Shown here one piece after another: positions 1 to 64,000 of a stretch of 64,000 bases of DNA. Source of the DNA: Kiritimatiellia bacterium. Its GTDB lineage: Bacteria > Verrucomicrobiota > Kiritimatiellia > RFP12 > JBMNHG01. Positions within the stretch are counted from its first letter, which is position 1; each line of letters starts with the position of its first letter. The stretch lies in assembly GCA_045627705.1 (NCBI GenBank), contig JAZQOE010000124.1, forward strand, positions 17,865 through 81,864, in the 5' to 3' direction. The notes beneath the pieces were generated by a model that made no database searches, had not been told where the DNA came from, and saw only the letters and a list, made by a program, of their open reading frames with translations. Position numbers and translations under genes: made by a program.

Positions 1-1
1 C

Positions 2-640
2 TATGAAATCCCCTACGAAACCTGGTGGGGCAACAACGGCGGCAGTTACAAGGTCGATGGATTTACCTATGAATGGTTGCCGCTATCCGAGGGACTTCCA
101 ATCAAGCGCGGCGATTCGATCGTTGGCGATGTGCGCCTGCGCCGCGACGCTGGATCTCTCCATGTGCTGGCGGATGCGTTGAGCATGGTCGGCAATGACG
201 CTTCAAGGGCGTCCGCCGATGCGGATTGGAATCAAATGGAAGGCGTTGAACTTCTGTTGGCGCCGGAGGACGATGCCGATGCCGCCCATGCGGTGCGAAT
301 CCTCCTGACTGCTGGCGGCGGCAAGCCAGTCGCGTTGCGGTGGGACAATGACGCCAACGAATGGCAACCCCTGCGTGGTGCCGCCGTGGCTGTTCTTCCG
401 CGTTGGCACGGCTACGGATGGCGCCTCGAGGCGGAGATTCCGCTTTCTATACTGCCAGCGGACCTTTGCGCCGAGACGCCGCAGACCTTCCGCCGCATGA
501 AGTCTGGCAGCCAGGATCTCGTAACCATGCATGAGGCGCGCCTTGATTTCCGTGGGACGCCATACGTGAATGCCGGGCTTCGCCTGCGTGGCGACGACGG
601 CAAGGTGCAGCGCTATCCCTGGAGAGGGAAGGTGAAGTAA
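2..640 (+). CDS. hypothetical protein, 5'-truncated at window edge (C-terminal ~213 aa present)
   Basis: Reading frame is open from position 2 and continuous with the listed ORF 77..640. No recognisable catalytic motif. Confidence 0.35.
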   Translation, partial: YEIPYETWWGNNGGSYKVDGFTYEWLPLSEGLPIKRGDSIVGDVRLRRDAGSLHVLADALSMVGNDASRASADADWNQMEGVELLLAPEDDADAAHAVRILLTAGGGKPVALRWDNDANEWQPLRGAAVAVLPRWHGYGWRLEAEIPLSILPADLCAETPQTFRRMKSGSQDLVTMHEARLDFRGTPYVNAGLRLRGDDGKVQRYPWRGKVK

Positions 641-655
641 GGGGAGGTTGGAATG

Positions 656-2413
656 TCACGGCAGACACCGCGCGAAGTTGTCCTGAACACGATGGCGCGC
701 GGCTGCCTCGGTCTTCACGTCATCGACAGTGCGCGTCGCGGGGTCGTAGTTTACGCCCACGTAGATGACGCGCCGTCCGTCCGCCGCGTAGGCGTCGGCG
801 TAGCGCTTTTCACGGCACTGCGCGAGCGCGGCATCCGCTGACTTCCCGTACTTGAACTCGATGACGTATATCGCCTTCTCCGTATTCACCACCGAATCGG
901 GACGGCCGAGCGAATGCTGCTCTTCGGAGACGGCCTCGGCGCGGGCGAATACCATGTACGCGAGGAAGTAGCGCTTGATCTCCTTCTCGTCCTTGTCCAG
1001 CCACTCGTGTGGGATCTTCGAAAACGCCGTGCGCAGGAGCGCCGTGAACTTGGCACCCGTCTCGTCGGCGAAGAGTTCAGCAGCCGTTTCTTCCGCCGTT
1101 ATCGAGAAGTCATCCAGCTCGAAGTCTCTGCCGAAGACCGATGAGACATAGCCGCGGTAGAGCGACGAACGCACCTCCTCGTTCGGAATACGCAGGACGA
1201 CGGTCTCGCCGTCGATGCGGCGGTCGATCGTGAGATACCCGCCATGGTAGAGCAGCGCCACTGTCGGTGCTTCCAAGGCATCCGGCGCGTCAAGGGAGAC
1301 CAACTTGAATTTCTTCGCGAAATCCACTGGCGCGGCATTTCTCGCCTTCAGCGCATCGAAGACCAGCGTCGATCCGGCTGTCGCCTCCCAGTAGTTGCCG
1401 AACGCCTGGTTTGAGAGGGCGTTGCCGAGCGACACGGGGTTGACGACCTTGACAGGTCTGCGGGGCGAGAACTGGTAGCCGTCGTACCAGCGCAGCAGTT
1501 CGGAAAAGGCTTCGCCATACGAGATGTTGTTCGCGTCCGCGCACGCCTGGATGTGCCCGTGGAAATATTTCTCCACTTCCTCGTGCGTGTAGCCGAGGAG
1601 ATCCGCCGCGCGCGCGTCGAGCGAGAGGTCCTTTGGATTGTTGAACGCCGAGAAGATCGAGGTCTTCGCGAACTTCGTGACGCCCGTCACCATCAGAAAC
1701 CGCATGTCGCCGCAGTGCGCCTTCGCCTGGATGTAGAAGTCGTGCAGTGCCTTGCGCACGTCGGGAAGTTCCGCGCGTTCCTTTTCCGAGTCGAGGAACT
1801 GCGCGATCGGAGCGTCGTATTCGTCGATCAGCAGCACATACCTGCCGTTCTCGGACTTGTTCGCAACGGCTTCCAGCAAATTCTTGAAATTCGCGCCGCT
1901 GGTCTTCGCCGGGTCAAAGGGAACGCCATGTTCCCGGCAATGCCCTTCGACGAAATTCAGGAGATTAGACTTGAAGTCCGCAAAGTTGGCGGCCGATGTC
2001 TGGGACATGTCGAGATGTATTACAGGATAGACTTCCTTCTCCCAGTCCCAGTCGGTCCGCTCGATGGCCAGTCCCTGGAACAGCTCGCGCCGCCCCTGGA
2101 AAAGCGCCTTCAGAGTCGAGATCATCAGCGACTTCCCGAACCGCCGCGGCCGAGGCAGGTAGTAGATGCTTCCGGCATCAGGGCGAACCAACTCGTAAAG
2201 TTGCGCCGTCTTGTCAACATAGACATATCCGCGCCCGATGATCGAAGGGAAATCGTAGATGCTCGTGTCGATCGTTTTCATTCCATCGTATCGTACCACA
2301 ATCCATACTCGGTACACCACCTTTGTGTCTGTAGGATGCGTTCTGATGTCGGCCTGCAGAGTCGCGATGGTGTAGAATCCATCGGAAATCTCCAATTTCG
2401 CCGGTTCAACCAT
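656..2413 (-). CDS. AAA-ATPase-like domain protein with C-terminal PD-(D/E)XK nuclease-like (DUF1703/PDDEXK_9-type) domain. The true start is probably the internal Met near 2284 (MKTIDTSIYDF...).
   Basis: N-terminal region YVYVDKTAQLYEL...YYLPRPRRFGKSLMISTLKALF matches the 'predicted AAA-ATPase' family signature (YVDKT...RPRRFGKS). The C-terminus IYVIEFKYGKSADAALAQCREKRYADAY...VIYVGVNYD matches the associated PD-(D/E)XK domain. Confidence 0.7.
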   Translation of the reverse strand: MVEPAKLEISDGFYTIATLQADIRTHPTDTKVVYRVWIVVRYDGMKTIDTSIYDFPSIIGRGYVYVDKTAQLYELVRPDAGSIYYLPRPRRFGKSLMISTLKALFQGRRELFQGLAIERTDWDWEKEVYPVIHLDMSQTSAANFADFKSNLLNFVEGHCREHGVPFDPAKTSGANFKNLLEAVANKSENGRYVLLIDEYDAPIAQFLDSEKERAELPDVRKALHDFYIQAKAHCGDMRFLMVTGVTKFAKTSIFSAFNNPKDLSLDARAADLLGYTHEEVEKYFHGHIQACADANNISYGEAFSELLRWYDGYQFSPRRPVKVVNPVSLGNALSNQAFGNYWEATAGSTLVFDALKARNAAPVDFAKKFKLVSLDAPDALEAPTVALLYHGGYLTIDRRIDGETVVLRIPNEEVRSSLYRGYVSSVFGRDFELDDFSITAEETAAELFADETGAKFTALLRTAFSKIPHEWLDKDEKEIKRYFLAYMVFARAEAVSEEQHSLGRPDSVVNTEKAIYVIEFKYGKSADAALAQCREKRYADAYAADGRRVIYVGVNYDPATRTVDDVKTEAAARHRVQDNFARCLP

Positions 2414-2502
2414 GCCATATTGACCCTGTCCGTATGTGCCGCCATGCGTCGAAATGCCGCCACCGTGAACCCATCGGCTTTGGAGTACGTTAAATATGGT
2501 GT

Positions 2503-3396
2503 ATGGTCAGTCGAGAGACAAATGGGTTTACGCTGGTTGAGCTGGCGCTGGTGGTGCTCCTTGTGGGCATTCTGGCCTCGCTTGCCGTCGTGCGCCTGGG
2601 TAATACCACTGCCATCGCAAAACGGCGCGCCGCGGAGGCGGATGTCTGTTCGTTGCGCAATGCGATGGTTGGATCGGATGCCATGGCGGGCTACCTCGGC
2701 GACATGGGCGCAATCCCCGGTTTTTCGCCCGCGTTGCTCCGCGTGGGCAATCTCCTCTGTGCAACGAATCTCTTCGGGGTGGGGGATGTGCGGCTTGATG
2801 CCGACGACGGATTTGCTCGGCAGGGAATCGCATCTGCATCCGCTTTCACTTCCTGGGATGACGAAGCGAATCGCGGGTGGCGCGGCCCATATCTTTCCGT
2901 CTCGGCGGGAATAACAACCCCCGAAGGCGAATCCCATCTTTTCCCGCATGCCGATGACATCCGCTTCGATGGCGATTCAACTTTTGCGGCGCGCCGTTTT
3001 TTCCCTTCCGTTTCGCATCTTTCGCTCCCCGCTGAATATCGCAATCCCGATGGCGGCAAGCGTTCCGTCTATGGCTTCGCCACGGAGCCTGCGATCGGCG
3101 ATCCATGGGGCAATCCATACGTTCTCCAGATCCCGCCACCACAGGCGTTCGCTTCGCCGGACACCGTTTCGGCGCGGACGCGCTTCCGCTATGCGCGTTT
3201 CGTCTCGGCCGGTCCAGACGGCATACTTTCTACGCCGTGCTTTCCCGTTGATGCCGCGACATGGGGTGAAGAAACCCGCCGTGTTTCGCGCTTGGCCGGA
3301 CGCGACGCCCGCGGCGCATCCGCCCGCGGTGACGACATCGTGCTTTTCATAAACCGTTCGGATGTCTTTGAGGAAGACGAGTCGATCGAGCCATGA
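2503..3396 (+). CDS. type II secretion / type IV pilus pseudopilin, GspG-like
   Basis: Prepilin leader MVSRETNG|FTLVELALVVLLVGILASLAV, with the class III signal peptide G|F cleavage site. C-terminal DPWGNPY and GPDG motifs are typical of GspG major pseudopilins. Confidence 0.75.
   Translation: MVSRETNGFTLVELALVVLLVGILASLAVVRLGNTTAIAKRRAAEADVCSLRNAMVGSDAMAGYLGDMGAIPGFSPALLRVGNLLCATNLFGVGDVRLDADDGFARQGIASASAFTSWDDEANRGWRGPYLSVSAGITTPEGESHLFPHADDIRFDGDSTFAARRFFPSVSHLSLPAEYRNPDGGKRSVYGFATEPAIGDPWGNPYVLQIPPPQAFASPDTVSARTRFRYARFVSAGPDGILSTPCFPVDAATWGEETRRVSRLAGRDARGASARGDDIVLFINRSDVFEEDESIEP
2619..2632. repeat. copy of the dispersed palindromic motif core (aaaacggcgcgccg) inside pseudopilin gene 1
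   Basis: gcaaaacggcgcgccgcgg. Encodes AKRRAA. Confidence 0.4.
2986..3002. repeat. copy of the dispersed palindromic motif (gcggcgcgccgtttttt) inside pseudopilin gene 1
   Basis: cttttgcggcgcgccgttttttcc. Encodes FAARRFFP. Confidence 0.5.
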
Positions 3397-4442
3397 AACA
3401 TCCCTTCCATTCCATTGCATCGCGCTTTCGCGACCTCCCGCCGCGCCACGCATTCACACTTATCGAACTAGTGGTCGTACTCGTCCTGATTGGCGTGCTG
3501 ACGCATCTGCTTGTCGGCGAAATGTCGCGCTTTCAAACCCGTCGTCTCAATGAAGCGGCGGACACCCAACTCGAATCCCTCCGCCTCGCAATCGCTGGTT
3601 CTCCCGATTACCGCGATGCGACTGGCGCGCGCATCCGCGAAGGCTTTGTCGCCGATATGGGCCGTGCCCCGCGCGCTCTTCGCATCTATCCCGATGATGC
3701 TGGTTCCCCGCTTTCCCTCCGCGAACTTTGGGAGCGCCCTTCCGATGTCGCGGAATTCGCGCTCCGCCCTGCGACAGCCGAGAATCTTCTGCCGTCATGC
3801 GCTTCTCTCGCCGACCAGGATGTCTGCGTTCCTTGTGGCTGGCGCGGTCCCTACATCCAGCTCCCGATTTCGCAGACGCGTCTTCGCGATCCATGGGGCA
3901 ATACGATCGAAACGCCTGACACTGCTTCCTCGCCGCGCATTTTCGGCGCCGATACGAACGCCGTCGTTTCCGAGGGCGAAGAGATCGTGTGGGTGCGACA
4001 CCTCGGCGCCGATGGACGCGACGATTCGCTTGCTGGAGCGCACGGCGCGTTCCATGCGCTCGATCGTGATCGTTGGCTCCGTGTCGATGCCGATTCGGAT
4101 GCCAGGCCCGCAACGAGTCTTCTCGTGACGACCCGAGTGCTTGATTCGACGGGTTGCGCCGATGCGATGTCTATCGGTCGAAGCGTAACGGGCGTCCTTT
4201 ACTCCCCATGTGGCAGCGCGATTACCGCGGCCGTCGAAACCGCGACACTCCCTGCGGGGGCGAGCGTCAACCTCCGTTTCAAGGGCCTCACTCCTGGTAC
4301 GCGCATTCTCCGTTTGCGCCTTGGCGGACTTGCGCCAGAAGACCCGATGATTGTGGGCGTCGTCCATTCACTTCGGTTGCAGCCTGGCGACAACTCATTC
4401 GTTGAAACCTTCCGCACGGACTCGCAGGTGGTGGCGCCATGA
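3393..4442 (+). CDS. prepilin-type N-terminal cleavage/methylation domain protein (second pseudopilin, GspG/GspH-like)
   Basis: AFTLIELVVVLVLIGVL N-terminal helix. DPWGNT and LGADGRDD motifs. The start overlaps the upstream stop (ATGA), indicating translational coupling. Confidence 0.65.
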   Translation: MKHPFHSIASRFRDLPPRHAFTLIELVVVLVLIGVLTHLLVGEMSRFQTRRLNEAADTQLESLRLAIAGSPDYRDATGARIREGFVADMGRAPRALRIYPDDAGSPLSLRELWERPSDVAEFALRPATAENLLPSCASLADQDVCVPCGWRGPYIQLPISQTRLRDPWGNTIETPDTASSPRIFGADTNAVVSEGEEIVWVRHLGADGRDDSLAGAHGAFHALDRDRWLRVDADSDARPATSLLVTTRVLDSTGCADAMSIGRSVTGVLYSPCGSAITAAVETATLPAGASVNLRFKGLTPGTRILRLRLGGLAPEDPMIVGVVHSLRLQPGDNSFVETFRTDSQVVAP

Positions 4443-5530
4443 AGAACAATGCGTTCGATATCGTCGTGGCGATTACGCCCGATGGCGTTTCCCGCCTTGA
4501 TCTGCCAGATGGCAAGTTGCTTTCTTCGAGCCAACGCGACGGAAGCCCCTCCGAGGCCCTTGCCATTGCGTTCGGCTTGGGGCGTGTCAAACGCAATGCC
4601 CGCGTGCTTGTGCTTTCGACGGACTTCTTTTCGCAGACGGTTCGTCTTCCACGTCGCCAGATCGCTGGCCTTTCCGCTGCGGAAATCGAGACGGCGCTAG
4701 CGTATGAGATCGAGCCTTTCTCGAACATCCCGCGCGATCAGGGGGTCGCCGCATTCCAGGCGTTGACTGATGAAGGCGCCGACACCTCATCCTGGCGCAC
4801 GGTGCAAATCGCCCGCGCGGACTGGGACTCGCTTGATGCCGCCGCCATTGCCGCAGACGCAAGGCTCGCGGGATGTGCGCCTTTGGCTTCGCTCCCCGCT
4901 TCGGACGAAGCGATTGCCGGCGCTTTGCTGCAATACGCTTCCGATGCACTTTCATCTCCGCCGCGCATCCCTGTCGCCGCCGTGGCATCCACCACCGCAA
5001 AATCGCAGGTAATGCCCAAGGTAGCCGCGACGCTTTACCTGCTAGTCGCAATCGCTTGCCTTCTCCACTACGTTTTTGTCCCGCGCATGCGTGACAACTT
5101 GCGTACGGATGTCGAAGAGCGCGAAGCCCTCGCGGCGGCAAACGCCACTATCGCGAATGAAATCCGCGCCATCGAAGCACGCTCCGAGCAACTCAAAAAG
5201 AACCTTGCGGCGCGCAACGATGCCGCGCTTTCCCTCTCCGCGTACCGCAAGGCATGGAGTTCGCTCCTCCATGATCTTGTTACGGCCTGTGGCGATGATG
5301 TGATGGTGCGGTCGATTTCCGGTGATGTCCTTTCTGGTGGCGTCATGGTCGAGGCGATTGCGACCGATGTCGATGCCCCCGCATCGTTCATGGTGCGACT
5401 TGCCGATTTGACCGCGAAAAATGGTTGGATGTTGACTCCACGCGATGTGCGCAACGAAACGAAGGGACCATCGTCCTTCCGCTTCTCATTGGAATTTTCC
5501 GGGAAGCCCGATAACGGAGGTGCGAAATGA
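4439..5530 (+). CDS. GspL / PilM-PilN-like inner-membrane assembly protein (cytoplasmic domain, one TM, coiled-coil periplasmic part)
   Basis: Architecture only: an N-terminal ~200 aa soluble domain, a TM helix VAATLYLLVAIACLLHYVFV, then a coiled-coil. Position between the pseudopilins and the GspM-like gene. The start overlaps the upstream stop. Confidence 0.4.
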   Translation: MKNNAFDIVVAITPDGVSRLDLPDGKLLSSSQRDGSPSEALAIAFGLGRVKRNARVLVLSTDFFSQTVRLPRRQIAGLSAAEIETALAYEIEPFSNIPRDQGVAAFQALTDEGADTSSWRTVQIARADWDSLDAAAIAADARLAGCAPLASLPASDEAIAGALLQYASDALSSPPRIPVAAVASTTAKSQVMPKVAATLYLLVAIACLLHYVFVPRMRDNLRTDVEEREALAAANATIANEIRAIEARSEQLKKNLAARNDAALSLSAYRKAWSSLLHDLVTACGDDVMVRSISGDVLSGGVMVEAIATDVDAPASFMVRLADLTAKNGWMLTPRDVRNETKGPSSFRFSLEFSGKPDNGGAK

Positions 5531-6117
5531 ATAGCGGCCTCAAGATTTCAAATCGCGACCGCATCTTCATGATGTTTGCGCCGATGGCCTTTCTCGCAGT
5601 CGGATACTGGTTCTTCATCGCAAGGCCAATTTCGTCTGAAATCGCTTTGCTCAAGCATCGGGACGCATCGTTGGGTACGGCAGAAGAAATCGCTGCCGTA
5701 CGTCCTGGACTAGAGAAGAAGCTCCAGGAAATTTCACAGTCGTTTTCTGCCGCAAAGGCGATGCAGGATGAAATCATCGCTTCTTCACAACCGGCATACG
5801 GCGGTGAACCGGCTGAGATGATGCGAATGCTTCGCGAACTTTTCCACAGGCATGGCGGCAATGTCGCGACGAGTTCGCTGCGTGACGATGAACTGCAATT
5901 CGGACAAACCGCCCCAGTATATGTGGACTTGCTGAAGAGCTTCTCGTCCGCTGCCCCGCACCACTGGATTTTCGAGGTCGAGTCCGACTATGCCGGCATG
6001 GCGGCTGCACTTGACGAGCTTGCCAATAGCCACCAATGCGTGATTGATTCGCTTTCGATGCGGCCCGACGACACTGGCGCGTCATCTTGCGTCTGGAGAC
6101 TTTCGCTATGGATGTGA
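5527..6117 (+). CDS. GspM / PilO-like bitopic membrane protein
   Basis: 196 aa with one N-terminal TM (IFMMFAPMAFLAVGYWFFI), a coiled-coil and a periplasmic C-terminus. Operon context. The start overlaps the upstream stop. Confidence 0.35.
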   Translation: MNSGLKISNRDRIFMMFAPMAFLAVGYWFFIARPISSEIALLKHRDASLGTAEEIAAVRPGLEKKLQEISQSFSAAKAMQDEIIASSQPAYGGEPAEMMRMLRELFHRHGGNVATSSLRDDELQFGQTAPVYVDLLKSFSSAAPHHWIFEVESDYAGMAAALDELANSHQCVIDSLSMRPDDTGASSCVWRLSLWM

Positions 6118-7253
6118 CCTCCAACACCGCGACTTCTTTCCTCGATTCGATTTTCGCCCTTTGCGAAGCTTCGGGCGCTTCGGATATCCATCTCGCTGCC
6201 GACCAGGTTCCGCGGATGCGAATACAGGGCGATCTCTCGCCCGTAAAAAACGGCGCGCCGCTTTCCGCCGCCGAGTGCGAGTCGATTGCGCTTGGCCTGG
6301 TTGCGACGACTCTTTCGGCGGACGCATCAGATCCGCAGACCGCTGCGCGTGCGGCACTGCGTGCGAGTTGCGCGGTCGATGGCGCGACGACATCGCCAGC
6401 GGGACACCGCTATCGCTTCAACGTCTTCCTCGAGAATTCCCATCCCGCGATCGCCTTGCGCCGTCTCGATGATCGTTTCCTTTCGCTTTCCGAGCTCGGG
6501 CTTCCGCTGGGGCTTGCTGATTTCTGTGTTCAGCCGTACGGGCTCGTGATTGTCACGGGGCCCACTGGTTCGGGCAAGAGCACCACGCTTGCGACGCTTA
6601 TCGACCAAATCAATCGCGAGCGTCATGGCCATATCGTTACCATCGAGGATCCAATCGAATATCTCCACAAGTCGCAGTCGTGCCTTGTGCGACAGCGTCA
6701 GATCGGACGTGACGCGAAGAGCTTCAACGCCGCGCTTGTCGAATCGTTGCGACAGGATCCAGACGTGATTCTTGTTGGCGAAATCCGCGAGATCGACACC
6801 ATCCGCACTGCGATCACAGCGGCGGAAACTGGGCATCTCGTATTCACGACGCTGCATGCGGGCGATTGCGTTGGTGCCATCGAGCGCCTTGTCTCGGTTT
6901 TTCCTGCGGATGAGCAGGACGGCATACGGCGTCAGCTCGCGATGGTCTTACGCGGTGTTTTCGCGCAGCATCTTCTGCCTCCTGCCGTGCCAGGCACACG
7001 GCGCGTCGCATGCGGCGAGCTGCTTCTCGTGAATACCGCGATTGCGAATCTGATCGCGACGGGACGCGATGCGCAGATTTATTCGGCGATTGAAAGCGGG
7101 CGTAAATTCGGCATGCGAACTCTCGACCAGGAGTTGGCGTTCCTTTGCTCAAGCGGAAAGATTACGGAGCAGACCGCTCTTGCGATGTCGCGGAATCCCG
7201 ATGTCCTTCGCAGTTGGATCCGCTCGGATGCGAATCGCGAGGATGCGAGATGA
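6108..7253 (+). CDS. pilT: type IV pilus retraction (twitching motility) ATPase PilT
   Basis: Walker A GPTGSGKSTTLA, Asp box TIEDPIEY, His box TTLHAGDCVGAIERL, and the PilT-specific AIANLIATGRDAQIYSAIESGRKFGMRTLDQEL (AIRNLIRE-type) motif. Start chosen at MDVTSNTATSFLDSIF. The listed ORF starts at 6087. Confidence 0.85.
   Translation: MDVTSNTATSFLDSIFALCEASGASDIHLAADQVPRMRIQGDLSPVKNGAPLSAAECESIALGLVATTLSADASDPQTAARAALRASCAVDGATTSPAGHRYRFNVFLENSHPAIALRRLDDRFLSLSELGLPLGLADFCVQPYGLVIVTGPTGSGKSTTLATLIDQINRERHGHIVTIEDPIEYLHKSQSCLVRQRQIGRDAKSFNAALVESLRQDPDVILVGEIREIDTIRTAITAAETGHLVFTTLHAGDCVGAIERLVSVFPADEQDGIRRQLAMVLRGVFAQHLLPPAVPGTRRVACGELLLVNTAIANLIATGRDAQIYSAIESGRKFGMRTLDQELAFLCSSGKITEQTALAMSRNPDVLRSWIRSDANREDAR
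6245..6261. repeat. copy of the dispersed palindromic motif (aaaaaacggcgcgccgc) inside pilT
   Basis: Exact 15-mer aaaaacggcgcgccg. Encodes VKNGAPLS. Confidence 0.5.
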
Positions 7254-8737
7254 GTCAGCAGTCATCAAAAATCGACCTCGATTCCATCCGCATCGACCCT
7301 GCATGGGCCATGCGGATTCCATCGGCGTTGGCGCTGCGTAGGCTTGCGCTTCCGCTTTGCGTCGTGGATGGATCGCTTGCCGTCGCGATGGCGGATCCTC
7401 GCGATACCGCGACAGCCGATGCCATTTCACGTGCGGCGGGCATGCCGGTTACGCCATGCGAGGCGGATTCCGCGCAACTTCGCGCTTGGCTTCTTCGCGT
7501 CTATGGCGATTCGCGTTCGTCACAGTCCGTCACCGCGGGCGCGCAATCTGCGCAGTCTGGCGATCCCATTGCGATTGTCGATGGTCTCCTTCGCGCGGCG
7601 GCATTGCGCCATGCGTCCGACATCCATCTCGATCCAATGCGCGACGAGGCCCGTGTGCGCCTCCGCGTGGACGGCCAGCTCGAGGATTGCACCCGCATTC
7701 CGCCGGACGTAGTTCCCGGCGTGTGTTCACGGATCAAAGTCATGAGCGGACTCGACATCGCGGAAAAGCGCGCGCCGCAGGATGGCGCTTTCACATGGCG
7801 TATGCAGGGTTCAGAGCTGCCGCCGTTCGATGTGCGTGTCGCAACGCTTCCAGTACGTTTCGGCGAACGCATCACAATGCGGCTTCTCGAGACTGGTGGC
7901 GAGCGCCTTTCGATCGACGATCTTGGAATGGGCGAAACCCATCGCGCGATTTTCGAAAGGCTGCTTGAAAGTCCGCATGGACTGGTGCTGCTTACTGGGC
8001 CGACAGGGTCTGGCAAGACAACGACACTCTATGCGGCGATCCAGGCGCTTCTCCGGCGCGCGCCGCTAAACATCCTCACGGTCGAGGATCCTGTCGAATA
8101 CGAAATCGATGGCATCGCGCAGGTCGAGGTCGATTCGAGCGACAAGGTGAATTTCACGAAGGCGCTCAGGAGTTTGCTGCGTCACGATCCCGATGTCGTG
8201 ATGATTGGCGAAATCCGCGATCCGGAATCACTCGATACAGCTGTCAAGGCCGCGTTGACAGGCCATCTTGTTCTCTCCACGCTCCATGCCAACGATGCGG
8301 TGGGCGCTGTGACACGACTGTCGGACATGCATCTCGAACCGCATCTGGCCGCCGCGACGCTGCGCCTGAGCGTCGCCCAACGGCTTGTGCGCCGGCTCTG
8401 TCCGCATTGCCGTGTCGCGCGCGAACTCGATCTGGCTGGCGCGACTTCGCTCGGGCAACCCGCGCTTGCCGGGCGAACCGTATGCGAGCCACGCGGGTGC
8501 CTGTCATGCGCCGGCCGCGGTTATGCCGGCCGTATCGGACTATTCGAGATGTTTTCGCCTGATGCGGAAATCGCCGCGATGATTTCGCGGGGTGTGCCAG
8601 GCGTTGAACTAGCCTCCGCATTGCGCGAGCGCAGCTTCGCTTCCCTTGCCGACGACGCAAGGGGCAAACTGTTCGCGGGCGACGCATCTCTCGCTGATAT
8701 CCTTCGTGTCACGTTCATTTCCGATACTACAATATAA
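7250..8737 (+). CDS. gspE: GspE/PilB-family secretion/pilus assembly ATPase
   Basis: T2SSE_N-type N-domain. Walker A LLTGPTGSGKTTTL. TVEDPVEYEI, LSTLHANDAVGAVTRL, and a tetracysteine motif CPHC...CLSCAGRGYAGRIGLFE. ATGA overlap with the pilT stop. The listed ORF (7145) has a spurious 5' extension. Confidence 0.85.
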   Translation: MSQQSSKIDLDSIRIDPAWAMRIPSALALRRLALPLCVVDGSLAVAMADPRDTATADAISRAAGMPVTPCEADSAQLRAWLLRVYGDSRSSQSVTAGAQSAQSGDPIAIVDGLLRAAALRHASDIHLDPMRDEARVRLRVDGQLEDCTRIPPDVVPGVCSRIKVMSGLDIAEKRAPQDGAFTWRMQGSELPPFDVRVATLPVRFGERITMRLLETGGERLSIDDLGMGETHRAIFERLLESPHGLVLLTGPTGSGKTTTLYAAIQALLRRAPLNILTVEDPVEYEIDGIAQVEVDSSDKVNFTKALRSLLRHDPDVVMIGEIRDPESLDTAVKAALTGHLVLSTLHANDAVGAVTRLSDMHLEPHLAAATLRLSVAQRLVRRLCPHCRVARELDLAGATSLGQPALAGRTVCEPRGCLSCAGRGYAGRIGLFEMFSPDAEIAAMISRGVPGVELASALRERSFASLADDARGKLFAGDASLADILRVTFISDTTI

Positions 8738-8757
8738 TTTTTCCGAGAGAACCCATG

Positions 8758-8780
8758 CTTAAGGGGACAGGCCTTTTAAG
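8758..8780. repeat. degenerate copy (19/23) of the 23-bp REP-like palindrome, in reverse orientation, between convergent gspE and truB
   Basis: cttaaggggacaggccttttaag compared with the reverse complement of the consensus, cttaaagggacagactatttaag. The flanking 'atgcttaa...tttaagag' extensions also match other copies. Confidence 0.45.
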
Positions 8781-8836
8781 AGTGTGTTGCGGCGCCACGC
8801 TTGCCGCCGACAAACATGCGTATGGGATGGCGGCGC

Positions 8837-9556
8837 TTATGCGTATTGCTGGCATGGGATGACATGCGCGGCGAGTTCGTCGGGCGTCATCCCCAGCGCT
8901 TCCTTGAGCGGAACGGCGTGTGAAAGGTCGAGGCTGCCGGACCTGATCCTGCGCAGTGAAGACATGCACGCGCCGCAGCCGAGTTTCAGCCCGACATCGT
9001 GGCAGAGCGTGCGGATGTATGTCCCCTTCGAGCATTTGACCTCGAACGAAACGCTCGGCAGCGCGAATTCTGTCGCCTTGAAACTGTAAACGTGGATGAA
9101 GCGAGGGTCGCGCTGCACGGTCTCCCCCTGATGCGCGAGCTTGTAGAGCGGCACGCCGTTCACCTTGATAGCCGAGACCATGGGAGGCGTCTGCATTTGG
9201 TCGCCGTGCATTGAGTCCATCGCCTGTGAAACCTCTTCGGCCGTTATCGACGATGTGTCTTTTTCCACAACCGTATCGCCATCGATGTCCTGGGTCGTTG
9301 TCTCGCGTCCGAGGAGCATCGTGCCGGTGTACATCTTGTCGCCGCCCATGACGCGGTCGGAAAGCGAAGTTCCCTTTCCGAGCAGGATCACGAGCAGGCC
9401 CGTGGCATTTGGGTCGAGCGTCCCGCCATGTCCGACCTTGCGCTGGCGGAGATGGCGCTTGATCACGGCGACGACATCGTGCGAAGTGAATTCGACAGGC
9501 TTGTCGATGAGGAGAAGTCCGTCGATGTCGGGGAGGGGAAGATATTTCAGGCCCAT
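8837..9556 (-). CDS. truB: tRNA pseudouridine(55) synthase TruB
   Basis: MGLKYLPLPDIDGLLLIDKP...GHGGTLDP...PPMVSAIKVNG...FEVKCSKGTYIRTL are canonical TruB motifs. The listed 509-aa ORF is a spurious 5' extension into the neighbouring gene. Confidence 0.85.
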   Translation of the reverse strand: MGLKYLPLPDIDGLLLIDKPVEFTSHDVVAVIKRHLRQRKVGHGGTLDPNATGLLVILLGKGTSLSDRVMGGDKMYTGTMLLGRETTTQDIDGDTVVEKDTSSITAEEVSQAMDSMHGDQMQTPPMVSAIKVNGVPLYKLAHQGETVQRDPRFIHVYSFKATEFALPSVSFEVKCSKGTYIRTLCHDVGLKLGCGACMSSLRRIRSGSLDLSHAVPLKEALGMTPDELAAHVIPCQQYA

Positions 9557-9646
9557 TATGATGCCTCGTCGCAGTTGTTGCGTGGTTGAGTGTCGGGTGA
9601 ATGAATCGGCCGAAAAAGCGAGGCGATGCGGGATCGCGATGGATTT

Positions 9647-9663
9647 CGCGGCGCGCCGTTTTT
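9647..9663. repeat. copy of the dispersed palindromic motif (cgcggcgcgccgttttt), intergenic between truB and the CofE-like gene
   Basis: Exact match to the core ggcgcgccgttttt. Confidence 0.5.
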
Positions 9664-9684
9664 GTCGTGGACGCGCTTTCGGAA

Positions 9685-10953
9685 TTATTCCGTGGCGTAG
9701 GTGTCGAAGTAACCCTGGATCCAGACGATGGGTGTGCCCTTGTCGCCGCTGCCGGAGGTGAGGTCGCAGAGCGAGCCGATCAGGTCGGTGAGGCGGCGCG
9801 GGGTCGTGCCCTGCGATTCCATCGAGCCTTTGAGGTTCGAGTCCTTCTCCTGGATGCGGTCGCGGATCGCGGCGGCGAGCGCGTCGCCGGAGAGTCCGGC
9901 AAACTGGTTGTCGGCAAGGTATTTCAGCTTCAGTTCGTTCGGCGTGCCGACGAGGCCCTTGGTGAATGCCGGGGATACGACGGGATCGGCGAGCTCCCAG
10001 ATCTTGCCGACGGGGTCCTTGAAGGCGCCGTCGCCATAGACCATCACTTCGACCGTCTTGCCAGTGGCGGCCTTGAGACCGGCCTGGATGGCATCGACGA
10101 GGGGCTGCGGGTTGCGCGGGAAGAGCTTGACCTTGTCCTCGGTGGCCTTGTTCGAACCGAGCAGTCCATAGTCGGGATTGAAGCCGCTGCCGTCGATGGA
10201 GGCGGTCATGATGTTGTCGAGGGCGAAGACGGAATTGGCGCCGGCCTTGCGGAGGATGTGCTTGCTCTTTTCGCGGGTGTGGATGTCGCACACGAGGACA
10301 TCCTTCGCGAAGTCGAGTGCGCGTTCGATGCGGTTGGTGAAGTGGACGTCTGCCTCGCAGCCGCATTCGCGGATGAGGTCGAGGTAGTATTTCACGTAAT
10401 CGACGCCCGTGAAGGGGTGGAGGTCGTAGCCGAACGCCTTGCGGTAGGTCGCCTCGTCGATCGTGTCGCGCCAGGGGTCGATGTCGCAGTCCAGGAGCTT
10501 GGCGGGATCGAAGAGGTGGTTGCCGACTTCGTCGCTCGGGAAACTGAGCACGAGATGTATCTTCTTCAGGCCTGTCGCGATGCCGCGGAGACAGATTGCG
10601 AAGGGGTTGCGGGAGAGGATCGGGAAGGTGAGTGCGATTTCGCCGGATGGGAACTTGGCGGCCACGTCCTTGGCGATCTGGGCGACCGTGGCGTAGTTGC
10701 CCTGGGCGCGCGCGACGACCGCTTCCGTGACGGCCACGACATCGCGGTCTCTGATCGGGGATTGTTCGGCCTGCGAGCAGGCGAGCACGGATTCGACGAC
10801 AATCTTCGCAACGTCGTCACCGGCCCTGAATACCGGGGCGCGCACGCCGCGGCTAACTGTACCAGCCATCCTCTTCATGGAATTTTCTCCGTGTTTCCGC
10901 GGCTTGGAACGCATGTTTGAAGGACGCCCTTCAATGTCAGCCAAATCGCGCAA
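9685..10953 (-). CDS. CofE-like gamma-glutamyl ligase family protein (COG1478-like, long form). Function in a non-methanogen is unknown.
   Basis: Loose match to the F420-0:gamma-glutamyl ligase fold motifs: an N-terminal ...FRAGDDVAKIV...DRDVVAVTEAVV, then GSGFNPDYGLLGSN, MVYGDGAFKDPVG and GTTPRRLTDLIG. Tentative. Confidence 0.35.
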   Translation of the reverse strand: MRDLADIEGRPSNMRSKPRKHGENSMKRMAGTVSRGVRAPVFRAGDDVAKIVVESVLACSQAEQSPIRDRDVVAVTEAVVARAQGNYATVAQIAKDVAAKFPSGEIALTFPILSRNPFAICLRGIATGLKKIHLVLSFPSDEVGNHLFDPAKLLDCDIDPWRDTIDEATYRKAFGYDLHPFTGVDYVKYYLDLIRECGCEADVHFTNRIERALDFAKDVLVCDIHTREKSKHILRKAGANSVFALDNIMTASIDGSGFNPDYGLLGSNKATEDKVKLFPRNPQPLVDAIQAGLKAATGKTVEVMVYGDGAFKDPVGKIWELADPVVSPAFTKGLVGTPNELKLKYLADNQFAGLSGDALAAAIRDRIQEKDSNLKGSMESQGTTPRRLTDLIGSLCDLTSGSGDKGTPIVWIQGYFDTYATE

Positions 10954-11186
10954 AACGGTGGACGATTATATTTGTGCCGCGCCCGCCCACGCAAGGATTT
11001 TCTGTGTCCGCGCTTTCAGCCTGACCGCTTCCCATACGTGAGACACTTTCATCGTCTCGTCGCCGAAATAGTTGATGACCTTTGCCTTCGGGAGATCGCT
11101 CTTTGGGCACAGGGCGCCCGCCATGTCGTTTTCTGGCTGGATAGTGATTCGATGGGGCAGGGCGGTTTGCCCAAAACAGTTGCGGG

Positions 11187-11229
11187 GCGCCGCGAAACGG
11201 GTCTCCATTTCGCGGCGCGCCGCTTTTTT
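11187..11229. terminator. GC-rich hairpin carrying the dispersed palindromic motif, downstream of giant gene 1 (bidirectional terminator candidate)
   Basis: gcgccgcgaaa-cgggtctcc-atttcgcggcgcgccgc followed by tttttt on the + strand. The A-run on the other side is weak. Confidence 0.4.
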
Positions 11230-11252
11230 ACGCCGTCAATTCAAACGGACGG

Positions 11253-14200
11253 TTATCGGATGAAGATAAGCGTGCCGGGATTGACGGTTTCGCTCTCGTA
11301 GCAGCCGAGGTCGACGATGTCTTCCCTGGCGCCGGCGCGGCCCTTCCAGATACGGGGCGAGCCATCCAGGTCGATCGTCGAGAGCACGTTTTCGTTGTTG
11401 CCCGCGTCGATGGCGAGGCTGTTCGAGCGCAAGTGCGCGTCGAAGGCGGGATCGCTCCAGAGGACCGACGTGTTCTTGAGACCGGGATTCATGAGCATTA
11501 CGTTCGCGCTGCTGTTGGTCTCGTAGCCGCGGCCTTCCTCGATGTTCCAGAGAATGGTGTCATAGAGGTACAGGTGCGTGCCGGGCTCGTGAATCATGGC
11601 GCCGTCGGGCGGGATGAACGAGAGGATGCCGTCGCAGATGATCGAATTGTAGAATCGCGGGAAGATGTAGCGGCCGTTGTAGCCGCCGGTGTTCCCGACG
11701 AAGGTGCAATTGCGGATGTGCGGGTAGGAGGCATACCCGTGGAAGACGCCGGCGGGGGTGTAGTTGCCCGCGAAGAGGCAGTCGTCGAAGGTGCAGGTCG
11801 GCGGATTCTTGTTGTCGTTGTTGAAGTAGTTGATTCCGAAGACCGCCCCTTCGCGGCCGCCGAGGAACTTGCAGCGGCGGACATTCAGCGAGCCACCGTT
11901 GCGTCCGAAGAGGGCCGAGGCGCGATAGGCGTCGCTGAGCTGGTTGTTGGACTGGGTGACGGCGTTGTTGCGGAATGTGCAGTCTTCGAGGGTCACGTAG
12001 ATGTTCACTTCCATGCCGCCGAAGACGGTCGCGTTGTCGCTGTCGTTGTCCGCAAAGAGACAGTTCTTCGCGGTGAACACCTGCTGGTTGTTCAGCACCT
12101 GCTTTTCGAGGTAGATGGCGGAGTGACGGACCATGTTCGTGAAGACGCAGTCGATTGCGGTCACATCGGCGTTGTCGCGCTGGGCGATGCCGCCGACGGC
12201 CGCCTTGTTGTTTACGGACTGCGTGAAGACCGAGTTGGTCACCACTGCCGTGGCCGATACGACATGGAGGGCCATCGAGCGGGTGTCGCGGAAGGAGAGG
12301 TTCGCGATGCGGACCGCTTCGGTTCCGGTTACTGACACCAGTGTATCGGCCGTATTGTCGCCGGTGAGGATGCAGCCTTCCGCCGCGGAGGTCGTGTCGC
12401 CATCGGCTGAGCAACCGATGAGGTCGATGCCCGCGGCATTGAGCGGGAAGGATTCCTGTGCGGTCGTGTAGTTGCCGGGGAGGAGACGGACTTCATCGCC
12501 GACCGCGAGATTCGAGATCGCGAAGGTCGCGGTGCGGAGCGGATCGTCCAGGGCGCCAGTCGCGGCGTCGGAGCCATCCTTCGGATCGACGTACAGGTAG
12601 CCGGGGTGTGCGATGACGGTGAGGATGATGGTGTCGGTGCCGGTTTCCTTGAAGATGAAGCCGCCGCCGATCGTCACCTCGATCGTGTTGATGCCGTTGC
12701 CGCCGGTGACGGTGAGGCTGCCGGACGAGGCATGCTCGTCAACATCGATGTAGGCATTGCCGTTCCATGCGGCCGAGCTGGTGCCGGTCTCGAACGGGCC
12801 GTTCACGACGATCGGCAGGCGGGTCGTGGCGAGGATGCCCTGCTCGAACAGGGAAACCGTGAACCCGCGGGTCGCGCCCTGGCGGAGGAAGAACCTGGTG
12901 TCGCCACCGATTGTCACGAGGTTCGACGACGGGAAGACGTCGATCGCGAACGGCGCGATGCCTTCGGAGGTCCCGGACTCGGAGAGGACCAGGCGAGTGA
13001 TGGTCTCGGCGCAATCCGAGGCGACAGTGACAGGCAGATCGACTGGGCCGGCGCCATCGGGGATCGTCAGCGTCTCTGGGCCGGAGAGACCTTCGCCGTA
13101 TTCGATAGCGACGGTGACGGGTCCGCTGGCGGCGGGGGAGACGGAGACCTTGGTCGTGTAGGTGCTGCCCTTGAACACGTAGAGGGCGCCAGGCACTGGA
13201 ATCTGGAAGGCCGGCACGGGCGAAGCGTGGAAGGTCGATTCGTAGCAGCCGAGGTCGGCGGTTTCGATGGCGTCGCCGTCGTTGTCGGCGATGCGGGCGT
13301 TGCCCGCGAGGTCAATCTTGGTGCTCGCCACGGAGTTTACGCCGGCGTCAATCGCGGGCGAATACGGGCGGGGACGCGCGTCGAAGGCGGGATCATCCCA
13401 GGATACATCGCAGTTTTCAATCCACGGATTGTCCGTCGATACTCCATAGCTCGCCTGTTCGTTGTATCCGTTGCCGAGATCGGTGTTCCAGAGGATGACG
13501 TTCTGGAGGCGGAGCCTCGTGGCATCGTCGTTCATGTCGGACGAAGAGTGCGTGAGTGCGCCAACGTCGCAGAGGATGCAGTTGCGCAGGTAGGTGTCGC
13601 AGACATATCCGGTGAAACCGCCGCCGCAGCGGATGAACGTGCAGTTGTCGATGAGCCAGTTGGTGGTGTAGCCATTGATGATGTGGTGCGTGACGGGGTT
13701 GTCCACGAAGAGCGAATCCTGGACGCTGCAGGAAGTGCTGGAGCTCGTGCCGAAGAGGGCGCGGCCGGTATTGCCGAAGAAGCGGCAGCGGGCGAGATGC
13801 GCGGAACTCCAATTTCCCCATGCGCCCCAGATGTAGATGCAGGCGGCGGCCTGGCCATCGTGCAGCTTCTGGCTCAAGGCGCTGTTCGTGGCGAAGAGCG
13901 TGTCGTCCACCCTGATGTCGAAGCGCGAACCCGAAGGGGCCGCGATCGCGCCGTAGGAATTGGAGTTGCCGTTGAAGGCGCAGTTCGTCGCGTTGAATGT
14001 CGCGTTGTTGTTCTCGCTGCACCAGACGGTGCCGATTCGGCGGATGGAGAGGAACTCGCATCCGGCGGCATTCGCGATGCCGTTGTTGCTGATCTGGATT
14101 GCGCCGGCGGCGTTGTAGTTTTCGACCGACTGCGTGAAGAGGATGTTTTCGAGACTGGCTTCGGCGGCGCTGACATCGACCAACGGGCCTGTGGTGTCGC

Positions 14201-16742
14201 GCAGGTGGAGTCCACGGATGGAAGAGACCGCGTTGCCGTCCGCGAAGGTGAAGAGTGACTGGGCCTCGTTGCCGCCATCGACCACGCGATCGGTACGGAG
14301 GGAGGTGCCGGAGGCGTCCCAGTCGAGGATGCTGACACCATTTGCCAGGCTAATCGGGAAGACTTCGCCGTTGGCCGCGGAGTAGATGCCCTCGCCGACA
14401 TAGACCGTGCCGCCGATTGAATCGACTTCGGCGAGCGCGCGGGTGATGGAGCGGAATGGCGCTTCGGGGCGGCCCGTTCCGGTGGAGTCGTCGCCAAGGG
14501 CGGAGACGAAGACGTCCGACCAGCGGGTCGAGGTGATGTTGGCGACGGCGCTATCGGTTAGGCCGGCGTTGTTCATCACGGTGAGGGTGACTTGGCCGGG
14601 GGTGGTGACCCTCGCGGGGGAGACCGTCATCTGGTAGATTCCGCTTTCGCCGCCGAGGGAACCGTTATCGATCATTTCGGGCGTGACAAGAGTGCCTTCG
14701 ACGCTGTCGAGCATGATCTCGATATCCTTTGCGATCGCGGTCGGGGTCTCGACGGAGTAGGTGATCGTATCGACGAAGCTGTTGATTTCTTCCTCGTTGA
14801 GGGCACGTTCGCGGACCCACAGGACGTTCGTGACAACGCACGACGATTCGGGAGCCGTGAAGGAAATGTTCCTGGGCGGGTTGAGGCTGTCGTAGAAGAT
14901 CCAGGCGGAATCGGAGATCGAACCAGGATCCGAGGAGGTCGTGAACTGGTATTCGGAACTGCCGGTGAAAACGGGAAGTCCGGCGACATTGAGCGTGGAC
15001 GACGCCGTGTAGTCCCCGCTGCCGGTGACTGGATCGACGAGGGAGAAGGAATAGGGCGAGAACTGATAGGTCAGGTCGTCGAAGTAGTTGCCGTCGGCAT
15101 CGGTGATGCGCAGCTGCATGTAGTCGCCGCCGCCGCCTTCCTGGAGCTTGATGGTGATCGAATTCAGACCGGGGTAGAGCCTGCCTTCGGAAACATATTC
15201 GCCACCGGATCCGCCATTGGACACCTGCAGGATTCCGTTGTTCCAGACGCGGATGCCGTCGTCGTTGTAGTGGCGGAACCAGACTTTACGCTCGACCTTG
15301 TCGGGCATGTTGATGTAGATGTGCCAATACTTGATGTAGTCTCCGCGGTCGGGGGTGGGACTCCAGCGTCCGCTTTCGTCGGGGCAGTCCATTTCTGTCC
15401 AGACAAGGCTGCCGCTTGTGGGTGTCGCCCCGAGGACGCCATCGTAAACGAGGCCGTCGTAGGGGTACTGGTGCGCCTGGCCGCCGAAATTAGCGAGCTG
15501 GTCGCCATCCACGCCGCCAGTAGCACCGGAGGCGATCCAATCGTCGTTGAAGTTCGCGCCGAGGTGGAGGAGGCGCTTGAAGTAGCTGTGGGGAAGAGGG
15601 GTGGCGGCATTGCCCATGCCGATTTCCGAAGCAGCGAAGCCGATCGCCGTGACATCGGCCGTGACGGCCGTCACATTGCCGGCGTTGTTGACGACGCTCG
15701 CCGTGACCTTGGTCGTTCCAAGCGCGGAAATGGAAGACGGCGTGACGCTCATCGCGAATACTCCGAGCGGATCGCCGTAGGACGCGATGACATCCAGGGC
15801 GGAAAGTTTGCGGGGCGTATCGCCCTTGTTCAGCATGAGCGTGATGTCGCGCGTGGTGACTGTCGGCGTCGCGGTCGTGTAGGCGATCGAGCCATTGACC
15901 GACACTGGTTCGGCGTCTGTCTCCCCCGTGCGGAACCAGGCGGTGAAAATCACGTCGCCATCGGTGGGCGGCGCAGGGAAATCGATGGTCTCGGCGGGGA
16001 TCGTCCCTGCGATGTATCCATTCCATTTGTTTGCGTCGGGCTGGGCTTCGCCGATGGTGATCTGGTACTGGGTCGCTCCGAAAACGACCGGCATTTCCGC
16101 GATTTCCACCGCATTCGTACCGGTCATGGACGTGTTGCCGGTGATGGGGTTGCGGAGCGCCAGGTTCTCGGCATGGTGCCCAATGATTTCAATTTCGAGG
16201 TAGCCGGTGTAGCCATTGTCCTGCGGCCCGAAATTGATTCGGATTGCCTTTGCCGCGGCGAAGATGAAGCCATCGTCGGGGTTGGCGAACTTGGCGAAGC
16301 AATTGGCGGAGTTGCCGTCGTATGCGAGGGCGCTGTCCGGGATCGTCTCCCAGGATTCATCGCCCTTCAACGCCTCGATCGAGACAATGTTGATTCCATC
16401 GCGTCCGCTGTCGTTCCACTGCGAGTAGATGTTGATGCCGGAAATGGCGCATAAGACATCGAATTCGTAGGTCAGCGAACCATTGTTGCCGATCGTATAG
16501 CGTTCGGGATTGCTGCTGCCGTACAGGCCATCGGTCAGGCGGTCTGTTCCACCAGTGCCTTCGGCTCCGGCGCTGCCGTTGGCCACGGCCGTCGGGGTTT
16601 TGCCCAATATCAGATTGTCTGCGGCCGGGGTGAAACCGCCGGACGAGAGCGTTGCCCCGGTTGTCCAGACATTTGCCGCGGACGCGCAAGCGGCTGAAAG
16701 CGCCGCGGCCGCGAATAAACGAGCGATAGAACGTAACGACAT
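11253..16742 (-). CDS. giant secreted beta-helix protein, paralog 1 (1829 aa). Signal peptide, discoidin-like N-domain, PA14-like domain, Ig-like modules, two right-handed beta-helix modules each ending in DLGCYE, and a C-terminal ...PGTLIFIR tail.
   Basis: Signal peptide MSLRSIARLFAAAALSAACASA. PA14-like segment LLHLGANFNDD...NDDGIRVWNNGIL...IKLQEGGGGDYMQL. Beta-helix modules begin with YVDPKDGSDAATGALDDPLRTATFAI (DUF1565-like). Choice-of-anchor-Q-like motifs DPAFDARPRPYSPAIDAG...DLGCYE. The terminus reads VDLGCYESETVNPGTLIFIR. Confidence 0.8.
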   Translation of the reverse strand: MSLRSIARLFAAAALSAACASAANVWTTGATLSSGGFTPAADNLILGKTPTAVANGSAGAEGTGGTDRLTDGLYGSSNPERYTIGNNGSLTYEFDVLCAISGINIYSQWNDSGRDGINIVSIEALKGDESWETIPDSALAYDGNSANCFAKFANPDDGFIFAAAKAIRINFGPQDNGYTGYLEIEIIGHHAENLALRNPITGNTSMTGTNAVEIAEMPVVFGATQYQITIGEAQPDANKWNGYIAGTIPAETIDFPAPPTDGDVIFTAWFRTGETDAEPVSVNGSIAYTTATPTVTTRDITLMLNKGDTPRKLSALDVIASYGDPLGVFAMSVTPSSISALGTTKVTASVVNNAGNVTAVTADVTAIGFAASEIGMGNAATPLPHSYFKRLLHLGANFNDDWIASGATGGVDGDQLANFGGQAHQYPYDGLVYDGVLGATPTSGSLVWTEMDCPDESGRWSPTPDRGDYIKYWHIYINMPDKVERKVWFRHYNDDGIRVWNNGILQVSNGGSGGEYVSEGRLYPGLNSITIKLQEGGGGDYMQLRITDADGNYFDDLTYQFSPYSFSLVDPVTGSGDYTASSTLNVAGLPVFTGSSEYQFTTSSDPGSISDSAWIFYDSLNPPRNISFTAPESSCVVTNVLWVRERALNEEEINSFVDTITYSVETPTAIAKDIEIMLDSVEGTLVTPEMIDNGSLGGESGIYQMTVSPARVTTPGQVTLTVMNNAGLTDSAVANITSTRWSDVFVSALGDDSTGTGRPEAPFRSITRALAEVDSIGGTVYVGEGIYSAANGEVFPISLANGVSILDWDASGTSLRTDRVVDGGNEAQSLFTFADGNAVSSIRGLHLRDTTGPLVDVSAAEASLENILFTQSVENYNAAGAIQISNNGIANAAGCEFLSIRRIGTVWCSENNNATFNATNCAFNGNSNSYGAIAAPSGSRFDIRVDDTLFATNSALSQKLHDGQAAACIYIWGAWGNWSSAHLARCRFFGNTGRALFGTSSSTSCSVQDSLFVDNPVTHHIINGYTTNWLIDNCTFIRCGGGFTGYVCDTYLRNCILCDVGALTHSSSDMNDDATRLRLQNVILWNTDLGNGYNEQASYGVSTDNPWIENCDVSWDDPAFDARPRPYSPAIDAGVNSVASTKIDLAGNARIADNDGDAIETADLGCYESTFHASPVPAFQIPVPGALYVFKGSTYTTKVSVSPAASGPVTVAIEYGEGLSGPETLTIPDGAGPVDLPVTVASDCAETITRLVLSESGTSEGIAPFAIDVFPSSNLVTIGGDTRFFLRQGATRGFTVSLFEQGILATTRLPIVVNGPFETGTSSAAWNGNAYIDVDEHASSGSLTVTGGNGINTIEVTIGGGFIFKETGTDTIILTVIAHPGYLYVDPKDGSDAATGALDDPLRTATFAISNLAVGDEVRLLPGNYTTAQESFPLNAAGIDLIGCSADGDTTSAAEGCILTGDNTADTLVSVTGTEAVRIANLSFRDTRSMALHVVSATAVVTNSVFTQSVNNKAAVGGIAQRDNADVTAIDCVFTNMVRHSAIYLEKQVLNNQQVFTAKNCLFADNDSDNATVFGGMEVNIYVTLEDCTFRNNAVTQSNNQLSDAYRASALFGRNGGSLNVRRCKFLGGREGAVFGINYFNNDNKNPPTCTFDDCLFAGNYTPAGVFHGYASYPHIRNCTFVGNTGGYNGRYIFPRFYNSIICDGILSFIPPDGAMIHEPGTHLYLYDTILWNIEEGRGYETNSSANVMLMNPGLKNTSVLWSDPAFDAHLRSNSLAIDAGNNENVLSTIDLDGSPRIWKGRAGAREDIVDLGCYESETVNPGTLIFIR

Positions 16743-16784
16743 ACAAGTGCTCCTTGTGATGAAAACCCAACGTAAGTATCTGCA

Positions 16785-16814
16785 TTTTACGACTTGTGAA
16801 GGGTGAATCGCAAG
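16785..16814 (-). promoter_or_regulatory. candidate sigma70-type promoter of giant gene 1 (TTGCGA-N18-TAAAAT on the minus strand), with RBS AAGGAG before the ATG
   Basis: Reverse complement reads cttgcgattcacccttcacaagtcgtaaaatgc. Similar -35 'cttga/cttgc' boxes sit upstream of the other paralogs. Confidence 0.3.
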
Positions 16815-16928
16815 AAAATTCGCTTTGGGTTTGTCAAACGAACATCGGAAGTGCTATCATGACAAACTCTTTGAGATCAGCCGGCGTGCTTCTCGCCGGC
16901 CACTGAACCGCCTATCGAGGAAATAACC

Positions 16929-19193
16929 ATGGACGACACTGCCGCGACACCGAATGCAACCACGCAAGACCTTGAATCCGCATTTCTGGAGGCAATCGCC
17001 AAGACCCCGATACCGGTCGATGAATGCTTCGCGCAACTGAAGGCGATCGCCGCCCAGAAGCCAGATGTCGCGGGAAAATGCATCATCCTCCTTCGCGACC
17101 AGTTGATCGAGTCCGGTCTTGCCGAACCTCTCGCCGAGCTTTACACGATGTGGTCCTGCTCGGCTGGCGACCGTCCGGCCGCGAAGGATTGCCTTGCGAA
17201 TCTCAAGAAAGTCACGCGCGACCGCCTCTGGAACGCCATCGCGGATTCCTGCGCCTTCGGTGCGCCGAAGGTGGATGTCTCGGAGTCGATGCGCCGCTTC
17301 AATCTTCTCCGGGCGTGCAAGCCGGGCGTGACCTGCCTCGACAAGACATGGGGCGTCGGCATAATCAGGAAGATGGACGACTTCTACAAGCGCATGACCA
17401 TCGACTTCGCTTCGAAGAAGAACAACGTTATGCCCTTTGCGATCGCGGCCGAGGCGATTTCGCTTCCCTCGCCGTCGCACATTCTCGTGCAAGTCCACAA
17501 CGACGCCGCCGGCTATGCCGCGAAGGTCAAGGATCATCCCGGGCAGGTCGTTCGCGACGCACTTGCCAGCATGGGGCAGATGACCCTCGCCCGCCTCGAG
17601 ATTTTCCTCACCGAAAACAAGATCGTCTCCAACTGGAAGTCCTTCTGGGACAAGGCCCGCAAGGAACTCAAGGACGACCCGTGCGTCGAGATTCCCGCCA
17701 AGCGCAACGATCCGCTGGTGATTCACGAGGTCGCCCCGCAGATTGGCGATGGCGCATGGTTCCAGGCGCTCGGCGCGACGCTCGACATCGAAAAGATCCT
17801 CGAGCAGATTCTCAAGCTGGAATCCGAGACCGCAGGCAAGCAGCTTTCCGGCTTCGAGAAGGAAGTCGTCGATGGCCGTCTCGCCTTCGCGCTCAAGGGC
17901 GCGCGAAACGCGGACCATGCGCTTTACGCCCGCCTGGCGATTGTCGCCGGCCGGCTTGGCCTCGAGAATCCGTCCGTCGCCGAAACGCGCGCCCAGCTTT
18001 GGGCGGACGACAACTACATCGCCGCCGGCGAAAAGCTTTCCTCCCGCGATGTCGCGCATCTCGTGGCGTTCCTTCTCGCCGATGGCGACGAAGCGGCATG
18101 CAAGCTTCTCGGCTCGATCGAGAAGATGAACTATGCGATGGCGTCCGAAGTGCTCAACCAGCTCAAGGAGCGCGGTGCCGACGATCCCGCATACTGCAGG
18201 CTCCGCGACACCGTCTGGAGCATCCTCTCGCGCTCCAATCCCCCTGCGATCATCCTGGTATGGGTGCTCCGCAACCTTTGGAGCCTCCGCGACAAGAAGA
18301 CCCTTGAAACCGTCAACGGCTGGAGGCTTCCGTCGAACTATGTGCTGCTTGGCCATGCGCTTGCGGTCTCCGAGAATCCGAATCTCACGGGCGAACTGCT
18401 CCACATGCGCAACACGATCGACAACCTTCTCTCGCCAGAGGTGAAGAAGGATGCACCCGCCGAATCGAAGAGCGCGGTCCGCGACTGGTTCAGGACCATC
18501 TTCGTGTCGCTCGCCGAAAACGAGCAGGAGGCGATTTTCGCGCATGTCCGCGGGTCGGATGCGTGGGAACCGGCGATGCAGCGCGGCATGATCGGCCGCA
18601 TGATCAAGGCGAACGAGAATCTCAAGGCGAACAAGGTCGCGAGCGAGGATGCCGCGGCAAGCCAGGCTTTGGCCGGACGCTGGACATCGCTTCGTTCCCG
18701 CAAGGAGCGCGAGATGGCGCTCGACCATCTCGTCAAGGTCGAGATACCCGAAAACGTCAAGGCGATCGAATACGGCCGTTCCCTCGGCGACTTGCGCGAG
18801 AACTTCGAGTACCAGTCCGCGAAGGACACGGAGCGCGTGCTCCACGCCCGCCGCGAAAGCTGGGAAGAGGATCTCCGCAATGTCCGCGGCACAGATTTCG
18901 CGGAAGTCGTTCCGGAGGTCGTCGGCATGGGCGCCCGCGTCACGCTCCGCTTCGAGGATGGTTCGACGCGCGTCTGCAGCGTCCTCGGCGAGTGGGACCA
19001 CGACGAAGCCCTCGCGATCTACTCCAACCTCAGCGGTCTCGCAAAGAGCATCGAGGGCAGGAAGGCCGGCGACGCGGCCGTCATTCCGACCGAGGATGGC
19101 GAGAAGGCCGTGACGATCGTGGCCGTCGAGCCGCTCGACGCGACGGTGCGCGCATGGATTGTTTCCGAGCCCGCCGCGACGGCCGCGGAATAA
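16929..19193 (+). CDS. large (754 aa) protein with a C-terminal GreA/GreB-like transcript cleavage factor domain fused to a ~600-aa N-terminal domain of unknown function
   Basis: C-terminal SLGDLRENFEYQSAKDTERVLHARRESWEEDL (GreA GDLsENAEY.AAKe motif) followed by ARVTLRFEDGSTRVCSVLGEWDHDEALAIYSNLSGLAKSIEGRKAGDAAVIPTEDGEKAVTIVAVEP, an FKBP-like Gre C-domain. Confidence 0.55.
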   Translation: MDDTAATPNATTQDLESAFLEAIAKTPIPVDECFAQLKAIAAQKPDVAGKCIILLRDQLIESGLAEPLAELYTMWSCSAGDRPAAKDCLANLKKVTRDRLWNAIADSCAFGAPKVDVSESMRRFNLLRACKPGVTCLDKTWGVGIIRKMDDFYKRMTIDFASKKNNVMPFAIAAEAISLPSPSHILVQVHNDAAGYAAKVKDHPGQVVRDALASMGQMTLARLEIFLTENKIVSNWKSFWDKARKELKDDPCVEIPAKRNDPLVIHEVAPQIGDGAWFQALGATLDIEKILEQILKLESETAGKQLSGFEKEVVDGRLAFALKGARNADHALYARLAIVAGRLGLENPSVAETRAQLWADDNYIAAGEKLSSRDVAHLVAFLLADGDEAACKLLGSIEKMNYAMASEVLNQLKERGADDPAYCRLRDTVWSILSRSNPPAIILVWVLRNLWSLRDKKTLETVNGWRLPSNYVLLGHALAVSENPNLTGELLHMRNTIDNLLSPEVKKDAPAESKSAVRDWFRTIFVSLAENEQEAIFAHVRGSDAWEPAMQRGMIGRMIKANENLKANKVASEDAAASQALAGRWTSLRSRKEREMALDHLVKVEIPENVKAIEYGRSLGDLRENFEYQSAKDTERVLHARRESWEEDLRNVRGTDFAEVVPEVVGMGARVTLRFEDGSTRVCSVLGEWDHDEALAIYSNLSGLAKSIEGRKAGDAAVIPTEDGEKAVTIVAVEPLDATVRAWIVSEPAATAAE

Positions 19194-19236
19194 CCCATTT
19201 CCTTTCACAGCTTCCGTATTCCCGCGTGTACCTTGA

Positions 19237-20163
19237 ATGCCGAATGTCCGAAATAGACGCAACCGCCGCATCTGGCGCTGCCGCGATTTCGAGTTGCATC
19301 TCGATGATGGCCCATTCCTGATGGGCATCGTCAATGCGACGCCCGACTCGTTCCATGCGGCGTCGCGCGGGGTGACGGCGAACGCCGCCGTTTCGCTTGG
19401 CGTTCGCCTTGTGTGCGAAGGCGCGGACATCATCGATGTCGGCGGGGAATCGACCCGTCCCGGCGCGCGGCACATATCGGAAGCGGAAGAAACAAGGCGT
19501 GTCGTCCCGGTCATTGCCGGCCTTCGCGAGCAAGTCGATCTCCCGATTTCCATCGATACCAGCCATGCGTCCGTGGCGCGCGCCGCGATCGAAGCTGGCG
19601 CGTCGATCGTGAACGACGTTTCCGCCGGCGCCGATCCCGAAATGGCGGAAGTCGTACGCGAATCAGGCGCGGGCTGGATACTCATGCGGTCGTGCGTACC
19701 GCCCGGCACCCCGGGCAAACCATGCGACGGCGACTTCGCCGAGGATTGCGCGCACTGCGTGGCATGCGATGCGGCGGAGTATCTTTCCGCCCGTGCCAAT
19801 GCAGCGCTTGCCGCTGGCGTCGAACGGGGCCGCATCGCGCTTGATCCTGGTGTCGGGTTCACGAATTCCGCCGAGATGGACATCCATCTCATCGCGGCTA
19901 TCGCAAAGCTTGCGAAGCTTGGATATCCCGTTCTGGCCGGGGTTTCGCGCAAGCGCTTCATCGCCGGAATCGCGGGAGATGGCGCGGCGGCGGAGGATCG
20001 TCTTGCCGGCAGCATCGCCGCCGTTCTCGCGTGCGCGCGAAGGGGTGCGCACGTGCTGCGCGTGCACGACGTGCGCGAGACGCGCCAGGCGCTGGCCGTT
20101 GACCGCGCGGTTGCCGCCGCTGAAAAAACGGCGCGCCGTTTTTCCGGGAAGGAGGCGTGTTGA
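19237..20163 (+). CDS. folP: dihydropteroate synthase
   Basis: LMGIVNATPDSFHAAS (the ILNVTPDSFSDGG motif). ADIIDVGGESTRPG. ISIDTSHASVARAAIEAGASIVNDVSAG. GVGFTNS...VSRKRFI. Confidence 0.85.
   Translation: MPNVRNRRNRRIWRCRDFELHLDDGPFLMGIVNATPDSFHAASRGVTANAAVSLGVRLVCEGADIIDVGGESTRPGARHISEAEETRRVVPVIAGLREQVDLPISIDTSHASVARAAIEAGASIVNDVSAGADPEMAEVVRESGAGWILMRSCVPPGTPGKPCDGDFAEDCAHCVACDAAEYLSARANAALAAGVERGRIALDPGVGFTNSAEMDIHLIAAIAKLAKLGYPVLAGVSRKRFIAGIAGDGAAAEDRLAGSIAAVLACARRGAHVLRVHDVRETRQALAVDRAVAAAEKTARRFSGKEAC
20123..20143. repeat. perfect 21-bp palindrome aaaaaacggcgcgccgttttt at the 3' end of folP, 22 bp before the cdaA start
   Basis: Exact self-complementary copy of the dispersed motif. Encodes EKTARRF in folP. 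Confidence 0.6.
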
Positions 20164-20165
20164 CC

Positions 20166-20993
20166 ATGCATGGTTTTATTGGAACCTTTCTTGGCGCTGC
20201 CCTGCAAATCCTGCTGATAACAGTGGCCGTCCACCAGTTGATCAGGCTCTTCCGCGGCACGCGCAGCGCACAGATATTGCTGGGTGTGGTGATAGTGCTG
20301 ATCCCCGTGCTGTTCTTCACGCAATGGCTGCACCTCGACGTCCTCGCATGGGTGTTCAAGTGGGTGCTGCTCTATCTCGTCTTTGCGCCACTGGTGATAT
20401 TCCAGCCCGAACTCCGACGCGCCCTGGCCCGTCTCGGCAGGGGAGGATTCGCGCAGGAGAGCAAGGAGAAGCGCCAGGACCGCGTGGAGCTGCTTGCCTC
20501 TGTGGCGGAGCGTCTTTCGTCGCGCCATCACGGCGCGATTATCGCGATCGAGCGCAACGACCGGCTTGGCGAATACGAATCCAACGCCACGATCATCGAC
20601 TCACCGTTGCAGCCCGACCTGCTGGTCAGCATCTTCTTCCCCAACGCCCCGCTCCATGATGGCGGCGTCATCGTCAAGGGCGACCGCATCCACGCCGCCC
20701 GATGCATCTTCCCGCTAGCCGAAAGCAACGACCCGCACCTCGTCCGCCATGGCACCCGCCACCGCGCGGCGCTCGGCCTCTGTGAGGCGACCGATGCGCT
20801 TGTGCTCGTGGTTTCCGAGGAGACGGGGGAGATCCGCATCTACTGCGAGAAGCATGCGACAAAGCCGCTCGATTCGCACAACCTGCGCCGTTGCCTGGCC
20901 GCGACGCTTCCCGCGGAGGTCACGGAGGCATGGCGCTTCCTGCTGTCGCTTGGCGTTGACGATCCGGCCGCGCTCGGGAGGGACATGCCATGA
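20166..20993 (+). CDS. cdaA: diadenylate cyclase CdaA (DisA_N domain with N-terminal TM helices)
   Basis: Three N-terminal TM helices. DisA_N motifs LHDGGVIVKGDRI and GTRHRAALGLCEATDALVLVVSEETGEI. RBS GGAGG 11 nt upstream of ATG 20166. The listed ORF starts at GTG 20157. Confidence 0.8.
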   Translation: MHGFIGTFLGAALQILLITVAVHQLIRLFRGTRSAQILLGVVIVLIPVLFFTQWLHLDVLAWVFKWVLLYLVFAPLVIFQPELRRALARLGRGGFAQESKEKRQDRVELLASVAERLSSRHHGAIIAIERNDRLGEYESNATIIDSPLQPDLLVSIFFPNAPLHDGGVIVKGDRIHAARCIFPLAESNDPHLVRHGTRHRAALGLCEATDALVLVVSEETGEIRIYCEKHATKPLDSHNLRRCLAATLPAEVTEAWRFLLSLGVDDPAALGRDMP

Positions 20994-22207
20994 AGTCCGT
21001 CACCTCTTCAATCGCGGCGTTTGCGCGCGACATGTTCGCGAAATATTCCGAATGGTTCCGGCGCGAGTGGAAGTACATCATCCTCTCCCTCGGAATCGCG
21101 ATGGCCGCGTTTTTCCTCATCCAGGGCGAAGTCATCCATTCGACGACGCTCGACGTGCCTGTCGTGATGGCGGATTATTCCGAGGGGCTTTGGCGCACGA
21201 AGGTTCCGGAGAAGAAGGACTTCGAGGCGAGTCCGGACTTGCGGACCGTCAAAGTCGAATTCCGCGGGGACGCAAACGAACTCGCCGCGCTTGGCGCCGG
21301 CGCCAACATTTCGATCAGGATTCCATATCCGTCGCAAAAGAAGCGGACGGAAGCGCTGGAAGGCGATGGCAAGGTCAAGGTCTTTCTCAGACGCAGATTC
21401 GTGGATGGCGCACGCACCCGCGACGCGCGCCCGGTCGAATTCGATCCGGACTACGTGTTCGTCACGATCGACGAATCCGAAGAGTACGAGTTCAATGTCG
21501 AGCCGGCGATAACCGGGTCTCCGGCCACGAACCATGTAGTCAATGTGAAGCGCGACATCCAGTTCGACACGATGACGGTGAAAGTGCGCGGACCCAAGTC
21601 ACGCCTCAAGCGCCTGAGCGAGGAAGGCGTCGCCCTGCGGACCGACCCCATCGACCTGGAAGGCAGGGCGCAGAATTTCGAGGCGCGCGTGAAGGTGCGC
21701 CCCCCTGTCGATGTGCCGGATGCGAAGGTCGATCCCTCCGAAGTATTCGTGAAGGTGACGGTTGGCGAAGTCCAGGGGGCGCAATCGCTGATCGGCGAGA
21801 TTTCGAATGTGCCGGTCCGCGTGACGCAGGAGACCGGTGGACTTGGAGTATCGTGGATTGCCGATCCCGCTTTCGTGATGCTCCGCGTTCGCGGGAACAC
21901 GAACAGCGTCGCGGCGATCCAGTCCGAACATTCGAAACTCTTCGCGGTCGTCCACGCGGAAAACGGCGACGATGCCAGCAAGAGCCATCGCGTCTGGACA
22001 TTCCTCCCGGAGGAATTCAAGGACACGGTCCAGATTGTAAGCGTAGTGCCGCAGTCCGTGACGCTGCGGCGAATCGAGCGGGAAGAGTCGCCCGCCGAAC
22101 CAACCGACGGCACTACGGATGCGGATGGCACCGCAAACGACGAACAGCGGCCTGCGAAGGAAGAATCCGTTGAAACACCCGCATCGCGCGAGGCGCCTGC
22201 GGAATAA
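20990..22207 (+). CDS. cdaR: CdaA regulatory protein CdaR-like (YbbR-type repeats)
   Basis: Immediately downstream of cdaA, overlapping with ATGA. One N-terminal TM, then repeated beta-rich YbbR-like segments. Call is based on synteny plus architecture. Confidence 0.55.
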   Translation: MKSVTSSIAAFARDMFAKYSEWFRREWKYIILSLGIAMAAFFLIQGEVIHSTTLDVPVVMADYSEGLWRTKVPEKKDFEASPDLRTVKVEFRGDANELAALGAGANISIRIPYPSQKKRTEALEGDGKVKVFLRRRFVDGARTRDARPVEFDPDYVFVTIDESEEYEFNVEPAITGSPATNHVVNVKRDIQFDTMTVKVRGPKSRLKRLSEEGVALRTDPIDLEGRAQNFEARVKVRPPVDVPDAKVDPSEVFVKVTVGEVQGAQSLIGEISNVPVRVTQETGGLGVSWIADPAFVMLRVRGNTNSVAAIQSEHSKLFAVVHAENGDDASKSHRVWTFLPEEFKDTVQIVSVVPQSVTLRRIEREESPAEPTDGTTDADGTANDEQRPAKEESVETPASREAPAE

Positions 22208-22220
22208 CCGCATTCCGAAA

Positions 22221-24917
22221 ATGAACACACTTTATGCAAAACGAGGCAAGGCCGCATCCATCAGGAAAACCTGGAAGATGCGCTTCCTTGGCTTCATCAT
22301 CCTCCCTTGCGTGATCCTGCCGATTCTCTCGATGGTGTTGTACGACGCCAAGGACGTTCCATGGGTGCAGGATCCACCGAACAATCCGATCAACAATCCG
22401 CTTGGCCCGGTGGGCGCCTACACGGCCTGGGTCGGCTATTTCCTTTTCGGGTTCGCATCGTGGCTGGGTCCGATCTGGATGGCGGTGTATGGTTTCATGC
22501 TCGCTTCGAGCAAGGCCGTTGGACGCCTGTTCAAGCGGCTGATCTGGTGCCTGCTTTCCATCGCCTCCGCGGCCAGCATCGTGCAATTCGCCAATTCCAG
22601 CCTTGCCGAACAGTGCAAGTCAATCGAACTCGACTCATCCGGCGGGATCATCGGCAGATTCATGATGGACGAAGTGCTTGTCCGCTTCGTTGGACCGGTC
22701 GGGGGAATCTTCATCGCGGCCGTTCTGCTGTTGCTGTCGGTTGCGATCTTCGCCGGTTTCGGCAACATCGGAATCTTCTTCAACTGGATTGGCGAAAAGT
22801 GGAGCGACGCCAGGATGCGCCGTCTCGACCAGGCGGAAAAGGATCGCATAATCGCCGAACGCGAGCGCAAGGCCGAGGAGAAGGCCGAGCGTGAACGCGA
22901 ACGCGAGGAGGCGCGGGCGGAGAAGGAACGCCTCCGCGAGGAGGCCCGCGCCGAGAAGGAGCGCATCCGCGAGGAGAAGGAACGCGAGCGCGAAGAGCGC
23001 AGGCGCGAACAGGAAGAACGCGATCGCGAGGAGCGCGAGCGTGAAGAGCGCCGCCGCGAGGAAATCATCAGGGCCGAGGAACAGCGCGCCGCGGAAGAAC
23101 GCGCCCGCGCCGAAGCCGCGGCGGAAGAGGACGACGACGAAGGCGGCCGCCTCGAATCGGATTCGATCGACATGCGGCCTCGCGACTACGAACCGGAACA
23201 GCCGGTCCAGCCCGCTCCGCGCGCCCCTGCGCCGGTCTCGGCCACGCCTGCCGCCCCCGAAGCGCCATACGAACTTCCTTCGACCCGTCTGCTCGCGCCT
23301 GTCCCGGAATCGACGGCGGTCTATGGCGATACCGACGAAAAGCAGCGTATCCTTGTCGAGACGCTCCGCGAGTTCCGTCTCGAGGTCGAGGTCACGCACG
23401 TCGAGCGCGGTCCGGTTGTGACGACCTTCGAGCTTCTTCCCGCCTCCGGCATCCGCCCCGAGCAGATTGCCGCCATGGCCAAGACCATCGAGATGCGCCT
23501 TCGCGCAACGGGCATCCGCATCGAGGCGCCAATCCCCGGCAAGGGCGTGGTCGGCGTGGAAATCCCGAACGAAAAGGCGTGCGCCGTGACTGTGCGCGAA
23601 ATCCTCGAGGGCCCAACATGGAAGGAGGCCGAGAAGAAGATGTTCCTGCCGATGCTGCTCGGCAAGGATGCGAGCGGCCACGACCTCGTCTGCGACCTCG
23701 CTTCGATCCCGCACCTTCTCATCGCCGGTGCTACGGGTTCCGGCAAATCCGTCTGCACAAACGCGATTCTCACGGGTCTCCTGATGTCGCGCACGCCAGA
23801 CCAGTTGCGCCTCATCCTCGTCGATCCGAAGGTCGTCGAATTCTCCGGCTACAATGCCATCCCGCATCTCGTCGTGCCAATCATCACCGATCCGAAGAAG
23901 GTTTCGCTCGGCCTGGTATGGGCCATCCAGGAGATGGAGAAGCGCTACCAGATTCTCGCGAAGGCCGGCGTGAAGAACATCGCGTCGTACAACGCCCGCG
24001 CCATGCAGGTCCAGCAGGACTTCTTCGACAACGGCGCCCAGCCGCCCCCGAAGCAGGAGAAGATGCCGTATATCGTGATCGTCATCGACGAACTTGCGGA
24101 CCTGATGCTCCAGGTCGGCCGCGAAATCGACGACTCCATCTCACGCCTCGCGGCAAAGGCCCGCGCTGTCGGCATACACCTCATCCTCGCGACGCAGCGA
24201 CCGACGGTGAATGTCGTCACGGGCACCATCAAGGCGAACATCGCCGGCCGCATCGCCTTCCAGGTCGCGTCACAGGTCGATAGCAAGACAATCCTCGACG
24301 GCAAGGGCGCGGAGTCGCTCATCGGCCATGGCGACATGCTCTTCCTAAATCCGCGCGCAAGCAAGGTCATCCGCGCGCAGGGCGCGTACATCGGCGACGA
24401 AGATGCCGAGGCTGTCACCAAGTTCATCCGCGCACAGGCCGCCCCGCGATACCTGCAGGAGGTCCAGGACCAGCTTGATGCCGCCGACAACGAAGAACAG
24501 CAGTCCCAGTCGCGCTATCGCCGCGGCGGCGGCCCGTCGCGCCCTGCGCCGTCATCCGGCGGCGGATCGCAGCGCACGCCGTCCGCGCAAGGCGGCGCGC
24601 CGCTTCCCGCCGACCCCGGTGACCAGGATTTCGGCGGCGACGACGCGGATGCCGACGAAATCCTCTACCAGCGCGCGCTCCAGGTCGTGCGCGAGACGCA
24701 TCGCGCATCGACATCTTCCATCCAGCGCCGCCTCCGCATCGGCTACACCCGCGCCGCGCGTCTCGTGGATCTCATGGAGGAACGCGGCATAGTCGGCCCG
24801 CCACGCGGTTCCGACCCGCGCGAAATCCTGGTCGATCTCGATGGCGAGGTGCCGAACAATGCGGCGACTGGCTTTGACGACGATAGCGCCGATGATTCCA
24901 TCGACGAAGGGAACTAA
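22221..24917 (+). CDS. ftsK: DNA translocase FtsK/SpoIIIE
   Basis: N-terminal TM helices. A long charged E/R/K-rich linker. Motor domain with LLIAGATGSGKSVCTNAIL, VDPKVVEFSGY, IVIVIDELADLM and LILATQRPTVNVVTGTIKAN. C-terminal winged-helix gamma domain (LYQRALQVVRE...SIQRRLRIGYTRAARLVDLME). Start chosen at MNTLYAKRGK. The listed ORF starts at 22119. Confidence 0.85.
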   Translation: MNTLYAKRGKAASIRKTWKMRFLGFIILPCVILPILSMVLYDAKDVPWVQDPPNNPINNPLGPVGAYTAWVGYFLFGFASWLGPIWMAVYGFMLASSKAVGRLFKRLIWCLLSIASAASIVQFANSSLAEQCKSIELDSSGGIIGRFMMDEVLVRFVGPVGGIFIAAVLLLLSVAIFAGFGNIGIFFNWIGEKWSDARMRRLDQAEKDRIIAERERKAEEKAEREREREEARAEKERLREEARAEKERIREEKEREREERRREQEERDREEREREERRREEIIRAEEQRAAEERARAEAAAEEDDDEGGRLESDSIDMRPRDYEPEQPVQPAPRAPAPVSATPAAPEAPYELPSTRLLAPVPESTAVYGDTDEKQRILVETLREFRLEVEVTHVERGPVVTTFELLPASGIRPEQIAAMAKTIEMRLRATGIRIEAPIPGKGVVGVEIPNEKACAVTVREILEGPTWKEAEKKMFLPMLLGKDASGHDLVCDLASIPHLLIAGATGSGKSVCTNAILTGLLMSRTPDQLRLILVDPKVVEFSGYNAIPHLVVPIITDPKKVSLGLVWAIQEMEKRYQILAKAGVKNIASYNARAMQVQQDFFDNGAQPPPKQEKMPYIVIVIDELADLMLQVGREIDDSISRLAAKARAVGIHLILATQRPTVNVVTGTIKANIAGRIAFQVASQVDSKTILDGKGAESLIGHGDMLFLNPRASKVIRAQGAYIGDEDAEAVTKFIRAQAAPRYLQEVQDQLDAADNEEQQSQSRYRRGGGPSRPAPSSGGGSQRTPSAQGGAPLPADPGDQDFGGDDADADEILYQRALQVVRETHRASTSSIQRRLRIGYTRAARLVDLMEERGIVGPPRGSDPREILVDLDGEVPNNAATGFDDDSADDSIDEGN

Positions 24918-24953
24918 CACACTTTCATCGCCCCAAACAGGGAGAACCACATC

Positions 24954-25979
24954 ATGTCACTTGGCGAAACACTTAGGAAGGCACGCGAGGAACGAGGGCT
25001 GTCAGTCGCCGATGTCGCGCAATCCACGCGCCTTCTGTCCCGCCAGATTTCGGCAATCGAAAACGAAGATTTCTCCGGTATCACCGCGGCAATCTACGGC
25101 AAGGGATTCATCAAGCTCTACGCGGAATGCGTGGGCGTCGATCCCGCGCCGCTTTGCGCAGAGTTCACGGAAATCTACAACGGCAGCCGCCCGCCAGTCA
25201 TCGCCCGCCGCACCATTCCGCAGACATCTCCGGTGCAGCGCCCTGTCGTGCGCACGATCCAACGCCAGCCAGTCCAGGAAACACCCGCGCCGGTTCCTCC
25301 ATCGCCTGCGCCAGTCGAAAAGCCCGTCGCAAACGCCCAGGATGAATCGGCCCGGACGGAACCAGCCGCCATCACACAGCCCGCCCCCGCCGCACAAGGG
25401 GATCAGACTGCGACATTGGGCGAGGCCGCGCCATCCCTCGGCGAACTCTTCGATGCGGCGGCGCGCACGCAGGCGGCGTCAGCGCCGGCCACTCGCGTCG
25501 CGACTCCTTCACTTCGCCAGCATGGACCGGTCACGCAACCTGCGACGACAGTCCGACCCGCCGCGGCCCCGCAACCTCCTGTCCGCCGCCGCATCCCATC
25601 GGGTGCGCCACAGCAGACTCCAGCTCCGGCGTCGCAACCAGCCGCAGCCCCGCAGCAACGGCGTCCGGCATGGAATCCCCAAAAGGCAACGCCAGCCGAC
25701 GCCACCAGGGAGAACGCGCCGCGCGAACCCTTCTTGCCCGCAAGACTCCTGTCGAACAAATGGGCTGTCGCCGGACTGTGCGCCCTCATCGCGGTACTGG
25801 TCGTTGTCGGGGCCATCGTCTCATCGAACGTCCGTACTTCTCCGGCGCAAGCGCAGCAAGGCTCGCAGGGTGTCGGCGCGGCAGACCAGGCCATGCCTTC
25901 AAATGTTCCGGATTCCGCGATGATTCCTCCCGGACTCAACGAACGCGTGGTCCCGCCGCCTTCCCCATACATGGAGTAG
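24954..25979 (+). CDS. rodZ: RodZ-like cytoskeleton protein (XRE-type HTH, Pro/Ala-rich linker, single TM)
   Basis: N-terminal LGETLRKAREERGLSVADVAQSTRLLSRQISAIENEDFSGITAAIYGKGFIKLYAECVGVD matches the RodZ N-domain. Pro-rich spacer. TM VAGLCALIAVLVVVGAIV. Confidence 0.55.
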   Translation: MSLGETLRKAREERGLSVADVAQSTRLLSRQISAIENEDFSGITAAIYGKGFIKLYAECVGVDPAPLCAEFTEIYNGSRPPVIARRTIPQTSPVQRPVVRTIQRQPVQETPAPVPPSPAPVEKPVANAQDESARTEPAAITQPAPAAQGDQTATLGEAAPSLGELFDAAARTQAASAPATRVATPSLRQHGPVTQPATTVRPAAAPQPPVRRRIPSGAPQQTPAPASQPAAAPQQRRPAWNPQKATPADATRENAPREPFLPARLLSNKWAVAGLCALIAVLVVVGAIVSSNVRTSPAQAQQGSQGVGAADQAMPSNVPDSAMIPPGLNERVVPPPSPYME

Positions 25980-25985
25980 CGCGCC

Positions 25986-27338
25986 ATGGACGCACCGACA
26001 ATCGGCTTCATCTCCCTCGGCTGCGCGAAGAACCTGGTCGATTCGCAGGTGATGGCCGGTGCCCTCATGGATGCCGGCATCGCGCTCGCGGCGGTTGACG
26101 AGGCCGACGTAATACTCGTAAACACCTGCGCATTCGTCCAGGACGCGCGCGACGAGGCGATGCGCAACATCGACTGGGCCTGCGGACAAAAGACCGCGGG
26201 CAACTGCCGCGCCGTGATCGTCGCCGGCTGCCTTCCCCAGCGATACAAGGGTGCGCTTGCGAAAGTCTTCCCGCAAGTCGATGCATTCATCGGCGTCGAT
26301 GAACTCGACCTGATTGGCGAAGTCGCGCTCGCCGCGCTGAAACGACGCAAGCGCTCCGCCGCCGAAGTTCGCGTTGGCGAAGGCCTCCCATGCAGGGTGT
26401 TCAATCCCACGCGCCCAGCATTGCGCTTCTCCGGCGAGCATTGCGCCTTCCTGAAGATCGCCGAAGGATGCATGCACGCATGCGCATACTGCGCGATTCC
26501 AGGCATACGCGGACGACAGCGCTCGCGCACGCTTCCAGACATTGTCAACGAGGCAAGGGCGTTGCTCGACACAGGCGTGAAGGAACTCACGCTCATCGCA
26601 CAGGACACGACCGCGTACGGACGAGACAAGAAAAACGGCGCGCCGCGTCTCCCGGAACTGCTCCGCGCGCTTGACGCCCTCGATGGCGACTTCTGGCTTC
26701 GTCTGCTCTACGGTCATCCGGGCACTGTTGACGATGCGCTTCTCGATGCGATGTCGTCATGCCGCCACGTTGTCCCATACCTCGATCTTCCAATCCAGCA
26801 TAGTTCCCCCGCGATCCTGCGCGCCATGCACCGCGCCGATACGGTAAAGGCTGTCGCCGATCTTCCACGACGCCTTCGCGCCGCCATTCCTTCCATCACC
26901 CTTCGCACGACATGCATGGTTGGCTTCCCCGGAGAAGGCGAAGAGGAGTTCGATCAGCTGCTGGACTACGTGGGAGAAGCGCGTTTCGACGCCCTTGGCG
27001 CCTTTGTGTTCTGTCCGGAAGAGGACACCCCGGCCTACGGGTTGCCGATTCCTCCCGCGGAGGTTTCGGAGGCGCGCCGCGAAAAACTGCTCGCCCTGCA
27101 GCAGCGGATCATGCGCGAAAACCACAGGGCGCTTGTCGGGCGGACCGATCGCGCATTGCTGTTGCAACCGCCGTCCCGCAAGGGTGGCGCGTGGCTTGCT
27201 CGCACAACACGTCAGGCGCCAGAAGTCGATGGTTGGACGCGCGTGAGCAGCGTACCGTCATCCGCCAAGCCAGGCGATTTCATTTCCGTCCGCTACACTG
27301 GCGGACATGGATGCGACCTTACCGCGTGCATCTGTTAA
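25986..27338 (+). CDS. rimO: ribosomal protein S12 methylthiotransferase RimO (radical-SAM MTTase with TRAM domain)
   Basis: IGFISLGCAKNLVDSQVM (MTTase N-domain). Radical-SAM CxxxCxxC (CMHACAYCAIP). C-terminal TRAM-like region. Confidence 0.8.
   Translation: MDAPTIGFISLGCAKNLVDSQVMAGALMDAGIALAAVDEADVILVNTCAFVQDARDEAMRNIDWACGQKTAGNCRAVIVAGCLPQRYKGALAKVFPQVDAFIGVDELDLIGEVALAALKRRKRSAAEVRVGEGLPCRVFNPTRPALRFSGEHCAFLKIAEGCMHACAYCAIPGIRGRQRSRTLPDIVNEARALLDTGVKELTLIAQDTTAYGRDKKNGAPRLPELLRALDALDGDFWLRLLYGHPGTVDDALLDAMSSCRHVVPYLDLPIQHSSPAILRAMHRADTVKAVADLPRRLRAAIPSITLRTTCMVGFPGEGEEEFDQLLDYVGEARFDALGAFVFCPEEDTPAYGLPIPPAEVSEARREKLLALQQRIMRENHRALVGRTDRALLLQPPSRKGGAWLARTTRQAPEVDGWTRVSSVPSSAKPGDFISVRYTGGHGCDLTACIC
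26631..26645. repeat. copy of the dispersed palindromic motif (aaaaacggcgcgccg) inside rimO
   Basis: Exact 15-mer. Encodes KNGAP. Confidence 0.5.
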
Positions 27339-27412
27339 CTGCTCCATAAGATGGCTAACAAGGGACGCATCCCGATTTCTTCTGATGAAAGCAGCCAAAT
27401 GTTCGTTTCCGG

Positions 27413-27437
27413 AAAATCGGGGTCTGTCCCTATTTCC
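27413..27437 (+). repeat. left copy of an inverted repeat (core CGGGGTCTGTCCC) flanking the GH63-like gene
   Basis: aaaatcggggtctgtccctatttcc. The reverse-complement partner lies at 29252..29275. Confidence 0.5.
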
Positions 27438-27454
27438 ACAACAAGCCTGATGCA

Positions 27455-29197
27455 TTGGAACTTGCAATGAAACTTGACTTTTCGACTACGCCGTTTAGCG
27501 CACCGGGTTCCTATCTCGCGATTTCTCGTCACGCCAAGGGCGATCGCTGGCAGGCTTCCGCGGATGGCCTTTATCTCCGCACTGTCCATGCCAACGTATC
27601 CACGCCATTCATCTGTCGCTTTGTGCCGATTTGCGACGGAATGCCGATCGAAGATTTCACTTGCGAGATGGATCCCGCCGAACTGCGGGTTTCCACCCAA
27701 TCGGGCGAAATCCGATTCTGCTTCGCAAGCGAACGCACAATCCTTATGCGCACGCAAGGCGCGGGTCTTTCCGTCCGCCTTGATTTCCTTGCCGAGGGAA
27801 CGGTATTCAATCACTTCACGGAAATGCCGTGCGACGGCCGGACGCTTTGGATGGCGAATGCCGACAAGAATCTCTCGCGCTTCGTGCTTGACCCGCAGCG
27901 CGGCGCTCTTTCGATCGATCAGGAGTGGAAGATTTCCAGTTCCCTGCGGATGGCCGCAGAGATTGCGCCTGCGCCAGGCGAGGGCAGCGCACAGCTGGCC
28001 ATTCACGAGGTGCGCACGGAATGGGATGGCAAACCTCTGCCGAAAGATTACGATGGAGCGCGGGCCTTGCAGGCTGCCTCATTCGAAAAGTTCCTCGATG
28101 CGATGCCAAGCGTGCCAGCGGGATTCGCCAACGCCAGGATTGTGGCCTCGCACCTTCTCTGGTCAACATACGTGCTCGCGGAGGGATTCCTTCTCCGCCC
28201 CGCGCTGTATATGTCGAAGAACTGGATGACGCGCGTCTGGAGCTGGGACCACTGCTTCAATGCGCTTGCGCTGAATGTGCATCTACCGGAATTGGCATGG
28301 AGCCAGTTCATGGTCCTATTCGATCTGCAGGATCCAACGACAGGCGCGGTGCCTGACTGCGCTTGCGACGGCCAGGTCTTCTGGGGCTTTTGCAAACCGC
28401 CGATCCATGGTTGGGCATTGCGCCGCATGATGGCGGAACATGACATTCCACCGTCGCATCTCGCGGAAGCATACGACCGCATCGGGCGTTGGACGGAATG
28501 GTGGTTCTCCCGCCGCGACCTCGACCACAACGGCCTCTGCGAATACAACCACGGCAACGATTCAGGATGGGATAATTCGACGGCCTTTGCGCTTCCTCCT
28601 CCAGTCGAACTCCCGGACTTGCAGGCGTTCCTTGCAATCCAGATGGATGTCCTTGGCGAACTCGCGGAGAAACTGGACAGGCGCGACGAGGCCGCGGCAT
28701 GGCGCAAACGTTCCGATGAACTTATCGCGCACATGGCCGCGAACTGCTTTGACGCCGATGGAATGCCTATCGCGCGCCGCGCCTACTCCCGCGAGGTTGT
28801 TCCGTGCGACAGTCTGATACTCTACCTGCCGATTCTGCTCGGCAAGCGGTTGCCAGAGCGCATCCGCGCCACGCTCGTGCGCGAGCTGTCATCGGACCGC
28901 TTCCTTACCGAATGGGGCTATGCTACCGAAAGTCCGAAGAGCCCCGCATACGAATCCGATGGCTACTGGCGCGGTCCAATCTGGGCGCCAAGTACGCTGC
29001 TCATTCTCGATGGCCTTCGCGCATGCGGCGAGGAAGCGCTTGCCCGCCGCGTGGCCGAACGATTTGCGCTCATGTTCGCGAGGAGCGGCAGCGCGGAAAA
29101 CTTCGACGCCCAAACAGGCGAAGGCCTCCGCGACAGGGCATACACCTGGACCGCGAGCGCCTTCCTCGTTATCGCGCACGACTATCTGGGCTCGTAG
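27455..29197 (+). CDS. six-hairpin (alpha/alpha)6 glycoside hydrolase, GH63/MGH1-like
   Basis: WSWDHCFNALAL, EYNHGNDSGWDNS and GYWRGPIWAPSTLL are typical of mannosylglycerate hydrolase / GH63 / trehalase-type (alpha/alpha)6 glycosidases. The family assignment is tentative. Confidence 0.5.
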   Translation: MELAMKLDFSTTPFSAPGSYLAISRHAKGDRWQASADGLYLRTVHANVSTPFICRFVPICDGMPIEDFTCEMDPAELRVSTQSGEIRFCFASERTILMRTQGAGLSVRLDFLAEGTVFNHFTEMPCDGRTLWMANADKNLSRFVLDPQRGALSIDQEWKISSSLRMAAEIAPAPGEGSAQLAIHEVRTEWDGKPLPKDYDGARALQAASFEKFLDAMPSVPAGFANARIVASHLLWSTYVLAEGFLLRPALYMSKNWMTRVWSWDHCFNALALNVHLPELAWSQFMVLFDLQDPTTGAVPDCACDGQVFWGFCKPPIHGWALRRMMAEHDIPPSHLAEAYDRIGRWTEWWFSRRDLDHNGLCEYNHGNDSGWDNSTAFALPPPVELPDLQAFLAIQMDVLGELAEKLDRRDEAAAWRKRSDELIAHMAANCFDADGMPIARRAYSREVVPCDSLILYLPILLGKRLPERIRATLVRELSSDRFLTEWGYATESPKSPAYESDGYWRGPIWAPSTLLILDGLRACGEEALARRVAERFALMFARSGSAENFDAQTGEGLRDRAYTWTASAFLVIAHDYLGS

Positions 29198-29251
29198 CAA
29201 TGAAATACATGGATGGCAACAAGTTTAGGTAAGAGGTAAAAGGTTGGCGGG

Positions 29252-29275
29252 GGCAATGGGGACAGACCCCGTTTC
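29252..29275 (-). repeat. right (inverted) copy of the repeat flanking the GH63-like gene
   Basis: ggcaatggggacagaccccgtttc is the reverse complement of gaaacggggtctgtccccattgcc. The 13-bp core is identical to the copy at 27418..27430, and the small hairpin GGGG-acaga-CCCC is preserved. Confidence 0.5.
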
Positions 29276-29326
29276 GTGCGCTTCTTCCCTTGAACAATTC
29301 GGGTTTCGCGGATAATCTTTGGAAAA

Positions 29327-31249
29327 ATGCGTTCGTTCCTGAAATTCATGTCGGGACTTGTAAAGGTTGTCCTATGCATGATCGGGTTGCTGGTTGTTGT
29401 GCTGGCACTTTTCCTGAATGCCTGCTCGCGGCGAGTCCCCGATGCCCTTGCGCGCCGTATCGAGGATGCGCTTTGCACGGATGCGATCTGCGTTCGCTTC
29501 GATACCGCCGCATTCAATTTGTTCGAGGGCATCACCTTCAATCGTATGCGGCTCTACGCGCGTGGAATGCTCGGCCAGCCGCTTGTGGAAGTCGATAGCC
29601 TTCATGTCGGGCTAACCCTACGCTTTGGAAGTTCGATACCGGAATGTATCGATTCGCTTTCATTGCGCGGCCTTGATTTCGCAGAGTTCCCCGATTTCGA
29701 CAGACTGGGCGGCCTGTTGGCCGATACCGCGGAGGATGCCGGCGATGATCCCGGGTCTTCAGCGTATTCTTGGATGATGCGCCCAATCGACTTGGATATC
29801 CGCGATTTCAATTTCCTCGGCACTAGAATCGAGACTGTCACATCGCGTGTCACGCTGCGCGGGCGCATCTTCCACTTCGATGATTTCCGGTTGCACTGGG
29901 CCGGTGAAAACTGGCCCGAACACGCCATCGGAGAATTGACGCACAATATCGACGAGGGTTCATTCCGTTTTTCGCTCGACGGATATGCCACCCCAAAACC
30001 GCTTTATCCTATTTTCCATGCGATCGGTGCGAACGGCGTGGTGAGGTTTTGCGAAGACTTCTCGAATTTCCATTCGCCCCTTGAGACGAAGTTCGAGCTT
30101 TTGCAGCGCGACATGGCTTCTCCGACGGAGATTAAGGTGTCGTTGGACGGAGGAGGCTTCGACTATCTTGGCATGCCACTTGCGCATGCCCGCGCCGTGG
30201 TGACCTATTCCGAGGGCGGCATTAGAAACCAGGTGAAGGTCAAGTCGCTTTTCGCGGAGCATGGCACAGGCGTTGTTTCCGGCGATATGGAACTCGATCC
30301 AGATTGCGAGTGCCTGTCGATGAACCTGAAATCCACGGTCGCTGTTCCGGTGGTTGCAAGGGTGATCTCCGACTTCAATGCCGAACTTGCGTCGAATGTC
30401 GTCGCGGCGATTTCATTCGATGCGCCACCAACAATCACTGCTTCGGGGAAGGTGAGCTTGGACGGAAGCGAGACCGTCGATCTGCGCGGGCATATTACGT
30501 CGGTCCATCCGTTTACGGTCATCGACGTGCCCGTGGAGAGCGCCGACAGCGATTATGCCCTGACCGAGAAATACTGCGATTTCCCGAACATGTCCGCGTC
30601 TGCGTTCGGCGGGATGGTGACAGGGCTTGTGCATCTTGCGGAAATTCCCGGCACCACGAACCAAGAGTGGATGGTGCATGGCGTGGGGGAGGGGACAGGC
30701 CTCAAATTCGGGGACTTCTGCCGCGATTTGTTCGCGTACACGAACTCTTTTGGCGGCGTGCTCAATGGCACATTCGACCTTTCCGCTCCGCTTGAGCGCG
30801 GGGCTTTCCCCACTGGATTCGGACATGCCAGGGTGCATGACGGCATAATCGCGCGCATTCCGCTCTTCGCAGGCTTTACCGACTATCTCGCCGAGAATAT
30901 CCCAGGTATCGACACTGTCGTCACACAGTCTGATTTGTCGGGTGATTTTGTCTGCACCAATCGCCAGTTCCGTACGGAGAATCTTCTTGTCGAAGGCGGA
31001 TTCTTTAGCATGCGCGCGAGTGGCCGCTATCGCGACATCGACCATTCGCTTGATTTTGTCGCCAAGGTTCGTCTCCTTCGCGAGAAGACGCTTGCAGGCA
31101 AGCTTATCCGAATCGTCACCTTCCCATTTAACAAGTTCCTTGAATTCCGCGTGTTCGGCACTGCGGAAGAACCGAGGTGGGCGTACATTGGCATTTTGGA
31201 CCGCGTGATCGATATCTTCCGTGGCGAAGACGAAGAAGCCGACGAATAG
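29327..31249 (+). CDS. membrane-anchored hypothetical protein, possibly AsmA-family-like
   Basis: N-terminal TM VKVVLCMIGLLVVVLALFL. 640 aa, beta-rich. The C-terminal ...RVFGTAEEPRW is reminiscent of AsmA/TamB-type C-termini. Weak. Confidence 0.3.
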   Translation: MRSFLKFMSGLVKVVLCMIGLLVVVLALFLNACSRRVPDALARRIEDALCTDAICVRFDTAAFNLFEGITFNRMRLYARGMLGQPLVEVDSLHVGLTLRFGSSIPECIDSLSLRGLDFAEFPDFDRLGGLLADTAEDAGDDPGSSAYSWMMRPIDLDIRDFNFLGTRIETVTSRVTLRGRIFHFDDFRLHWAGENWPEHAIGELTHNIDEGSFRFSLDGYATPKPLYPIFHAIGANGVVRFCEDFSNFHSPLETKFELLQRDMASPTEIKVSLDGGGFDYLGMPLAHARAVVTYSEGGIRNQVKVKSLFAEHGTGVVSGDMELDPDCECLSMNLKSTVAVPVVARVISDFNAELASNVVAAISFDAPPTITASGKVSLDGSETVDLRGHITSVHPFTVIDVPVESADSDYALTEKYCDFPNMSASAFGGMVTGLVHLAEIPGTTNQEWMVHGVGEGTGLKFGDFCRDLFAYTNSFGGVLNGTFDLSAPLERGAFPTGFGHARVHDGIIARIPLFAGFTDYLAENIPGIDTVVTQSDLSGDFVCTNRQFRTENLLVEGGFFSMRASGRYRDIDHSLDFVAKVRLLREKTLAGKLIRIVTFPFNKFLEFRVFGTAEEPRWAYIGILDRVIDIFRGEDEEADE

Positions 31250-31277
31250 CGCGTTGCGACAATTTCGAGAAACCCCC

Positions 31278-31306
31278 TTGCTTGATTTCCAGAATTATTG
31301 TAAATT
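31278..31306 (+). promoter_or_regulatory. candidate sigma70 promoter of giant gene 2 (TTGCTT-N17-TAAATT), with RBS AAGGAG 8 nt before the ATG
   Basis: cttgcttgatttccagaattattgtaaatt. The same 'cttgatt' theme appears upstream of paralogs 3 and 4. Confidence 0.35.
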
Positions 31307-31345
31307 GGCCAAAGTCGATTCGGTTCCCCTGTAAGGAGTTGCGTT

Positions 31346-34300
31346 ATGTCGTTCAATAAATCCCGCTCGTGTCGGTTGTTCGCCGGCGCAGTTGCCGCCT
31401 TGGCGGCGTTGTTGCCATCGGTTTCCCGTGGCGATGTCGCATTGTCGGGCCAGTTGCCATCCGGATACTGGACAGACTTGCTTCACCTCGGCTCAAATTT
31501 CAATACCGATGATTTGGTCCAGGGTGGCGACGATTGGCTTGCGGGGTGGGGTGGCCAGGCTAACCAGCACCCTTATCCCGGGCAGAAGTACACCGATCTG
31601 CGGACTTCCGGCTCCACGGCTACTCCGGGTTCCCTTGTCTGGACACCGTCTTCTTTCGATGGTGGCATCTGGCAGCCAAGCAACCGCGATTCATACACGA
31701 AATTCTGGCATGTCTATGTCATCGTGCCGGGGACCAGTCCCCGCGAGGTGTATTTTTATACTCGGCAGGATGACGATGTCCGCGTCTGGAACAATGGCAT
31801 CCTGGCTTTCGAAAGCATCGGCTGGGATAACAATGCCGAGAAGGGGCCTTTCCCCGCAGTATTGGTTCCCGGGCAAAATTCGATAACCATCAGGCTCGAC
31901 GAGGGCACCGGCGGCGACTACATGGCTATCCGTGTAACCGACCGCAATAACAACCCATACAGCGATCTCACCTATTCGCTCGTCCCTAGTCCGGAGTTTT
32001 GCGATCCGCTCGCAGGCATTTCGGGGTTTACCTCGACCAACGCCGCCAAGGTTGCGTTCCTGCCTTCTTTGCCGACTGCCACCGAATACCAGTTGTCGCT
32101 TTCCAATGACCCCGCCGAGCTGGATACCAACGGCTGGCTCGCTTATACCGAGGGCTTGCAGCCTGATTCTATCATCGACTTCCCCAAGCCGGCCACAAGC
32201 CTGGCTTCGATTGCCATCTATGCCTGGTTCCGCACCAATGGGGACGACTCCACCATTGAGTCCGTCTCAAATTCAATCCTCTACAATGTCACCCCTCCCG
32301 TGGCCGTGACAAAGGATATCGTTGTCCCAATCAACCCCGCGGCCGGCCGCGAAATCCTGCCCATCGAAATCGATGCCGGTTCACATGACGACTTTGTCGG
32401 CGTGCGCAGCATGGCGGTCTCCCCCGGCAAGATCACCGGCAGCGGACCCGTCACTCTCACCGTTTACAATTCCCTCGGCGTCGCCGGTACCGCCACGGCC
32501 CAAATTACCGCCGTTCCCGCCGAAGGCCCGCTTCCCCACGGCAATTGGACGACAATGCTCCACCTGGGTACCATTTTCAACCAGGATGACCTTTCGAATT
32601 CCGGCGGCATCGATGCCGACCATCTCGAATCGTATGGCGGACAGGCCAACCAGAAGCCTTACCATGGCCTCACATACGATGGTCTTCCAACGGCCCTGCA
32701 TGGTACCGCTCCGCTCACTTGGACGGCTTCCTACGATTCCGATGGCCACTGGGAGCCTTCCGGCCGCGACAACTATATCAAGTATTGGCATGTCTATCTC
32801 AATGTCCCCGGCCCGACAAACCGTACCGCGCGCTTCAATTTCCTCCATGACGATAACGTCCGCGCCTGGAATAACGGTTCGCTTTTCTACTCCCGAAATT
32901 ACGATGGCGCATGGCATTCCGTCGATACTCCTCTCGTTCCCGGCTTGAACTCCATTACTTTCAAGCTTGAAGAGGGCGGCGGCGGCGACTATTTCGAGGT
33001 CAACATGACCGACACCGCCGGCAATTTCATGGATGATGTCACCTTCCAGCTTGATCCTACTGAGTTCAAGATCGAGAACCCGATTACGGGCAGCGTCGAT
33101 TTCCTCGGCACAAACGCCCTCCGCGTGGCCAAGATGCCACGCGATCCCGGCGCGACTGCCTACCAGTTAACGCTCAGCGGCGATGAGGCTTCGATCGATT
33201 CCGACAATTGGCTCGAATACTTCCCCGGCATGACTCCTTCCGATTTGTTCTCTTTCGCCGAGCCAGCCGCCGACGGTCCGATTACGATCCACGCCTGGAT
33301 GCGTTCCTCCATCGGTACGAACCACTACGAGGGCCCGTCGATCACCTACACCCACGACGTCCCGATCGTCAAAGTGAAGCCGGCCGACCTCGACATCGAC
33401 CCCGTCAACGGCACCACCGTGCTGCCTTCGGATATCGATGATGGCACTTCCGATCCTGTCTCCGGGATCTATTCGCTCTCGGTCGTGCCACCTGTAATCT
33501 ACGAACCCACGGATGTCACGCTCGTCGCGATGAACAACGCCGGCCTCGTTTCCACCGCCACGACCTCGGTCGCCCCGTCGTTCTGGGCGGCTCTCGATGT
33601 CGTCGGCGACGATACCGCATACTCCACCCTCGAAGCCAGCTTCCAGGCCGTCGCCTACGGTTCCCCCGCGGCGACTGCCACGGTGTTCTGCTCGTGGAAT
33701 TTCGGCGATGGTTCCGCCGCCGTCGAAGGCCAGGACCTTTTCTCCACCACGCACCTCTATGATCGCCCCGGCGCATTCGATGTCTCGCTGACGATGACCA
33801 GCGCCCTCGGCGATGTCTCGGTAACCAATATCGTCAAGGCGATCAAGATTCTTGGCGACCGCTTTGTCGCTTCCGCCGATGCCGGCGCAGGCGTTTATCC
33901 GTACACCGACGAAACCCTCGCCAGCTCCGACATCGCCGCCGTAGTCGCCGCCGCGCAGCAGGCTTCCGCCGCCGGCGCCGAAGGCGTGGTCGTCGAGGTC
34001 GGGCCGGGCAGCTACGATCTTACGACGCAGATCGACCTCGTCGAGCCTATCACCCTCCTCGGCGTCGCCGGCCCCGCGGACACGCATCTGCGGCAGACCG
34101 TCGATCAGCTGTGCGTTGTCACCGTCTCCACGAATGCCACCGTCGCCGGTCTCACGCTCCACGGCAAGTTTATCTCCAATGACAACCGCGTTGGCGGCGG
34201 CATCCGCATGACTTCCGGCGTCGCCACCAATATCGTCGTCACCGATTGTACGGGCGGTGGCCACGCCATAGGCCCGCTGTATGGCTCCGCCTATCTCGAT

Positions 34301-36370
34301 GGCGATGCGTACATGGTTGACAGCTCAGTCGTCAACAACCGCAACTGGTACAATGGCGGCGCCCTCTGGATCAAGGGCTCCGCCATCGCGGACCGCTGCG
34401 AAATTGCCTACAACTACGGAAGCGCCCAGCACCACTCCGGCGATGGCGGCGCGGGCGTTCGCATGGAGTCCGGCACCGTCCGCAACTGCTTCATCCACCA
34501 CAATGAATCCATCTACCACGCCGGTGGCGGCGTTCGCATAGACAATGGTCTCCTGGAGAACTGCACGATCGTGGCCAACCAGGTCGGCGCGTCCGACAAT
34601 GTGTCCGGCATGGGCGCCGGTGGCGTCCGCCACAACGGCGGCACCGTCCGCAACTGCATAATCTACGGCAACCATGACTATGCCGGAACCCCGTCCGATT
34701 ACGCCGGTACTGGCGGCGCCACCTATTCCTGCGCCCCCGAACTCGTGAGCGGCACGGGCAACATCGCGCTCGATCCGCTGTTTGCCGATGTCGCGTCGGG
34801 CGACTATCGCCCCCAGGCATCGTCGCCATGCGTCGATTCCGGCACGGCCATCGATCCTTCGGTTGCGCTCGACTTCTCTCTTGGCGCGCGCGTTGTCGAT
34901 GGCAACGGCGATGGCACCCCCGCTATCGACATGGGATGCTTCGAGTACGTCCGCGACACCTCGATCTTCGACTGCTCGTTTGTTGTCGAAGGCGACTCCG
35001 CCGCGCTTGGTTCTCTTGACGCATCCTTCACGGCCACGCTCTACGGAAGCTTTGCCGCCACGTCTTCCGTGACTTGCGCCTGGGATTTCGGCGATGGCTC
35101 CGAATTGGTCACCGGCCACAATCTCTTCGAGGTCGGGCACAAGTACGATTCGCTCGGGCTTTTCACGGTGACCCTCTCCGTGGTCAACTCGCTTGGCGAA
35201 TCGGTCTCCTTCGCCCGCCCCGACTGCATCTGCGTCCTTTCCTCCCAAGTCTATGCCGCGACCAATGGCGCCGCGATCTTCCCGTACGCTACTCCCGAAA
35301 CCGCGGCGACCGACCTCGGCGAGGCGTTCAAGGTCGTGCCGCGCGCATTCGACTGCGGCGCCACTTCCGCCGTTGTCTCGATCGGACCCGGCGAATTCAC
35401 GATTTCGTCGGAGTTCGCGCTTGACAAGCCAATCACCGTCATCGGCTCCGGACGCGACGCCACCCACGTGCGGCAGGTCTCCGACGACCAGCGCGTTTTC
35501 GTGATATCCGATCCCGCCGCGATTGTCTCCAGCCTCACGGTCCATGGCAAATATACCCCGAACAACCGCTGGGGCGGCGGTATCCATCTGACTGGCGGCA
35601 TGGCCACCAATGTCGTCGTCACCGGCTGCACAGGCGGCGGCCACGCGATTGGCGGACTCTGCGGTTCGGTCTATCTCGGCGGCAGCAACGCCACCCTCGT
35701 CGATAGCCTTGTCATCAGCAACCGCTATGATTATAACGGCGGCGGCGTCTGGCTTGAGAGCGACAGCGCGCTCGTGGACCGCTGCGAGATCGCATGGAAC
35801 CGCGGTTCGATGCAGCACCACTCCGGCGACGGCGGCGGCGGCGTCCGCATTTGGGTGGGTACCGTCCGCAACTGCCTCATTCACCACAATACGTCCATCT
35901 TCCATCCGGGTGGCGGCGTCCGCAACTATTTCGGCACGCTCGAGAACTGCACCATCGTCGATAACTCCGTCGAACAGAATGGCATCGGCAATGGCGGGGG
36001 CGTCTTCCAGCAGGGCGGTACCGTCCGCAATTGCATCATCGCCGGCAACCGCTGCGACGATACGAACCAGGGCGGCGTCAATGCTGGTCCCGAAGACTAC
36101 CACATGCACGACAGCCAGTATGTAGCCAACACCTGCGCCCCCGAAGTTCCGGAGGAGAACGGCAACATCCGTCTCGCGCCCGTATTCAAGGACGCCGCGA
36201 ATTGCGACTACCACATCGGCTTCTCCAGCCCGACTGTCGGCGCCGGCTCCTTCGTCGAGTGGATGGACGGCGCCGTCGATCTCGATGGCGAAATCCGCGT
36301 CCTCGGCCGTGCGGTTGACATGGGTTGCTACGAGACCCGCCTCCCCGGTACGCTGATCTTCATCAGATAG
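31346..36370 (+). CDS. giant secreted beta-helix protein, paralog 2 (1674 aa). Signal peptide, two PA14-like domains, Ig-like modules, two beta-helix modules ending in DMGCFE/DMGCYE, and a C-terminal LPGTLIFIR.
   Basis: Signal peptide MSFNKSRSCRLFAGAVAALAALLPSVSRG. PA14-like DLLHLGSNFNTDD...QDDDVRVWNNGILAF...IRLDEGTGGDYMAI, duplicated as TMLHLGTIFNQDD...HDDNVRAWNNGSLFY...FKLEEGGGGDYFEV. Beta-helix and choice-of-anchor-Q-like motifs DPLFADVASGDYRPQASSPCVDSG...IDMGCFEY and VDMGCYETRLPGTLIFIR at the terminus. Confidence 0.8.
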   Translation: MSFNKSRSCRLFAGAVAALAALLPSVSRGDVALSGQLPSGYWTDLLHLGSNFNTDDLVQGGDDWLAGWGGQANQHPYPGQKYTDLRTSGSTATPGSLVWTPSSFDGGIWQPSNRDSYTKFWHVYVIVPGTSPREVYFYTRQDDDVRVWNNGILAFESIGWDNNAEKGPFPAVLVPGQNSITIRLDEGTGGDYMAIRVTDRNNNPYSDLTYSLVPSPEFCDPLAGISGFTSTNAAKVAFLPSLPTATEYQLSLSNDPAELDTNGWLAYTEGLQPDSIIDFPKPATSLASIAIYAWFRTNGDDSTIESVSNSILYNVTPPVAVTKDIVVPINPAAGREILPIEIDAGSHDDFVGVRSMAVSPGKITGSGPVTLTVYNSLGVAGTATAQITAVPAEGPLPHGNWTTMLHLGTIFNQDDLSNSGGIDADHLESYGGQANQKPYHGLTYDGLPTALHGTAPLTWTASYDSDGHWEPSGRDNYIKYWHVYLNVPGPTNRTARFNFLHDDNVRAWNNGSLFYSRNYDGAWHSVDTPLVPGLNSITFKLEEGGGGDYFEVNMTDTAGNFMDDVTFQLDPTEFKIENPITGSVDFLGTNALRVAKMPRDPGATAYQLTLSGDEASIDSDNWLEYFPGMTPSDLFSFAEPAADGPITIHAWMRSSIGTNHYEGPSITYTHDVPIVKVKPADLDIDPVNGTTVLPSDIDDGTSDPVSGIYSLSVVPPVIYEPTDVTLVAMNNAGLVSTATTSVAPSFWAALDVVGDDTAYSTLEASFQAVAYGSPAATATVFCSWNFGDGSAAVEGQDLFSTTHLYDRPGAFDVSLTMTSALGDVSVTNIVKAIKILGDRFVASADAGAGVYPYTDETLASSDIAAVVAAAQQASAAGAEGVVVEVGPGSYDLTTQIDLVEPITLLGVAGPADTHLRQTVDQLCVVTVSTNATVAGLTLHGKFISNDNRVGGGIRMTSGVATNIVVTDCTGGGHAIGPLYGSAYLDGDAYMVDSSVVNNRNWYNGGALWIKGSAIADRCEIAYNYGSAQHHSGDGGAGVRMESGTVRNCFIHHNESIYHAGGGVRIDNGLLENCTIVANQVGASDNVSGMGAGGVRHNGGTVRNCIIYGNHDYAGTPSDYAGTGGATYSCAPELVSGTGNIALDPLFADVASGDYRPQASSPCVDSGTAIDPSVALDFSLGARVVDGNGDGTPAIDMGCFEYVRDTSIFDCSFVVEGDSAALGSLDASFTATLYGSFAATSSVTCAWDFGDGSELVTGHNLFEVGHKYDSLGLFTVTLSVVNSLGESVSFARPDCICVLSSQVYAATNGAAIFPYATPETAATDLGEAFKVVPRAFDCGATSAVVSIGPGEFTISSEFALDKPITVIGSGRDATHVRQVSDDQRVFVISDPAAIVSSLTVHGKYTPNNRWGGGIHLTGGMATNVVVTGCTGGGHAIGGLCGSVYLGGSNATLVDSLVISNRYDYNGGGVWLESDSALVDRCEIAWNRGSMQHHSGDGGGGVRIWVGTVRNCLIHHNTSIFHPGGGVRNYFGTLENCTIVDNSVEQNGIGNGGGVFQQGGTVRNCIIAGNRCDDTNQGGVNAGPEDYHMHDSQYVANTCAPEVPEENGNIRLAPVFKDAANCDYHIGFSSPTVGAGSFVEWMDGAVDLDGEIRVLGRAVDMGCYETRLPGTLIFIR

Positions 36371-36392
36371 CCGGTTCCCGGTCGCAAAAAAA

Positions 36393-36439
36393 CGGAGCGC
36401 CGCGAAATGCCCCCGCATTTTCGCGGCGCGCCGTTTTTT
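36393..36439 (+). terminator. rho-independent terminator of giant gene 2 (built from the dispersed palindromic motif)
   Basis: aaaaaaacggagcgccgcgaaatgc-cccc-gcattttcgcggcgcgccg followed by tttttt. Confidence 0.7.
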
Positions 36440-36467
36440 CTTCGCTCGCCAGCGCAATCTTTTCCGC

Positions 36468-36496
36468 TTGATTTAAATAATGATACCATCTATACT
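36468..36496 (+). promoter_or_regulatory. candidate sigma70 promoter of giant gene 3 (TTGATT-N17-TATACT)
   Basis: cttgatttaaataatgataccatctatact. RBS caGGAGaacagctATG. Confidence 0.4.
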
Positions 36497-36541
36497 TGCG
36501 CTAATTGATGGCTTGGGTTCATCAATGTCAGGAGAACAGCT

Positions 36542-39500
36542 ATGTCCATGCGTTTCGTTTCGCAAGTGCTCGCGGCGGCGGCCGCTGGCCTTTTCCTTTG
36601 TGCGTCGGCCAAGGCCGATGTCGCGATGACCGGTCCTCTGCCCAATGGGTACTGGACGGACCTCCTCCATCTGGGAGCCAACTTCCAGACCGATATGTTT
36701 ACCTCCAATGGCCCCAACCTTGATACCGACCTTCTTTCTGGTTATGGCGGTGAAGCCAACCAGGAACCTAGCGACGGCCTTGTCTATGCCGGCCTATCGA
36801 GTGTCAAGAGCACATCGCAGGAGCCGAGCGGCCAGCTTACCTGGACGGCGATGCACGATTCCGATGGCATTTGGCAGCCTAGCAATGTCGATAATTACAT
36901 CAAATACTGGCACACATATCTGATTGTTCCAGGCGCCACGGCCCGCGGCGCCAAGATCTACACTCGCCAGGATGACGACCTCCGCATCTGGATCAACGGC
37001 GCAGTTGCCGTCAACAGCCCCGGTTATTCCGACAACGAGAAGGGCCCGTTCGATATTACCCTCCAGCCGGGCATGAATTCGGTTACCATCAAGCTCGTAG
37101 AGGGTGGCGGCGGCGACTACATGGCCGTCCGGATGACCGATACAAATGGCCAGTATTTCGATGATATCACATACGCGTTGTTTCCCGCGAAGCTGACGCT
37201 CGTCAACCCTGTCACCGGCAGCGAAGGCTACATCTCCGGCGATAGCGTCAAGATCTCCAGGTTCCCGTCTGTCGCCGACGCGGTTTCCTACCAGTTCACG
37301 CTTTCCGACGATCCATCGTCCGTTTCCGGCGCCGCGTGGAAGCCGTATGTGAATGGCATGATCCCCGAAGACGAAGTCTCCATCACTCCGCCGGCGGCAA
37401 GCGGCGATGAGGTCACGGTCTATGCGTGGTTCCTCCATTCCGACGGCACCCTTTCCTGCGATTCGGATTCAATCGTCTGGACATCCGCCGCCCCGACGGC
37501 AAAGGCCAAGGCATCGCTCTCGATCCCTATCAATGTCACGGCCGGCACTGTCATTGCGCCCGAACTGGTGGATGACGGCTCCGAAAGCGGCGACATCGGC
37601 ATCTACTCGGTGTCTGTCTCCCCGGACCGCATCTACGGCGACACTGATGTGACGCTCACGGTCATGAACAACGCCGGCGTCATCGCCACCGATACCGTGA
37701 GGGTCTCCCTCTCTTCCAAGCTCGACATCCATGTTTCGAACAGTGGCGACGACACCACCGGCGACGGCACGGTCGGCAACCCATACGCCACGATCCAGAA
37801 GGCGGTCTCCGTGGTTGCGGACGGCGGGGCGATCTACCTGGCCTCCGGCACCTACTTCGACGGAGAGTCGTATCCCTACGCCGTTTCAGGCATCTCCATC
37901 TGCAAGGAACCCGGCGACGCCGGCACTGCCATCCTCGATGGCGGCAACGCTTCCGGCAATCTCTTCACCGTGTCTTCCGGCTCGCTCGCCCTTGTCGACC
38001 TCGTTATGATGGGCACGACCGACGAACTCGTCTTCGCCACGCAATCCGCCCTCGCCGTCACAAACTGCGTCTTCACCCAGACCCAGCAGAACCGCGTTGG
38101 CTATAAGACGGGCGCCATCGAGCTGAACACGCATTCCTCCCTCGACGCATTCGGCTCCACCTTCCGCGACATGACCGTGACGGCAGTGATCCGCCTGTCC
38201 GGCAGCAATTCGGAAGGCAGCGTTGTCACCCTGCGCAACTGCCTGTTCGAGAACAACGCTGTCGGTTGCGACCTCGGCAGCAACAACCATGAGGGCAGCC
38301 TGATCTATACCCGCGTCAATGGCGGCTCGGCCTTCAACTTCTACGACACGGTCTTCCGCAACAACTCCACGTATGATTGGGGAGTACACGACGCATACAT
38401 GTCCCCGATCGTCTATTCGGACTTCACGCCCCTGGACATCGACCGCTGCCAGTTCATCGGCAACAGCGGCGGCAACCTGATCGGCATCTGCTACGCCAAC
38501 GGCGACGTCCGCAACTCGCTCTTCGTCGAAAATCGCACGCCTTACTCCATCGCGCACGGCTATTCCTCCACCGTCTCGTTCCGCAACTGCACCTTCGTGC
38601 GTGGCACGGGCGGTTTCACCGGCTACAGGGCCCATTCCGAACTCTACAACTGCATCCTCTACGGGCTGGACCACTTGAACCATCGGGATCCGCATGGTGC
38701 CAGTGCCGATTATCTGACGCTCCATGATTCCTTCATCTACGGCATCGACATGGCTTCCAGCGCCGAGCTCGGCTACTTTATCGGCGGCAGCTCGAATGTG
38801 ACGATCGGCACCGACCCGCTGCTCGCCAATGTGGACGTCCTTCCGTCCGACGCCGGCTTCGATGCCCGCCCGCTTCCCTACAGCCCCGTGATCGACGCCG
38901 GCGACAACTCCGCCATCCGCGCCAGCGCGACCGATCTCGCCGGCAGCCCCCGCGTGGCCAACAACTCGGACGCCTCCTCCGCGACAGTCGATCTCGGATG
39001 CTACGAATCGCTCTTCCACGCCGCCATCCAGCCGACCTTCCAGTTCCCGGTCCCCGGATCGCTCAGCGGCTACCGCGGCGTGACATACCAGGTTCCTGTC
39101 ACCATTTCCCCAGCCGTTTCCGGTTCCGTCTCCGCCCAGATCAGCTACGGCGAGGGCGTGACCGGTCCCGCCACCCTTGAGTTCCCCAATGGCGCAGGTC
39201 CCGTCACCCTCGAGCTCGAACTCCTCTCCGGCGACGCCACTTCCGCTCGCGTCACCATCACCGAAAGCGGCATCTCCCAGGGTGTGCTTCCCGGCAGATT
39301 CGATGTGTTCATGGACGACATCGTGATCACCGTTGGCGGCGTGACGAACATCTACGTCCGCGAAGGCACCAGCTTTGACATTCCGGTCTCCCTCGCCCTC
39401 GAGGGCGCAGTCGCCCCTGGCGACGTAGCCTTCGCGATCGACTCGGTTTCGGGATCCGGTACCAGCCAGGCCTCATGGATCGGCGGCGAAGCCGTGGTTC

Positions 39501-42500
39501 CCGCAGGCGCACACAGTTCGACCGGCTCCATCCATATCGAGGCCGGCAGCGGCATCAACGAAATCGTCCTTACCTCCGGCGCGACCTTCGCCGAGACCGG
39601 CACCGGGACAGTCGCGCTACGCGTCATCGCCTATCCCGGCTTCCTCGTGGTGGATCCGGAGAATGGCGATGACGATGCGAGCGGCACCATCGGAAATCCG
39701 ATGCGCACTATCGACCGTGCTCTGTCGGTACTTTCCGCGGGCGATGAAATCCACCTGCTTCCGGGCACTTACAATGCTTCCAACGTGGCATTCCCCATTG
39801 AGCCAGGCACGATCGCCCTCGTAGGCTGCGACTCTACCGGCGCTCTCGCCGAAGACAGCTCGCTGTGCGTCATCGATGGCGCGAACGCCGTGAAGAACCT
39901 CGTGAAGTATGTCGGAGTCTCCGGTTCCTCCACCGGCCGCATCGCGAACGTGTGGCTGCGCAATTCCATGGAGGAAGCAGTCTATTGCGAAGACTCCGAT
40001 GTCGTCGTGAGCAACGACTTCTTCACGCAGTCCGCCCCCAAGGGCGAGAATGGCGGCGCCCTCCGCGTCCACAATATCAGCCATGTCGAAGCCGATGATT
40101 GCTGCTTCAGTGGCATGGTCCGCCGCGCCGTCGTCAATTGCACGGCGGTTGACTCATCGGCCGCAAAGAGTTTCACGGCGCGCCGCTCGGTCTTCATCGA
40201 CAACACGAACTACCAGGCTTCGATCGGGGCGAACGATGGCGGTCCGTTTACAATCACCGTCGAGGATTCCGACTTCATCCGCAACTGCGGCAATGCCAAT
40301 ACGGGCGTCCATGACGCCTACGCTTCCGCCGTCGCTTATGTCAACAACGACCACCTGATCATGGATCGCTGCCGCTTCTTCGGCAACACCGGCAACCATA
40401 TAATCGGCCAGGAATACATGGGCAACTACACCTGCCGTATTTCGAACTCGCTGTTCGTCGAGAATAACAACAACAAGTCCGCCTTCCACGGCTATTCCGG
40501 TCACATCGAGATCCACAACTGCACCTTCCTGCGCAACTCCGGCGGCTATGCCGGCCGCATTATCACGACGGCCATATACAATGGCATTTTCGTTGATGAT
40601 GGCGCACTTTCCAAGGCCGATACGGGAGATGGCGATGAATCCTCGAGAATCCAGCTCCACGACTGCATTGTCCACAATATTACCGGGGGCCAGAGATTCA
40701 ACGCCGCCGCCAGCACCGGCGTCGTGGATGTCGAACCCAAGCTGGCGAACGCTGGAGTCGCATGGGACGCCGAAGGCTTTGACGCCCGCCCGCTTCCCTA
40801 CAGCCCTGCAATCGATGCGGGCGACAACGCCTTCGTCCAGGGCGAGTACGACCTTGCCGGCAATCCCCGCATTGCCGACAACACGGATTCCGGCTCCGCT
40901 GTCGTGGATTTCGGCTGCTACGAGTCGCTTTTCCATGCGGAAGTTGAGCCGACCTTCCGCGTTCCGCTGCAAGGCTCCATCGCCGGCTACCGCGGCGTGA
41001 CTTACTCGATCCCGATATCTATCGCCCCCGCCGTGTCCGGTCCCGTCGAGGCGGTTGTCACATACGGTCCCGGCCTTGCCGGCCCGGAGACACTCTCCTT
41101 TGAGGATGGCGCCGATACAGTTATCCTCGCGCTCGAGGTGCTCGATTCCGATGCGACCTTTGCGCAGGTCGTCATCAGCGAGTCTGGCACCGAGCACGGC
41201 ATCCTCGATGGCGTCTATGACATCTTCATGGATGATCTGGTCGTGTCTGTTGAAGGAAAGTTGAACTTCTTCGTCCGCGGAGGAGCCGAGATTGACATCC
41301 CGTTCTCCCTGGCGCTTGATGGCGCTGTCGCCCCCGGTGACGTTGCGTTCACGGTTTCGGCGATCCAGGGCGATGGTACCAGCACGGCCGAATGGGTCGG
41401 CGGCGAACCGCTTATCCCCTCCGGCTATCACAGCTCGACTGGCGCAATCCACGTGGTTGGCGGGTCCGGGCTGAACACCGTGCGAGTCACAACCTCCGCT
41501 TCCGCCTTCGCCGAAACGGATCAGCCGATTGCCGATATCGGGATCGTAGCCCACCCTGGCTACCTCTATGTCGATCCCGTGAACGGAAGCAATGCGAATA
41601 TCGGTTCGCTGGAGCAGCCCCTCGCGACCATCGGCTTCGCGCTCTCCGTGCTAAACGCTGGCGACGAGGTCAGGCTGCTTCCCGGCACCTACTCGGCCGC
41701 CGCCGAAGCCTTCCCGTACCAGCCCGGCATGATTCGGATTGTCGGTTGCGATGCGACTGGCGCTCCCGCCGAAGATCCATCGCTGTGCGTGATCGATGGC
41801 GGCAATGCCGTTGCAAGCCTCTTCCGCTACGAGCTCGTTTCCGGTGATATGGCTGGGCATATCGCGAATGTCTGGTTGCGCGAATCCATCTCCCAGGCCA
41901 TCTACTGCATTGATTCCGATCTCGTGGTAAGCAACGCCTTCTTCACGCAGGGCGTCGGCAACCTCGACGAGTGCGGTGGCATCCGTGCCCACAATGTCTG
42001 CAATACCGAAATGATCGACTGCTGCTTCAGCGGTATGGTGCGCCGCGCCGCGGTCCAGTGTTCCTCCGATGGCGGTACCGGCCCACTGGTTGTCCGTAAC
42101 TGCCAGTTCATCGACAACACGCTGGGTTACGCCTCCGTCGCGTACTACGACGGTGGCAATCGCGGGTTCTCGGCCACGCTTGTCGATTGCGATTTCATCC
42201 GCAATGTCGGCCAGCCCGGCCGCGGTCTCCCCGACTGCTCCGCCTGCGCAGCCGCCTATGTGAACGACAACGCCCTGTACATCGATCGCTGCCGCTTCCT
42301 CGGCAACGGCGGCAACCAGGTGATTGGCGGACGCAACACGCCGTGTTCCATCGCGAACTCGCTCTTCGCCGGCAATAACACGACGGACAGCAACTTCAAG
42401 GGCTGGAACACCAGGCCGCCTGTCGTGAACTGCACATTCGTCGGCAACAGCGGCGGCTACGATGGCTACGGCTTCAGCCCATACTTCCGCAACTGCGTGT

Positions 42501-42877
42501 TCTACAAGGATGGCGCAATCAGCAAGGATAGCAACGATAGCGGTCACTCCTACATCCGCGACTCGCTGGTCTTCGGCGATCCGGTCGAGGGCGACCTCGG
42601 CTATGTCGAGGAAGCCGTCGGAACGGTTGTGACCGGCGTTGACCCGCTCCTCAAGAACGCGGATGTCGCCTGGGATGCCGAAGGCTTCGACGCCCATCTG
42701 AAGAATAACAGCCCGGCTATCGATGCCGGCAACGTCGATCTGGTCTCCGGCGATCTCGACCTCGATGGCACCGCCCGCCTGAAGTATGGCCACACGAAGA
42801 AGTTTGGCCTCAAGGTCGATTTTGGATGCTACGAAGCCACCGTCCCCGCCGCCGGCACGCTTATCTTCCTCAAGTAG
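36542..42877 (+). CDS. giant secreted beta-helix protein, paralog 3 (2111 aa). Signal peptide, PA14-like domain, Ig-like modules, three beta-helix modules (two forming a tandem ~640-aa duplication), and C-terminal ...AAGTLIFLK.
   Basis: Signal peptide MSMRFVSQVLAAAAAGLFLCASAKA. PA14-like DLLHLGANFQTD...QDDDLRIWINGAVAV...IKLVEGGGGDYMAV. Repeated module boundaries VDLGCYESLFHAAIQPTFQFPVPG (~38990) and VDFGCYESLFHAEVEPTFRVPLQG (~40905). Terminal VDFGCYEATVPAAGTLIFLK. Confidence 0.8.
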   Translation: MSMRFVSQVLAAAAAGLFLCASAKADVAMTGPLPNGYWTDLLHLGANFQTDMFTSNGPNLDTDLLSGYGGEANQEPSDGLVYAGLSSVKSTSQEPSGQLTWTAMHDSDGIWQPSNVDNYIKYWHTYLIVPGATARGAKIYTRQDDDLRIWINGAVAVNSPGYSDNEKGPFDITLQPGMNSVTIKLVEGGGGDYMAVRMTDTNGQYFDDITYALFPAKLTLVNPVTGSEGYISGDSVKISRFPSVADAVSYQFTLSDDPSSVSGAAWKPYVNGMIPEDEVSITPPAASGDEVTVYAWFLHSDGTLSCDSDSIVWTSAAPTAKAKASLSIPINVTAGTVIAPELVDDGSESGDIGIYSVSVSPDRIYGDTDVTLTVMNNAGVIATDTVRVSLSSKLDIHVSNSGDDTTGDGTVGNPYATIQKAVSVVADGGAIYLASGTYFDGESYPYAVSGISICKEPGDAGTAILDGGNASGNLFTVSSGSLALVDLVMMGTTDELVFATQSALAVTNCVFTQTQQNRVGYKTGAIELNTHSSLDAFGSTFRDMTVTAVIRLSGSNSEGSVVTLRNCLFENNAVGCDLGSNNHEGSLIYTRVNGGSAFNFYDTVFRNNSTYDWGVHDAYMSPIVYSDFTPLDIDRCQFIGNSGGNLIGICYANGDVRNSLFVENRTPYSIAHGYSSTVSFRNCTFVRGTGGFTGYRAHSELYNCILYGLDHLNHRDPHGASADYLTLHDSFIYGIDMASSAELGYFIGGSSNVTIGTDPLLANVDVLPSDAGFDARPLPYSPVIDAGDNSAIRASATDLAGSPRVANNSDASSATVDLGCYESLFHAAIQPTFQFPVPGSLSGYRGVTYQVPVTISPAVSGSVSAQISYGEGVTGPATLEFPNGAGPVTLELELLSGDATSARVTITESGISQGVLPGRFDVFMDDIVITVGGVTNIYVREGTSFDIPVSLALEGAVAPGDVAFAIDSVSGSGTSQASWIGGEAVVPAGAHSSTGSIHIEAGSGINEIVLTSGATFAETGTGTVALRVIAYPGFLVVDPENGDDDASGTIGNPMRTIDRALSVLSAGDEIHLLPGTYNASNVAFPIEPGTIALVGCDSTGALAEDSSLCVIDGANAVKNLVKYVGVSGSSTGRIANVWLRNSMEEAVYCEDSDVVVSNDFFTQSAPKGENGGALRVHNISHVEADDCCFSGMVRRAVVNCTAVDSSAAKSFTARRSVFIDNTNYQASIGANDGGPFTITVEDSDFIRNCGNANTGVHDAYASAVAYVNNDHLIMDRCRFFGNTGNHIIGQEYMGNYTCRISNSLFVENNNNKSAFHGYSGHIEIHNCTFLRNSGGYAGRIITTAIYNGIFVDDGALSKADTGDGDESSRIQLHDCIVHNITGGQRFNAAASTGVVDVEPKLANAGVAWDAEGFDARPLPYSPAIDAGDNAFVQGEYDLAGNPRIADNTDSGSAVVDFGCYESLFHAEVEPTFRVPLQGSIAGYRGVTYSIPISIAPAVSGPVEAVVTYGPGLAGPETLSFEDGADTVILALEVLDSDATFAQVVISESGTEHGILDGVYDIFMDDLVVSVEGKLNFFVRGGAEIDIPFSLALDGAVAPGDVAFTVSAIQGDGTSTAEWVGGEPLIPSGYHSSTGAIHVVGGSGLNTVRVTTSASAFAETDQPIADIGIVAHPGYLYVDPVNGSNANIGSLEQPLATIGFALSVLNAGDEVRLLPGTYSAAAEAFPYQPGMIRIVGCDATGAPAEDPSLCVIDGGNAVASLFRYELVSGDMAGHIANVWLRESISQAIYCIDSDLVVSNAFFTQGVGNLDECGGIRAHNVCNTEMIDCCFSGMVRRAAVQCSSDGGTGPLVVRNCQFIDNTLGYASVAYYDGGNRGFSATLVDCDFIRNVGQPGRGLPDCSACAAAYVNDNALYIDRCRFLGNGGNQVIGGRNTPCSIANSLFAGNNTTDSNFKGWNTRPPVVNCTFVGNSGGYDGYGFSPYFRNCVFYKDGAISKDSNDSGHSYIRDSLVFGDPVEGDLGYVEEAVGTVVTGVDPLLKNADVAWDAEGFDAHLKNNSPAIDAGNVDLVSGDLDLDGTARLKYGHTKKFGLKVDFGCYEATVPAAGTLIFLK

Positions 42878-42904
42878 CAATCCATCGCCAACCTAAAATA
42901 ATCG

Positions 42905-42947
42905 GTGCGCCGCGGAATGCCCAACATTCCGCGGCGCACTGTTTTCG
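42905..42947 (+). terminator. rho-independent terminator of giant gene 3
   Basis: gtgcgccgcggaatg-cccaa-cattccgcggcgcac followed by tgttttcg. Confidence 0.7.
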
Positions 42948-42986
42948 TATGTCTCCGATTTCGCATATATTTATGTCATTTCAACA

Positions 42987-43009
42987 CTTAAATAGTCTGT
43001 CCCTTTAAG
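42987..43009 (+). repeat. solo copy of the 23-bp REP-like palindrome, ~210 bp upstream of carB
   Basis: cttaaatagtctgtccctttaag is identical to the copies at 52594 and 53708. Confidence 0.6.
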
Positions 43010-43133
43010 CAGATTGTCGGCTGGATGGACATTCGGTTGAGGTTCAAAAATTGAAAAGGAATCATGAATCAAGTTGCCGTGGGGGCGGGTCTGTGGCAAA
43101 ATGGAATTCCGTGCGGATGCGTGTCCCCCGTGG

Positions 43134-43176
43134 CATTTCGCGGCGCGCCGCTTGTTTTTGCGGCGCGCCGTTTTTG
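43134..43176. repeat. tandem pair of the dispersed palindromic motif in the carB 5' region
   Basis: catttcgcggcgcgccgcttgttttt then tgcggcgcgccgtttttg. The left arm is a degenerate copy of the terminator-type element (gtgtcccccgtggcatttcgcgg). Confidence 0.5.
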
Positions 43177-43218
43177 TGCGCTCACCACTGGAACCCCTCA
43201 ACCGCGGAAAGGTCTTGC

Positions 43219-46200
43219 ATGGAAGCGTCGTCGAAGATTCAGAAAGTCCTCATCATTGGCTCCGGCCCCATCGTCATCGGCCAGGCGTGCGAGTTCGACT
43301 ATTCCGGTACGCAGGCTTGCAAGGCGCTTCGCGCATGCGGCTACAAGGTCGTTCTCGTAAATTCAAATCCCGCGACGATCATGACTGACCCCGTGATGGC
43401 CGACGCGACCTACATCGAGCCGCTCAATGCCGACCGTCTCGAGCAAATCATCGCGAAGGAACGCCCCGATGCAATCCTCCCGAATCTCGGTGGTCAGACA
43501 GGTCTCAACCTTTCGATGGAACTTGCGAAGAAGGGCATCCTCGACCGCTACGGCGTGAAGGTCATCGGTGTCAACCTCGATGCCATCGAACGCGGCGAGG
43601 ACCGCGAGGTCTTCAAGGACACGATGCAAAAGCTCGGTATCGAAACGCCAAAGAGCGGCATCGTCCATACTGTCGAGGAGGCGAAGAATCTCGTCCTCGA
43701 TGAGATCGGCTTCCCCGTGGTCGTCCGCCCCGCCTACACCATGGGCGGTTCCGGCGGCGGTTTCTGCTACAACGTCGAAGAGCTTGAGACGATTTGCGCG
43801 CGTGGTCTCGACGCTTCGCTCACGCACCAGTGCCTTATCGAGGAGTCCATCCTCAACTGGGAGGAACTCGAGGTCGAAGTCGTGCGCGACGCGAAGAACC
43901 AGATGATCTCGGTGTGCTTCATCGAGAACATCGACGCGGTCGGCGTCCACACTGGCGACAGCTTCTGCGCCGCGCCGTTCCTGACAATTTCGAAGGACCT
44001 CGAGGAGCGCCTGAAGCGCGACGCATTCAAGATCGTCGAGGCAATCGGCGTGATCGGCGGCTGCAACGTGCAGTGGGCGCATGATCCGAAGACCGGCCGC
44101 GTCGTAATCATCGAGATCAATCCGCGCACTTCCCGCTCGTCCGCGCTCGCATCGAAGGCGACAGGCTTCCCGATTGCGCTCGTCTCCGCCAAACTCGCGG
44201 CGGGCATGACGCTCGACCAGCTTCCATACTGGCGCGACGGGTCGCTTGAGAAGTACACGCCCGATGGCGACTACATCGTTCTTAAGTTCGCCCGATGGGC
44301 CTTTGAGAAGTTCCGCGCCGTCGAAGACCATCTCGGCACGCAGATGAAGGCCGTGGGCGAGGTGATGTCGATCGGCAAGACCTACAAGGAGACCTTCCAG
44401 AAGGCGATTCGCGCACTGGAGCGCGGCCGCGCCGGACTCGGTTTCGCAAAGGACTTCCACGAGCGCTCCCTCGACGATTTGCTGAAGATGCTCGCGATCG
44501 CGAATTCCGAGCGTCACTTCCAGATGTACGAGGCGCTCCGCAAGGGCGCGACCAACGAACAGATCACACACCTTACCGGCGTGAAGGATTACTTCGTCCA
44601 GCAGATGCGCGAACTCGTCGAGGAAGAGGATCGTATCCTCCAGTCGATCGGCCGTCTCCCGCCCGACGACCAACTCGTGCAGGCGAAGAAGGACGGCTTC
44701 AGCGACAAGTACCTTGCGCAGATCCTGAAGGTTTCAGAGAAGTCCATCCGCGACCGCCGCACCGCCCTCGGTTGCGTCGAGAAGTGGTTCGCCGTCCCCG
44801 TTAGCGGCGCCGAAAACCAGGCGTACTACTATTCGACGTACAACTGGGACAATGCTTCCGGCAACTCTGGCAATTCCGCCTTTGGCGAGGTCAAGGTTTC
44901 CGCGAATCCCAAGAAGGTCATGATCCTCGGCGGCGGCCCGAACCGAATCGGCCAGGGTATCGAGTTCGACTACTGCTGCACGCATGCGGCGATGGCGATG
45001 CGCCAGGCCGGATACGAGACCATAATGGTCAACTGCAATCCCGAGACGGTCTCCACCGACTACGATACTTCCGACAAGCTTTACTTCGAGCCTGTGACGG
45101 TCGAAGACGTCCTGCAGATCTACCAGTCGGAAAAGCCAGAGGGCGTGATCGTGCAGTTTGGCGGACAGACTCCGCTCAACATCGCGCGTGGTCTCGAGGA
45201 GGCAGGCTGCCACATCCTTGGCACTTCCGTCGATTCCATTGACGCCGCCGAAGACCGCGATCTATTCCACTCCATCATGGACCGCCTCGGCATCCCCATG
45301 CCGGAGTCGATGATGGCGAGCGATCTCGACGCGGCGCTTTCCTGCGCGGCCAAGCTCGGCTACCCGCTCATCATCCGTCCGTCGTTCGTTCTTGGCGGAC
45401 GCGGCATGGAGGTGATCTACGACGAGATCATGCTCCGCGAGTATGTCGCAAAAGCCGTGGGTGTGACTCCCGACCGTCCGCTCTACCTCGACCGCTTCCT
45501 GCACCATGCGCTCGAATGCGAGGCGGATGCGCTTTCCGATGGCACAGACATCTTCATTCCTGCCATCATGCAGCACATCGAGCTTGCTGGCATCCACTCT
45601 GGCGACTCCGCATGCGTGCTGCCTCCGGTGTCGATCTCCGACAGCAACCGCGACACCATTCTGGACTACACGCGCCGCATCGCTTCCGAGCTGAAGGTCG
45701 TTGGCTTGATGAACATGCAGTTCGCGATCGAAGACGACAAGGTCTATGTGATCGAGGCCAATCCGCGCGCCTCGCGCACTGTCCCGTTGGTGTCGAAGGT
45801 CGGCGGCGTTTCGATGGCGCGTATCGCGACGCAGCTCATGATCGGTCAGACGGTGAAATCGCTCGGCCTGAATCATCGCCATGTCGTGCCGTATTTCGGC
45901 GTGAAGGAAGCGGTGCTTCCATTCGAGAAGTTCCCGGAAGTCGATCCCGTCCTCGGACCGGAAATGCGTTCGACGGGCGAAGTGCTTGGCCTCGCGAATA
46001 CCTTTGGCCTTGCCTATTTCAAGAGCCAGGAAGCGGTTGGTTCACCGTTGCCGACCGAGCCAGGTGGAAAGCTGCTCATCTCGCTTTCCGAGAAGCAGCC
46101 CGATGCTGTCCGTGCGGCGAAGAATTTCGCGAGCCTCGGCTTCGAGCTTGTTGGGACGACGGGCACTGTCGCCTTCCTGCGCAAGAATGGCGTCGAAGCC

Positions 46201-46470
46201 ACGGAAATCGCAAAGATCGGCGAGGGCCGCCCAGACGTGCTCGACGCGATCAAGAACCGCGAAGTGAATCTGATCGTGAATACGCCGTCAGTGCGCCGCG
46301 ACGCGCGCGCCGACGATTCGCGCATCCGCCAGGCCGCGATCAAGTACCGCGTGCCTTACCTCACCACCATCGCGGCCGCGCTCGCGGCTTCGGAGGGCAT
46401 CCGCGCCGCGCGTGACGGCTTGGGTGCCGTGAATTCCCTGCAGAATTACCACGCGACCATCCGCGGGTAG
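43219..46470 (+). CDS. carB: carbamoyl-phosphate synthase large subunit
   Basis: KVLIIGSGPIVIGQACEFDYSGTQACKALRACGYKVVLVNSNPATIMTDP. Two ATP-grasp halves (second starts KVMILGGGPNRIGQGIEFDYCC). C-terminal MGS-like domain. Start chosen at MEASSKIQK (1083 aa). The listed ORF has a 5' extension. Confidence 0.9.
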   Translation: MEASSKIQKVLIIGSGPIVIGQACEFDYSGTQACKALRACGYKVVLVNSNPATIMTDPVMADATYIEPLNADRLEQIIAKERPDAILPNLGGQTGLNLSMELAKKGILDRYGVKVIGVNLDAIERGEDREVFKDTMQKLGIETPKSGIVHTVEEAKNLVLDEIGFPVVVRPAYTMGGSGGGFCYNVEELETICARGLDASLTHQCLIEESILNWEELEVEVVRDAKNQMISVCFIENIDAVGVHTGDSFCAAPFLTISKDLEERLKRDAFKIVEAIGVIGGCNVQWAHDPKTGRVVIIEINPRTSRSSALASKATGFPIALVSAKLAAGMTLDQLPYWRDGSLEKYTPDGDYIVLKFARWAFEKFRAVEDHLGTQMKAVGEVMSIGKTYKETFQKAIRALERGRAGLGFAKDFHERSLDDLLKMLAIANSERHFQMYEALRKGATNEQITHLTGVKDYFVQQMRELVEEEDRILQSIGRLPPDDQLVQAKKDGFSDKYLAQILKVSEKSIRDRRTALGCVEKWFAVPVSGAENQAYYYSTYNWDNASGNSGNSAFGEVKVSANPKKVMILGGGPNRIGQGIEFDYCCTHAAMAMRQAGYETIMVNCNPETVSTDYDTSDKLYFEPVTVEDVLQIYQSEKPEGVIVQFGGQTPLNIARGLEEAGCHILGTSVDSIDAAEDRDLFHSIMDRLGIPMPESMMASDLDAALSCAAKLGYPLIIRPSFVLGGRGMEVIYDEIMLREYVAKAVGVTPDRPLYLDRFLHHALECEADALSDGTDIFIPAIMQHIELAGIHSGDSACVLPPVSISDSNRDTILDYTRRIASELKVVGLMNMQFAIEDDKVYVIEANPRASRTVPLVSKVGGVSMARIATQLMIGQTVKSLGLNHRHVVPYFGVKEAVLPFEKFPEVDPVLGPEMRSTGEVLGLANTFGLAYFKSQEAVGSPLPTEPGGKLLISLSEKQPDAVRAAKNFASLGFELVGTTGTVAFLRKNGVEATEIAKIGEGRPDVLDAIKNREVNLIVNTPSVRRDARADDSRIRQAAIKYRVPYLTTIAAALAASEGIRAARDGLGAVNSLQNYHATIRG

Positions 46471-46508
46471 GGCTGGCTTCCCGCCGGTCCTTGCGCCTGG
46501 TTCGCGTC

Positions 46509-48470
46509 CTACTTGCCAATGACAAGTTCAAAGGGGCCGCAGGGGAGATCGTCTGCGCCGCGAAGGTTGCAGGCTGGATAGTCGTCCCAGGCATAGCGCA
46601 CCTTCTCAGGCTCCATGCCATCGGGAATCGCGATGCGTACGGTATCGCCCATGATCGATGCCTCGGCAGAGGCGAACTTGCCATCGGCGCCACCCAACTG
46701 GAATCCAGCAAGCACTGTATCCTCGAAGGCGGTGAGCGCCGAATCCTTCGGGAAGGAAACGACGACGGCGCCATTGACGATTTCCGCGGAGACGGGAATC
46801 GGACCTGCCGCGGCAATGCCCGTTTCGCCGTATGTGCGGACGCGCGCCAGCCGCGCGAGGCGTTCGCCCACGGACTTCTTGTTCTTTGGATGGATGTCGT
46901 TGTGGTCGCCGATGTCGATGGTTACAGCCGTCCCGCAGTTCCCTAGCGTTTCGCCGAGACGCATCTGCATCCACCGCATCGCGGCCCACTTGCTTTCGAC
47001 GGGTTCTTCGTGTGTCTTCTGATACGCGGCGAGCTGGACGATGTAGAAGGGCAGTCCGTCGGGCGAGACGAAGCGCTTCCGCCAATCCTCGACCAGCGCC
47101 GTAAGGACCTTGCCATACAATTCAACATGGTCGATGTCGGAGCATCCCTGGTACCAGATCGCTCCCTTCAACGCCATCGGGCAAAGCGGATTGACCATTG
47201 CGTTGTAGCACGCGGCGATAGTCCATGAATCGGCCCCGCCATCCTTCGGCTTCGCGGGGTAGGTGATTCCCTTCGATGAACGCCATTCGCCGGCAAGCGG
47301 AACCGCCTCCATGTCTGGAAGCGCGATGCGAAGCGAATTCGGCTTCTCCGATAGGAATCCACCATTTCCGCCCTCGTCATCGATGCGCACCGCGATGAGG
47401 TTTTCGCCCTCGTGGAGCAAGCCGTCCGGAATCTTGTAGGAGCGCCCGATTCCAAACACTGCGGTACTGCCTACAAGTTCGCCGTTCACGTATGCCTTGT
47501 CGGAATCGTCCAGCACGCCGAGCTTGAGCGATGCACCCGCGGCCGCTGCCTGCTCGGTGGTGAGCGTTATGGTGCGACGGTACCAGACGCAGCCGTCGAA
47601 GGCGCGGTTGAACTGCTTTTCGAAGGATTGCGGAAGCCTTACGGTCTTCCACTCGGAATCATCGAAATCAAGCTTTTCGGCACCGATGTCGCCGGCGGCC
47701 TTGCACTCGGCCTTCCATTGCGACATTCTCTTGCGATAGCCTTGCAATCCGCCCTCGGCCTCGTAGGCGTCGCGTCGTTCGTGCATTTTCGCGATGGATT
47801 TCTTGCACTGCGGATCGGCGGTGGCGTATGCGTCTTCGGAAAGCCATGTCTTGATTGGCGACCCGCTCCAGCATGCGCTGATCAATCCGATCGGGACATC
47901 GGGAAGGGCGGCGCGCAACGACTGACCAAAGAAGAAACCGCATGCGGAGAAGGTCTTCGACACATCTGGATCGCAGGTCTTCCACTCGCACGGACGGCGC
48001 ATGGTCGCGAGAGGTTCGTAGGATGTCGCGCGCAGGCTGGTGTAGAAGCGCAGGAGTTTATCCTTGCGCTTCTCGATGTCGTGCTTGCCGGTTGTCAATC
48101 CCCACGAATAGCACATCTCCATGTTCGATTGACCGGAGCACAGCCAGATGTCGCCAATCGCGATATCCTTGAGCACCACGGCCTCGACGCCATTTGTTGA
48201 AAGCGACAGTCTGTGTCCGATGCCCGGTTGCGTCTGCGGCGGAAATTCCACGCGCCATACGCCATCGTCACCCGCTACGGTTGAAACCGCCGTTTCATCG
48301 AGCGTGACCGCGATCTTTGTGTCGGCATCGGCGCTTCCCCATATCGGCAGCTTGCAATCGCGTTGCAACACCGCGTGACTGGTGAACGGCGCACCGAACG
48401 CGGCATCGGCCGAAAGTGCATTTGCAGCGGCCAAAGCGACTGCCATGGTAATTGCAATAACTTTGTTCAT
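46509..48470 (-). CDS. sialate O-acetylesterase family protein (SGNH/DUF303-type carbohydrate esterase) with signal peptide
   Basis: Signal peptide MNKVIAITMAVALAAANALSA. IWLCSGQSNMEM catalytic motif of 9-O-acetylesterases. Confidence 0.7.
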   Translation of the reverse strand: MNKVIAITMAVALAAANALSADAAFGAPFTSHAVLQRDCKLPIWGSADADTKIAVTLDETAVSTVAGDDGVWRVEFPPQTQPGIGHRLSLSTNGVEAVVLKDIAIGDIWLCSGQSNMEMCYSWGLTTGKHDIEKRKDKLLRFYTSLRATSYEPLATMRRPCEWKTCDPDVSKTFSACGFFFGQSLRAALPDVPIGLISACWSGSPIKTWLSEDAYATADPQCKKSIAKMHERRDAYEAEGGLQGYRKRMSQWKAECKAAGDIGAEKLDFDDSEWKTVRLPQSFEKQFNRAFDGCVWYRRTITLTTEQAAAAGASLKLGVLDDSDKAYVNGELVGSTAVFGIGRSYKIPDGLLHEGENLIAVRIDDEGGNGGFLSEKPNSLRIALPDMEAVPLAGEWRSSKGITYPAKPKDGGADSWTIAACYNAMVNPLCPMALKGAIWYQGCSDIDHVELYGKVLTALVEDWRKRFVSPDGLPFYIVQLAAYQKTHEEPVESKWAAMRWMQMRLGETLGNCGTAVTIDIGDHNDIHPKNKKSVGERLARLARVRTYGETGIAAAGPIPVSAEIVNGAVVVSFPKDSALTAFEDTVLAGFQLGGADGKFASAEASIMGDTVRIAIPDGMEPEKVRYAWDDYPACNLRGADDLPCGPFELVIGK

Positions 48471-48577
48471 TCTTTTCTCCGTCTAGATTCTCAATGGACA
48501 AAACACGTTTTACAACACATTGGAATCGCTCGCCATGGAAAAGTGCGTTAGCGCGCACCCGTTATGAGATATAAAAT

Positions 48578-48596
48578 GTCGCCTGGCAGGCGACAC
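48578..48596. promoter_or_regulatory. 19-bp perfect palindrome TGTCGCCTG-g-CAGGCGACA in the divergent esterase/recA intergenic region (candidate operator)
   Basis: Perfect 9-bp arms, preceded by a tataaaa-like element, ~160 bp upstream of the recA ATG. Confidence 0.3.
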
Positions 48597-48753
48597 ATGG
48601 CGAAGAGGCAAATGCTATCCTCCCGCCATGTTCAACGTACGGACCATCTCTCGCCGACTTGGCGCAAACGCGACAATTCCGTTTTCCTTTTGCCAGTGCG
48701 GCAAATGGTATGGTACGATTCTCAACAAAATCACAATCATTCGGGAGTTCATC

Positions 48754-49812
48754 ATGGCTGAAAAGAAAGCTGTCACCAACCAACTCGATGCCGTCCTCGC
48801 CTCGATCCGCAAGGAGTTCGGCGAGAATTCAATCATGCGCCTCGGCGATACCGACGTCTCGAAAAATGTCGATGTAATCAGCACCGAAGCCTTCTCGCTC
48901 GACCTCGCCCTCGGTGTCGGCGGTCTTCCGCGCGGCCGCATCATCGAAATCTACGGCCAGGAGTCTTCCGGCAAGACCACCCTCTGCCTCCATGTGATCG
49001 CCGCTGCGCAGCGCGCAGGCGGCATCGCCGCGTTCGTCGATGCCGAGCACGCGATGGATCCAAGCTACGCCAAGCGTATCGGCGTGAAGCTCGACAACCT
49101 CCTCGTTTCCCAGCCCTCTTCTGGCGAAGAGGCCCTCACTATCACCGAGTCGCTCGTGAAGAGCGGATCTCTCGATGTCGTGGTGGTGGATTCAGTCGCG
49201 GCGCTCGCTCCGCAGGCCGAACTCGATGGCAGCATGGGCGATTCGCATGTGGGCTTGCAGGCCCGCCTGATGTCCCAGGCGATGCGCAAACTCACCGGCG
49301 CCCTGGCCACGACGAAGACCCTCTGTATCTTCACGAACCAGATCCGCGAAAAGATTGGTGTGATGTTCGGCAACCCGGAAACAACTCCCGGCGGCCGCGC
49401 TCTGAAGTTCTATTCCTCCGTGCGCCTCAATGTCCAGAAGATCGGCACGATAAAGGACGCCGGTGGAACGGTCGTCGGTTCCCGTACGCGCGTGAAGGTC
49501 GTCAAGAACAAGGTCGCTCCGCCCTTCACCGAGGCAGAGTTCGACATCCTCTACGATCGCGGAATCTCGTGGGAAGGCTCCGTGCTCGATGCCGCGCTCA
49601 ACGCGAATGTCGTCACGAAGAAGGGCTCGTGGCTCTCCTTCGGGTCCGATCTGATCGGACAGGGCGCACTCGCCGCGACTGAATTCCTCCGCTCGAATCC
49701 CGCTGTCTGCCAGCAGGTGATCGAGAAGATCAAGGAGGTCAATCCCGCCGCCGCCAACATCAAGGGACGCCCGGTCGAGGAAACGGCGGAAGCCGCCCCC
49801 GAAGAAGAGTAA
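48754..49812 (+). CDS. recA: recombinase RecA
   Basis: [47 protein letters not shown] and VVVDSVAAL. Start chosen at MAEKKAV (352 aa). The listed ORF has a 5' extension. Confidence 0.9.
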
Positions 49813-49908
49813 CCACCGCTTCGCTTGCGGCCCGCACGGTTGACGCCGGGCGGGCCGTTTCTATTTTGGCCCCGATTGACACAATCTCGCGCGAGGACTG
49901 TTCCTGAC

Positions 49909-50805
49909 ATGCCAGCGATCTATTGGATTTTCACCGTATTCATCACTCTTTTCGGTGCATGCATCGGCAGTTTCCTGAACGTTTGCATCTGGCGTATTCC
50001 ACTGGGGATGTCCATCGTGTCGCCGGGTTCGCACTGTCCGAAGTGCAATCATCCGATTCCATGGTGGCAGAATATCCCCATGTTCAGTTGGTTTGCCCTG
50101 CGCGGGAAATGCCACTATTGCAAGGCGCCGATTTCGTTCCGCTATCCGTTTGTCGAAACGTTGACCGCCGCCCTGTTTCTGCTTGTCTGGCTCAAATTCC
50201 TTGCGCCACTGGTAGATCCGCAGCTGCCTTATTCTTGGGCCACGAATGTACCTACCCATCCGCTTCTCGGTACGACGCCGTTCAATGATATCCGCGGACT
50301 GCCCATCTATCTGCTGATGGTTGTCGGACTCGTCTTCGGATCGTTCGTCGATATCGACCACCTGATTTTGCCAGACCGCGTAACAATCGGCGGCATAATC
50401 CTCGGCCTTGTCTCCTCCCCGCTTGTTCCGGAACTCCAGTGCGCGGCGACATGGCAGCAAGCGCTCATCCGTTCCGCAATCGGCTTCGCCGTCGGCTTTG
50501 GAGGACTGTGGCTCGTATCATTTCTTGGCTCGCTAGCCTTCCGAAAAGAGGCGATGGGCTTCGGCGATGTCAAGCTCATGGGCGCGATCGGCGCGCTTTG
50601 CGGCTGGCAATCCGTTGTCTTCACGCTGATCGCCGGTTCGTTCCTTGGTTCGTTCGTCGGCATCGCGCTCATGGCCGCGAAAAAGCGCGACCTGCAGGGA
50701 CGCATTCCATTCGGCCCATTCCTCGCCATCGGCGCAATCGCCTGGATTTGCTGGGGACAAACCTTGTTCAACCTCTACATGCGCCTTCTGTCCCCGCGCG
50801 TGTAG
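49909..50805 (+). CDS. pilD: prepilin peptidase (A24 family; PilD/GspO)
   Basis: Zn-binding CPKCNHPIPWWQNIPMFSWFALRGKCHYCKAPIS. Catalytic GFGDVKLMGAIGA. Polytopic membrane protein. Start chosen at MPAIYWIF. Confidence 0.8.
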   Translation: MPAIYWIFTVFITLFGACIGSFLNVCIWRIPLGMSIVSPGSHCPKCNHPIPWWQNIPMFSWFALRGKCHYCKAPISFRYPFVETLTAALFLLVWLKFLAPLVDPQLPYSWATNVPTHPLLGTTPFNDIRGLPIYLLMVVGLVFGSFVDIDHLILPDRVTIGGIILGLVSSPLVPELQCAATWQQALIRSAIGFAVGFGGLWLVSFLGSLAFRKEAMGFGDVKLMGAIGALCGWQSVVFTLIAGSFLGSFVGIALMAAKKRDLQGRIPFGPFLAIGAIAWICWGQTLFNLYMRLLSPRV

Positions 50806-50834
50806 CCATTTGGGAATAATCTGACGAGGACATC

Positions 50835-51590
50835 ATGGACACAGAATTTTCAATAAGCGATGGCGACGATATCGCCATCAATGTTCAGAAGGCGCAAGAA
50901 CGCATCGCCGCCGCGTGTGCGCGTGCGGGGCGTTCACCCGACGAAGTTGAGATTATCGCCGTGACAAAAACCCACGGCCCCGAAGTCGTACGCGACGCAT
51001 GGCGTGCGGGACTACGGCGCTTTGGGGAAAACCGCGTCCAGGAAGCGGCGTGGAAAATTCCAGAATGCGGATCTGGTCCTGAATGGCATTTGATCGGGCA
51101 CCTCCAGCGCAACAAGGTCACGCACGCGCTTCCGTTGTTTCCCGTGATCGAGGCGGTAGATTCCGTGCGCTTGCTTGATGCCATTATTGCTGCCGCCGAA
51201 GAAACCGGGGACAGACCCGAAATCCTGTTCGAGGTGAATGTGTCGGGCGAGGCGAGCAAGTTCGGGTTGAAGCCTGGTGAAGTGCCGGCGATTGTCGAAC
51301 GCGCGCTGGCGAATTCGAATATCACGGTCGGCGGACTGATGACCATGGCGCCATTCGCCCCTGAACCCGAAAAGACGCGTCCAGTCTTCGCCGGATTGCG
51401 CGAACTGCGCGACCAGCTCCAAGATGAATTTGGAATCGTGCTGCCCCACCTTTCGATGGGGATGAGCAACGATTACGAAATCGCGGTCGAAGAAGGCGCC
51501 ACCTGGGTCCGTCTAGGCACATGCCTCTTTGGGCAGCGCCCGAAGTGGAAGCCCGTCCGCGAAAACGACTTCGACTACGAAAACCAGTAG
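50835..51590 (+). CDS. yggS: YggS-family pyridoxal-phosphate homeostasis protein
   Basis: IIAVTKTH, FGENRVQE, GHLQRNK and SMGMSNDYEIAVEEGATWVRLGTCLFG. Confidence 0.8.
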   Translation: MDTEFSISDGDDIAINVQKAQERIAAACARAGRSPDEVEIIAVTKTHGPEVVRDAWRAGLRRFGENRVQEAAWKIPECGSGPEWHLIGHLQRNKVTHALPLFPVIEAVDSVRLLDAIIAAAEETGDRPEILFEVNVSGEASKFGLKPGEVPAIVERALANSNITVGGLMTMAPFAPEPEKTRPVFAGLRELRDQLQDEFGIVLPHLSMGMSNDYEIAVEEGATWVRLGTCLFGQRPKWKPVRENDFDYENQ

Positions 51591-51596
51591 TCGGAT

Positions 51597-52646
51597 TTAG
51601 TTCCCAGCAATCGGCGCCGCGACGATTTCGTAGAGGAACGATGCGTCGTTCATGTCTGTGATCAAGGCCTCGTAGCCGACGCAGGCAAGGCGCTCGCCTA
51701 GCCCTTGCGCTTCTTCCCATGAACCAAAGTTCGCGCCGAAACATAGATTCACGCCATAGAAGCGAACTGGCACACCTGGATTCTTCTCAAATTCAAAGTG
51801 CGGACCGCGCGCGACAATTCGACCGTGCGTACCTGCAGGCTTGTCTCGCGGGACAATAGCCGAAAAATCCAGTGACGAACCAGGAATAATGTCGCGGTAA
51901 GGACGCATCGGTATCCAGTCGTCGGAAGGAGTTATCCGGCACGGCCCGACATTGCCTGCAATTGTAAACGGACGCGATCCGGAAATCTTGAGGTCAAGCG
52001 ATGATGTTGCTCCCGCGTGATGAGGAGAAGTGCCGAAGGCGATGCGGATTTCAAGGATATTGGCATTCCATGTGCGGTTGTCCTGGAGCATCATGAAAAC
52101 GGGCTTTGCCGATGATATCGCAAGACTGGTCTTGCCGCTCGCGTTGACCACCTCGAACGAATCCGTGGTCGCTGTGATAATCTGTGGCTTCTCTCCACGT
52201 TCAAGCGGGATGTCTCGCCATTCGTTGCCGGCACGGACGCGGCCACCGAAGAAACTATGCGGAAGACATGTACGTAGGCAGAGGCCATTTGATTCGAAAT
52301 CGCGATCTGGCGTGCCTTCGTAATGCACGGATATCGCGCCATCGGAATCGGCGCCAACCCTGACGATGCCATTGACACAAGTTCCAGCGTCATCGCATTT
52401 TGGAATCGAGAATGGCATCGATCCATCGGCAGAGCCAGTTGTACGGAAGTCCACTGTTGCCGTGGCTGCCGACCAGTTCAATCGATAGACGCATGGCGCA
52501 AACGATAGCCCAAGTTCTTCCAAGGCCAGTTCGCCGCCCGAATACAAATTCGCCGCGACCGCGTTCGCGGCAAACATAATTATTCCTGCTACTCTTAAAT
52601 AGTCTGTCCCTTTAAGCATTTTCCGCAAGTTTTTCATTTGAGTCAT
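51597..52646 (-). CDS. hypothetical protein (possibly secreted). The start codon is uncertain because a REP-like element lies in the first 20 codons. Alternative start near 52577.
   Basis: Long ORF with high-GC codon usage. The N-terminus MTQMKNLRKMLKGTDYLRVAGIIMFAANAVAA is signal-peptide-like, but codons 11-18 are the translated REP element. Confidence 0.4.
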   Translation of the reverse strand: MTQMKNLRKMLKGTDYLRVAGIIMFAANAVAANLYSGGELALEELGLSFAPCVYRLNWSAATATVDFRTTGSADGSMPFSIPKCDDAGTCVNGIVRVGADSDGAISVHYEGTPDRDFESNGLCLRTCLPHSFFGGRVRAGNEWRDIPLERGEKPQIITATTDSFEVVNASGKTSLAISSAKPVFMMLQDNRTWNANILEIRIAFGTSPHHAGATSSLDLKISGSRPFTIAGNVGPCRITPSDDWIPMRPYRDIIPGSSLDFSAIVPRDKPAGTHGRIVARGPHFEFEKNPGVPVRFYGVNLCFGANFGSWEEAQGLGERLACVGYEALITDMNDASFLYEIVAAPIAGN

Positions 52647-53730
52647 CCTCTTCCTTTGCAGTCGCTTACGCCATCGTCACCGGGTTATTTTGTAGCCGTC
52701 TTGCGGAGCAGATTCTTATCCCGTTCCACTCCCTGCACATCCCGATGCCGTAGCCGCCCGTCTTCCTGCCCTCGCTGAAGTGACCCGCGAACTTTTCGAC
52801 CACTCCATTCACGAATTCCTTCGTCCCGACCGCGAAGCCCTTCGTAAAATGCCTCACCTTGCAGCGCAGCATCACCGGCAATTCGAGCTTGCCATGCCCC
52901 GCCAGCACTTTCCGCACTTCCTCGTGGTCGAGTGTATCCACACCCTTCGCATACAGCAGCGCACGGTACTGCGGCGCGACCGCCCCGAAGTCTGGCTTGT
53001 TCGCTTCTGGCCTGTAAATCCTTGTAATGCACAATCGCGCGTACCTGTCGCCAGCGACAGCCGCGCCATAGCTACTCCAGCGGTAGTCCTTTGGATCCTC
53101 AACTATCTGCGCACGGATCGGGTTGAGTTCGATGTACGCAGCCACAGCGGCGAGCGACCCGCCGCCTTCGACGAAAGTGCTGCCGAAGCGGCCTTGCCAG
53201 AGTGTTCCCTCGTGCCCCTCGTGATGGGCGCGGTACCATACCGAGAAGCGCTGCTTAAGGCACTGCATGAAAGGCGAGATGTCGCCCATGCGCCTCCGCA
53301 GCATCTCCTGCTCAGTCTCCAATCGGTTGATCCAATTGTGCTTGCGGTATTCGTCCCACTGGCATTTCAGCTCCGCCGCGTTCATCGAGCCATAGAGAAT
53401 TTCGACACGCTCCAGCAATATTGCCTCCGTAAGCTCGATCGCCTTCGGCACATGCACGAGCACGTGGAAGTGGTTCGACATCACGCAGTACGCCAGGACC
53501 TCCAGCCCGGAGAACGCCGCGACCTTCCGCAGCATCCTCACGAACATCTCCTTCTCCGCGTCCCCGAACGCCATCTTCTTGAACGCGCACCTGCTCACCA
53601 GGTGGTAGTATCCCTCGCCTTCGTTCTTTGCTCTTGCCTTGCGCATGGTTTTCTCCTTTGCACGCATGATACGCCGCAACTTGCGGACATGTCAATGCTT
53701 AAATAGTCTGTCCCTTTAAGAGTTTTGGTG
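52594..53730 (-). mobile_element. candidate IS200/IS605-like (RAYT-like) unit: a Y1 transposase gene bounded by two identical 23-bp REP-like palindromes in direct orientation
   Basis: Copies at 52594..52616 and 53708..53730 are identical (cttaaatagtctgtccctttaag), placed 50 bp beyond the stop and 62 bp upstream of the start of the transposase gene. A Y1 HUH transposase lies between them. Confidence 0.45.
52666..53646 (-). CDS. IS200-like Y1 (HUH) transposase / REP-associated tyrosine transposase-like protein with extended C-terminal domain
   Basis: GYYHLVSRCAFKKMAFG...VLAYCVMSNHFHVLVHVP. HUH motif (HFHVL) in the N-terminal ~140 aa. RBS AAGGAG 8 nt upstream of the Met at 53646. The listed ORF starts at 53679. 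Confidence 0.65.
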   Translation of the reverse strand: MRKARAKNEGEGYYHLVSRCAFKKMAFGDAEKEMFVRMLRKVAAFSGLEVLAYCVMSNHFHVLVHVPKAIELTEAILLERVEILYGSMNAAELKCQWDEYRKHNWINRLETEQEMLRRRMGDISPFMQCLKQRFSVWYRAHHEGHEGTLWQGRFGSTFVEGGGSLAAVAAYIELNPIRAQIVEDPKDYRWSSYGAAVAGDRYARLCITRIYRPEANKPDFGAVAPQYRALLYAKGVDTLDHEEVRKVLAGHGKLELPVMLRCKVRHFTKGFAVGTKEFVNGVVEKFAGHFSEGRKTGGYGIGMCREWNGIRICSARRLQNNPVTMA

Positions 53731-53821
53731 TAAATTCTGAAATCTGATTTCTTTGCCAAGCCGTTTGTGATACGATGGAACACAATCCGCGATATTGTAC
53801 AATGCGGCATGGAGTCAAGCG

Positions 53822-54907
53822 ATGGCTGTTTCTGTCTGTATCGACAACCTAGTCAAGAAATTCGGCGATTTTACCGCTGTAAACGATGTAAGTCTCCACA
53901 TCGAGCCGGGCGAGATTTTCTTCATGCTCGGCCCTAGCGGATGCGGCAAGACGACGCTCCTTCGCTGCGTTGCCGGTTTTCATACTCCAGATAGCGGGCG
54001 GATCACAATAGGCGACCGCGACATCACTTCGCTTCCGCCATACGTCCGCGATACCGGCATGGTTTTCCAGAGTTATGCGCTTTGGCCTCACATGACGATT
54101 GCGCAAAATGTCGCTTTCGGCCTGGAAATGCGCAACGTGCCGAAGTTCGAGATCGAGCGCCGCGTGAAGACCGCACTCGACCATGTGAAGATCGCAGACC
54201 GCGCAGATTCGAAGCCGAACCAGCTTTCAGGCGGACAGCAACAGCGCGTCGCGCTTGCGCGCGCCCTTGTCATCGAGCCAAAGTGCCTGCTCCTCGACGA
54301 ACCGCTTTCGAATCTCGACGCCAAGTTGCGCCTTGAGATGCGCATCGAGATCCGCCGTATCTGCAAGGATGCCGGCCTTACCGCGCTATATGTCACGCAT
54401 GACCAGAAGGAGGCGCTGGCAATTGCGGACCGTCTCGCCGTCATGCGCGAGGGTTGTCTTCAGCAGGTCGGTTCGCCCGCCGAGGTCTATCGCAATCCCG
54501 CGAACCGCTTTGTCGCTGGCTTTATCGGCGAAGCGAATTTCATCGATGGCAAGGCCGTTTCCACATCGAACGGACGCCTTGCGCTCGAGACTCCGATCGG
54601 CGTATTCGAGGCTCGCATTCCGATGACAGTCGCGGATGCTTCGTCGGCAAGCGCGATTTGCGTTCGTCCAGAAAGCCTGCATCTTCTGCCCGCCGATGCG
54701 GCTCCAGGCGTGAACAGGATGCGCGGTCGCATTATCCAATCCGTATATCAAGGCGAAATCGCGCAGCACGTGGTCGCAGTCGATATCCCGAACGGCGCGC
54801 CGCTTGAGTTCAAGGTTTGCGAACTCGCCCCGATGGCCGGTATCGCCGAGCGCAATGGCGCGGAAGTCATGCTTTCGTTCGAGGCGGAGCAGGCGACGGC
54901 AGTGTAG
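53822..54907 (+). CDS. ABC transporter ATP-binding protein (PotA/FbpC/MalK-type importer ATPase with C-terminal TOBE-like domain)
   Basis: Walker A GPSGCGKTT, ABC signature LSGGQQQRVALARAL, Walker B LLLDEPLSNLD, H-loop VTHDQ. Confidence 0.8.
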   Translation: MAVSVCIDNLVKKFGDFTAVNDVSLHIEPGEIFFMLGPSGCGKTTLLRCVAGFHTPDSGRITIGDRDITSLPPYVRDTGMVFQSYALWPHMTIAQNVAFGLEMRNVPKFEIERRVKTALDHVKIADRADSKPNQLSGGQQQRVALARALVIEPKCLLLDEPLSNLDAKLRLEMRIEIRRICKDAGLTALYVTHDQKEALAIADRLAVMREGCLQQVGSPAEVYRNPANRFVAGFIGEANFIDGKAVSTSNGRLALETPIGVFEARIPMTVADASSASAICVRPESLHLLPADAAPGVNRMRGRIIQSVYQGEIAQHVVAVDIPNGAPLEFKVCELAPMAGIAERNGAEVMLSFEAEQATAV

Positions 54908-54946
54908 CGTTTTCAGGCCATAGTGACGATTTCAAGGAGGCAAAGC

Positions 54947-55987
54947 ATGTCAGACAAGCGGATTATCAATGCAGTGGCCCCGATTCGCATTTGCGATCTC
55001 GGCGGTTGGTCCGACACTTGGTTCGCGAAACGCGGCAAGATTCTCAACATGGGCGTATATCCATACGTCCAGTGTCAGATGAGCGTATCGCCTGCGGAAG
55101 GGAGCGAAGGGCGCCTGACAATCTTTGCCGAGAACTATGGCGACCGCTACACCATCAATCCGCAGGAGGTCGTCTATGCGCGCCATCCGCTTCTCGAGGC
55201 ATGCGTTGAAATCATGAAGATTCCGCAGGGGCTTGATATCGAGGTCAACCTCTATTCGTCGGTGCCCGGCGGATCTTCGACCGGCACGTCGGCGGCTGTC
55301 ACCGTCGCGTTGATTGGCGCGCTGGACATGCTCACGCCTGGCCGCATGACGCCGCACGAAGTCGCGGCGAAGGCCCACGAGGTCGAGACCGTCCTGCTCA
55401 ACCAGCAAAGCGGCATCCAAGACCAGCTTTGTTCGGCTTTCGGCGGCGTCAACTTCATCGACATGCACGAGTATCCGCATTCGTCCGTTTCGCCGATCCA
55501 TATCCCAAACAGCACATGGTGGGAACTCGAGTCCCGCATATCGCTTGTATTCGTCGGTCACACCCACCACTCGTCGAAGGTGCATGAAAGCGTGATCGAG
55601 GAGCTTCGCGCCGCCGGCGATACCGGCGGGGCGAAACTCGATGCGCTGCGCAAGTGCGCGGAGGACGGCCGCGACGCCTTGTTCGCGGGCGACTTCGCGG
55701 CCTTTGGACGCGCCATGGCGGCGAATACCGATGCCCAGGCGAATCTGCACCCAGCCCTCGTCTCGAAGACAGCGCAGAAGATCATCGATGTCGCGAAACA
55801 GCATGGGGCGCTTGGCTGGAAGGTCAACGGCGCTGGTGGCGATGGAGGTTCGCTCACGCTCCTCAGCGCGCCCTCCCGCTCGCAGCAACGCGCCATGCTA
55901 CGCGAGATAGAGCAGCTGGGCGATGGTGTACGGGTGATCGACACCTATCTCAGCCGCTATGGATTGCGCGTCTGGGAAGGGCTCTGA
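54947..55987 (+). CDS. GHMP-family sugar kinase (HddA/fucokinase-like)
   Basis: APIRICDLGGWSDT N-terminal motif. Glycine-rich ATP loop PGGSSTGTSAAVTVALIGAL. Confidence 0.6.
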   Translation: MSDKRIINAVAPIRICDLGGWSDTWFAKRGKILNMGVYPYVQCQMSVSPAEGSEGRLTIFAENYGDRYTINPQEVVYARHPLLEACVEIMKIPQGLDIEVNLYSSVPGGSSTGTSAAVTVALIGALDMLTPGRMTPHEVAAKAHEVETVLLNQQSGIQDQLCSAFGGVNFIDMHEYPHSSVSPIHIPNSTWWELESRISLVFVGHTHHSSKVHESVIEELRAAGDTGGAKLDALRKCAEDGRDALFAGDFAAFGRAMAANTDAQANLHPALVSKTAQKIIDVAKQHGALGWKVNGAGGDGGSLTLLSAPSRSQQRAMLREIEQLGDGVRVIDTYLSRYGLRVWEGL

Positions 55988-56040
55988 TCCACTTCGGGAA
56001 AAGCATTTCAAGCCATCCGTAAAACTGATCGCGCATACCC

Positions 56041-56793
56041 ATGTCCTTCCTTCCCTCGCTTTCTTCCCTGCCGTTTTCGCTGCCCATCGCCGGCGTGGTA
56101 CTCGCATACCAGCAGTCCGATGGTTTCGGCAAGTTCATCGTTATCATGCAGCTGTGTTTTTCCGCGATCGCGCTCGCGGTGTTCATCGAGAAATTCAAGG
56201 CGTTTCGGAAAATTGCCTTTTTTGTCGGAAGATTCCGCAATCTGTTCGACAGTTCAGCCGATTCCCTGAAGCTCTACAACCCCAATGCTTCCACGGCGTC
56301 GCTCGAGTCAAACCCGGCCGAGGCGATCTATCGCGTCGCCTGCTCCAGGGTCACCGAAATCATGAGTCCCGCAGGTATCGAAAGCTGGAGGAACAATGCC
56401 CCGACGGTCGCGGGGCTTGCCGATACCGAAATCGATGTCATCGACACTTCCATCGAAAACACCCTCCTTGACCAGGAAGGCATCCTTGAAAGTGGAATGA
56501 CGATTCTCGCGGTCGCGGTTTCGGCATCTCCATTGCTCGGCCTCTTTGGAACCGTGTGGGGCGTTCTCAACGCATTCCAGTCGATGGGCAGAAGCGGAAG
56601 CGCGCTTCTTTCGGATGTCGCTCCAGGAATTTCATCCGCGATGCTTACCACCGTCGTAGGCCTCTTCGTCGCAATCCCCGCATCGATCGCCTACAATGTC
56701 CTTGGGTCGAAGATCAAATCGATCCAGAATCAACTCGAAGGCTTCGCCGATGACCTGAAAAGCCGCATCGCCTTCGAGTTCAAGCAGCGCTAG
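56041..56793 (+). CDS. MotA/TolQ/ExbB proton-channel family protein
   Basis: Three TM helices. GLFGTVWGVLNAF and TTVVGLFVAIPASIAYN motifs. Confidence 0.7.
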   Translation: MSFLPSLSSLPFSLPIAGVVLAYQQSDGFGKFIVIMQLCFSAIALAVFIEKFKAFRKIAFFVGRFRNLFDSSADSLKLYNPNASTASLESNPAEAIYRVACSRVTEIMSPAGIESWRNNAPTVAGLADTEIDVIDTSIENTLLDQEGILESGMTILAVAVSASPLLGLFGTVWGVLNAFQSMGRSGSALLSDVAPGISSAMLTTVVGLFVAIPASIAYNVLGSKIKSIQNQLEGFADDLKSRIAFEFKQR

Positions 56794-56835
56794 GGATGAT
56801 CCGCCGCATGCCGATTCGCCACGCGGTCGCCGTTC

Positions 56836-57624
56836 ATGGAAGCATCCAAGACCATGCCTGAAACCGGAAAACAAAGTGATCGCGTTGCGCTGGTGACTGG
56901 CGGGGCGCGCCGCCTTGGGCGCGCGATTTCGCTGGCGTTCGCCAATGCCGGCTATGGGGTCGCGATCCACTGCAACAAGTCAGTCGCCGAGGCGGAAGCG
57001 CTCGCCGATGAAATCAACCGGCGCCATGCGGCAACCGCCCCGCGGGCATGGGTCGTCCGCGGCGATCTCGCAATCCCGTCAGAATGCGATGCGGTGATCG
57101 GCCGCGCAATCGAAAGCGTCGGCCGCCTTGACGTGCTTGTGAACAACGCCGCGTCTTTCGCGCTTGTCTCGCTTGCGGATTCGCGCCCCGAAGATTTCGA
57201 GTCGCAGTACAAGTTGAACGCGCTCGCGCCCGCGCTTCTTTCGCGCAAGTTCAGCGAATATGTCCTCTCGGCCGCAAACAGCGAAAGCGCGCGAACGCAT
57301 CGCGCGATCGTGAACATCATCGACCAGCGCATCGCGCATCCACGCGCGAACTGCATCCCATACGAAATGTCGAAGATAGCGCTGGAAGGCTTCACCCGCG
57401 CCGCCGCCGTTGAACTGGCGCCGCTCATCACGGTGAACGCCGTCGCTCCAGGCGCAGTGCTCGCGCCATCCGCGGAATGCGGCGCACATGAGCCGGCTGG
57501 CAAAGCGCTGCTCGGGCATCATCCCACTCCAGGGGCAATTGCCGAGGCGGTCGTATGGCTCGCGGAGAATCCATTTGTCACGGGGCAGACGATATTCGTC
57601 GATTCCGGGCAACACCTGCTTTGA
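56836..57624 (+). CDS. SDR-family oxidoreductase, pteridine reductase (FolM/PTR1)-like
   Basis: VALVTGGARRLGRAI: the TGxxxRxG variant of the Rossmann motif is characteristic of FolM/PTR1. NNAA. The catalytic Y...K is present as YEMSK. Confidence 0.6.
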   Translation: MEASKTMPETGKQSDRVALVTGGARRLGRAISLAFANAGYGVAIHCNKSVAEAEALADEINRRHAATAPRAWVVRGDLAIPSECDAVIGRAIESVGRLDVLVNNAASFALVSLADSRPEDFESQYKLNALAPALLSRKFSEYVLSAANSESARTHRAIVNIIDQRIAHPRANCIPYEMSKIALEGFTRAAAVELAPLITVNAVAPGAVLAPSAECGAHEPAGKALLGHHPTPGAIAEAVVWLAENPFVTGQTIFVDSGQHLL

Positions 57625-57648
57625 TTTCCGAACCATGGGCCATCACGC

Positions 57649-59245
57649 AATGAAAACTACAAAAGTCTTTCTCGCTCCAATCGACATTCGCGCCGAAGAT
57701 CCCGACGCGAGGATGGCGGAAATTATTTCCGCGATCAACGAGGCACGCGGACAAGGCGCCAAGCTCGTGGTATTGCCTTCGCTGGTCGATCTCTATGAAG
57801 ATGAAGCCGATAAAATCGCTGCGTCTTCGCAGGGTATCGCGGTTGTAATCGGCGGAGACTATTCGTGCATCGTCATAAAAAACGGCGCGCCGTTTTTTGT
57901 TGGAGAAGGCGAGCTGGCCGAAATCGAGGGACTGGGGCGCGTGGCGCTTCTCCCAAATTCGTCCGAAGATATCTTCATTCCCCGTGATGCCGATGCAGCA
58001 ATCATTTCGGGCTGCGAACCCTTCGCCCGCGGCGAAATCGACAGGCGCGCGTGGTGGTTGTCGAGACTCGCCCGCAAAATCACGATTCCATTCATCTATG
58101 TCAATGCGATTGGCGTTCGCGACGAGGGGAAGGTCGTACGCGCATACGATGGCGCGACAATGGTTTTTGGCGCCGATGGCGCGCGCCTTGATGTTTCAAA
58201 GCCGTTTGACGGCAAGCGGGCGATCGCCACGATCAAGGCGGATGGGACCGTCGATGGCGCGACGTGCGAAGAGCCGAGCGATGGCATCCCGGAAGTTGTC
58301 GCCGCGTTGCGCTATGGCATTTTGCGCTTCCTTTCCGCGCTTCGCATCAAGCGCGTGGTAATCGGCGTCTCCGGCGGAATCGACTCTGCGGTTTCGGCCG
58401 CGCTGTATGGTTCGATCCTTCCGCCCGAAGATATCCTGCTCGTCGGCATGCCCGGTCCATTCACATCGGCGACAACCCGCAATCTCGGCCGTTCGCTGGC
58501 CTCCAACCTCGGCGCGCGCTTCGCTGAAATGCCGATTGGCCCCGCGGTCGATCTCACGCGCTCCGAATTCGCGAATCTCATGAGCGAGGGTCCTGGCGAC
58601 AACACCCCTGGCGCATGGACGCTCTCGCCGTTTGCCATCGAAAACGTGCAGGCGCGCGACCGCGGCTCGCGTGTTCTCGCGGCGGCGGCGGCGGCCTTTG
58701 GCGGTGTCGTGAGCTGCAACGCCAACAAGGCGGAAATCACCATCGGCTACGGCACGCTCTATGGCGACATCCTTGGCTGGCTGGCGTGTCTGGGCGATTT
58801 GTGGAAGGGCGACGTTTACGCTGTCGGCAGGGAACTCAACGAGTCGCACTACAACCGTGAATTGATTCCCGAAGGCATCTTCAAGATCAAGCCCTCGGCG
58901 GAGCTGAGCGAGAAGCAGGCCGTCGAAAAGGGACTAGGCGATCCGCTCGTGTATCCGTATCACGACAAGCTGTTCCGTTCGTGGGTCGAGCATGAGGATG
59001 TCTTCAACGATTCTCTAGAAGCGTATCGTGGCGGAAGACTCGCGAAAGAAATCGGCTACGATGGAGACATTGCAAAGCTCTTCGCAAACGAAGACGAGTT
59101 TGTCGCCGACCTCACGCGCTGGTGGAAACTCTATCGTGGACTCGCCGTCGCGAAACGAATGCAGGCGCCACCCATTTTCGCCGTCACAAACGCACCCTTT
59201 GGCGCCGTCCCCGAATCCCAACTCGCGCCCGTCTTTCCGAAGTAG
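57649..59245 (+). CDS. nadE: glutamine-dependent NAD+ synthetase (degenerate N-terminal CN-hydrolase-like domain plus C-terminal NAD synthetase domain)
   Basis: PP-loop VVIGVSGGIDSAV. EITIGYGTLYGD. The N-terminal ~260 aa resemble a nitrilase-type domain (KLVVLPSL). Start chosen at MKTTKVFLA. The listed ORF 57488 overlaps the SDR gene. Confidence 0.7.
57877..57898. repeat. perfect 22-bp palindrome aaaaaacggcgcgccgtttttt inside nadE
   Basis: Exact self-complementary copy. Encodes IKNGAPFF. Confidence 0.6.
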
Positions 59246-59377
59246 ATGTGCGGCGAGTTGAATACGCAGGAGTATTCGCACGCTTGGCGAAATGTGGAAC
59301 CGCGCAGGGTCTTTGGGGCGACAGCCCCCAGCACCACTTGTTAGCTGTTCACTGTTATCTGTTCACTGTTATCTCCA

Positions 59378-61078
59378 ATGAAATCCATCATGGCTTGCAT
59401 AACCAGCCTGTGTCTCGCTTCCGCGCCATGCGTCGCGCTTTCCGCCGACGCCTTCGCTACGATGCGAACGAACATGGCGCATTACCTGGTTGACCAGCTT
59501 CTCAACGCCCCGATTGCGCCAGGTGATTCCGATGCGCTGCATGTGCCGCCTTTCGACGGCGATGGCGTCTGGAACGATGTTGACTATGCGTCACGGCGTT
59601 CGAGCACATGGCCGGCGAAGCTTCATCTGCGTCGGATGTACGGACTCGCCGCGCAGGGTGCCCCCGAATCGCGCTCGGCAGCGATCGAGGCGCTCGCCGC
59701 ATGGGTACGCCTCGATCCGCAAAGCGACAACTGGTGGAACCAGGAGATTGGCACTCCGAAATCGCTATGCGAAACGATGATCCTCCTTGGCGACGACCTG
59801 CCCGCCGAACTGCGCGATGCGGTCCGTCCGATCCTCGATCGTTCAAAGCCGGGCCGTACCGGACAAAACCGCACGTGGCTCGCGGGCATACACGCGATGA
59901 AGGGAATGATCTACGGCGACGCCAACGCGGTAGCGGCGGCGCACAGGACGCTCCTCGACGAACTGAAGATCGTCGGTCTTGGGACCGAAGGCCTGCAGGA
60001 TGATTTCACCTTCCACCAGCATGGCCCCCAGATGCAGCTTGGCACATACGGGCTTTCGTTCTTCCGCGAGATGACGAAGTGGGCGACTGTCTTCGACGGC
60101 ACGCCATACGCATTCCCATCCGACAAGCTTGCACTTCTCGAGCACTTCTTCACCGATGCGCTTCAATGGCCGGTTTATTGCGGCACAATGGATTTCTCGG
60201 CGTGCGGGCGCCAGATAGTCGGCGATTACCCGGCAACGAAAGCGCATTCGGTATTCGCCGGCGCCGTCGCCCTCAAGCGCATCGGATGCCTTGCCGATTT
60301 CGATCCCGACAAATTTGGAACGCTCGCCGGTTCACGATACTTCCCGAGCAGCGCCTACCTTGTGCACCGTGCGCCAGAATTCTTCTTCGCCTTGCGAATG
60401 TGCGCGCCCGATATCGTCGGCGCGGAAACCGTAAACAGCGAGAACCTTCTTGGACGCTACACTGCCGATGGCGCCACCTACTTCCGCACTGCGGGAAACG
60501 GATTCATCGATGCCATCCGAATGTGGGACTGGAGCTTTATTCCAGGCACGACGGAGGCAATCAAGAAGAAGCCGGATCTCAAGGTCCATGGCAGACGCAA
60601 CCAGGATGGCGGAAGCGCGACTGGCGCGGTCGAAGACGGGATTGCAACGGCCGAGATGAGTTTCCGCGCGTCGGAATTCGTCGCGGACAAACGATGGCGC
60701 TGCGCAGGCAACGGCTTTGAAGCCACGGGGTCTGGCATTTCTTCGGAAAGCGTCTGGCGCATTGTCACCACCATCGACCAGCGGTTGGTGCAAGGGACCG
60801 TAACCATCGTGGGCGCCGACGGCATTCGCATGCCGCTTGCCGATGGCGATCAAGTCATCCCGATGCCCGCGCACATCGAGCATGCGGGAATCGCCTACGA
60901 CATCGCTTCCGCCGATGGCGAACTACATGTCGGGCAATCCATGCGCCGTGGCAGCTGGCGCCGCATCAATGCCGCGGCATCAAATGAGCCCGTCGAGGGC
61001 AAGATGCTCCTCATCTATATCGATCATGGCGTTCGTCCGAGCGGCGCAGGTTATAGATATTCCGTGACAGCCAAATAA
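59378..61078 (+). CDS. polysaccharide lyase family 8-like protein (chondroitin AC / hyaluronate / xanthan lyase family) with signal peptide
   Basis: Signal peptide MKSIMACITSLCLASAPCVALSA. (alpha/alpha) toroid-like N-half with NRTWLAGIHAMKG and FHQHGPQMQLGTYGLSF, reminiscent of the PL8 catalytic region. Beta-sheet C-half. Assignment is tentative. Confidence 0.45.
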   Translation: MKSIMACITSLCLASAPCVALSADAFATMRTNMAHYLVDQLLNAPIAPGDSDALHVPPFDGDGVWNDVDYASRRSSTWPAKLHLRRMYGLAAQGAPESRSAAIEALAAWVRLDPQSDNWWNQEIGTPKSLCETMILLGDDLPAELRDAVRPILDRSKPGRTGQNRTWLAGIHAMKGMIYGDANAVAAAHRTLLDELKIVGLGTEGLQDDFTFHQHGPQMQLGTYGLSFFREMTKWATVFDGTPYAFPSDKLALLEHFFTDALQWPVYCGTMDFSACGRQIVGDYPATKAHSVFAGAVALKRIGCLADFDPDKFGTLAGSRYFPSSAYLVHRAPEFFFALRMCAPDIVGAETVNSENLLGRYTADGATYFRTAGNGFIDAIRMWDWSFIPGTTEAIKKKPDLKVHGRRNQDGGSATGAVEDGIATAEMSFRASEFVADKRWRCAGNGFEATGSGISSESVWRIVTTIDQRLVQGTVTIVGADGIRMPLADGDQVIPMPAHIEHAGIAYDIASADGELHVGQSMRRGSWRRINAAASNEPVEGKMLLIYIDHGVRPSGAGYRYSVTAK

Positions 61079-61095
61079 CTTGCCTCTCATTTGCA

Positions 61096-61124
61096 TTGAT
61101 TTGGATCGTGCATAAGGCTAACAT
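61096..61124 (+). promoter_or_regulatory. candidate sigma70 promoter of giant gene 4 (TTGATT-N17-TAACAT), RBS GGAGG
   Basis: cattgatttggatcgtgcataaggctaacat, then ttGGAGGagttgtttccATG. Confidence 0.35.
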
Positions 61125-61168
61125 TCCAACATCAAGGTAAATGGTGCCTTGTTGGAGGAGTTGTTTCC

Positions 61169-64000
61169 ATGAATGTGTCGAGGTCGTTGATGGCCGCCCT
61201 TGTCGCGGGCGCGCTTCTTTCCATCCCGTCCATTTCGCATGCCGAACTGGGCGACTATCAAGAATTCACCGACAAGGAAAACTGGTCGGCAACCGTCAGT
61301 GGCAACGGCGACGGCCAAGGTGCCGCCGCGATCATCAACGGCAATGAGACGGACATGTGGCAGTGCGACTGGCGAGGGGACGCATGGTTCTGCATCGACC
61401 TCGGCTCGCGCCGCACCATCCGCGCCTTCAAATATCGTCCGCGCCAGGCAGACCACAGCATCAAGGACTACAAGCTCTGGGTGCTCGATGCGCCTGTCAC
61501 ATCATACGACGATGTCAACGCGCTTCCCAATTCCCATGCTCCCGCATCGGCTGGTGTCCTGCCGTTCACCAACGACCCGACATACATCGAAGTTGAGTCC
61601 CCGCAGGTCGGCCGCTATGTCGTAATGCAGTCGTTCACGACCTACGAGCACAGCGCCGGTTGCCGCGAGTTCTGGCTATACGGCGAAAACGCCGCCACGC
61701 CCTGCTTCGTCTTTTGGCCGGCATCGAAGCGCGTCTATGCCATGGAATCGGCCGACTTCGCGCTTTCGGCGACAGACCATGACACCGGTTCGCTTTCCGC
61801 CGATTTCTCGCTGAGCGATCCCAATGGCGCAATCGCATCCGTCGTCCTGGGCAATGCGGACATTACCGCCGGCGGCGCGGATGTCGCCACGTTCACGGCT
61901 GGGGTCTGCGACCAGGGTACGCTTGCGGTAACGGCCTCGGCCAATATCGGCACGGCCACAATGACGCTCTCCGAAGGCTCGTCGTCGTTCGGCGCCATCT
62001 CGCGTTCCGCGCAGATTGAATCCGTCGCGCGCGTGGTGCGTCTCGTCGGTAGCCCGAACATCGGCGTGGGAATCGGCTCGTCCGTGACGCGCACCATCCA
62101 GATTGTCGATTCCGAACTCGCCGCCCCCGGCGCAATCACGCTTTCGGCCGGCGCGCCCTCAAATCCTTCGGCGTCTGTCTCCGGTGATGCCTCGATCGCC
62201 GATGGAGCATTCGCCTCCTCCGGCTCCATCATCCTTACCGGCGAAAGCGAAGGCTCCGCCACGGTACTGCTTACCCTCGGCAACGACTTCGTCTTCGAGG
62301 AAACCGGCACCTCCACGCTTTCCCTCATGGTCGCGACCCTCGGCGACACGATCTACGTCGCGCCCAACGGAGACGATTCGAACATCGGCACCGAGAACCT
62401 TCCCCTTCGCTCCATCTCCGCCGCCGCGACTCTCGCAATGGACAGCGGCGCCGACATCGTGATCGCCGCCGGCCTTTACGACGCCGCCCACGGCGAAACA
62501 TTCCCGATCCTTCCTCCGAACGGAATCGAAATCCGCGGCGTCGCGGGTGCGACGCGCACCCCCGCCGATTCGACCATCATCGACTGCGGTGGCACTGGCG
62601 GCTGCTTCTCCTTCCCGGCAGTCCATTCCGCCACGGCCGGACTCCTCTCCAACCTCGTGATCACCAACGCCGCGCACTTCGCCGTGAAGGGCAACCTCTG
62701 GTACGGCACGATGGAGAACTGCATTGTCGATGGCGTGACCGCCTCCTCTGGCGACGACGCGATCTTCTCGATCGACTCCCTTGACTACAGCACCAGCCTG
62801 CTCTTCACGAACTGCGTCTTCCGCAACGTCACCACCTCGGGCGAGTACTGGATGCGCTTCAGCTACAGGTACGGCCCGATCTCCTTCGCCGACTGCTCCT
62901 TCGAGAACCTCTCGATCACCGGCGGCAATAGTTATACCGCCAAGACTGGACCGATCGTGATGTATTCGACATACTGCAACGGAACGAATGACTCGACTGT
63001 GAAGTTCCTGCGCTGCACATTCGACAACCTCAACGTTTACCGTACCTCGGGCAATTACAGCTCCGACGGCGGATACTTTGAAAACGGCGTGATCAACCCG
63101 TGGGCGAAGACATGGGTGGACCGCTGCGTCTTCCGCCACGCTTCCGCCCCATTCGCCTATTTCGGCGGAAACCGCAACGAGACGCACATCTACAACTCGC
63201 TCTTCTACGACATCGATTGCGGAGAATGGGGCGTTGCGCATGTCTTCTACGGCGCCGAACTCGATGTGCGCAACTGCACCTTCGACCAGGTGAGCACGGT
63301 CTTCCATACCGATGGCAACCACGCCATCACGACCGTCCACAACCTCTCGATCTCTTCCGCTTCGAGGCTGAACTCGATGGACAAGTCCCGCCTCGTGCTC
63401 AAGAGCTGCAATGTCTTCGACACGCCGGTCGCGGACATGTACGACGTGTTCTACGACACTACGTCGAGCGAAAACGTGACATCCTACGCGCCGGACTACG
63501 TCGCCGCGTACGACAGCGCGAACCCCGGCGCCGAGAACTACCGCCTCTGGTCGTACAGCGAACTGATCGATATCGGCGACAATTCCGCCATCAACGGCGA
63601 CTATGCCCTCGACCTCGCCGACAAGCCGCGCGCGTACAGCGCAGCCGGCACGGCGGTCGTCGATCTCGGCGCGTACGAGTCCCGTTTCGGTGCGCCCGAC
63701 ACAGTCTCCTTCTACACGCCTTCGACAATCTTCCATGGGTTCGTCGGTGAATCCGTAACGATTCCAGTAAGCATCAACCCCGCGCCGGAAACCACGACTC
63801 CTGTCCAAGCCGCCGTCGCGCTTGGCGCGGACCTTTCGACCGAGACCCCAACGCTCGCATGGGCCACGGGCACCGAGGTCAACCAGTTGACGGTCACGGC
63901 CGCGGACGCCTTGACGGACGGCGATGGCGAGCGCATGCTGGTCACGGTTTCGGAAAACGGAACGTCGGTCGGCATCGAGCCTCTCGCTGTTGGCGTGTAC
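61169..64000 (+). CDS. giant secreted beta-helix protein, paralog 4 (3'-truncated at window end, >943 aa). Signal peptide, discoidin (F5/8 type C)-like domain, Ig-like and beta-helix modules, and a canonical DLGAYE motif.
   Basis: Absent from the ORF track because no stop lies within the window. The frame is open from ATG 61169 to 64000. Signal peptide MNVSRSLMAALVAGALLSIPSISHA. Discoidin-like IINGNETDMWQ...WFCIDLGSRRTIRAFKYRPRQ...IKDYKLWV. DUF1565-like IYVAPNGDDSNIGTENLPLRSISAA. VVDLGAYESRFGAPDTVSFYTPS. Next module begins as in paralogs 1-3. Confidence 0.75.
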   Translation, partial: MNVSRSLMAALVAGALLSIPSISHAELGDYQEFTDKENWSATVSGNGDGQGAAAIINGNETDMWQCDWRGDAWFCIDLGSRRTIRAFKYRPRQADHSIKDYKLWVLDAPVTSYDDVNALPNSHAPASAGVLPFTNDPTYIEVESPQVGRYVVMQSFTTYEHSAGCREFWLYGENAATPCFVFWPASKRVYAMESADFALSATDHDTGSLSADFSLSDPNGAIASVVLGNADITAGGADVATFTAGVCDQGTLAVTASANIGTATMTLSEGSSSFGAISRSAQIESVARVVRLVGSPNIGVGIGSSVTRTIQIVDSELAAPGAITLSAGAPSNPSASVSGDASIADGAFASSGSIILTGESEGSATVLLTLGNDFVFEETGTSTLSLMVATLGDTIYVAPNGDDSNIGTENLPLRSISAAATLAMDSGADIVIAAGLYDAAHGETFPILPPNGIEIRGVAGATRTPADSTIIDCGGTGGCFSFPAVHSATAGLLSNLVITNAAHFAVKGNLWYGTMENCIVDGVTASSGDDAIFSIDSLDYSTSLLFTNCVFRNVTTSGEYWMRFSYRYGPISFADCSFENLSITGGNSYTAKTGPIVMYSTYCNGTNDSTVKFLRCTFDNLNVYRTSGNYSSDGGYFENGVINPWAKTWVDRCVFRHASAPFAYFGGNRNETHIYNSLFYDIDCGEWGVAHVFYGAELDVRNCTFDQVSTVFHTDGNHAITTVHNLSISSASRLNSMDKSRLVLKSCNVFDTPVADMYDVFYDTTSSENVTSYAPDYVAAYDSANPGAENYRLWSYSELIDIGDNSAINGDYALDLADKPRAYSAAGTAVVDLGAYESRFGAPDTVSFYTPSTIFHGFVGESVTIPVSINPAPETTTPVQAAVALGADLSTETPTLAWATGTEVNQLTVTAADALTDGDGERMLVTVSENGTSVGIEPLAVGVY

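What the first reader, a model, noticed from the sequence alone, without database searches (positions are those of the whole stretch)
11253..11312. Conserved extreme C-terminal tail 'GCYE-x(4-7)-GTLIF[IL][RK]' on all three complete giant paralogs: candidate novel short sorting/secretion tag
The three complete giant proteins end in ...VDLGCYESETVNPGTLIFIR, ...VDMGCYETRLPGTLIFIR and ...VDFGCYEATVPAAGTLIFLK. Choice-of-anchor-type DxGxYE domains are by definition found immediately upstream of C-terminal sorting signals such as PEP-CTERM or LPXTG. Here the DxGCYE motif is followed by only 10-13 residues. These end in a strictly conserved G-T-L-I-F-(I/L)-(R/K). No transmembrane helix follows, and no downstream in-frame continuation exists after the stop codons (checked). 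This does not fit any described C-terminal sorting signal (PEP-CTERM, LPXTG, GlyGly-CTERM, T9SS CTD). It may be a minimal recognition tag, for example a terminal beta-strand for an outer-membrane or secretion partner. An unusual feature is that Cys replaces Ala in DxGCYE in every module of paralogs 1-3. Paralog 4 has the canonical DLGAYE. The other two tails are at 36316..36370 and 42818..42877.
Basis: seen in the sequence. Interest (0 to 1): 0.8.

Follow-up and report, generated by a model that had tools for sequence, protein, structure and literature searches.

The report
Seven-residue C-terminal tag on giant surface proteins
Three giant exported proteins in this window end in the same seven residues (GTLIF[I/L][R/K]), and closely related tails also end unrelated giant exported proteins in other bacteria of the Kiritimatiellia/Opitutales group, so it looks like a portable, undescribed C-terminal tag whose function has not been tested.

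Summary
The three complete giant ORFs (11253-16742 -, 31346-36370 +, 36542-42877 +) end in DxGCYE-x(4-6)-GTLIF[IL][RK]-stop. Each stop is followed by a strong terminator hairpin.

The tail extends beyond these paralogs. Variants (GTLLLMR, GTLLLVR, GTLIIVK, GTVLMLK, GTLIMIK, GSLFIIR) end other choice-of-anchor-Q beta-helix proteins from Kiritimatiellia-type contigs. The same kind of tail also ends proteins with no detectable similarity to the window's:
- a LamG/PATR-like family in Kiritimatiellia and Opitutales (PKGTLIFIR, PKGSVVVLR, PRGGLFIIR, NKGLMLFLR);
- one cadherin-like fragment (SGTLIFIR).

The consensus is G-[TS]-four aliphatic/aromatic residues-[RK]-COOH. All carriers with complete N-termini have Sec signal peptides. 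Neighbouring secreted enzymes lack the tail.

No NCBIfam sorting-signal model matches it, although a synthetic PEP-CTERM control did match. It lacks the transmembrane segment that defines PEP-CTERM, LPXTG and similar signals.

My best reading (about 0.5) is a new short sorting or retention tag for giant surface proteins, recognised by an unknown partner. The rivals are a structural terminal beta-strand and a vestigial, shortened PEP-CTERM. Structure predictions were uninformative. No partner was identified. The Cys in DxGCYE is not specific to the tail.

The parts
11253..16742 (-). Giant paralog P1 (1829 aa). It has a Sec signal peptide, two DUF1565/beta-helix modules each ending in DLGCYE, and the C-terminal tail.
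11256..11276 (-). Tail GTLIFIR of P1. The stop codon is at 11253-11255, the spacer SETVNP at 11277-11294, and DLGCYE at 11295-11312.
31346..36370 (+). Giant paralog P2 (1674 aa). It has a signal peptide, PKD domains, two beta-helix modules (DMGCFE, DMGCYE) and the tail.
36347..36367 (+). Tail GTLIFIR of P2. DMGCYE is at 36317-36334, the spacer TRLP at 36335-36346, and the stop at 36368-36370.
36542..42877 (+). Giant paralog P3 (2111 aa). It has a signal peptide, three DUF1565/beta-helix modules each ending in D[LF]GCYE, and the tail. It is identical to library protein P0003 (NCBI, contig of 86,553 bp).
42854..42874 (+). Tail GTLIFLK of P3. DFGCYE is at 42818-42835, the spacer ATVPAA at 42836-42853, and the stop at 42875-42877.
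61169..64000 (+). Paralog 4. It has a signal peptide and a beta-helix module with the canonical DLGAYE at 63662. It runs off the window, so its C-terminus is unknown.
11182..11223 (-). Intrinsic-terminator-like hairpin (GCGCCGCGAAATG...CGTTTCGCGGCGC, then a U-run) about 30 nt after the P1 stop.
36387..36439 (+). Terminator-like hairpin flanked by an A-run and a U-run, after the P2 stop.
42903..42941 (+). Terminator-like hairpin (perfect 17-bp stem) followed by a U-run, after the P3 stop.

Best explanation
The tail is a short, portable C-terminal tag with consensus G-[TS]-(four aliphatic/aromatic residues)-[RK]-COOH. It is carried by giant, Sec-exported, adhesin-like surface proteins of Kiritimatiellia and related PVC bacteria such as Opitutales.

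Proposed mechanism (inferred, not shown). After Sec export, the Gly-Thr turn exposes a four-residue hydrophobic beta-strand. That strand ends in a basic residue next to the free carboxylate. A dedicated partner recognises this peptide, probably by beta-strand augmentation. The partner could be an outer-membrane or periplasmic export component, or an anchoring component. It directs this class of cargo to the cell surface or retains it there.

Functionally the tail would sit where PEP-CTERM, a T9SS C-terminal domain or an OMP beta-signal sits in other lineages. It has none of their defining architecture.

Shown here: the motif, its position at true protein ends, its occurrence in unrelated protein families, its restriction to exported giant proteins in the sampled loci, and the absence of a matching curated model.

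Inferred: that it is a recognition signal, and everything about the partner.
For: 1. There are three tails in the window and none elsewhere in six frames. Terminators follow directly.

2. Choice-of-anchor-Q relatives found by an exhaustive profile search end the same way:
- P0074/P0153 GTLLLMR (labelled Kiritimatiellia bacterium)
- P0086 GTLIIVK
- P0147 GTLIMIK
- P0061 GSLFIIR
Adjacent genes in L028 (GTLLLVR) and L030 (GTVLMLK) do too.

3. Unrelated contexts carry it:
- L004, a 1996-aa signal-peptide protein of a sheep-rumen Kiritimatiellae MAG, ends ...LVLVPHPKGTLIFIR* with no DxGxYE.
- Its homologs were found by homology, not by the tail. They end PKGSVVVLR (P0161), PRGGLFIIR (P0163) and NKGLMLFLR (P0160, Opitutales). 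Together with L004 these are four of the five complete C-termini in that family; the weakest hit, P0162, ends differently.
- P1 and P0161 share no significant similarity.
- L025, a cadherin-like fragment, ends ...VENTVASGTLIFIR*.

4. All carriers with complete N-termini have signal peptides.

5. Signal-peptide enzymes next door lack the tail. These are the SASA esterase and PL8 lyase in the window, and the GH109 and a multi-GH protein in L031.

6. At the same position after DxG[AC]YE, two other library proteins carry PEP + about 17-20 hydrophobic residues + basic tails (P0072, P0114). So this is a position where anchors are swapped.

7. No NCBIfam CTERM model matches. A synthetic consensus PEP-CTERM control scored 34.9 bits on TIGR02595.
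Against: - No functional data exist and no candidate partner was found. The neighbourhoods of tail genes share nothing consistent.
- The number of independent non-CAQ contexts is small: one family and one fragment.
- The two exact GTLIFIR hits outside the window were found by searching for that very string.
- In every context the tail follows a beta-strand and a turn, so it could simply be the last strand of a hairpin.
- Four or five hydrophobic residues are too few to span a membrane.
- The two AlphaFold models have pLDDT below 50 over the whole C-terminal region. They neither support nor refute an exposed tail.
Confidence: 0.5

Rival explanations
1. Structural element only. The tail is the last beta-strand of a terminal hairpin. 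It packs against the preceding strand and caps the hydrophobic core of whichever beta-rich domain comes last. It is conserved for folding and stability, not for sorting.
For: - MAFFT aligns the tail with the segment that follows internal DxGCYE motifs (...SLFHAAIQPTFQFPVPG). An invariant Phe lies 11 residues after the Glu in both internal and terminal modules of P1 and P3.
- In the LamG-like family the tail follows strand-turn-strand-P[KR]G, e.g. SLVPADGSLVLRVAPRGGLFIIR.
- In L025 it follows VLVKVTVEN-TVASG.
Against: - The same seven-residue pattern, ending exactly one basic residue after the hydrophobic run, follows three unrelated domain types.
- The spacer to DxGCYE varies from 4 to 6 residues and in sequence.
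- Four consecutive hydrophobic residues, rather than an alternating pattern, are unusual for an edge strand.
- AlphaFold did not place the tail as a confident strand, but those models are of low confidence throughout.
Confidence: 0.22
2. Vestigial or miniaturised PEP-CTERM-type signal. The tail descends from a tripartite signal (motif + transmembrane helix + basic cluster) whose helix collapsed to four residues. It may be a remnant, or a weak interfacial membrane anchor, with or without residual recognition by an exosortase-like enzyme. This origin is compatible with the best explanation.
For: - Miniature tripartite layout: Pro-rich or Gly-Thr/Ser motif, hydrophobic run, terminal base.
- P0061 ...YEATPPPGSLFIIR lines up with P0114 ...YEFVPEPSLCVVFLLLAFIVRKNR at the same position after DxGAYE.
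- LamG-family tails read V-x-P-[KR]-G-[TS]-hydrophobic. This resembles V-P-E-P-[SG]-[ST]-L of PEP-CTERM (consensus as described in PMC1569441, and my own knowledge).
- PEP-CTERM is common in Verrucomicrobiota (PMC1569441; bioRxiv 10.1101/2023.06.07.544157).
Against: - There is no PEP motif, and Pro is absent from many tails (IRVGTLLLMR, VISGTLIIVK, LDAGTLLLVR).
- TIGR02595 and all other CTERM models fail to match, while the control matches.
- No PEP-CTERM-like ends occur in about 130 kb of sampled Kiritimatiellia-type DNA.
- An eight-residue similarity cannot be tested for homology.
Confidence: 0.15
3. Shared ancestry or chance only. The tail is conserved in the window because the three genes are recent paralogs, and resemblances elsewhere are coincidental.
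For: - The three window genes are paralogs.
- The L004 and L025 hits were retrieved with a pattern that encodes the tail itself.
- 16 of 17 genome hits and 9 of 10 metagenome hits to that pattern were chance matches in short or nonsense ORFs.
Against: - The terminal modules are only 28-40% identical, yet the tail is nearly invariant.
- The homologs of L004 were found by homology over the body of the protein. Four of the five complete C-termini in that family (L004, P0160, P0161, P0163) carry variant tails.
- My rough estimate of the chance frequency of G-x-hydrophobic x4-[RK]-COOH is about 1e-4 per protein, from residue frequencies.
- None of about 135 other choice-of-anchor-Q proteins among the top hits ends this way.
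Confidence: 0.05

Closest known systems
PEP-CTERM / exosortase sorting signal (TIGR02595, PF07589)
   Same: - Extreme C-terminal position on signal-peptide-bearing, highly diverse surface proteins of diderm bacteria, including the PVC group.
- Several copies per genome region.
- Occurs directly after choice-of-anchor domains.
- Order of parts: small motif, hydrophobic stretch, basic end.
   Different: - No Pro-Glu-Pro motif.
- The hydrophobic run is 4 residues instead of a transmembrane helix.
- One basic residue instead of an Arg-rich cluster.
- No HMM match although the control matched.
- Cleavage, and any enzyme, are unknown.
Other tripartite C-terminal signals (LPXTG, GlyGly-CTERM, MYXO-CTERM, JDVT-CTERM, CGP-CTERM and similar)
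   Same: A short C-terminal element shared by otherwise unrelated exported proteins within a restricted lineage.
   Different: - All of these have a membrane-spanning segment.
- The shortest described, CGP-CTERM, is 20 residues (bioRxiv 10.1101/2023.06.07.544157). This tail is 7.
- The Cys of DxGCYE is not part of the tag.
T9SS C-terminal domain (TIGR04183 and relatives)
   Same: A C-terminal export and attachment signal on giant beta-helix or adhesin-like proteins. Many choice-of-anchor-Q proteins among the library hits end in T9SS-like domains (judged by eye).
   Different: The T9SS CTD is a folded beta-sandwich of 70-100 residues (my own knowledge). Here only 11-13 residues follow the last domain motif, and no model matches.
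C-terminal beta-signal of outer-membrane beta-barrel proteins (recognised by BAM)
   Same: A short C-terminal hydrophobic beta-strand motif with a conserved Gly a few residues upstream, read by strand pairing. This is the closest analogy for the proposed mechanism.
   Different: - The beta-signal ends in an aromatic residue and alternates polar and hydrophobic residues as the last strand of a barrel (my own knowledge).
- This tail ends in Arg or Lys and has four consecutive hydrophobic residues.
- Its carriers show no barrel domain in the Pfam or NCBIfam scans.
Choice-of-anchor Q domain (NCBIfam NF041518)
   Same: The DxG[AC]YE motif before the window's tails is the end of this domain.
   Different: The tail is not part of the model, which ends at the Glu. 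The tail also occurs without this domain.

Membership tests
Choice-of-anchor Q domain (NF041518) | HMM score at or above the curated cutoff (25 bits), with the match ending at the DxGxYE motif | tested here: met
   P1 scores 41.8 bits and P3 66.5 bits. P2 scores 24.9 bits, just under the cutoff. Matches end at profile position 57 of 58, on the DxGCYE.
PEP-CTERM (TIGR02595) | Near-invariant Pro-Glu-Pro signature motif | tested here: not met
   The tails read NPG, LPG, AAG, RVG, ISG, DAG and HPKG. None has PEP. Definition from PMC1569441.
PEP-CTERM (TIGR02595) | Predicted transmembrane helix after the motif | tested here: not met
   Only 4 hydrophobic residues (5 counting the first Leu) lie between Gly-Thr and the terminal base, and the stop codon follows at once.
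PEP-CTERM (TIGR02595) | Basic (Arg-rich) cluster at the end | tested here: not met
   There is a single terminal Arg or Lys.
PEP-CTERM (TIGR02595) | Match to the HMM | tested here: not met
   No hit at E<=10 for ten tails, nor for 70-residue C-termini. A synthetic consensus PEP-CTERM scored 34.9 bits in the same run.
PEP-CTERM (TIGR02595) | Co-occurrence with an exosortase (EpsH/Xrt) gene in the genome | not testable with these tools
   Only about 64 kb of this genome and 6-25 kb pieces of related genomes could be read. No whole-proteome access.
Tripartite C-terminal sorting signals in general (LPXTG, GlyGly-CTERM, MYXO-CTERM, PGF-CTERM and similar) | Signature motif, then a hydrophobic segment long enough for a transmembrane helix, then a basic cluster (bioRxiv 10.1101/2023.06.07.544157) | tested here: not met
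   The hydrophobic segment is 4-5 residues. No NCBIfam CTERM model matched, whereas the control peptide also drew VPDSG, MYXO, JDVT, PFE and PGF models.
T9SS C-terminal domain | Folded C-terminal domain of roughly 70-100 residues that matches TIGR04183-type models | tested here: not met
   Only 11-13 residues follow the last choice-of-anchor-Q motif. There is no such hit in the whole-protein NCBIfam or Pfam scans.
OMP beta-signal | C-terminal aromatic residue ending the last strand of a beta-barrel | tested here: not met
   The terminal residue is Arg or Lys in 14 of 17 tails. No barrel family was detected in the carriers.
Generic attributes of a C-terminal sorting signal (Haft criteria) | Extreme C-terminal location on proteins with N-terminal signal peptides | tested here: met
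Generic attributes of a C-terminal sorting signal (Haft criteria) | Shared by otherwise unrelated proteins, several per genome, in a restricted lineage | tested here: inconclusive
   There are three contexts: CAQ beta-helix, LamG/PATR-like, and cadherin-like. There are 2-3 carriers per sampled locus. All labelled sources are Kiritimatiellia/Kiritimatiellae or Opitutales. No whole-genome counts are available.
Generic attributes of a C-terminal sorting signal (Haft criteria) | Strict co-occurrence with a processing or export protein family | not testable with these tools
   This needs phylogenetic profiling over complete proteomes.

The most novel reading that the evidence does not exclude
A seven-residue, non-tripartite C-terminal peptide (G-[TS]-hydrophobic x4-[RK]-COOH) is the address label of a so far unknown surface-protein sorting or secretion pathway in Kiritimatiellia and related PVC bacteria. 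It is read through its free C-terminus by dedicated machinery unrelated to sortases, exosortases or the T9SS.
Probability: 0.35. Interest if true: 0.85.

Novelty: new variant of a known kind. Interest (0 to 1): 0.62.

Why it matters
Known small C-terminal sorting signals in prokaryotes share one design: a motif, a transmembrane helix and a basic cluster. Each one led to the discovery of a dedicated enzyme such as sortase, exosortase, archaeosortase, rhombosortase or myxosortase.

A much shorter tag without a membrane segment, shared by unrelated giant surface proteins in a poorly studied phylum, would point to a different recognition principle. It would also point to an undiscovered partner.

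The tag gives a simple regular expression for cataloguing the surface proteome of Kiritimatiellia, which are abundant polysaccharide degraders in rumen, gut and sediments. It also makes the question directly testable by phylogenetic profiling, C-terminal peptide mapping and tag-swap experiments.

If instead it is only a structural strand, the finding is a minor annotation note.

Tried and rejected
1. Read-through or frameshift continuation after the stop. Rejected: three different stop contexts, each followed within 30-40 nt by a strong hairpin and a U-run.

2. A conserved DNA element rather than a peptide. Rejected: there are synonymous differences inside the tail, and identity falls to 23-32% immediately downstream.

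3. The Cys of DxGCYE as part of the tag, as in Cys-containing CTERM signals. Rejected: Cys is common in this motif elsewhere (129 of 768). It occurs with every kind of C-terminus and is missing from the non-CAQ carriers.

4. First word-indexed homolog search with the P1 terminal module. It found one weak hit, although close homologs and P1 itself are in the collection. This was a sensitivity failure of that tool, not evidence of absence.

5. Homolog search with the L025 fragment. Nothing found.

6. Exact look-ups of window proteins P1, P3 and P0003, and of P0147, for genomic context. Not on record.

7. Two AlphaFold2 runs (5- and 10-sequence alignments). The C-terminal region had pLDDT below 50 and the tail about 24-37, so no inference is possible.

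8. Pfam scan of short tails. Nothing found, but the two PEP-CTERM-like controls also gave nothing, so this negative carries no weight.

9. Neighbourhood search for a candidate partner. No gene family recurs next to tail genes. The window's type IV pilus/T2SS-like genes and prepilin peptidase are ordinary housekeeping neighbours.

10. Resemblance of [KR]-G-T-L-I to the prepilin cleavage site [KR]-G-F-T-L-I-E. Noted, but the topology is wrong and the basic residue is absent from the CAQ-context tails. Not pursued.

11. Enumerating the tail directly in the protein databases. Judged infeasible, because a 7-residue match cannot pass the HMMER filters or E-value thresholds.
Full report
**1. The observation**

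The window (60.4% G+C) holds three complete giant ORFs. P1 is 11253-16742 (-), 1829 aa. P2 is 31346-36370 (+), 1674 aa. P3 is 36542-42877 (+), 2111 aa. Their translations end as follows:
- P1: ...VDLGCYESETVNPGTLIFIR*
- P2: ...VDMGCYETRLPGTLIFIR*
- P3: ...VDFGCYEATVPAAGTLIFLK*

A six-frame scan finds the pattern G[TS]-hydrophobic x4-[RK]-stop only at these three sites. No internal copy of GT[LIV]I[FY][ILV][RK] exists.

NCBIfam's choice-of-anchor Q model (NF041518) ends on the DxGCYE motif. Scores are P1 41.8 bits, P3 66.5 bits and P2 24.9 bits, against a cutoff of 25.

All seven motifs in P1-P3 have Cys. A fourth paralog starts at 61169 and runs off the window. It has DLGAYE.

**2. The tail is under its own constraint, and the proteins really end there**

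The terminal modules are 28-40% identical, and the spacer differs in length and sequence. The seven tail residues are 7/7 and 5/7 identical. They are encoded with synonymous differences: GGC/GGT, CTT/CTG, and CGA/AGA/AAG.

DNA identity is 79-83% over the tail codons. It drops to 23-32% in the next 60 nt.

About 30-40 nt after each stop lies a GC-rich hairpin followed by a U-run. The folds are -44.7, -42.3 and -36.7 kcal/mol, with z-scores from -4.5 to -7.0. The three hairpins share the stem sequence GCGCCGCG[AG]AATG. These are intrinsic-terminator-like sites, so read-through into a longer hydrophobic segment is not a plausible way out.

**3. The tail outside the window, in the same domain context**

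I ran an exhaustive profile search with the last 69-78 residues of the three paralogs (alignment A1). It gave 9971 hits at E<=1e-3. Among the best 150:
- P0003 is identical to P3.
- P0074/P0153, labelled 'Kiritimatiellia bacterium', ends GCYESGTIRVGTLLLMR.
- P0086 ends GCYESDLVISGTLIIVK.
- P0147 ends GCYEATMLESGTLIMIK.
- P0061 ends GAYEATPPPGSLFIIR.

Degenerate versions also occur: PPPGSAYSFR, GLLLLVQ and GTSISVH.

Contigs carrying these genes show further carriers next door. In L028 (a 1.08-Mb Kiritimatiellia contig) a 1012-aa protein ends GCYQGLDAGTLLLVR*. In L030 a 2349-aa protein ends GCYESDKVSFGTVLMLK*.

The remaining roughly 135 choice-of-anchor-Q proteins end in other ways. By eye these are T9SS-like domains, dockerin-like repeats and a recurrent '...FYRLRV..P' ending. 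Two (P0072, P0114) have a PEP motif followed by about 17-20 hydrophobic residues and basic residues. So the position after DxG[AC]YE is one where different C-terminal devices are exchanged. Most choice-of-anchor-Q motifs, however, are internal repeats.

**4. The tail in unrelated proteins**

I scanned one genome per GTDB species for the codon pattern of GTLIF[IL][RK]-stop. There were 17 matches. Sixteen lie in short or nonsense ORFs.

The seventeenth is L004, from a sheep-rumen Kiritimatiellae MAG. It ends a 1996-aa signal-peptide protein with LamG-like and autotransporter-repeat-like modules. It has no DxGxYE, and it ends ...LVLVPHPKGTLIFIR*.

The metagenome scan gave one credible hit out of ten. 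L025 is a cadherin-like fragment ending ...VKVTVENTVASGTLIFIR*.

Those two hits were selected by the tail itself, so the independent test is the homology search with the body of the L004 protein. The hits with complete C-termini end as follows:
- P0161: ...VMPKGSVVVLR
- P0163: ...VAPRGGLFIIR
- P0160 (Opitutales): ...FVNKGLMLFLR
- P0162, the most distant (E 4e-12), ends differently.

P1 and P0161 show no significant similarity (best E 0.23 for a single comparison).

The general motif is therefore G-[TS(G)]-[LV]-[ILVMF]-[FLIMV]-[ILMV]-[RK]-COOH.

All carriers with complete N-termini have Sec-type signal peptides. Secreted enzymes in the same loci lack the tail. These are the SASA esterase at 46509-48470, the PL8 lyase at 59378-61078, and the GH109 and a 1496-aa multi-GH protein in L031.

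**5. What it is not**

Whole-protein scans found only DUF1565/beta-helix, PKD and choice-of-anchor Q. The L004 protein matched nothing in NCBIfam.

Ten tails of 28-39 residues matched no NCBIfam model at E<=10. In a control run, a synthetic consensus PEP-CTERM peptide matched TIGR02595 at 34.9 bits and also drew the VPDSG, MYXO, JDVT, PFE and PGF models. The real tails again matched only choice-of-anchor Q.

The Pfam scan of short peptides was insensitive, because the two PEP-CTERM-like controls also failed.

The defining architecture of the known small C-terminal signals is a motif, a transmembrane-length hydrophobic segment and a basic cluster (PMC1569441; bioRxiv 10.1101/2023.06.07.544157, which gives 20 residues for the shortest, CGP-CTERM). 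That architecture is not met here: the hydrophobic run is four residues and there is a single terminal base.

The Cys in DxGCYE is not special. It accounts for 129 of 768 motifs among the top hits. It occurs in 24 Cys-dominant proteins with every kind of ending.

**6. How it most likely works**

These points are shown:
- a discrete, conserved peptide at the true C-terminus;
- portability between unrelated exported giant proteins;
- restriction, so far, to Kiritimatiellia/Opitutales-type sequences;
- absence from ordinary secreted enzymes nearby.

These are the attributes that have marked sorting signals before.

The rest is inferred. The Gly-Thr turn would present a short hydrophobic strand whose end, a basic side chain next to the free carboxylate, is read by a partner. 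That partner would export or retain this cargo class at the cell surface. I put this at about 0.5.

The main rival (0.22) is a purely structural terminal strand. In every context the tail follows a strand and a turn. MAFFT also lines up its Phe with a Phe 11 residues after the Glu in the internal modules.

A third reading (0.15) is compatible with the first as an origin story. It is a PEP-CTERM-type signal whose helix has collapsed. Compare ...YEATPPPGSLFIIR (P0061) with ...YEFVPEPSLCVVFLLLAFIVRKNR (P0114).

Against that third reading, many tails have no Pro. No PEP-CTERM-like ends were seen in the sampled Kiritimatiellia-type DNA.

Both AlphaFold2 models were of low confidence over the whole C-terminal region. 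Tail pLDDT was 24-37. They decide nothing.

No gene family recurs next to tail genes.

**7. Source and limits**

The window's proteins are in the protein collection as unnamed NCBI entries from an 86,553-bp contig. The closest labelled relative of P1 is from a Kiritimatiellia MAG, at 69% identity over the last 190 residues. The assignment of the window to Kiritimatiellia is an inference from this.

Whole-proteome counts and phylogenetic profiling would settle the matter. They could not be run with the tools available.

**8. Verdict**

I rate it as a new variant of a known kind: C-terminal tags on surface proteins, but without the architecture that defines the known ones. Interest is 0.62.

Noticed in passing
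window 11182-11223 (-), 36387-36439 (+), 42903-42941 (+); related copy near 43134-43170: All three giant genes are followed by near-perfect palindromic hairpins. They share the stem GCGCCGCG[AG]AATG and are followed by a U-run; the P2 copy is also preceded by an A-run. The pattern has 10 matches in the window against 4.1 expected. They look like a shared family of intrinsic terminators or REP-like 3' elements.
   Followed up: partly
window 16857-20531 (-): This 1224-aa ORF translates to Arg/Ala-rich nonsense. It lies antisense to real genes on the + strand: a GreA-domain protein at 16929-19193, folP-like at 19237-20163 and a DAC/CdaA-like gene at 20157-20993. It is a spurious high-GC ORF, not a fifth giant gene.
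   Followed up: partly
window 2503-8737 and 49825-50805: A type IV pilus/T2SS-like cluster. It has two proteins with prepilin-type N-termini (GFTLVELALVV at 2503-3396; AFTLIELVVVL at 3393-4442, N_methyl hit). It also has PilT-like and PilB/MshE-like ATPases (6087-7253, 7145-8737), and a prepilin peptidase elsewhere (49825-50805). No link to the tail was found.
   Followed up: partly
window 52666-53679 (-): IS200/Y1-transposase-like ORF (PF01797, E 2e-14) inside otherwise housekeeping DNA.
   Followed up: no
library hits P0019, P0031, P0033, P0064, P0083, P0117, P0130 and others; L035 3092-6511 (-): Many choice-of-anchor-Q and Big/cadherin-type giant proteins from other sources end in a recurrent '...[FY][FYL]R[LIV]x[VI]xx(P)' sequence, e.g. 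TNRFLRLRVTRP and FFRLGVLR. This may be a different, unannotated class of C-terminal ending.
   Followed up: no
L025 (about 400-1800) and L036 5712-6509 (-): Two unrelated tail-bearing genes (L025 ...GTLIFIR*, P0061 ...GSLFIIR*) are each followed directly by AbiEii/AbiEi-type toxin-antitoxin genes. This is probably coincidence or related source organisms.
   Followed up: no
window 31346-36370 (P2) residues about 30-215 and 395-590; also the N-termini of P1 and P3: A repeated module of about 190 residues (…LHLG.NF…GGQANQ.P…W.P…YIKYWH.Y…R.WNNG…NSIT.KL.EGGGGDY…) has no Pfam or NCBIfam assignment. It occurs once in P3, once internally in P1 and twice in P2. Its domain family is uncharacterised.
   Followed up: no
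tool behaviour, vs 34/36/56: The word-indexed homolog search with the P1 terminal module returned only one weak hit. Yet P1 itself and a 69%-identical relative are in the same collection. Negative results from that tool should not be read as absence.
   Followed up: yes

What the first reader, a model, noticed from the sequence alone, without database searches (positions are those of the whole stretch)
27413..29275. GH63-like glycosidase gene is precisely bracketed by a 21-24 bp inverted repeat sharing the GTCTGTCCC core of the REP-like element
Forty bp upstream of the glycosidase start lies aaaatCGGGGTCTGTCCCtatttcc. Fifty-five bp after its stop lies the reverse complement, ggcaatGGGGACAGACCCCGtttc, equivalent to gaaaCGGGGTCTGTCCCcattgcc. 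The 13-bp core is identical and the flanks match at 21 of 24 positions. Each copy can form a GGGG-N5-CCCC mini-hairpin. The core gtctgtccc is also the loop of the 23-bp REP-like palindrome. The pair may be terminal repeats of an ancient insertion that delivered the glycosidase gene. Alternatively they may be paired regulatory or terminator hairpins of a second REP class.
Basis: seen in the sequence. Interest (0 to 1): 0.5.

Follow-up and report, generated by a model that had tools for sequence, protein, structure and literature searches.

The report
Transposase-linked repeats flanking a glycosidase gene
The two short inverted repeats around the glycosidase gene are real, but they are separate copies of a widespread repeat family tied to a tyrosine (HUH) transposase-like gene that also lies in this window, not the ends of an element that brought the gene in.

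Summary
CGGGGTCTGTCCC occurs twice in the 64 kb, at 27418-27430 (+) and 29259-29271 (-), either side of a GH63/MGH1-like glycosidase gene (27467-29197). The 9-mer GTCTGTCCC also lies inside three copies of a 23-bp palindrome.

The motif belongs to a dispersed family, consensus AAATCGGGGTCTGTCCCCGATTT, found in several phyla, often as close dimers. Its core, GGGACAG, flanks genes for RAYT-like Y1/HUH transposases. These are the "TIRYT/TIRtron" class of Di Nocera 2013, whose repeats share GGGGWSAS.

The window encodes one such gene (52666-53646, -). The palindrome variant bounds it on both sides. Homology to a relative stops exactly at those repeats, so that 1.13-kb unit is a discrete element.

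The glycosidase behaves differently:
- The pair has the (+,-) order, never seen among 70 adjacent family pairs.
- The upstream copy has its own degenerate partner (27358-27379).
- A conspecific contig diverges 54 nt before the downstream copy.
- A 71%-identical homologue sits elsewhere without repeats.
- Codon usage is ordinary.

Verdict: two independent REP-like copies in a rearrangement-prone spot. This is a new member of a known kind, of modest interest.

The parts
27413..27437 (+). Upstream class-B repeat copy, aaaatCGGGGTCTGTCCCtatttcc, in the RimO-glycosidase spacer. It is the right ('+') arm of a degenerate dimer.
   Evidence: It is conserved in the conspecific contig L001, which has a perfect CCCC.
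27358..27379 (-). Degenerate left ('-') arm, ACAAGGGACGCATCCCGATTTC. It is complementary to the upstream copy at 16 of 22 positions and starts 57 nt before it.
   Evidence: only 4 of 400 random sites have a partner this good; the spacer 27339-27466 folds with these arms paired (-37.6 kcal/mol, z -1.98). The spacing lies in the 18-110 nt range of family dimers.
27467..29197 (+). GH63/MGH1-like glycoside hydrolase gene (576 aa). It is the bracketed gene and not part of the repeat element.
   Evidence: PF22422, E 3.6e-53; a 99%-identical 576-aa protein. GC 0.601, GC3 0.695, codon KL 0.045.
29253..29275 (-). Downstream class-B repeat copy, gcaatGGGGACAGACCCCGtttc on the + strand. It is a monomer 56 nt after the glycosidase stop and about 50 nt before the next gene's ATG (29327).
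   Evidence: no inverted partner (best 13 of 23, typical of background). It is absent from the 101-nt tail of L001.
52666..53646 (-). RAYT-like Y1/HUH transposase gene (TIRYT type, 326 aa) with NHFH (HUH) and AAYIELNP (catalytic Tyr) motifs.
   Evidence: PF01797, E 1.8e-14. REP_Tyr_transpos 63 bits, below the cut-off of 80; invariant H59, Y171 and P176; profile hits ISDra2 TnpA 2xm3 and TnpArep 4er8. The motifs match subclass 2.1 in PMC6006769.
53698..53720 (+). Class-A repeat CTTAAATAGTCTGTCCCTTTAAG, the upstream end of the transposase-gene unit. On the gene's strand it reads AAAGGGACAGAC and is followed by TTGACA-18 nt-TATCAT and then the ATG.
   Evidence: (D18), 26 and 86: homology to L121 ends at 53720; the same motif-then-TTGA layout recurs in many homologous loci.
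52594..52616 (+). Class-A repeat at the downstream end of the transposase-gene unit, in the same orientation as the upstream one.
   Evidence: homology to L121 ends at 52596; the L121 orthologue has the same two direct copies.
42987..43009 (+). Solo class-A repeat between the giant surface-protein gene and carB. Its similarity to the transposase unit's upstream end extends 10 nt further.
   Evidence: D18: 91% over 33 nt; 29 of 29 nt identical to the L121 end..
51201..51224 (-). Look-alike inside yggS (GGGACAGAC, encoding GDRP). It is probably a chance match and not an inserted copy.
   Evidence: ungapped alignment to PipY/YggS structures across this stretch.

Best explanation
The two 13-mers are independent copies of a short, non-autonomous, REP-like repeat (core GGGGTCTGTCCCC, i.e. 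GGGGACAGACCCC on the other strand). The family's GGGACAG core is the shared feature of the ends of genes for RAYT-like Y1/HUH tyrosine transposases, the 'TIRYT/TIRtron' class (TnpAY1 subclass 2.1-like).

Proposed mechanism: the enzyme binds and nicks single-stranded DNA at these ends, as shown for IS200/IS605 TnpA and E. coli TnpA-REP. Over time this spreads end-derived monomers and (-,+) dimers into intergenic spacers. The enzymology is inferred; nothing was tested on this family.

One copy, a decayed dimer at 27358-27437, sits in the RimO-glycosidase spacer. The other, a monomer at 29253-29275, sits in the next spacer. The gene lies between two elements, not inside one.

The bracketing reflects two insertions into neighbouring spacers of a rearrangement-prone region. 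It does not reflect delivery of the gene.

A transposase gene of this family lies 23 kb away (52666-53646). Its ends carry the sister variant of the repeat. Whether that enzyme or an unseen paralogue serves the GGGG...CCCC variant is unknown.
For: Family membership:
Of these, 52 carry two or more exact 13-mers, and 44 of 65 singletons keep the unsearched T-rich 3' flank. The consensus is GAAATCGGGGTCTGTCCCCGATTT.
- Multi-copy loci come from Pseudomonadota, Acidobacteriota, Planctomycetota, Kiritimatiellia and Desulfobulbaceae.

Link to the transposase family:
- A related contig, L002, has 7 copies in 13.8 kb, 6 of them around or inside a homologous Y1 gene.
- The L056 gene is flanked by GGGGACAGACCCC and GGTCTGTCCC. 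L023, L065 and L119 also have gene fragments within about 500 nt of a copy.
- In 80 metagenome loci of homologues, GGGACAG lies on the coding strand within 300 nt upstream in about 40 of 74. It usually sits at -40 to -130, with CTGTCCC downstream in 15.
- Published descriptions match. TIRs flanking TIRYT genes share GGGGWSAS and form dimers or clusters (PMC3733652). Subclass 2.1 has NH[YF]H and YIELNP motifs (PMC6006769), and the window protein has both.

Positive control for a repeat-bounded unit:
- Homology between the window and L121 runs exactly from 52596 to 53720, repeat edge to repeat edge, with unrelated genes outside.

The glycosidase is not such a unit:
- Adjacent family pairs are 43 (-,+), 17 (+,+), 10 (-,-) and 0 (+,-). 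The glycosidase pair is (+,-).
- The upstream copy has its own partner.
- L001 (98.6% nt identity) diverges at 29199/29200, 54 nt before the downstream copy.
- Homology to L002 covers only 27467-29187, and its gene lies between pgi and nadA without repeats.
- Composition is ordinary.
Against: - Once the yggS hit is discounted, the only two convincing GGGG...CCCC copies in 64 kb flank the same gene. I estimate the chance of that at roughly 0.02-0.05, so an association with this gene or its junctions is not excluded.
- Both junctions of the gene are breakpoints. Synteny with relatives L124 and L125 ends at the RimO stop. Synteny with L001 ends at the glycosidase stop.
- The (-,+) rule comes mostly from proteobacterial loci. 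PVC-group loci show more direct clusters, and the window's own transposase unit has direct ends.
- The copy number in the source genome is unknown.
- No enzyme of this subclass has been tested biochemically, so cleavage and mobilisation are inferred.
- The transposase gene in the window is flanked by the other variant of the repeat.
Confidence: 0.75

Rival explanations
1. The pair are the terminal inverted repeats of a roughly 1.86-kb cargo element, or the remains of a composite one, that carried the glycosidase gene into this site.
For: - The gene is bracketed within 60 nt on each side by the only two good copies in the window.
- Relatives with 83% and 73% identical RimO lack both the glycosidase and the repeats downstream of RimO.
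- The nearest homologue of the gene (71%) lies in a different context.
- Other close homologues are about 50% identical and are named as Clostridia where a name is given.
Against: - The (+,-) order is absent among 70 adjacent family pairs.
- An enzyme acting on one strand would need both hairpin loops on that strand. This is inferred from IS200/IS605 and from the direct ends of the window's own unit.
- The upstream copy pairs with 27358-27379 instead.
- L001 shares RimO, the repeat and the gene, but diverges 54 nt before the downstream copy.
- No homology outside the coding sequence with L002.
- No compositional anomaly.
- I saw no target-site duplication by eye.
- In the relatives the genes after RimO are also different, so there is no true empty site.
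Confidence: 0.07
2. Whatever their origin, the copies now serve the host. They could act as small hairpins that end or stabilise the RimO and glycosidase transcripts, or as operator sites for a transposase-like DNA-binding protein. That would make the bracket a regulatory arrangement.
For: - Each copy forms a GC-rich 4-5 bp hairpin followed by a T-rich run in the family consensus.
- The upstream dimer gives the spacer a fold at z -1.98.
- In homologous transposase loci the motif sits just before a TTGA(-35)-like box, which suggests protein binding next to a promoter.
- The downstream copy lies 67 nt before the next gene's ATG on its coding strand, a position within the -40 to -130 range seen in those loci.
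- Classical REPs are known to stabilise mRNA 3' ends (background in PMC3733652).
Against: - The terminator scan calls neither site, and the region has no more terminator-like sites than shuffles.
- The short stretches fold no better than shuffles.
- There is no compensatory change in the extended stem (-2/+2 pair).
- The lineage has another, far stronger terminator-like palindrome family.
- No Rfam match.
- The L002 homologue has no such sites.
Confidence: 0.15
3. The pair is a chance repetition of a common GC-rich oligomer.
For: One of the six 9-mer hits, in yggS, does look like chance.
Against: - The 13-mer count is 2 against 0.10 expected, and 0 of 100 shuffles reach it.
- The flanks follow the family consensus.
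- The same motif recurs in related contigs and next to homologous transposase genes.
Confidence: 0.02

Closest known systems
TIRtrons / TIRYT-associated repeats (Di Nocera et al. 2013, PMC3733652); TnpAY1 subclass 2.1 of Quentin et al. 2018 (PMC6006769), which that paper equates with Bertels' RAYT Group 1
   Same: - A RAYT-like Y1/HUH gene with NH[YF]H and YIELNP motifs.
- Flanking repeats carry GGGGWSAS; here GGGGACAG.
- The repeats also occur as moderately abundant monomers, dimers and clusters.
- The flanking-16-mer frequency reported for Group 1 is modest, about 12 per replicon. That is compatible with the low density seen here.
   Different: - The window's gene is 326 aa against a median of 238 for subclass 2.1. 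It has an insertion of about 50 aa between the HUH and Tyr motifs, more like subclass 2.3.
- Its two ends are direct, not inverted.
- Quentin et al. report no REP-like partner for subclass 2.1. Here a near-invariant 23-nt palindrome is found dispersed in several phyla.
- I found no published listing of this exact sequence.
Classical REP/REPIN-RAYT systems (E. coli, Pseudomonas; Nunvar 2010, Bertels & Rainey 2011)
   Same: - Short palindromic extragenic repeats, often as inverted dimers at a fixed spacing.
- Copies flank a low-copy Y1 transposase-like gene.
- Copies can sit in frame inside the transposase gene. L002 shows this, and PMC6006769 reports it for subclass 2.4.
   Different: - There is no GT[AG]G tetranucleotide at the hairpin foot.
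- The stem is very short (4-5 bp).
- The sequence is conserved across phyla, whereas classical REPs are lineage-specific and co-evolve with their RAYT.
- The density in this window is low: 2 + 3 copies in 64 kb.
IS200/IS605 insertion sequences (IS608, ISDra2)
   Same: - The HUH/Tyr catalytic core is homologous (profile hit to ISDra2 TnpA 2xm3, E 7e-5).
- The window's 1.13-kb unit has similar end sequences in direct orientation on one strand, as IS200/IS605 ends do (my knowledge of IS608).
- It behaves as a discrete unit between relatives.
   Different: - The Tyr motif is Y...NP, not Y...Q.
- The protein is twice as long, with a C-terminal extension.
- There is no tnpB.
- There is no sign of multiple identical copies.
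- The ends are near-identical 23-bp palindromes rather than distinct left and right ends.
Composite or cargo-carrying transposons bounded by inverted repeats
   Same: Two inverted copies of one short sequence lie within 60 nt of each end of a single accessory-type gene.
   Different: - The orientation is not used by the family.
- Homology boundaries do not coincide with the repeats.
- I saw no target duplication.
- There is no transposase inside.

Membership tests
TIRYT-associated repeat family (TIRtron ends and their dispersed derivatives) | The repeat carries the GGGGWSAS motif. | tested here: met
   The downstream copy reads GGGGACAG on the + strand. The upstream copy reads AGGGACAG on the - strand in the window and GGGGACAG in L001. 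The motif definition comes from PMC3733652.
TIRYT-associated repeat family (TIRtron ends and their dispersed derivatives) | The same motif flanks a RAYT-like Y1/HUH gene in the same or closely related genomes. | tested here: met
   - Exact GGGGTCTGTCCCC copies flank the genes in L002 and L056.
- The window's gene is flanked by the AGGGACAGAC variant.
- GGGACAG lies upstream in about 40 of 74 homologous loci.
- Caveat: no gene flanked by the GGGG...CCCC variant lies in the window itself.
TIRYT-associated repeat family (TIRtron ends and their dispersed derivatives) | Dispersed copies occur in the genome as monomers, dimers or clusters. | tested here: inconclusive
   This is shown for other genomes: 52 of 117 loci have two or more copies, and 42 close pairs are (-,+). 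It is also shown for the related contig L002. The source genome beyond this window could not be fetched; the window has 2 good GGGG...CCCC copies and 3 palindrome-variant copies.
TnpAY1 subclass 2.1 / RAYT Group 1 (the protein at 52666-53646) | HUH motif NH[YF]H/NHVH, Tyr motif YIELNP/Y[IV]HLNP, and a C-terminal extension. | tested here: met
   The protein has SNHFH at residues 57-61, AAYIELNP at 169-176, and about 150 aa after the Tyr motif, compared with Table 1 of PMC6006769. The authors' own subclass HMMs were not available. Length and the internal insertion also resemble subclass 2.3.
Classical GTAG-tagged REP / REPIN | A 5' GT[AG]G tetranucleotide at the foot of the hairpin. | tested here: not met
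   The 5' flank consensus is AAA[TA]C, not GT[AG]G. The palindrome variant has TAG inside its loop, not at the foot.
Classical GTAG-tagged REP / REPIN | High copy number (more than 100 per genome). | not testable with these tools
   Only 64 kb of the source genome was available.
   The pair is (+,-). There are 0 such pairs among 60 close and 10 distant adjacent pairs. Gene units are (-,gene,+) in L002, L056 and many metagenome loci, or direct.
   L001 homology ends at 29199, 54 nt inside the downstream repeat. L002 homology covers 27467-29187 only. Relatives lack the gene after RimO but also have different downstream genes, so there is no clean empty site. By contrast, the transposase unit does end at its repeats.
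   GC is 0.601 against 0.604 for the window. GC3 is 0.695. The codon-usage divergence of 0.045 is among the lowest of 29 ORFs.
Intrinsic transcription terminator | A GC-rich stem of at least 5 bp followed by a U tract. | tested here: not met
   The scan of 27000-29700 reports neither site. The stems are 4 bp in the window copies.

The most novel reading that the evidence does not exclude
The GGGACAGAC core may be a recognition sequence kept almost unchanged across at least five phyla for one large clade of Y1/HUH enzymes. The 23-nt palindrome dimers would then be their MITE-like offspring. That would contradict the published statement that subclass 2.1 has no REP-like partner.

In this Kiritimatiellia genome the copies may also mark or create the borders of strain-variable segments:
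- Both junctions of the glycosidase gene are breakpoints.
- The adjoining 13.7-kb block of giant surface-protein genes (29327-42877) is bracketed, in the family's canonical (-,+) sense, by the copy at 29253-29275 and the solo palindrome at 42987-43009.
Probability: 0.3. Interest if true: 0.55.

Novelty: new member of a known kind. Interest (0 to 1): 0.33.

Why it matters
For this finding, the result removes a tempting but wrong inference. An inverted pair around a gene is not evidence that the gene arrived as a mobile unit.

The window also supplies its own control, the 1.13-kb transposase unit whose homology to a relative ends exactly at its repeats. It shows what a truly repeat-bounded unit looks like.

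More broadly, TIRYT-type enzymes are common but have been described in only two papers in the searched library. I found no experimental test of them there.

A short, nearly invariant DNA partner shared across phyla, plus a compact element with defined ends, gives concrete substrates. Binding and cleavage assays could use them to test whether this clade mobilises DNA or has been put to another use.

Tried and rejected
- **Exact-protein look-ups.** Look-ups of the window's glycosidase, of the 640-aa neighbour, of RimO and of the nearest TIRYT relative P0121 found nothing. I used near relatives instead.
- **Known RNA families.** No Rfam family matched, either at gathering thresholds over the whole window or at E<=1 over 27250-29400. 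There are no tRNA genes that could serve as integration sites.
- **Literature search for the sequence.** It returned only unrelated primer hits. The supplements of the two key papers do not list GGGGACAG or CTGTCCCC.
- **The yggS copy as an in-frame insertion.** Rejected, because the alignment to PipY/YggS is ungapped there.
- **A partner for the downstream copy.** None was found above background.
- **Fuzzy search for more decayed GGGG...CCCC copies.** With up to 3 errors allowed, the count is no higher than in Markov-simulated sequence.
- **Structural selection on the extended AAATC/GATTT stem.** Rejected: when position -2 is A, position +2 is T in only 14 of 72 copies.
- **Identifying the source assembly.** The cluster look-up gave no accession or name. 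The organism is placed in Kiritimatiellia only through named RimO relatives.
- **The L001 tail.** The 101 nt after the glycosidase stop match nothing in the window, so what replaces the downstream region in that strain is unknown.
Full report
**1. The observation**

CGGGGTCTGTCCC occurs at 27418-27430 (+) and 29259-29271 (-) and nowhere else in the window, even with one mismatch allowed. The expected count is 0.10, and 0 of 100 shuffles reach 2. The repeat finder extends the pair to 34-nt arms at 76% complementarity (I19).

The gene between them is a GH63/MGH1-like glycoside hydrolase (PF22422, E 3.6e-53). It most likely starts at ATG 27467, because a 99%-identical database protein is 576 aa long.

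GTCTGTCCC occurs six times, against 0.54 expected:
- Two occurrences are the pair itself.
- Three lie inside CTTAAATAGTCTGTCCCTTTAAG, at 42987-43009, 52594-52616 and 53698-53720.
- One lies inside yggS.

The yggS hit falls in an ungapped, conserved part of the protein, so I treat it as chance. Below I call the GGGG...CCCC form class B and the 23-bp palindrome class A.

**2. The genes around it**

Upstream lie FtsK, a RodZ-like HTH protein and the methylthiotransferase RimO. Downstream lie a 640-aa protein with no family match and two giant PKD/beta-helix proteins. Named RimO relatives place the organism in Kiritimatiellia.

**3. The repeat is not unique to this gene**

A contig from a relative, L002, carries a glycosidase that is 71% identical. 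That gene sits between pgi and nadA. The contig holds seven class-B copies in 13.8 kb, and none of them brackets its glycosidase. Six cluster around and inside a 339-aa ORF that matches Y1_Tnp and the REP-associated tyrosine transposase model.

The window has a homologue of that ORF at 52666-53646 (-), 35% identical with E 1e-50. Two class-A copies flank it at about 50 nt on each side.

**4. How widespread the motif is**

For uniform base composition I estimate about 140 chance hits, so the count alone proves nothing. Three other features show that most hits are real:
- 52 loci hold two or more exact 13-mers.
- 44 of 65 singletons keep the T-rich 3' flank, which was not part of the search pattern.
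- Single genomes contribute many loci.

The consensus is GAAATCGGGGTCTGTCCCCGATTT. Multi-copy loci come from Beta- and Gammaproteobacteria, Acidobacteriota, Planctomycetota, Kiritimatiellia and Desulfobulbaceae.

Adjacent copies within 200 nt are (-,+) 42 times, (+,+) 12 times, (-,-) 6 times and (+,-) never. Ten more distant adjacent pairs also include no (+,-). Here '-' means GGGGACAGACCCC on the + strand.

**5. The link to the transposase family**

Four of the 117 loci have a homologous gene or gene fragment within about 500 nt of a copy. In L056 (Phytopseudomonas flavescens) a 233-aa gene lies between GGGGACAGACCCC and GGTCTGTCCC.

I then fetched 80 metagenome loci that encode homologues 35-55% identical to the window's protein. 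GGGACAG is the most frequent 7-mer upstream of these genes, present in 34 of 74 upstream stretches. Counting everything within 300 nt upstream gives about 40 of 74 loci. The motif usually sits at -40 to -130 on the coding strand. CTGTCCC follows within 400 nt of the match end, mostly at 220-320 nt, in 15 loci. The usual unit is therefore (-, gene, +).

In many loci a TTGA box follows the motif by about 11 nt. In the window the upstream copy is followed by TTGACA, 18 nt, TATCAT and then the ATG.

**6. What is already known**

Di Nocera et al. 2013 described RAYT-like genes flanked by terminal inverted repeats that share GGGGWSAS. Some of those repeats form moderately abundant families of monomers, dimers and clusters. 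They named the enzymes TIRYTs and the units TIRtrons (PMC3733652).

Quentin et al. 2018 place most TIRYTs in TnpAY1 subclass 2.1, which they equate with Bertels' Group 1. Its hallmarks are NH[YF]H, YIELNP and a C-terminal HTH-like extension. They state that they found no REP-like partner for it (PMC6006769). Bertels et al. 2017 report that 16-mers flanking Group 1 genes occur about 12 times per replicon.

The match to this window is good:
- GGGGACAG fits GGGGWSAS.
- The window's protein has NHFH and AAYIELNP.
- A profile of the family hits ISDra2 TnpA and E. coli TnpA-REP structures.

The window's protein differs in length. It is 326 aa against a median of 238, and it has an insertion between the two catalytic motifs.

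**7. A positive control inside the window**

L121 is a relative whose TIRYT is 81% identical to the window's. Its nucleotide homology to the window runs from 52596 to 53720 and nowhere else. That span goes from the outer edge of one class-A repeat to the outer edge of the other. All surrounding genes differ.

The 1.13-kb repeat-gene-repeat unit is therefore a discrete element that sits at different places in two relatives. Its ends are in direct orientation. To my knowledge this is also how IS200/IS605 ends are arranged.

**8. The glycosidase does not behave like that**

- **Orientation.** The pair is (+,-), the one arrangement the family never shows.
- **A separate partner.** The upstream copy has its own inverted partner at 27358-27379. 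It matches at 16 of 22 positions, and only 4 of 400 random sites do as well. It starts 57 nt before the copy, within the family's dimer spacing. The spacer folds with these arms paired (z -1.98). The downstream copy has no partner.
- **The conspecific contig.** L001 is 98.6% identical over 2.8 kb. It keeps RimO, the upstream repeat and the gene, but diverges at 29199/29200. That is two bases after the stop codon and 54 nt before the downstream copy.
- **The divergent homologue.** Homology with L002 covers only the coding sequence.
- **Composition.** GC, GC3 and codon usage are typical of the window.
- **Flank similarity.** The two copies share 16 of 34 flank positions. That is above the family's mode of about 11 but inside its range.

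**9. What remains odd**

Synteny with relatives L124 (RimO 83% identical) and L125-L127 (73%) ends exactly at the RimO stop. Neither the glycosidase nor the repeats follow RimO there, but the genes that do follow are also different.

So both junctions of the glycosidase are breakpoints, at different evolutionary depths, and the only two good class-B copies in 64 kb sit in them. I read this as repeats accumulating in, or helping to create, plastic junctions. Classical REPs are known to behave this way (my background knowledge). I cannot exclude a closer tie.

A related lead is the 13.7-kb block 29327-42877. It is bracketed in the canonical (-,+) sense by the downstream class-B copy and the solo class-A copy.

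**10. Mechanism, with status marked**

Shown here:
- Family membership of the repeat.
- The link between the repeat and the transposase-like gene family.
- Conserved catalytic residues in the protein.
- The discrete transposase unit ending at its repeats.
- The glycosidase gene and its flanking repeats do not form a unit.

Inferred from IS200/IS605 and TnpA-REP enzymology:
- The enzyme binds GGGACAG-containing ends and nicks single-stranded DNA.
- End-derived monomers and dimers spread as non-autonomous elements.

Unknown:
- Which enzyme serves class B in this genome.
- Whether the copies now affect transcription.

The terminator scan does not call them. There is no compensatory variation in the extended stem. 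No Rfam family matches.

**11. Verdict**

The 'second REP class' reading is supported. The 'insertion that delivered the glycosidase' reading is not. This is a new member of a known but little-studied kind. Interest is modest for the finding itself and somewhat higher for the cross-phylum conservation of the motif and the cleanly bounded transposase unit.

Noticed in passing
window 52594-53720: A compact 1.13-kb unit: class-A repeat, a 326-aa Y1/HUH transposase-like gene with its own TTGACA-18 nt-TATCAT promoter-like site, then a second class-A repeat in direct orientation. Homology to relative L121 ends exactly at the two repeat edges, and the neighbouring genes differ.
   Followed up: yes
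window 2982, 6249, 9644, 11208, 20127, 36419, 43136, 43156, 54791, 57881; L002 4780-4830: A second, more abundant palindrome family, A-run + CGGCGCGCCG (which contains an AscI site) + T-run. It sits mostly after genes, sometimes as tandem pairs that can form a long hairpin. AACGGCGCGCCGYTT gives 8 strand matches against 0.05 expected. The family is shared with the relative L002, and it looks like the lineage's terminator.
   Followed up: partly
window 29200-43010: The 13.7-kb block holding the 640-aa gene and two giant PKD/beta-helix genes is bracketed, in the family's usual (-,+) sense, by the class-B copy at 29253-29275 and the solo class-A copy at 42987-43009. The conspecific contig L001 diverges from the window at 29199/29200. 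The block could be strain-variable.
   Followed up: no
L001 2820-2920 versus window 29200 onward: A conspecific contig (98.6% nt identity) has unrelated sequence from two bases after the glycosidase stop. That sequence matches nothing in the 64-kb window.
   Followed up: partly
L002 5790-5845: The relative's transposase-like ORF carries two class-B copies in frame (…GDRPQ…GDRPR…). Relative to the window's protein this region is a 13-aa insertion. Repeats inserted in frame in their own transposase gene were reported so far for subclass 2.4.
   Followed up: partly
L058 4530-5470 (Planctomycetota MAG): A tandem array with a period of about 153 nt holds seven '+' copies of GGGGTCTGTCCCC interleaved with three '-' variants. 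It resembles a BIME-like cluster.
   Followed up: no
window 51201-51224 (inside yggS, 50835-51590): AAACCGGGGACAGACCCGAAAT resembles the repeat, including its flanks, and encodes GDRP. The protein aligns without a gap to PipY/YggS structures here, so this is a look-alike and not an insertion.
   Followed up: yes
window 38342-42328 and 34182-36048: The giant surface-protein genes contain internal repeats of about 1920 nt and about 1380 nt at 60-81% identity (D1, D3, D4, D8, D9).
   Followed up: no
window 22881-23131 (inside ftsK): A run of 33-nt-period, Glu/Arg/Ala-rich coding repeats lies in the FtsK linker region (D2).
   Followed up: no
Supplement of PMC6006769: A subclass 2.4 REP of Aggregatibacter aphrophilus is listed as GTAGGGACAGACTTTATGTCTGTCC. 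Its stem arms are the same GGACAGAC/GTCTGTCC as the core here, which hints at a deeper relation between GTAG-REPs and these repeats.
   Followed up: no

What the first reader, a model, noticed from the sequence alone, without database searches (positions are those of the whole stretch)
38990..42850. Tandem intragenic duplication of a ~1.92-kb (~640-aa) Ig + beta-helix module inside giant gene 3
Residues starting VDLGCYESLFHAAIQPTFQFPVPGSLSGYRGVTYQVPVTISPAVSGSV... (~38990) and VDFGCYESLFHAEVEPTFRVPLQGSIAGYRGVTYSIPISIAPAVSGPV... (~40905) open two collinear ~640-aa copies. The copies share long identical stretches: IAYPGFLVVDPENG / VAHPGYLYVDPVNG, LLPGTY, SLCVIDG.NAV, IANVWLR.S, DCCFSGMVRRA, MDRCRF.GN and FDARPLPYSPAIDAGDN. 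The same module occurs once or twice in the other paralogs. Such long direct repeats are substrates for homologous recombination. This suggests module-number variation, and hence length or antigenic variation, of these surface proteins.
Basis: seen in the sequence. Interest (0 to 1): 0.6.

Follow-up and report, generated by a model that had tools for sequence, protein, structure and literature searches.

The report
Old tandem module duplication in surface protein
A giant secreted protein of an uncultured Kiritimatiellia bacterium really does contain two back-to-back copies of a 640-residue "two Ig-like domains plus beta-helix" module, but the copies are ancient and share only about 60% of their DNA, so this is an ordinary fixed domain duplication and not a recombination hotspot for surface variation.

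Summary
ORF 36542..42877 (2111 aa) holds two collinear modules, 38987-40903 and 40904-42814 (639 and 637 aa). Their alignment scores 1608, against 50±6 for shuffled sequence. Each module is a pair of Ig-like beta-sandwiches followed by a DUF1565 right-handed beta-helix that ends in a choice-of-anchor Q tail. A third beta-helix lies upstream.

The copies are 50% identical in protein and 60.5% in DNA. Third codon positions match at 47%, against 40% expected by chance. The longest shared exact DNA run is 18 nt, and no 150-nt window exceeds 71% identity. That is far too diverged for efficient RecA-dependent recombination. Both copies keep the family-conserved residues, and dN/dS is about 0.4.

The closest relatives (51% identity, 1468 and 1449 aa) have exactly one module fewer. 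Copy A, copy B and the relative's single module form a 300/300 clade that is unresolved inside. Copy A's tail is of the "internal" type, which places the duplication joint near the GFDA motif (about nt 38866 and 40786).

Across 1.84 billion representative proteins the family has about 47 members. Most have one module, about 11 have two, and none has more. The two-module state arose several times independently. Module number therefore varies over evolutionary time, not dynamically. Interest is low.

The parts
36542..42877 (+). Giant gene 3: a 2111-aa secreted or surface protein. Domain order: signal peptide, PA14-like domain, Ig0, beta-helix 1, Ig pair A, beta-helix 2, Ig pair B, beta-helix 3, short C-terminal tail.
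   Evidence: ORF list, translation, domain map with home-built HMMs, Pfam and NCBIfam.
36542..36619 (+). N-terminal signal peptide, aa 1-26 (MSMRFVSQVLAAAAAGLFLCASAKAD...).
   Evidence: Read directly from the translation. It has a hydrophobic core and an A-x-A site. No predictor was run.
36620..37186 (+). PA14-like beta-sandwich domain, aa 27-215, a putative lectin.
   Evidence: AlphaFold model with pLDDT 91.9. The best Foldseek hits are PA14 sugar-binding domains of MpIBP, Flo1/5 and Epa (E about 1e-4, TM 0.42-0.48). Pfam gives no PA14 hit.
37187..37723 (+). Ig0 region, aa 216-394. It is shared with paralogues g1 and g2 and is not homologous to the module's Ig pair by BLASTP.
37742..39010 (+). 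Beta-helix 1 (DUF1565 + choice-of-anchor Q tail of the 'internal' type), aa 401-823. It is a distant third copy of the helix half (31-36% aa identity to helices 2 and 3).
38987..40903 (+).
40904..42814 (+).
39011..39661 (+). Ig pair A, aa 824-1040: two Ig-like beta-sandwiches with no Pfam family.
39662..40927 (+). Beta-helix 2, aa 1041-1462. The core is of the 'second-helix' type and the tail is of the 'internal' type.
40928..41581 (+). Ig pair B, aa 1463-1680, 54% identical to Ig pair A.
41582..42838 (+). Beta-helix 3, aa 1681-2099, 48-49% identical to helix 2. Its 'terminal'-type tail groups with the tail of the one-module relative P0002 in 299 of 300 bootstraps.
38855..38866 (+). GFDA codons at the end of the helix-1 core: the inferred left joint of the duplicated segment.
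   Evidence: Inference from the switch in tail type.
40775..40786 (+). GFDA codons at the end of the helix-2 core: the inferred novel joint made by the duplication. Upstream, helix 2 resembles helix 3; downstream, it resembles helix-1-type tails.
   Evidence: (families D8 and D14).
42683..42694 (+). GFDA codons at the end of the helix-3 core: the inferred right joint.
39067..39084 (+). Longest exact DNA run shared by the two copies (18 nt, CGGCTACCGCGGCGTGAC). Its partner lies at 40984-41001.
42839..42874 (+). C-terminal tail TVPAAGTLIFLK. The motif G-T-h-h-x-h-[RK] is shared by all three giant paralogues in the window and by most family members.
42903..42941 (+). Terminator-like hairpin (17-pair stem followed by a T-run) just after the stop codon.
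   Evidence: This is a consensus scan only.

Best explanation
Gene 36542..42877 encodes a secreted or cell-surface multidomain protein of a Kiritimatiellia bacterium. Its ancestral architecture was PA14-like lectin, Ig0, beta-helix, Ig pair, beta-helix, C-terminal tail.

A single in-frame tandem duplication of about 1.92 kb enlarged it. The event was most likely an unequal exchange between the paralogous choice-of-anchor Q tails of helix 1 and helix 2, joining at or near the conserved GFDA motif. The duplicated cassette was [internal tail, Ig pair, beta-helix core].

The event is ancient, roughly as old as the split from the nearest sampled one-module relatives. Both copies have since diverged to 50% aa and 60% nt identity under purifying selection. 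The result is a fixed three-helix protein, not a recombinationally unstable repeat.

By inference, each beta-helix acts as a separate glycan-binding or glycan-processing unit, spaced by the rigid Ig pairs. The extra module would then add or diversify a ligand specificity.

What is shown: the duplication, its age, the retention of conserved residues, the fold assignments and the family distribution. What is inferred: the crossover mechanism, the exact joint and the biochemical role.
For: **The duplication is real.** The alignment scores 1608 against 50±6 for shuffles and is collinear over 635 columns.

**It is old.**
- Nucleotide identity is 60.5%. Third-position identity is 47% against 40% expected by chance. 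NG86 dS is 1.1 (near saturation) and dN is 0.44.
- The longest identical DNA run is 18 nt.
- No window of elevated identity exists.

**Both copies are maintained.** Helices 1, 2 and 3 keep 34-35 of 37 family-conserved helix positions. Each Ig pair keeps 23 of 27. This matches the one-module relative P0002.

**A module was gained.**
- The nearest relatives, P0002 (1468 aa, 51% identity, 70% coverage) and P0008 (1449 aa), have the same order of domains minus one module.
- The NJ clade {helix 2, helix 3, P0002 helix 2} has 300/300 support, and helix 1 + P0002 helix 1 has 300/300.
- One module is the commonest state in the family, including outgroups.

**The joint lies near GFDA.**
- After GFDA, helix 2 carries the 'internal' tail (RPLPYSP...DLAG.PR.A.N.D..VDxGCYESLFHA). 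It never groups with helix 3 there (0/300).
- Helix 3 groups with the terminal tail of P0002 (299/300).
- The best DNA matches flank the joint: family D8 at 38848-38918 vs 40768-40838 (80%) and family D14 at 40747-40787 vs 42655-42695 (85%).

**Fold and family.** DUF1565 scores 77 bits against a 20.3 cutoff. Choice-of-anchor Q scores 66.5 against 25. Each matches three stretches. The AlphaFold and Foldseek results agree.
Against: - The order of events is unresolved. A-B, A-P0002 and B-P0002 identities are all 51-52%. Bootstraps inside the trio conflict: for the helix core they split 146, 112 and 42 of 300, and in the six-module alignment the helix half favoured A+P0002 in 177 of 200. The Ig part is unresolved.
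- The duplication could therefore predate the split from P0002, with a later module loss in that lineage.
- The tail of helix 2 is no closer to this gene's own helix-1 tail (66%) than to the internal tails of other proteins (66-67%). The tail-type switch could reflect constraint on any tail that precedes an Ig pair, and not the original joint.
- P0002 is not syntenic with this locus, so strict orthology is not shown.
- No function was tested. PDB sequence matches cover only the N-terminal cap of the helix.
- The module model has a mean pLDDT of only 70.8, and its last 70 residues are unmodelled.
Confidence: 0.75

Rival explanations
1. The two 1.9-kb direct repeats are active substrates for homologous recombination. 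Module number, and hence protein length or antigenicity, would vary within populations.
For: - The repeats are direct, adjacent and in frame (1917 and 1911 nt).
- recA is present in the window at 48628..49812.
- Module number does differ among family members.
- An 18-nt identical run in register (39067 and 40984) could in principle support rare RecA-independent slippage that removes exactly one module.
Against: - Nucleotide identity is 60.5%, synonymous sites are near saturation, and the maximum identical run is 18 nt.
- There are no conversion tracts.
- Published requirements are more than 40 bp of identity and a roughly 45,000-fold drop by 21% divergence (PMC4824099).
- No family member has more than two modules, and the module pairs compared within two-module proteins are at most 61% identical in protein.
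Confidence: 0.04
2. The two-module state is ancestral to the g3/P0002/P0008 group. The one-module relatives would then have arisen by in-register deletion between the two copies, so this gene is the retained form and not the derived one.
For: - P0002's single module resembles copy A in the first 150 columns of the module alignment (76, 51 and 71% against 66, 49 and 59% for copy B) and in the helix half of that alignment (A+P0002 in 177 of 200 bootstraps).
- It resembles copy B in its tail (299/300 and 200/200). A chimera left by an A/B deletion would look like this.
- A, B and P0002 are equidistant.
Against: - Positional constraint explains the same pattern. The tail before the C-terminus must be the terminal type, and the head follows helix 1.
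- P0002, P0008 and the outgroups P0003 and g1 are all one-module, so loss would have to be repeated or placed deep in the tree.
- In the Ig half of the module alignment A+B was the commonest grouping (91/200). In the wider helix alignment the core gave A+P0002 146, A+B 112 and B+P0002 42 of 300, so nothing is resolved.
Confidence: 0.17
3. The second module was not duplicated in place. It was imported from another paralogue by non-allelic recombination (domain shuffling between family genes).
For: - The genome carries several paralogues with the same module. In this window that is g1 (11253..16742-); the related MAG has five loci.
- Shuffling of other modules is evident: g2 has a doubled PA14-like + Ig0 unit.
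Against: - Copies A and B are each other's closest relatives within this genome (51%, against 38-39% to g1's module).
- They fall in one 300/300 clade with the P0002 module.
- The period is exact and in register, with the same junction type on both sides.
Confidence: 0.03
4. The repeat is an assembly artefact of a metagenome-assembled contig.
For: The source is a MAG-type contig of 86.5 kb, seen only once.
Against: - Assemblers collapse or duplicate near-identical sequence, not copies that are 40% diverged.
- The ORF is intact over 6.3 kb and has family-typical ends.
- The same three-helix layout occurs in about 10 other independent representatives.
Confidence: 0.01

Closest known systems
DUF1565 (PF07602) right-handed beta-helix proteins with a choice-of-anchor Q tail (NF041518), including the Leptospira LIC10774/LIC10365 surface proteins
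   Same: All three helices match DUF1565 and choice-of-anchor Q above the curated cutoffs. The N-terminal helix cap motif (VDPxNGxD...P..TI..A...GD.I.LLPGTY) is shared with PL9 lyases and phage tailspikes.
   Different: The LIC10774 equivalog cutoff is not reached (74 bits against 380). Here the helix is reiterated three times in one chain, separated by an Ig-pair domain that has no Pfam model. The protein starts with a PA14-like domain.
AlgE1-7 mannuronan C-5 epimerases of Azotobacter vinelandii (recalled from memory: a paralogous family with one or two beta-helical A modules and a variable number of R modules)
   Same: Both are paralogous families of secreted proteins in which a whole beta-helix module occurs once or twice per chain, interspersed with smaller beta modules. 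The AlgE4 A-module is a Foldseek hit (2pyg, E 3.9e-4).
   Different: There is no detectable sequence homology. No RTX or R modules and no T1SS signal are present. Catalytic activity is untested here.
Repeat-number-variable surface proteins (recalled from memory: streptococcal alpha C/Rib, staphylococcal SasG/Aap and Bap, and the MpIBP RTX adhesin with its Ig-like repeats)
   Same: Both have in-frame tandem repeats of beta-sandwich-containing units in a surface protein. The N-terminal PA14-like fold matches the MpIBP PA14 lectin.
   Different: Those repeats are nearly identical at the DNA level, numerous and polymorphic between strains. Here there are only two copies, 60% identical in DNA, with a unit of 1.9 kb.
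Chlamydial polymorphic membrane proteins (Pmp) and autotransporter passenger beta-helices
   Same: Both come from the PVC superphylum, form multigene families and have long beta-helices with FxxN-like rungs (seen by eye).
   Different: There is no Chlam_PMP Pfam hit and no autotransporter beta-barrel. The protein ends in a 7-residue hydrophobic tail instead.

Membership tests
DUF1565 (PF07602) | Score above the Pfam gathering threshold | tested here: met
   77.1 bits against a cutoff of 20.3, with 3 stretches.
Choice-of-anchor Q domain (NF041518) | Score above the NCBIfam cutoff, at the C-terminal end of each helix | tested here: met
   66.5 bits against a cutoff of 25, with 3 stretches. The best stretch, aa 1416-1462, ends at the VDxGCYE motif.
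LIC10774/LIC10365 surface protein (NF047854, equivalog) | Score above the equivalog cutoff over the full model | tested here: not met
   74 bits against a cutoff of 380. Only profile positions about 55-117 are matched.
PA14 lectin domain | Sequence match to the Pfam PA14 model | tested here: not met
   No PA14 hit even at E up to 10.
PA14 lectin domain | PA14 beta-sandwich fold | tested here: inconclusive
   The model has pLDDT 91.9. The top 8 Foldseek PDB hits are PA14 sugar-binding domains, but TM is only 0.42-0.48 and E about 1e-4.
PA14 lectin domain | Ca2+/sugar-binding Asp-Asp plus Asn site | not tested
   D118, D119 and N126 are invariant in alignment A3. Their equivalence to the PA14 site was not checked structurally.
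PL9 / Pel9A-like pectate lyase (PF22842) | Score above the gathering threshold and presence of catalytic residues | tested here: inconclusive
   The whole protein scores 34.9 bits against 25.2, but no single stretch passes. The PDB match to PL9 structure 5olq covers only the cap, query residues 222-276. Catalytic residues were not examined.
Recombinationally active (copy-number-variable) tandem repeat surface protein | Near-identical DNA repeats with identical tracts longer than the minimal processing segment | tested here: not met
   60.5% nt identity and a longest run of 18 nt. The requirement is more than 40 bp (PMC4824099).
Recombinationally active (copy-number-variable) tandem repeat surface protein | Copy-number polymorphism among close strains | not testable with these tools
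   No relative closer than 51% was found in the protein, genome or metagenome collections. All proteins looked up are singletons at 90% identity.
Recombinationally active (copy-number-variable) tandem repeat surface protein | Repeat unit is a multiple of three, so gain or loss keeps the frame | tested here: met
   The units are 1917 and 1911 nt.
Chlamydial Pmp (PF02415) | Pfam Chlam_PMP repeat match and a C-terminal autotransporter barrel | tested here: not met
   No hit at E up to 0.01. The protein ends 12 residues after the last helix tail.

The most novel reading that the evidence does not exclude
The [internal tail, Ig pair, beta-helix] cassette may be a self-contained evolutionary building block of a small family that was found here mainly in Kiritimatiellia MAGs. 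The cassette appears to have been duplicated independently several times, in at least g3, P0022, P0019, P0011 and P0033. It may always recombine at the conserved choice-of-anchor Q joint. On this reading, one-module and two-module proteins would differ in glycan specificity. The family's conserved 7-residue C-terminal tail, G-T-h-h-x-h-[RK], would be an undescribed surface-sorting signal.
Probability: 0.2. Interest if true: 0.4.

Novelty: new member of a known kind. Interest (0 to 1): 0.2.

Why it matters
It matters little for recombination or antigenic variation, because the repeat is too old and too diverged to act as a hotspot. Its modest value is descriptive.
- It documents the architecture and history of an uncharacterised family of giant surface proteins in Kiritimatiellia, a group known for degrading complex glycans.
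- The proteins combine a PA14-like domain, Ig-like domains and several beta-helices.
- The analysis defines an Ig-pair linker domain that has no Pfam model.
- It shows that whole 640-residue modules have been gained repeatedly in this family.
- It flags a conserved C-terminal tail that may be a sorting tag.

These points could guide annotation and the choice of constructs for biochemical work.

Tried and rejected
- **Tandem Repeats Finder** found nothing. The period exceeds its 500-nt limit and the copies are too diverged.
- **BLASTP of the whole protein against itself** suppressed the off-diagonal hits. I cut the protein into segments instead.
- **Resolving the order of duplication and speciation** failed with NJ bootstraps on the whole module, the Ig part and the helix core. 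The trio remains an unresolved trichotomy.
- **Showing that the helix-2 tail derives specifically from this gene's helix-1 tail** failed. It is equally close to other proteins' internal tails, so only the tail type is informative.
- **Synteny with the closest relative P0002** is absent.
- **An exact-sequence look-up of P0001's contig** returned nothing.
- **Searches for closer relatives to test copy-number polymorphism** found none in the protein clusters, the GTDB species genomes or the JGI metagenome contigs. The best non-self hits were 51% in the first two searches and 32% in the metagenome contigs.
- **Pfam on the isolated N, Ig0 and Ig-pair domains** at E up to 10 gave only noise.
- **Literature searches** for the family and for the C-terminal tail found nothing relevant.
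- **Rejected explanations**: assembly artefact, import from paralogue g1, and membership of the Pmp/autotransporter family.

Full report

ORF 36542..42877 (+) encodes a 2111-aa protein with an N-terminal signal-peptide-like sequence. The motif VDxGCYE occurs three times, at aa 816, 1455 and 2092 (nt 38987, 40904 and 42815). It delimits two units of 639 and 637 aa.

The two units align collinearly, with 324 identities in 635 columns and 15 gap columns. The local score is 1608, against 50.4±6.4 (maximum 68) for 100 shuffles. The DNA repeat finder independently reports many segments spaced 1908-1932 nt apart.

**2. What are the units?**

Pfam DUF1565 (77 bits, cutoff 20.3) and NCBIfam choice-of-anchor Q (66.5 bits, cutoff 25) each match three stretches.

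Segment-wise BLASTP and home-built HMMs give this layout:

| Region | Residues |
|---|---|
| Signal peptide | 1-26 |
| N domain | 27-215 |
| Ig0 | 216-394 |
| Beta-helix 1 | 401-823 |
| Ig pair A | 824-1040 |
| Beta-helix 2 | 1041-1462 |
| Ig pair B | 1463-1680 |
| Beta-helix 3 | 1681-2099 |
| Tail | 12 residues |

An AlphaFold model of copy A (mean pLDDT 70.8) shows two beta-sandwiches (res 15-216) and then a beta-helix (res 220-565). Its Foldseek hits are tandem Ig-like, Calx-beta and FnIII pairs, plus beta-helix proteins such as the AlgE4 A-module and the P22 tailspike. The profile search of PDB sequences matches only the helix cap of a phage tailspike and of a PL9 lyase.

The N domain models well (pLDDT 91.9). 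Its best matches are PA14 sugar-binding domains of adhesins, although Pfam sees no PA14. 'Ig + beta-helix' is therefore correct.

Helix 1 is a more distant third copy of the helix half, at 31-36% identity.

**3. How old is the duplication, and is it a recombination substrate?**

Codon-aligned, the copies are 50% identical in protein and 60.5% in DNA. Identity by codon position is 64%, 70% and 47%. Composition alone predicts 40% identity at third positions, so synonymous sites are almost saturated. NG86 gives dS 1.1 and dN 0.44.

The longest identical DNA run is 18 nt and the longest identical peptide is 11 aa. No 150-nt window exceeds 71% identity, so there is no sign of recent gene conversion.

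For comparison, RecA-dependent exchange in B. subtilis needs more than 40 bp of identity. It falls about 45,000-fold by about 21% divergence (PMC4824099). These copies are about 40% diverged. recA is present in the window, but the substrate is poor.

Both copies keep the family-conserved residues: 34-35 of 37 in the helices and 23 of 27 in the Ig pairs. This matches a one-module relative, so neither copy is decaying.

**4. Relatives**

A search of 5.8 billion protein clusters finds only six relatives. The closest is P0002 from a Kiritimatiellia MAG. It is 1468 aa, 51% identical and covers 70% of the query. Its domain order is the same minus one module. Its locus is not syntenic.

Scans of GTDB species genomes and of metagenome contigs find no closer relative. 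All proteins of this organism that were looked up, RecA included, are singletons at 90% identity. Population-level copy-number variation is therefore untestable here.

In NJ bootstraps, helix 1 pairs with P0002 helix 1 (300/300). Helices 2 and 3 form a 300/300 clade with P0002 helix 2, but the order inside that clade is unresolved. The duplication is about as old as the split from the nearest sampled relatives. Loss in those relatives cannot be excluded. Parsimony favours gain, because the one-module state is the commonest and is present in the outgroups.

**5. Where is the joint?**

Family members have two kinds of choice-of-anchor Q tail:
- an 'internal' type that precedes an Ig pair (RP.PYSP...DLAG..R.A.N.D...VDLGCYESLFHA);
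- a 'terminal' type that precedes the C-terminus (HL.NNSPAIDAGN...LDLDGTARLKYG...VDxGCYEA).

Helix 2 has a second-helix-type core and an internal-type tail. After GFDA it never groups with helix 3 (0/300), whereas helix 3 groups with the terminal tail of P0002 (299/300).

This fits an unequal exchange between the tails of helix 1 and the ancestral helix 2 at or near GFDA (nt 38855-38866, 40775-40786 and 42683-42694).

There is a caveat. The helix-2 tail is no closer to this gene's own helix-1 tail than to the internal tails of other proteins. Functional constraint could therefore mimic this signal.

**6. Family-wide view**

A profile of the Ig pair searched against 1.84 billion representative proteins finds only 47 at E ≤ 1e-10. 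Domain mapping gives this picture:
- Most members have helix, Ig pair, helix (one module).
- About 11 have two modules.
- A few start with an extra Ig pair.
- None has more than three helices.

In several two-module proteins the duplicated units are each other's best match. Examples are P0022 helices 2 and 3 (40%), P0011 helices 1 and 2 (61%), and P0019 helices 2 and 3 (44%). This indicates independent duplications, all of them old.

Module number therefore does vary, but on an evolutionary timescale. The pattern looks like domain accretion in a paralogous family, as recalled for the AlgE epimerases. It does not look like the near-identical, polymorphic repeats recalled for alpha C/Rib, SasG/Aap or MpIBP.

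**7. Likely function (inferred)**

The evidence points to a surface-exposed, glycan-directed protein (adhesin and/or polysaccharide-active). It rests on the following:
- a Sec signal;
- a PA14-like putative lectin;
- Ig-like spacers;
- three pectate-lyase-fold helices;
- a conserved short hydrophobic C-terminal tail;
- carbohydrate-active neighbours. Here these are an MGH1-like glycoside hydrolase (GH) and a SASA esterase. At the P0002 locus they are BNR, NagA/NagB-like proteins and GH92.

The extra module would plausibly add a third binding or catalytic unit. None of this was tested.

**8. Verdict**

The 'recombination and antigenic variation' interpretation is not supported. The feature is an ordinary, ancient, fixed intragenic module duplication in an uncharacterised protein family. 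Novelty: new member of a known kind. Interest: about 0.2.

Noticed in passing
window 42854-42874, 36350-36367 and 11256-11276(-); L001 5617..9576: All three giant paralogues in the window, and nearly all family representatives, end in a 7-residue tail G-[TSA]-h-h-x-h-[RKQ] (for example GTLIFLK and GTLIFIR). So does an unrelated FG-GAP protein next to P0002. This may be a lineage-specific C-terminal sorting or anchoring tag. No description was found in the literature searched.
   Followed up: partly
window 31424-32512 and 32513-33595 (gene 31346..36370): The neighbouring giant gene has its own intragenic tandem duplication of a [PA14-like + Ig0] unit, at 41% aa identity over about 355 residues. 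Gene 11253..16742(-) has an extra Ig0 copy at 28% identity.
   Followed up: partly
window 36620-37186: The N-terminal domain has no Pfam hit, yet it models at pLDDT 91.9 as a PA14-like lectin fold. D118, D119 and N126 are invariant, which recalls the PA14 Ca2+/sugar site.
   Followed up: partly
window 39011-39661 and 40928-41581: The Ig-pair linker domain (about 217 aa, two beta-sandwiches) has no Pfam model. Only 47 representatives reach E ≤ 1e-10 among 1.84 billion proteins, and every full-length one mapped has it next to a DUF1565 helix.
   Followed up: yes
L005 8729-13911: A paralogue in the other Kiritimatiellia MAG (GCA_050950285.1) also has three helices and two modules. Its third helix is split over three reading frames (12578-13216, 13341-13691 and 13750-13911). 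This could be indel errors in a long-read assembly, or a pseudogene.
   Followed up: no
window 42903-42941; also 36419-36443 and 43140-43171: A 17-pair GC-rich hairpin with a T-run follows the stop codon of gene 3. Similar GCGGCGCGCCGC palindromes with T-runs follow gene 31346..36370 and lie at 43140-43171, inside the 5' end of the listed carB ORF (43051..46470) and upstream of where its CarB homology begins (aa 57). They are probably terminators.
   Followed up: no
window 16857..20531(-) and 29327..31249(+): Two large ORFs (1224 and 640 aa) next to the giant genes have no Pfam or NCBIfam match.
   Followed up: no
whole window: The context is chromosomal housekeeping and not a mobile element. 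It includes FtsK (22119..24917), carB (43051..46470), recA (48628..49812), a prepilin peptidase (49825..50805), a T2SS/T4P ATPase (7145..8737), TruB and NAD synthase. RecA and the giant proteins are all singletons at 90% identity among about 15 billion proteins, so this lineage has been sampled only once.
   Followed up: partly
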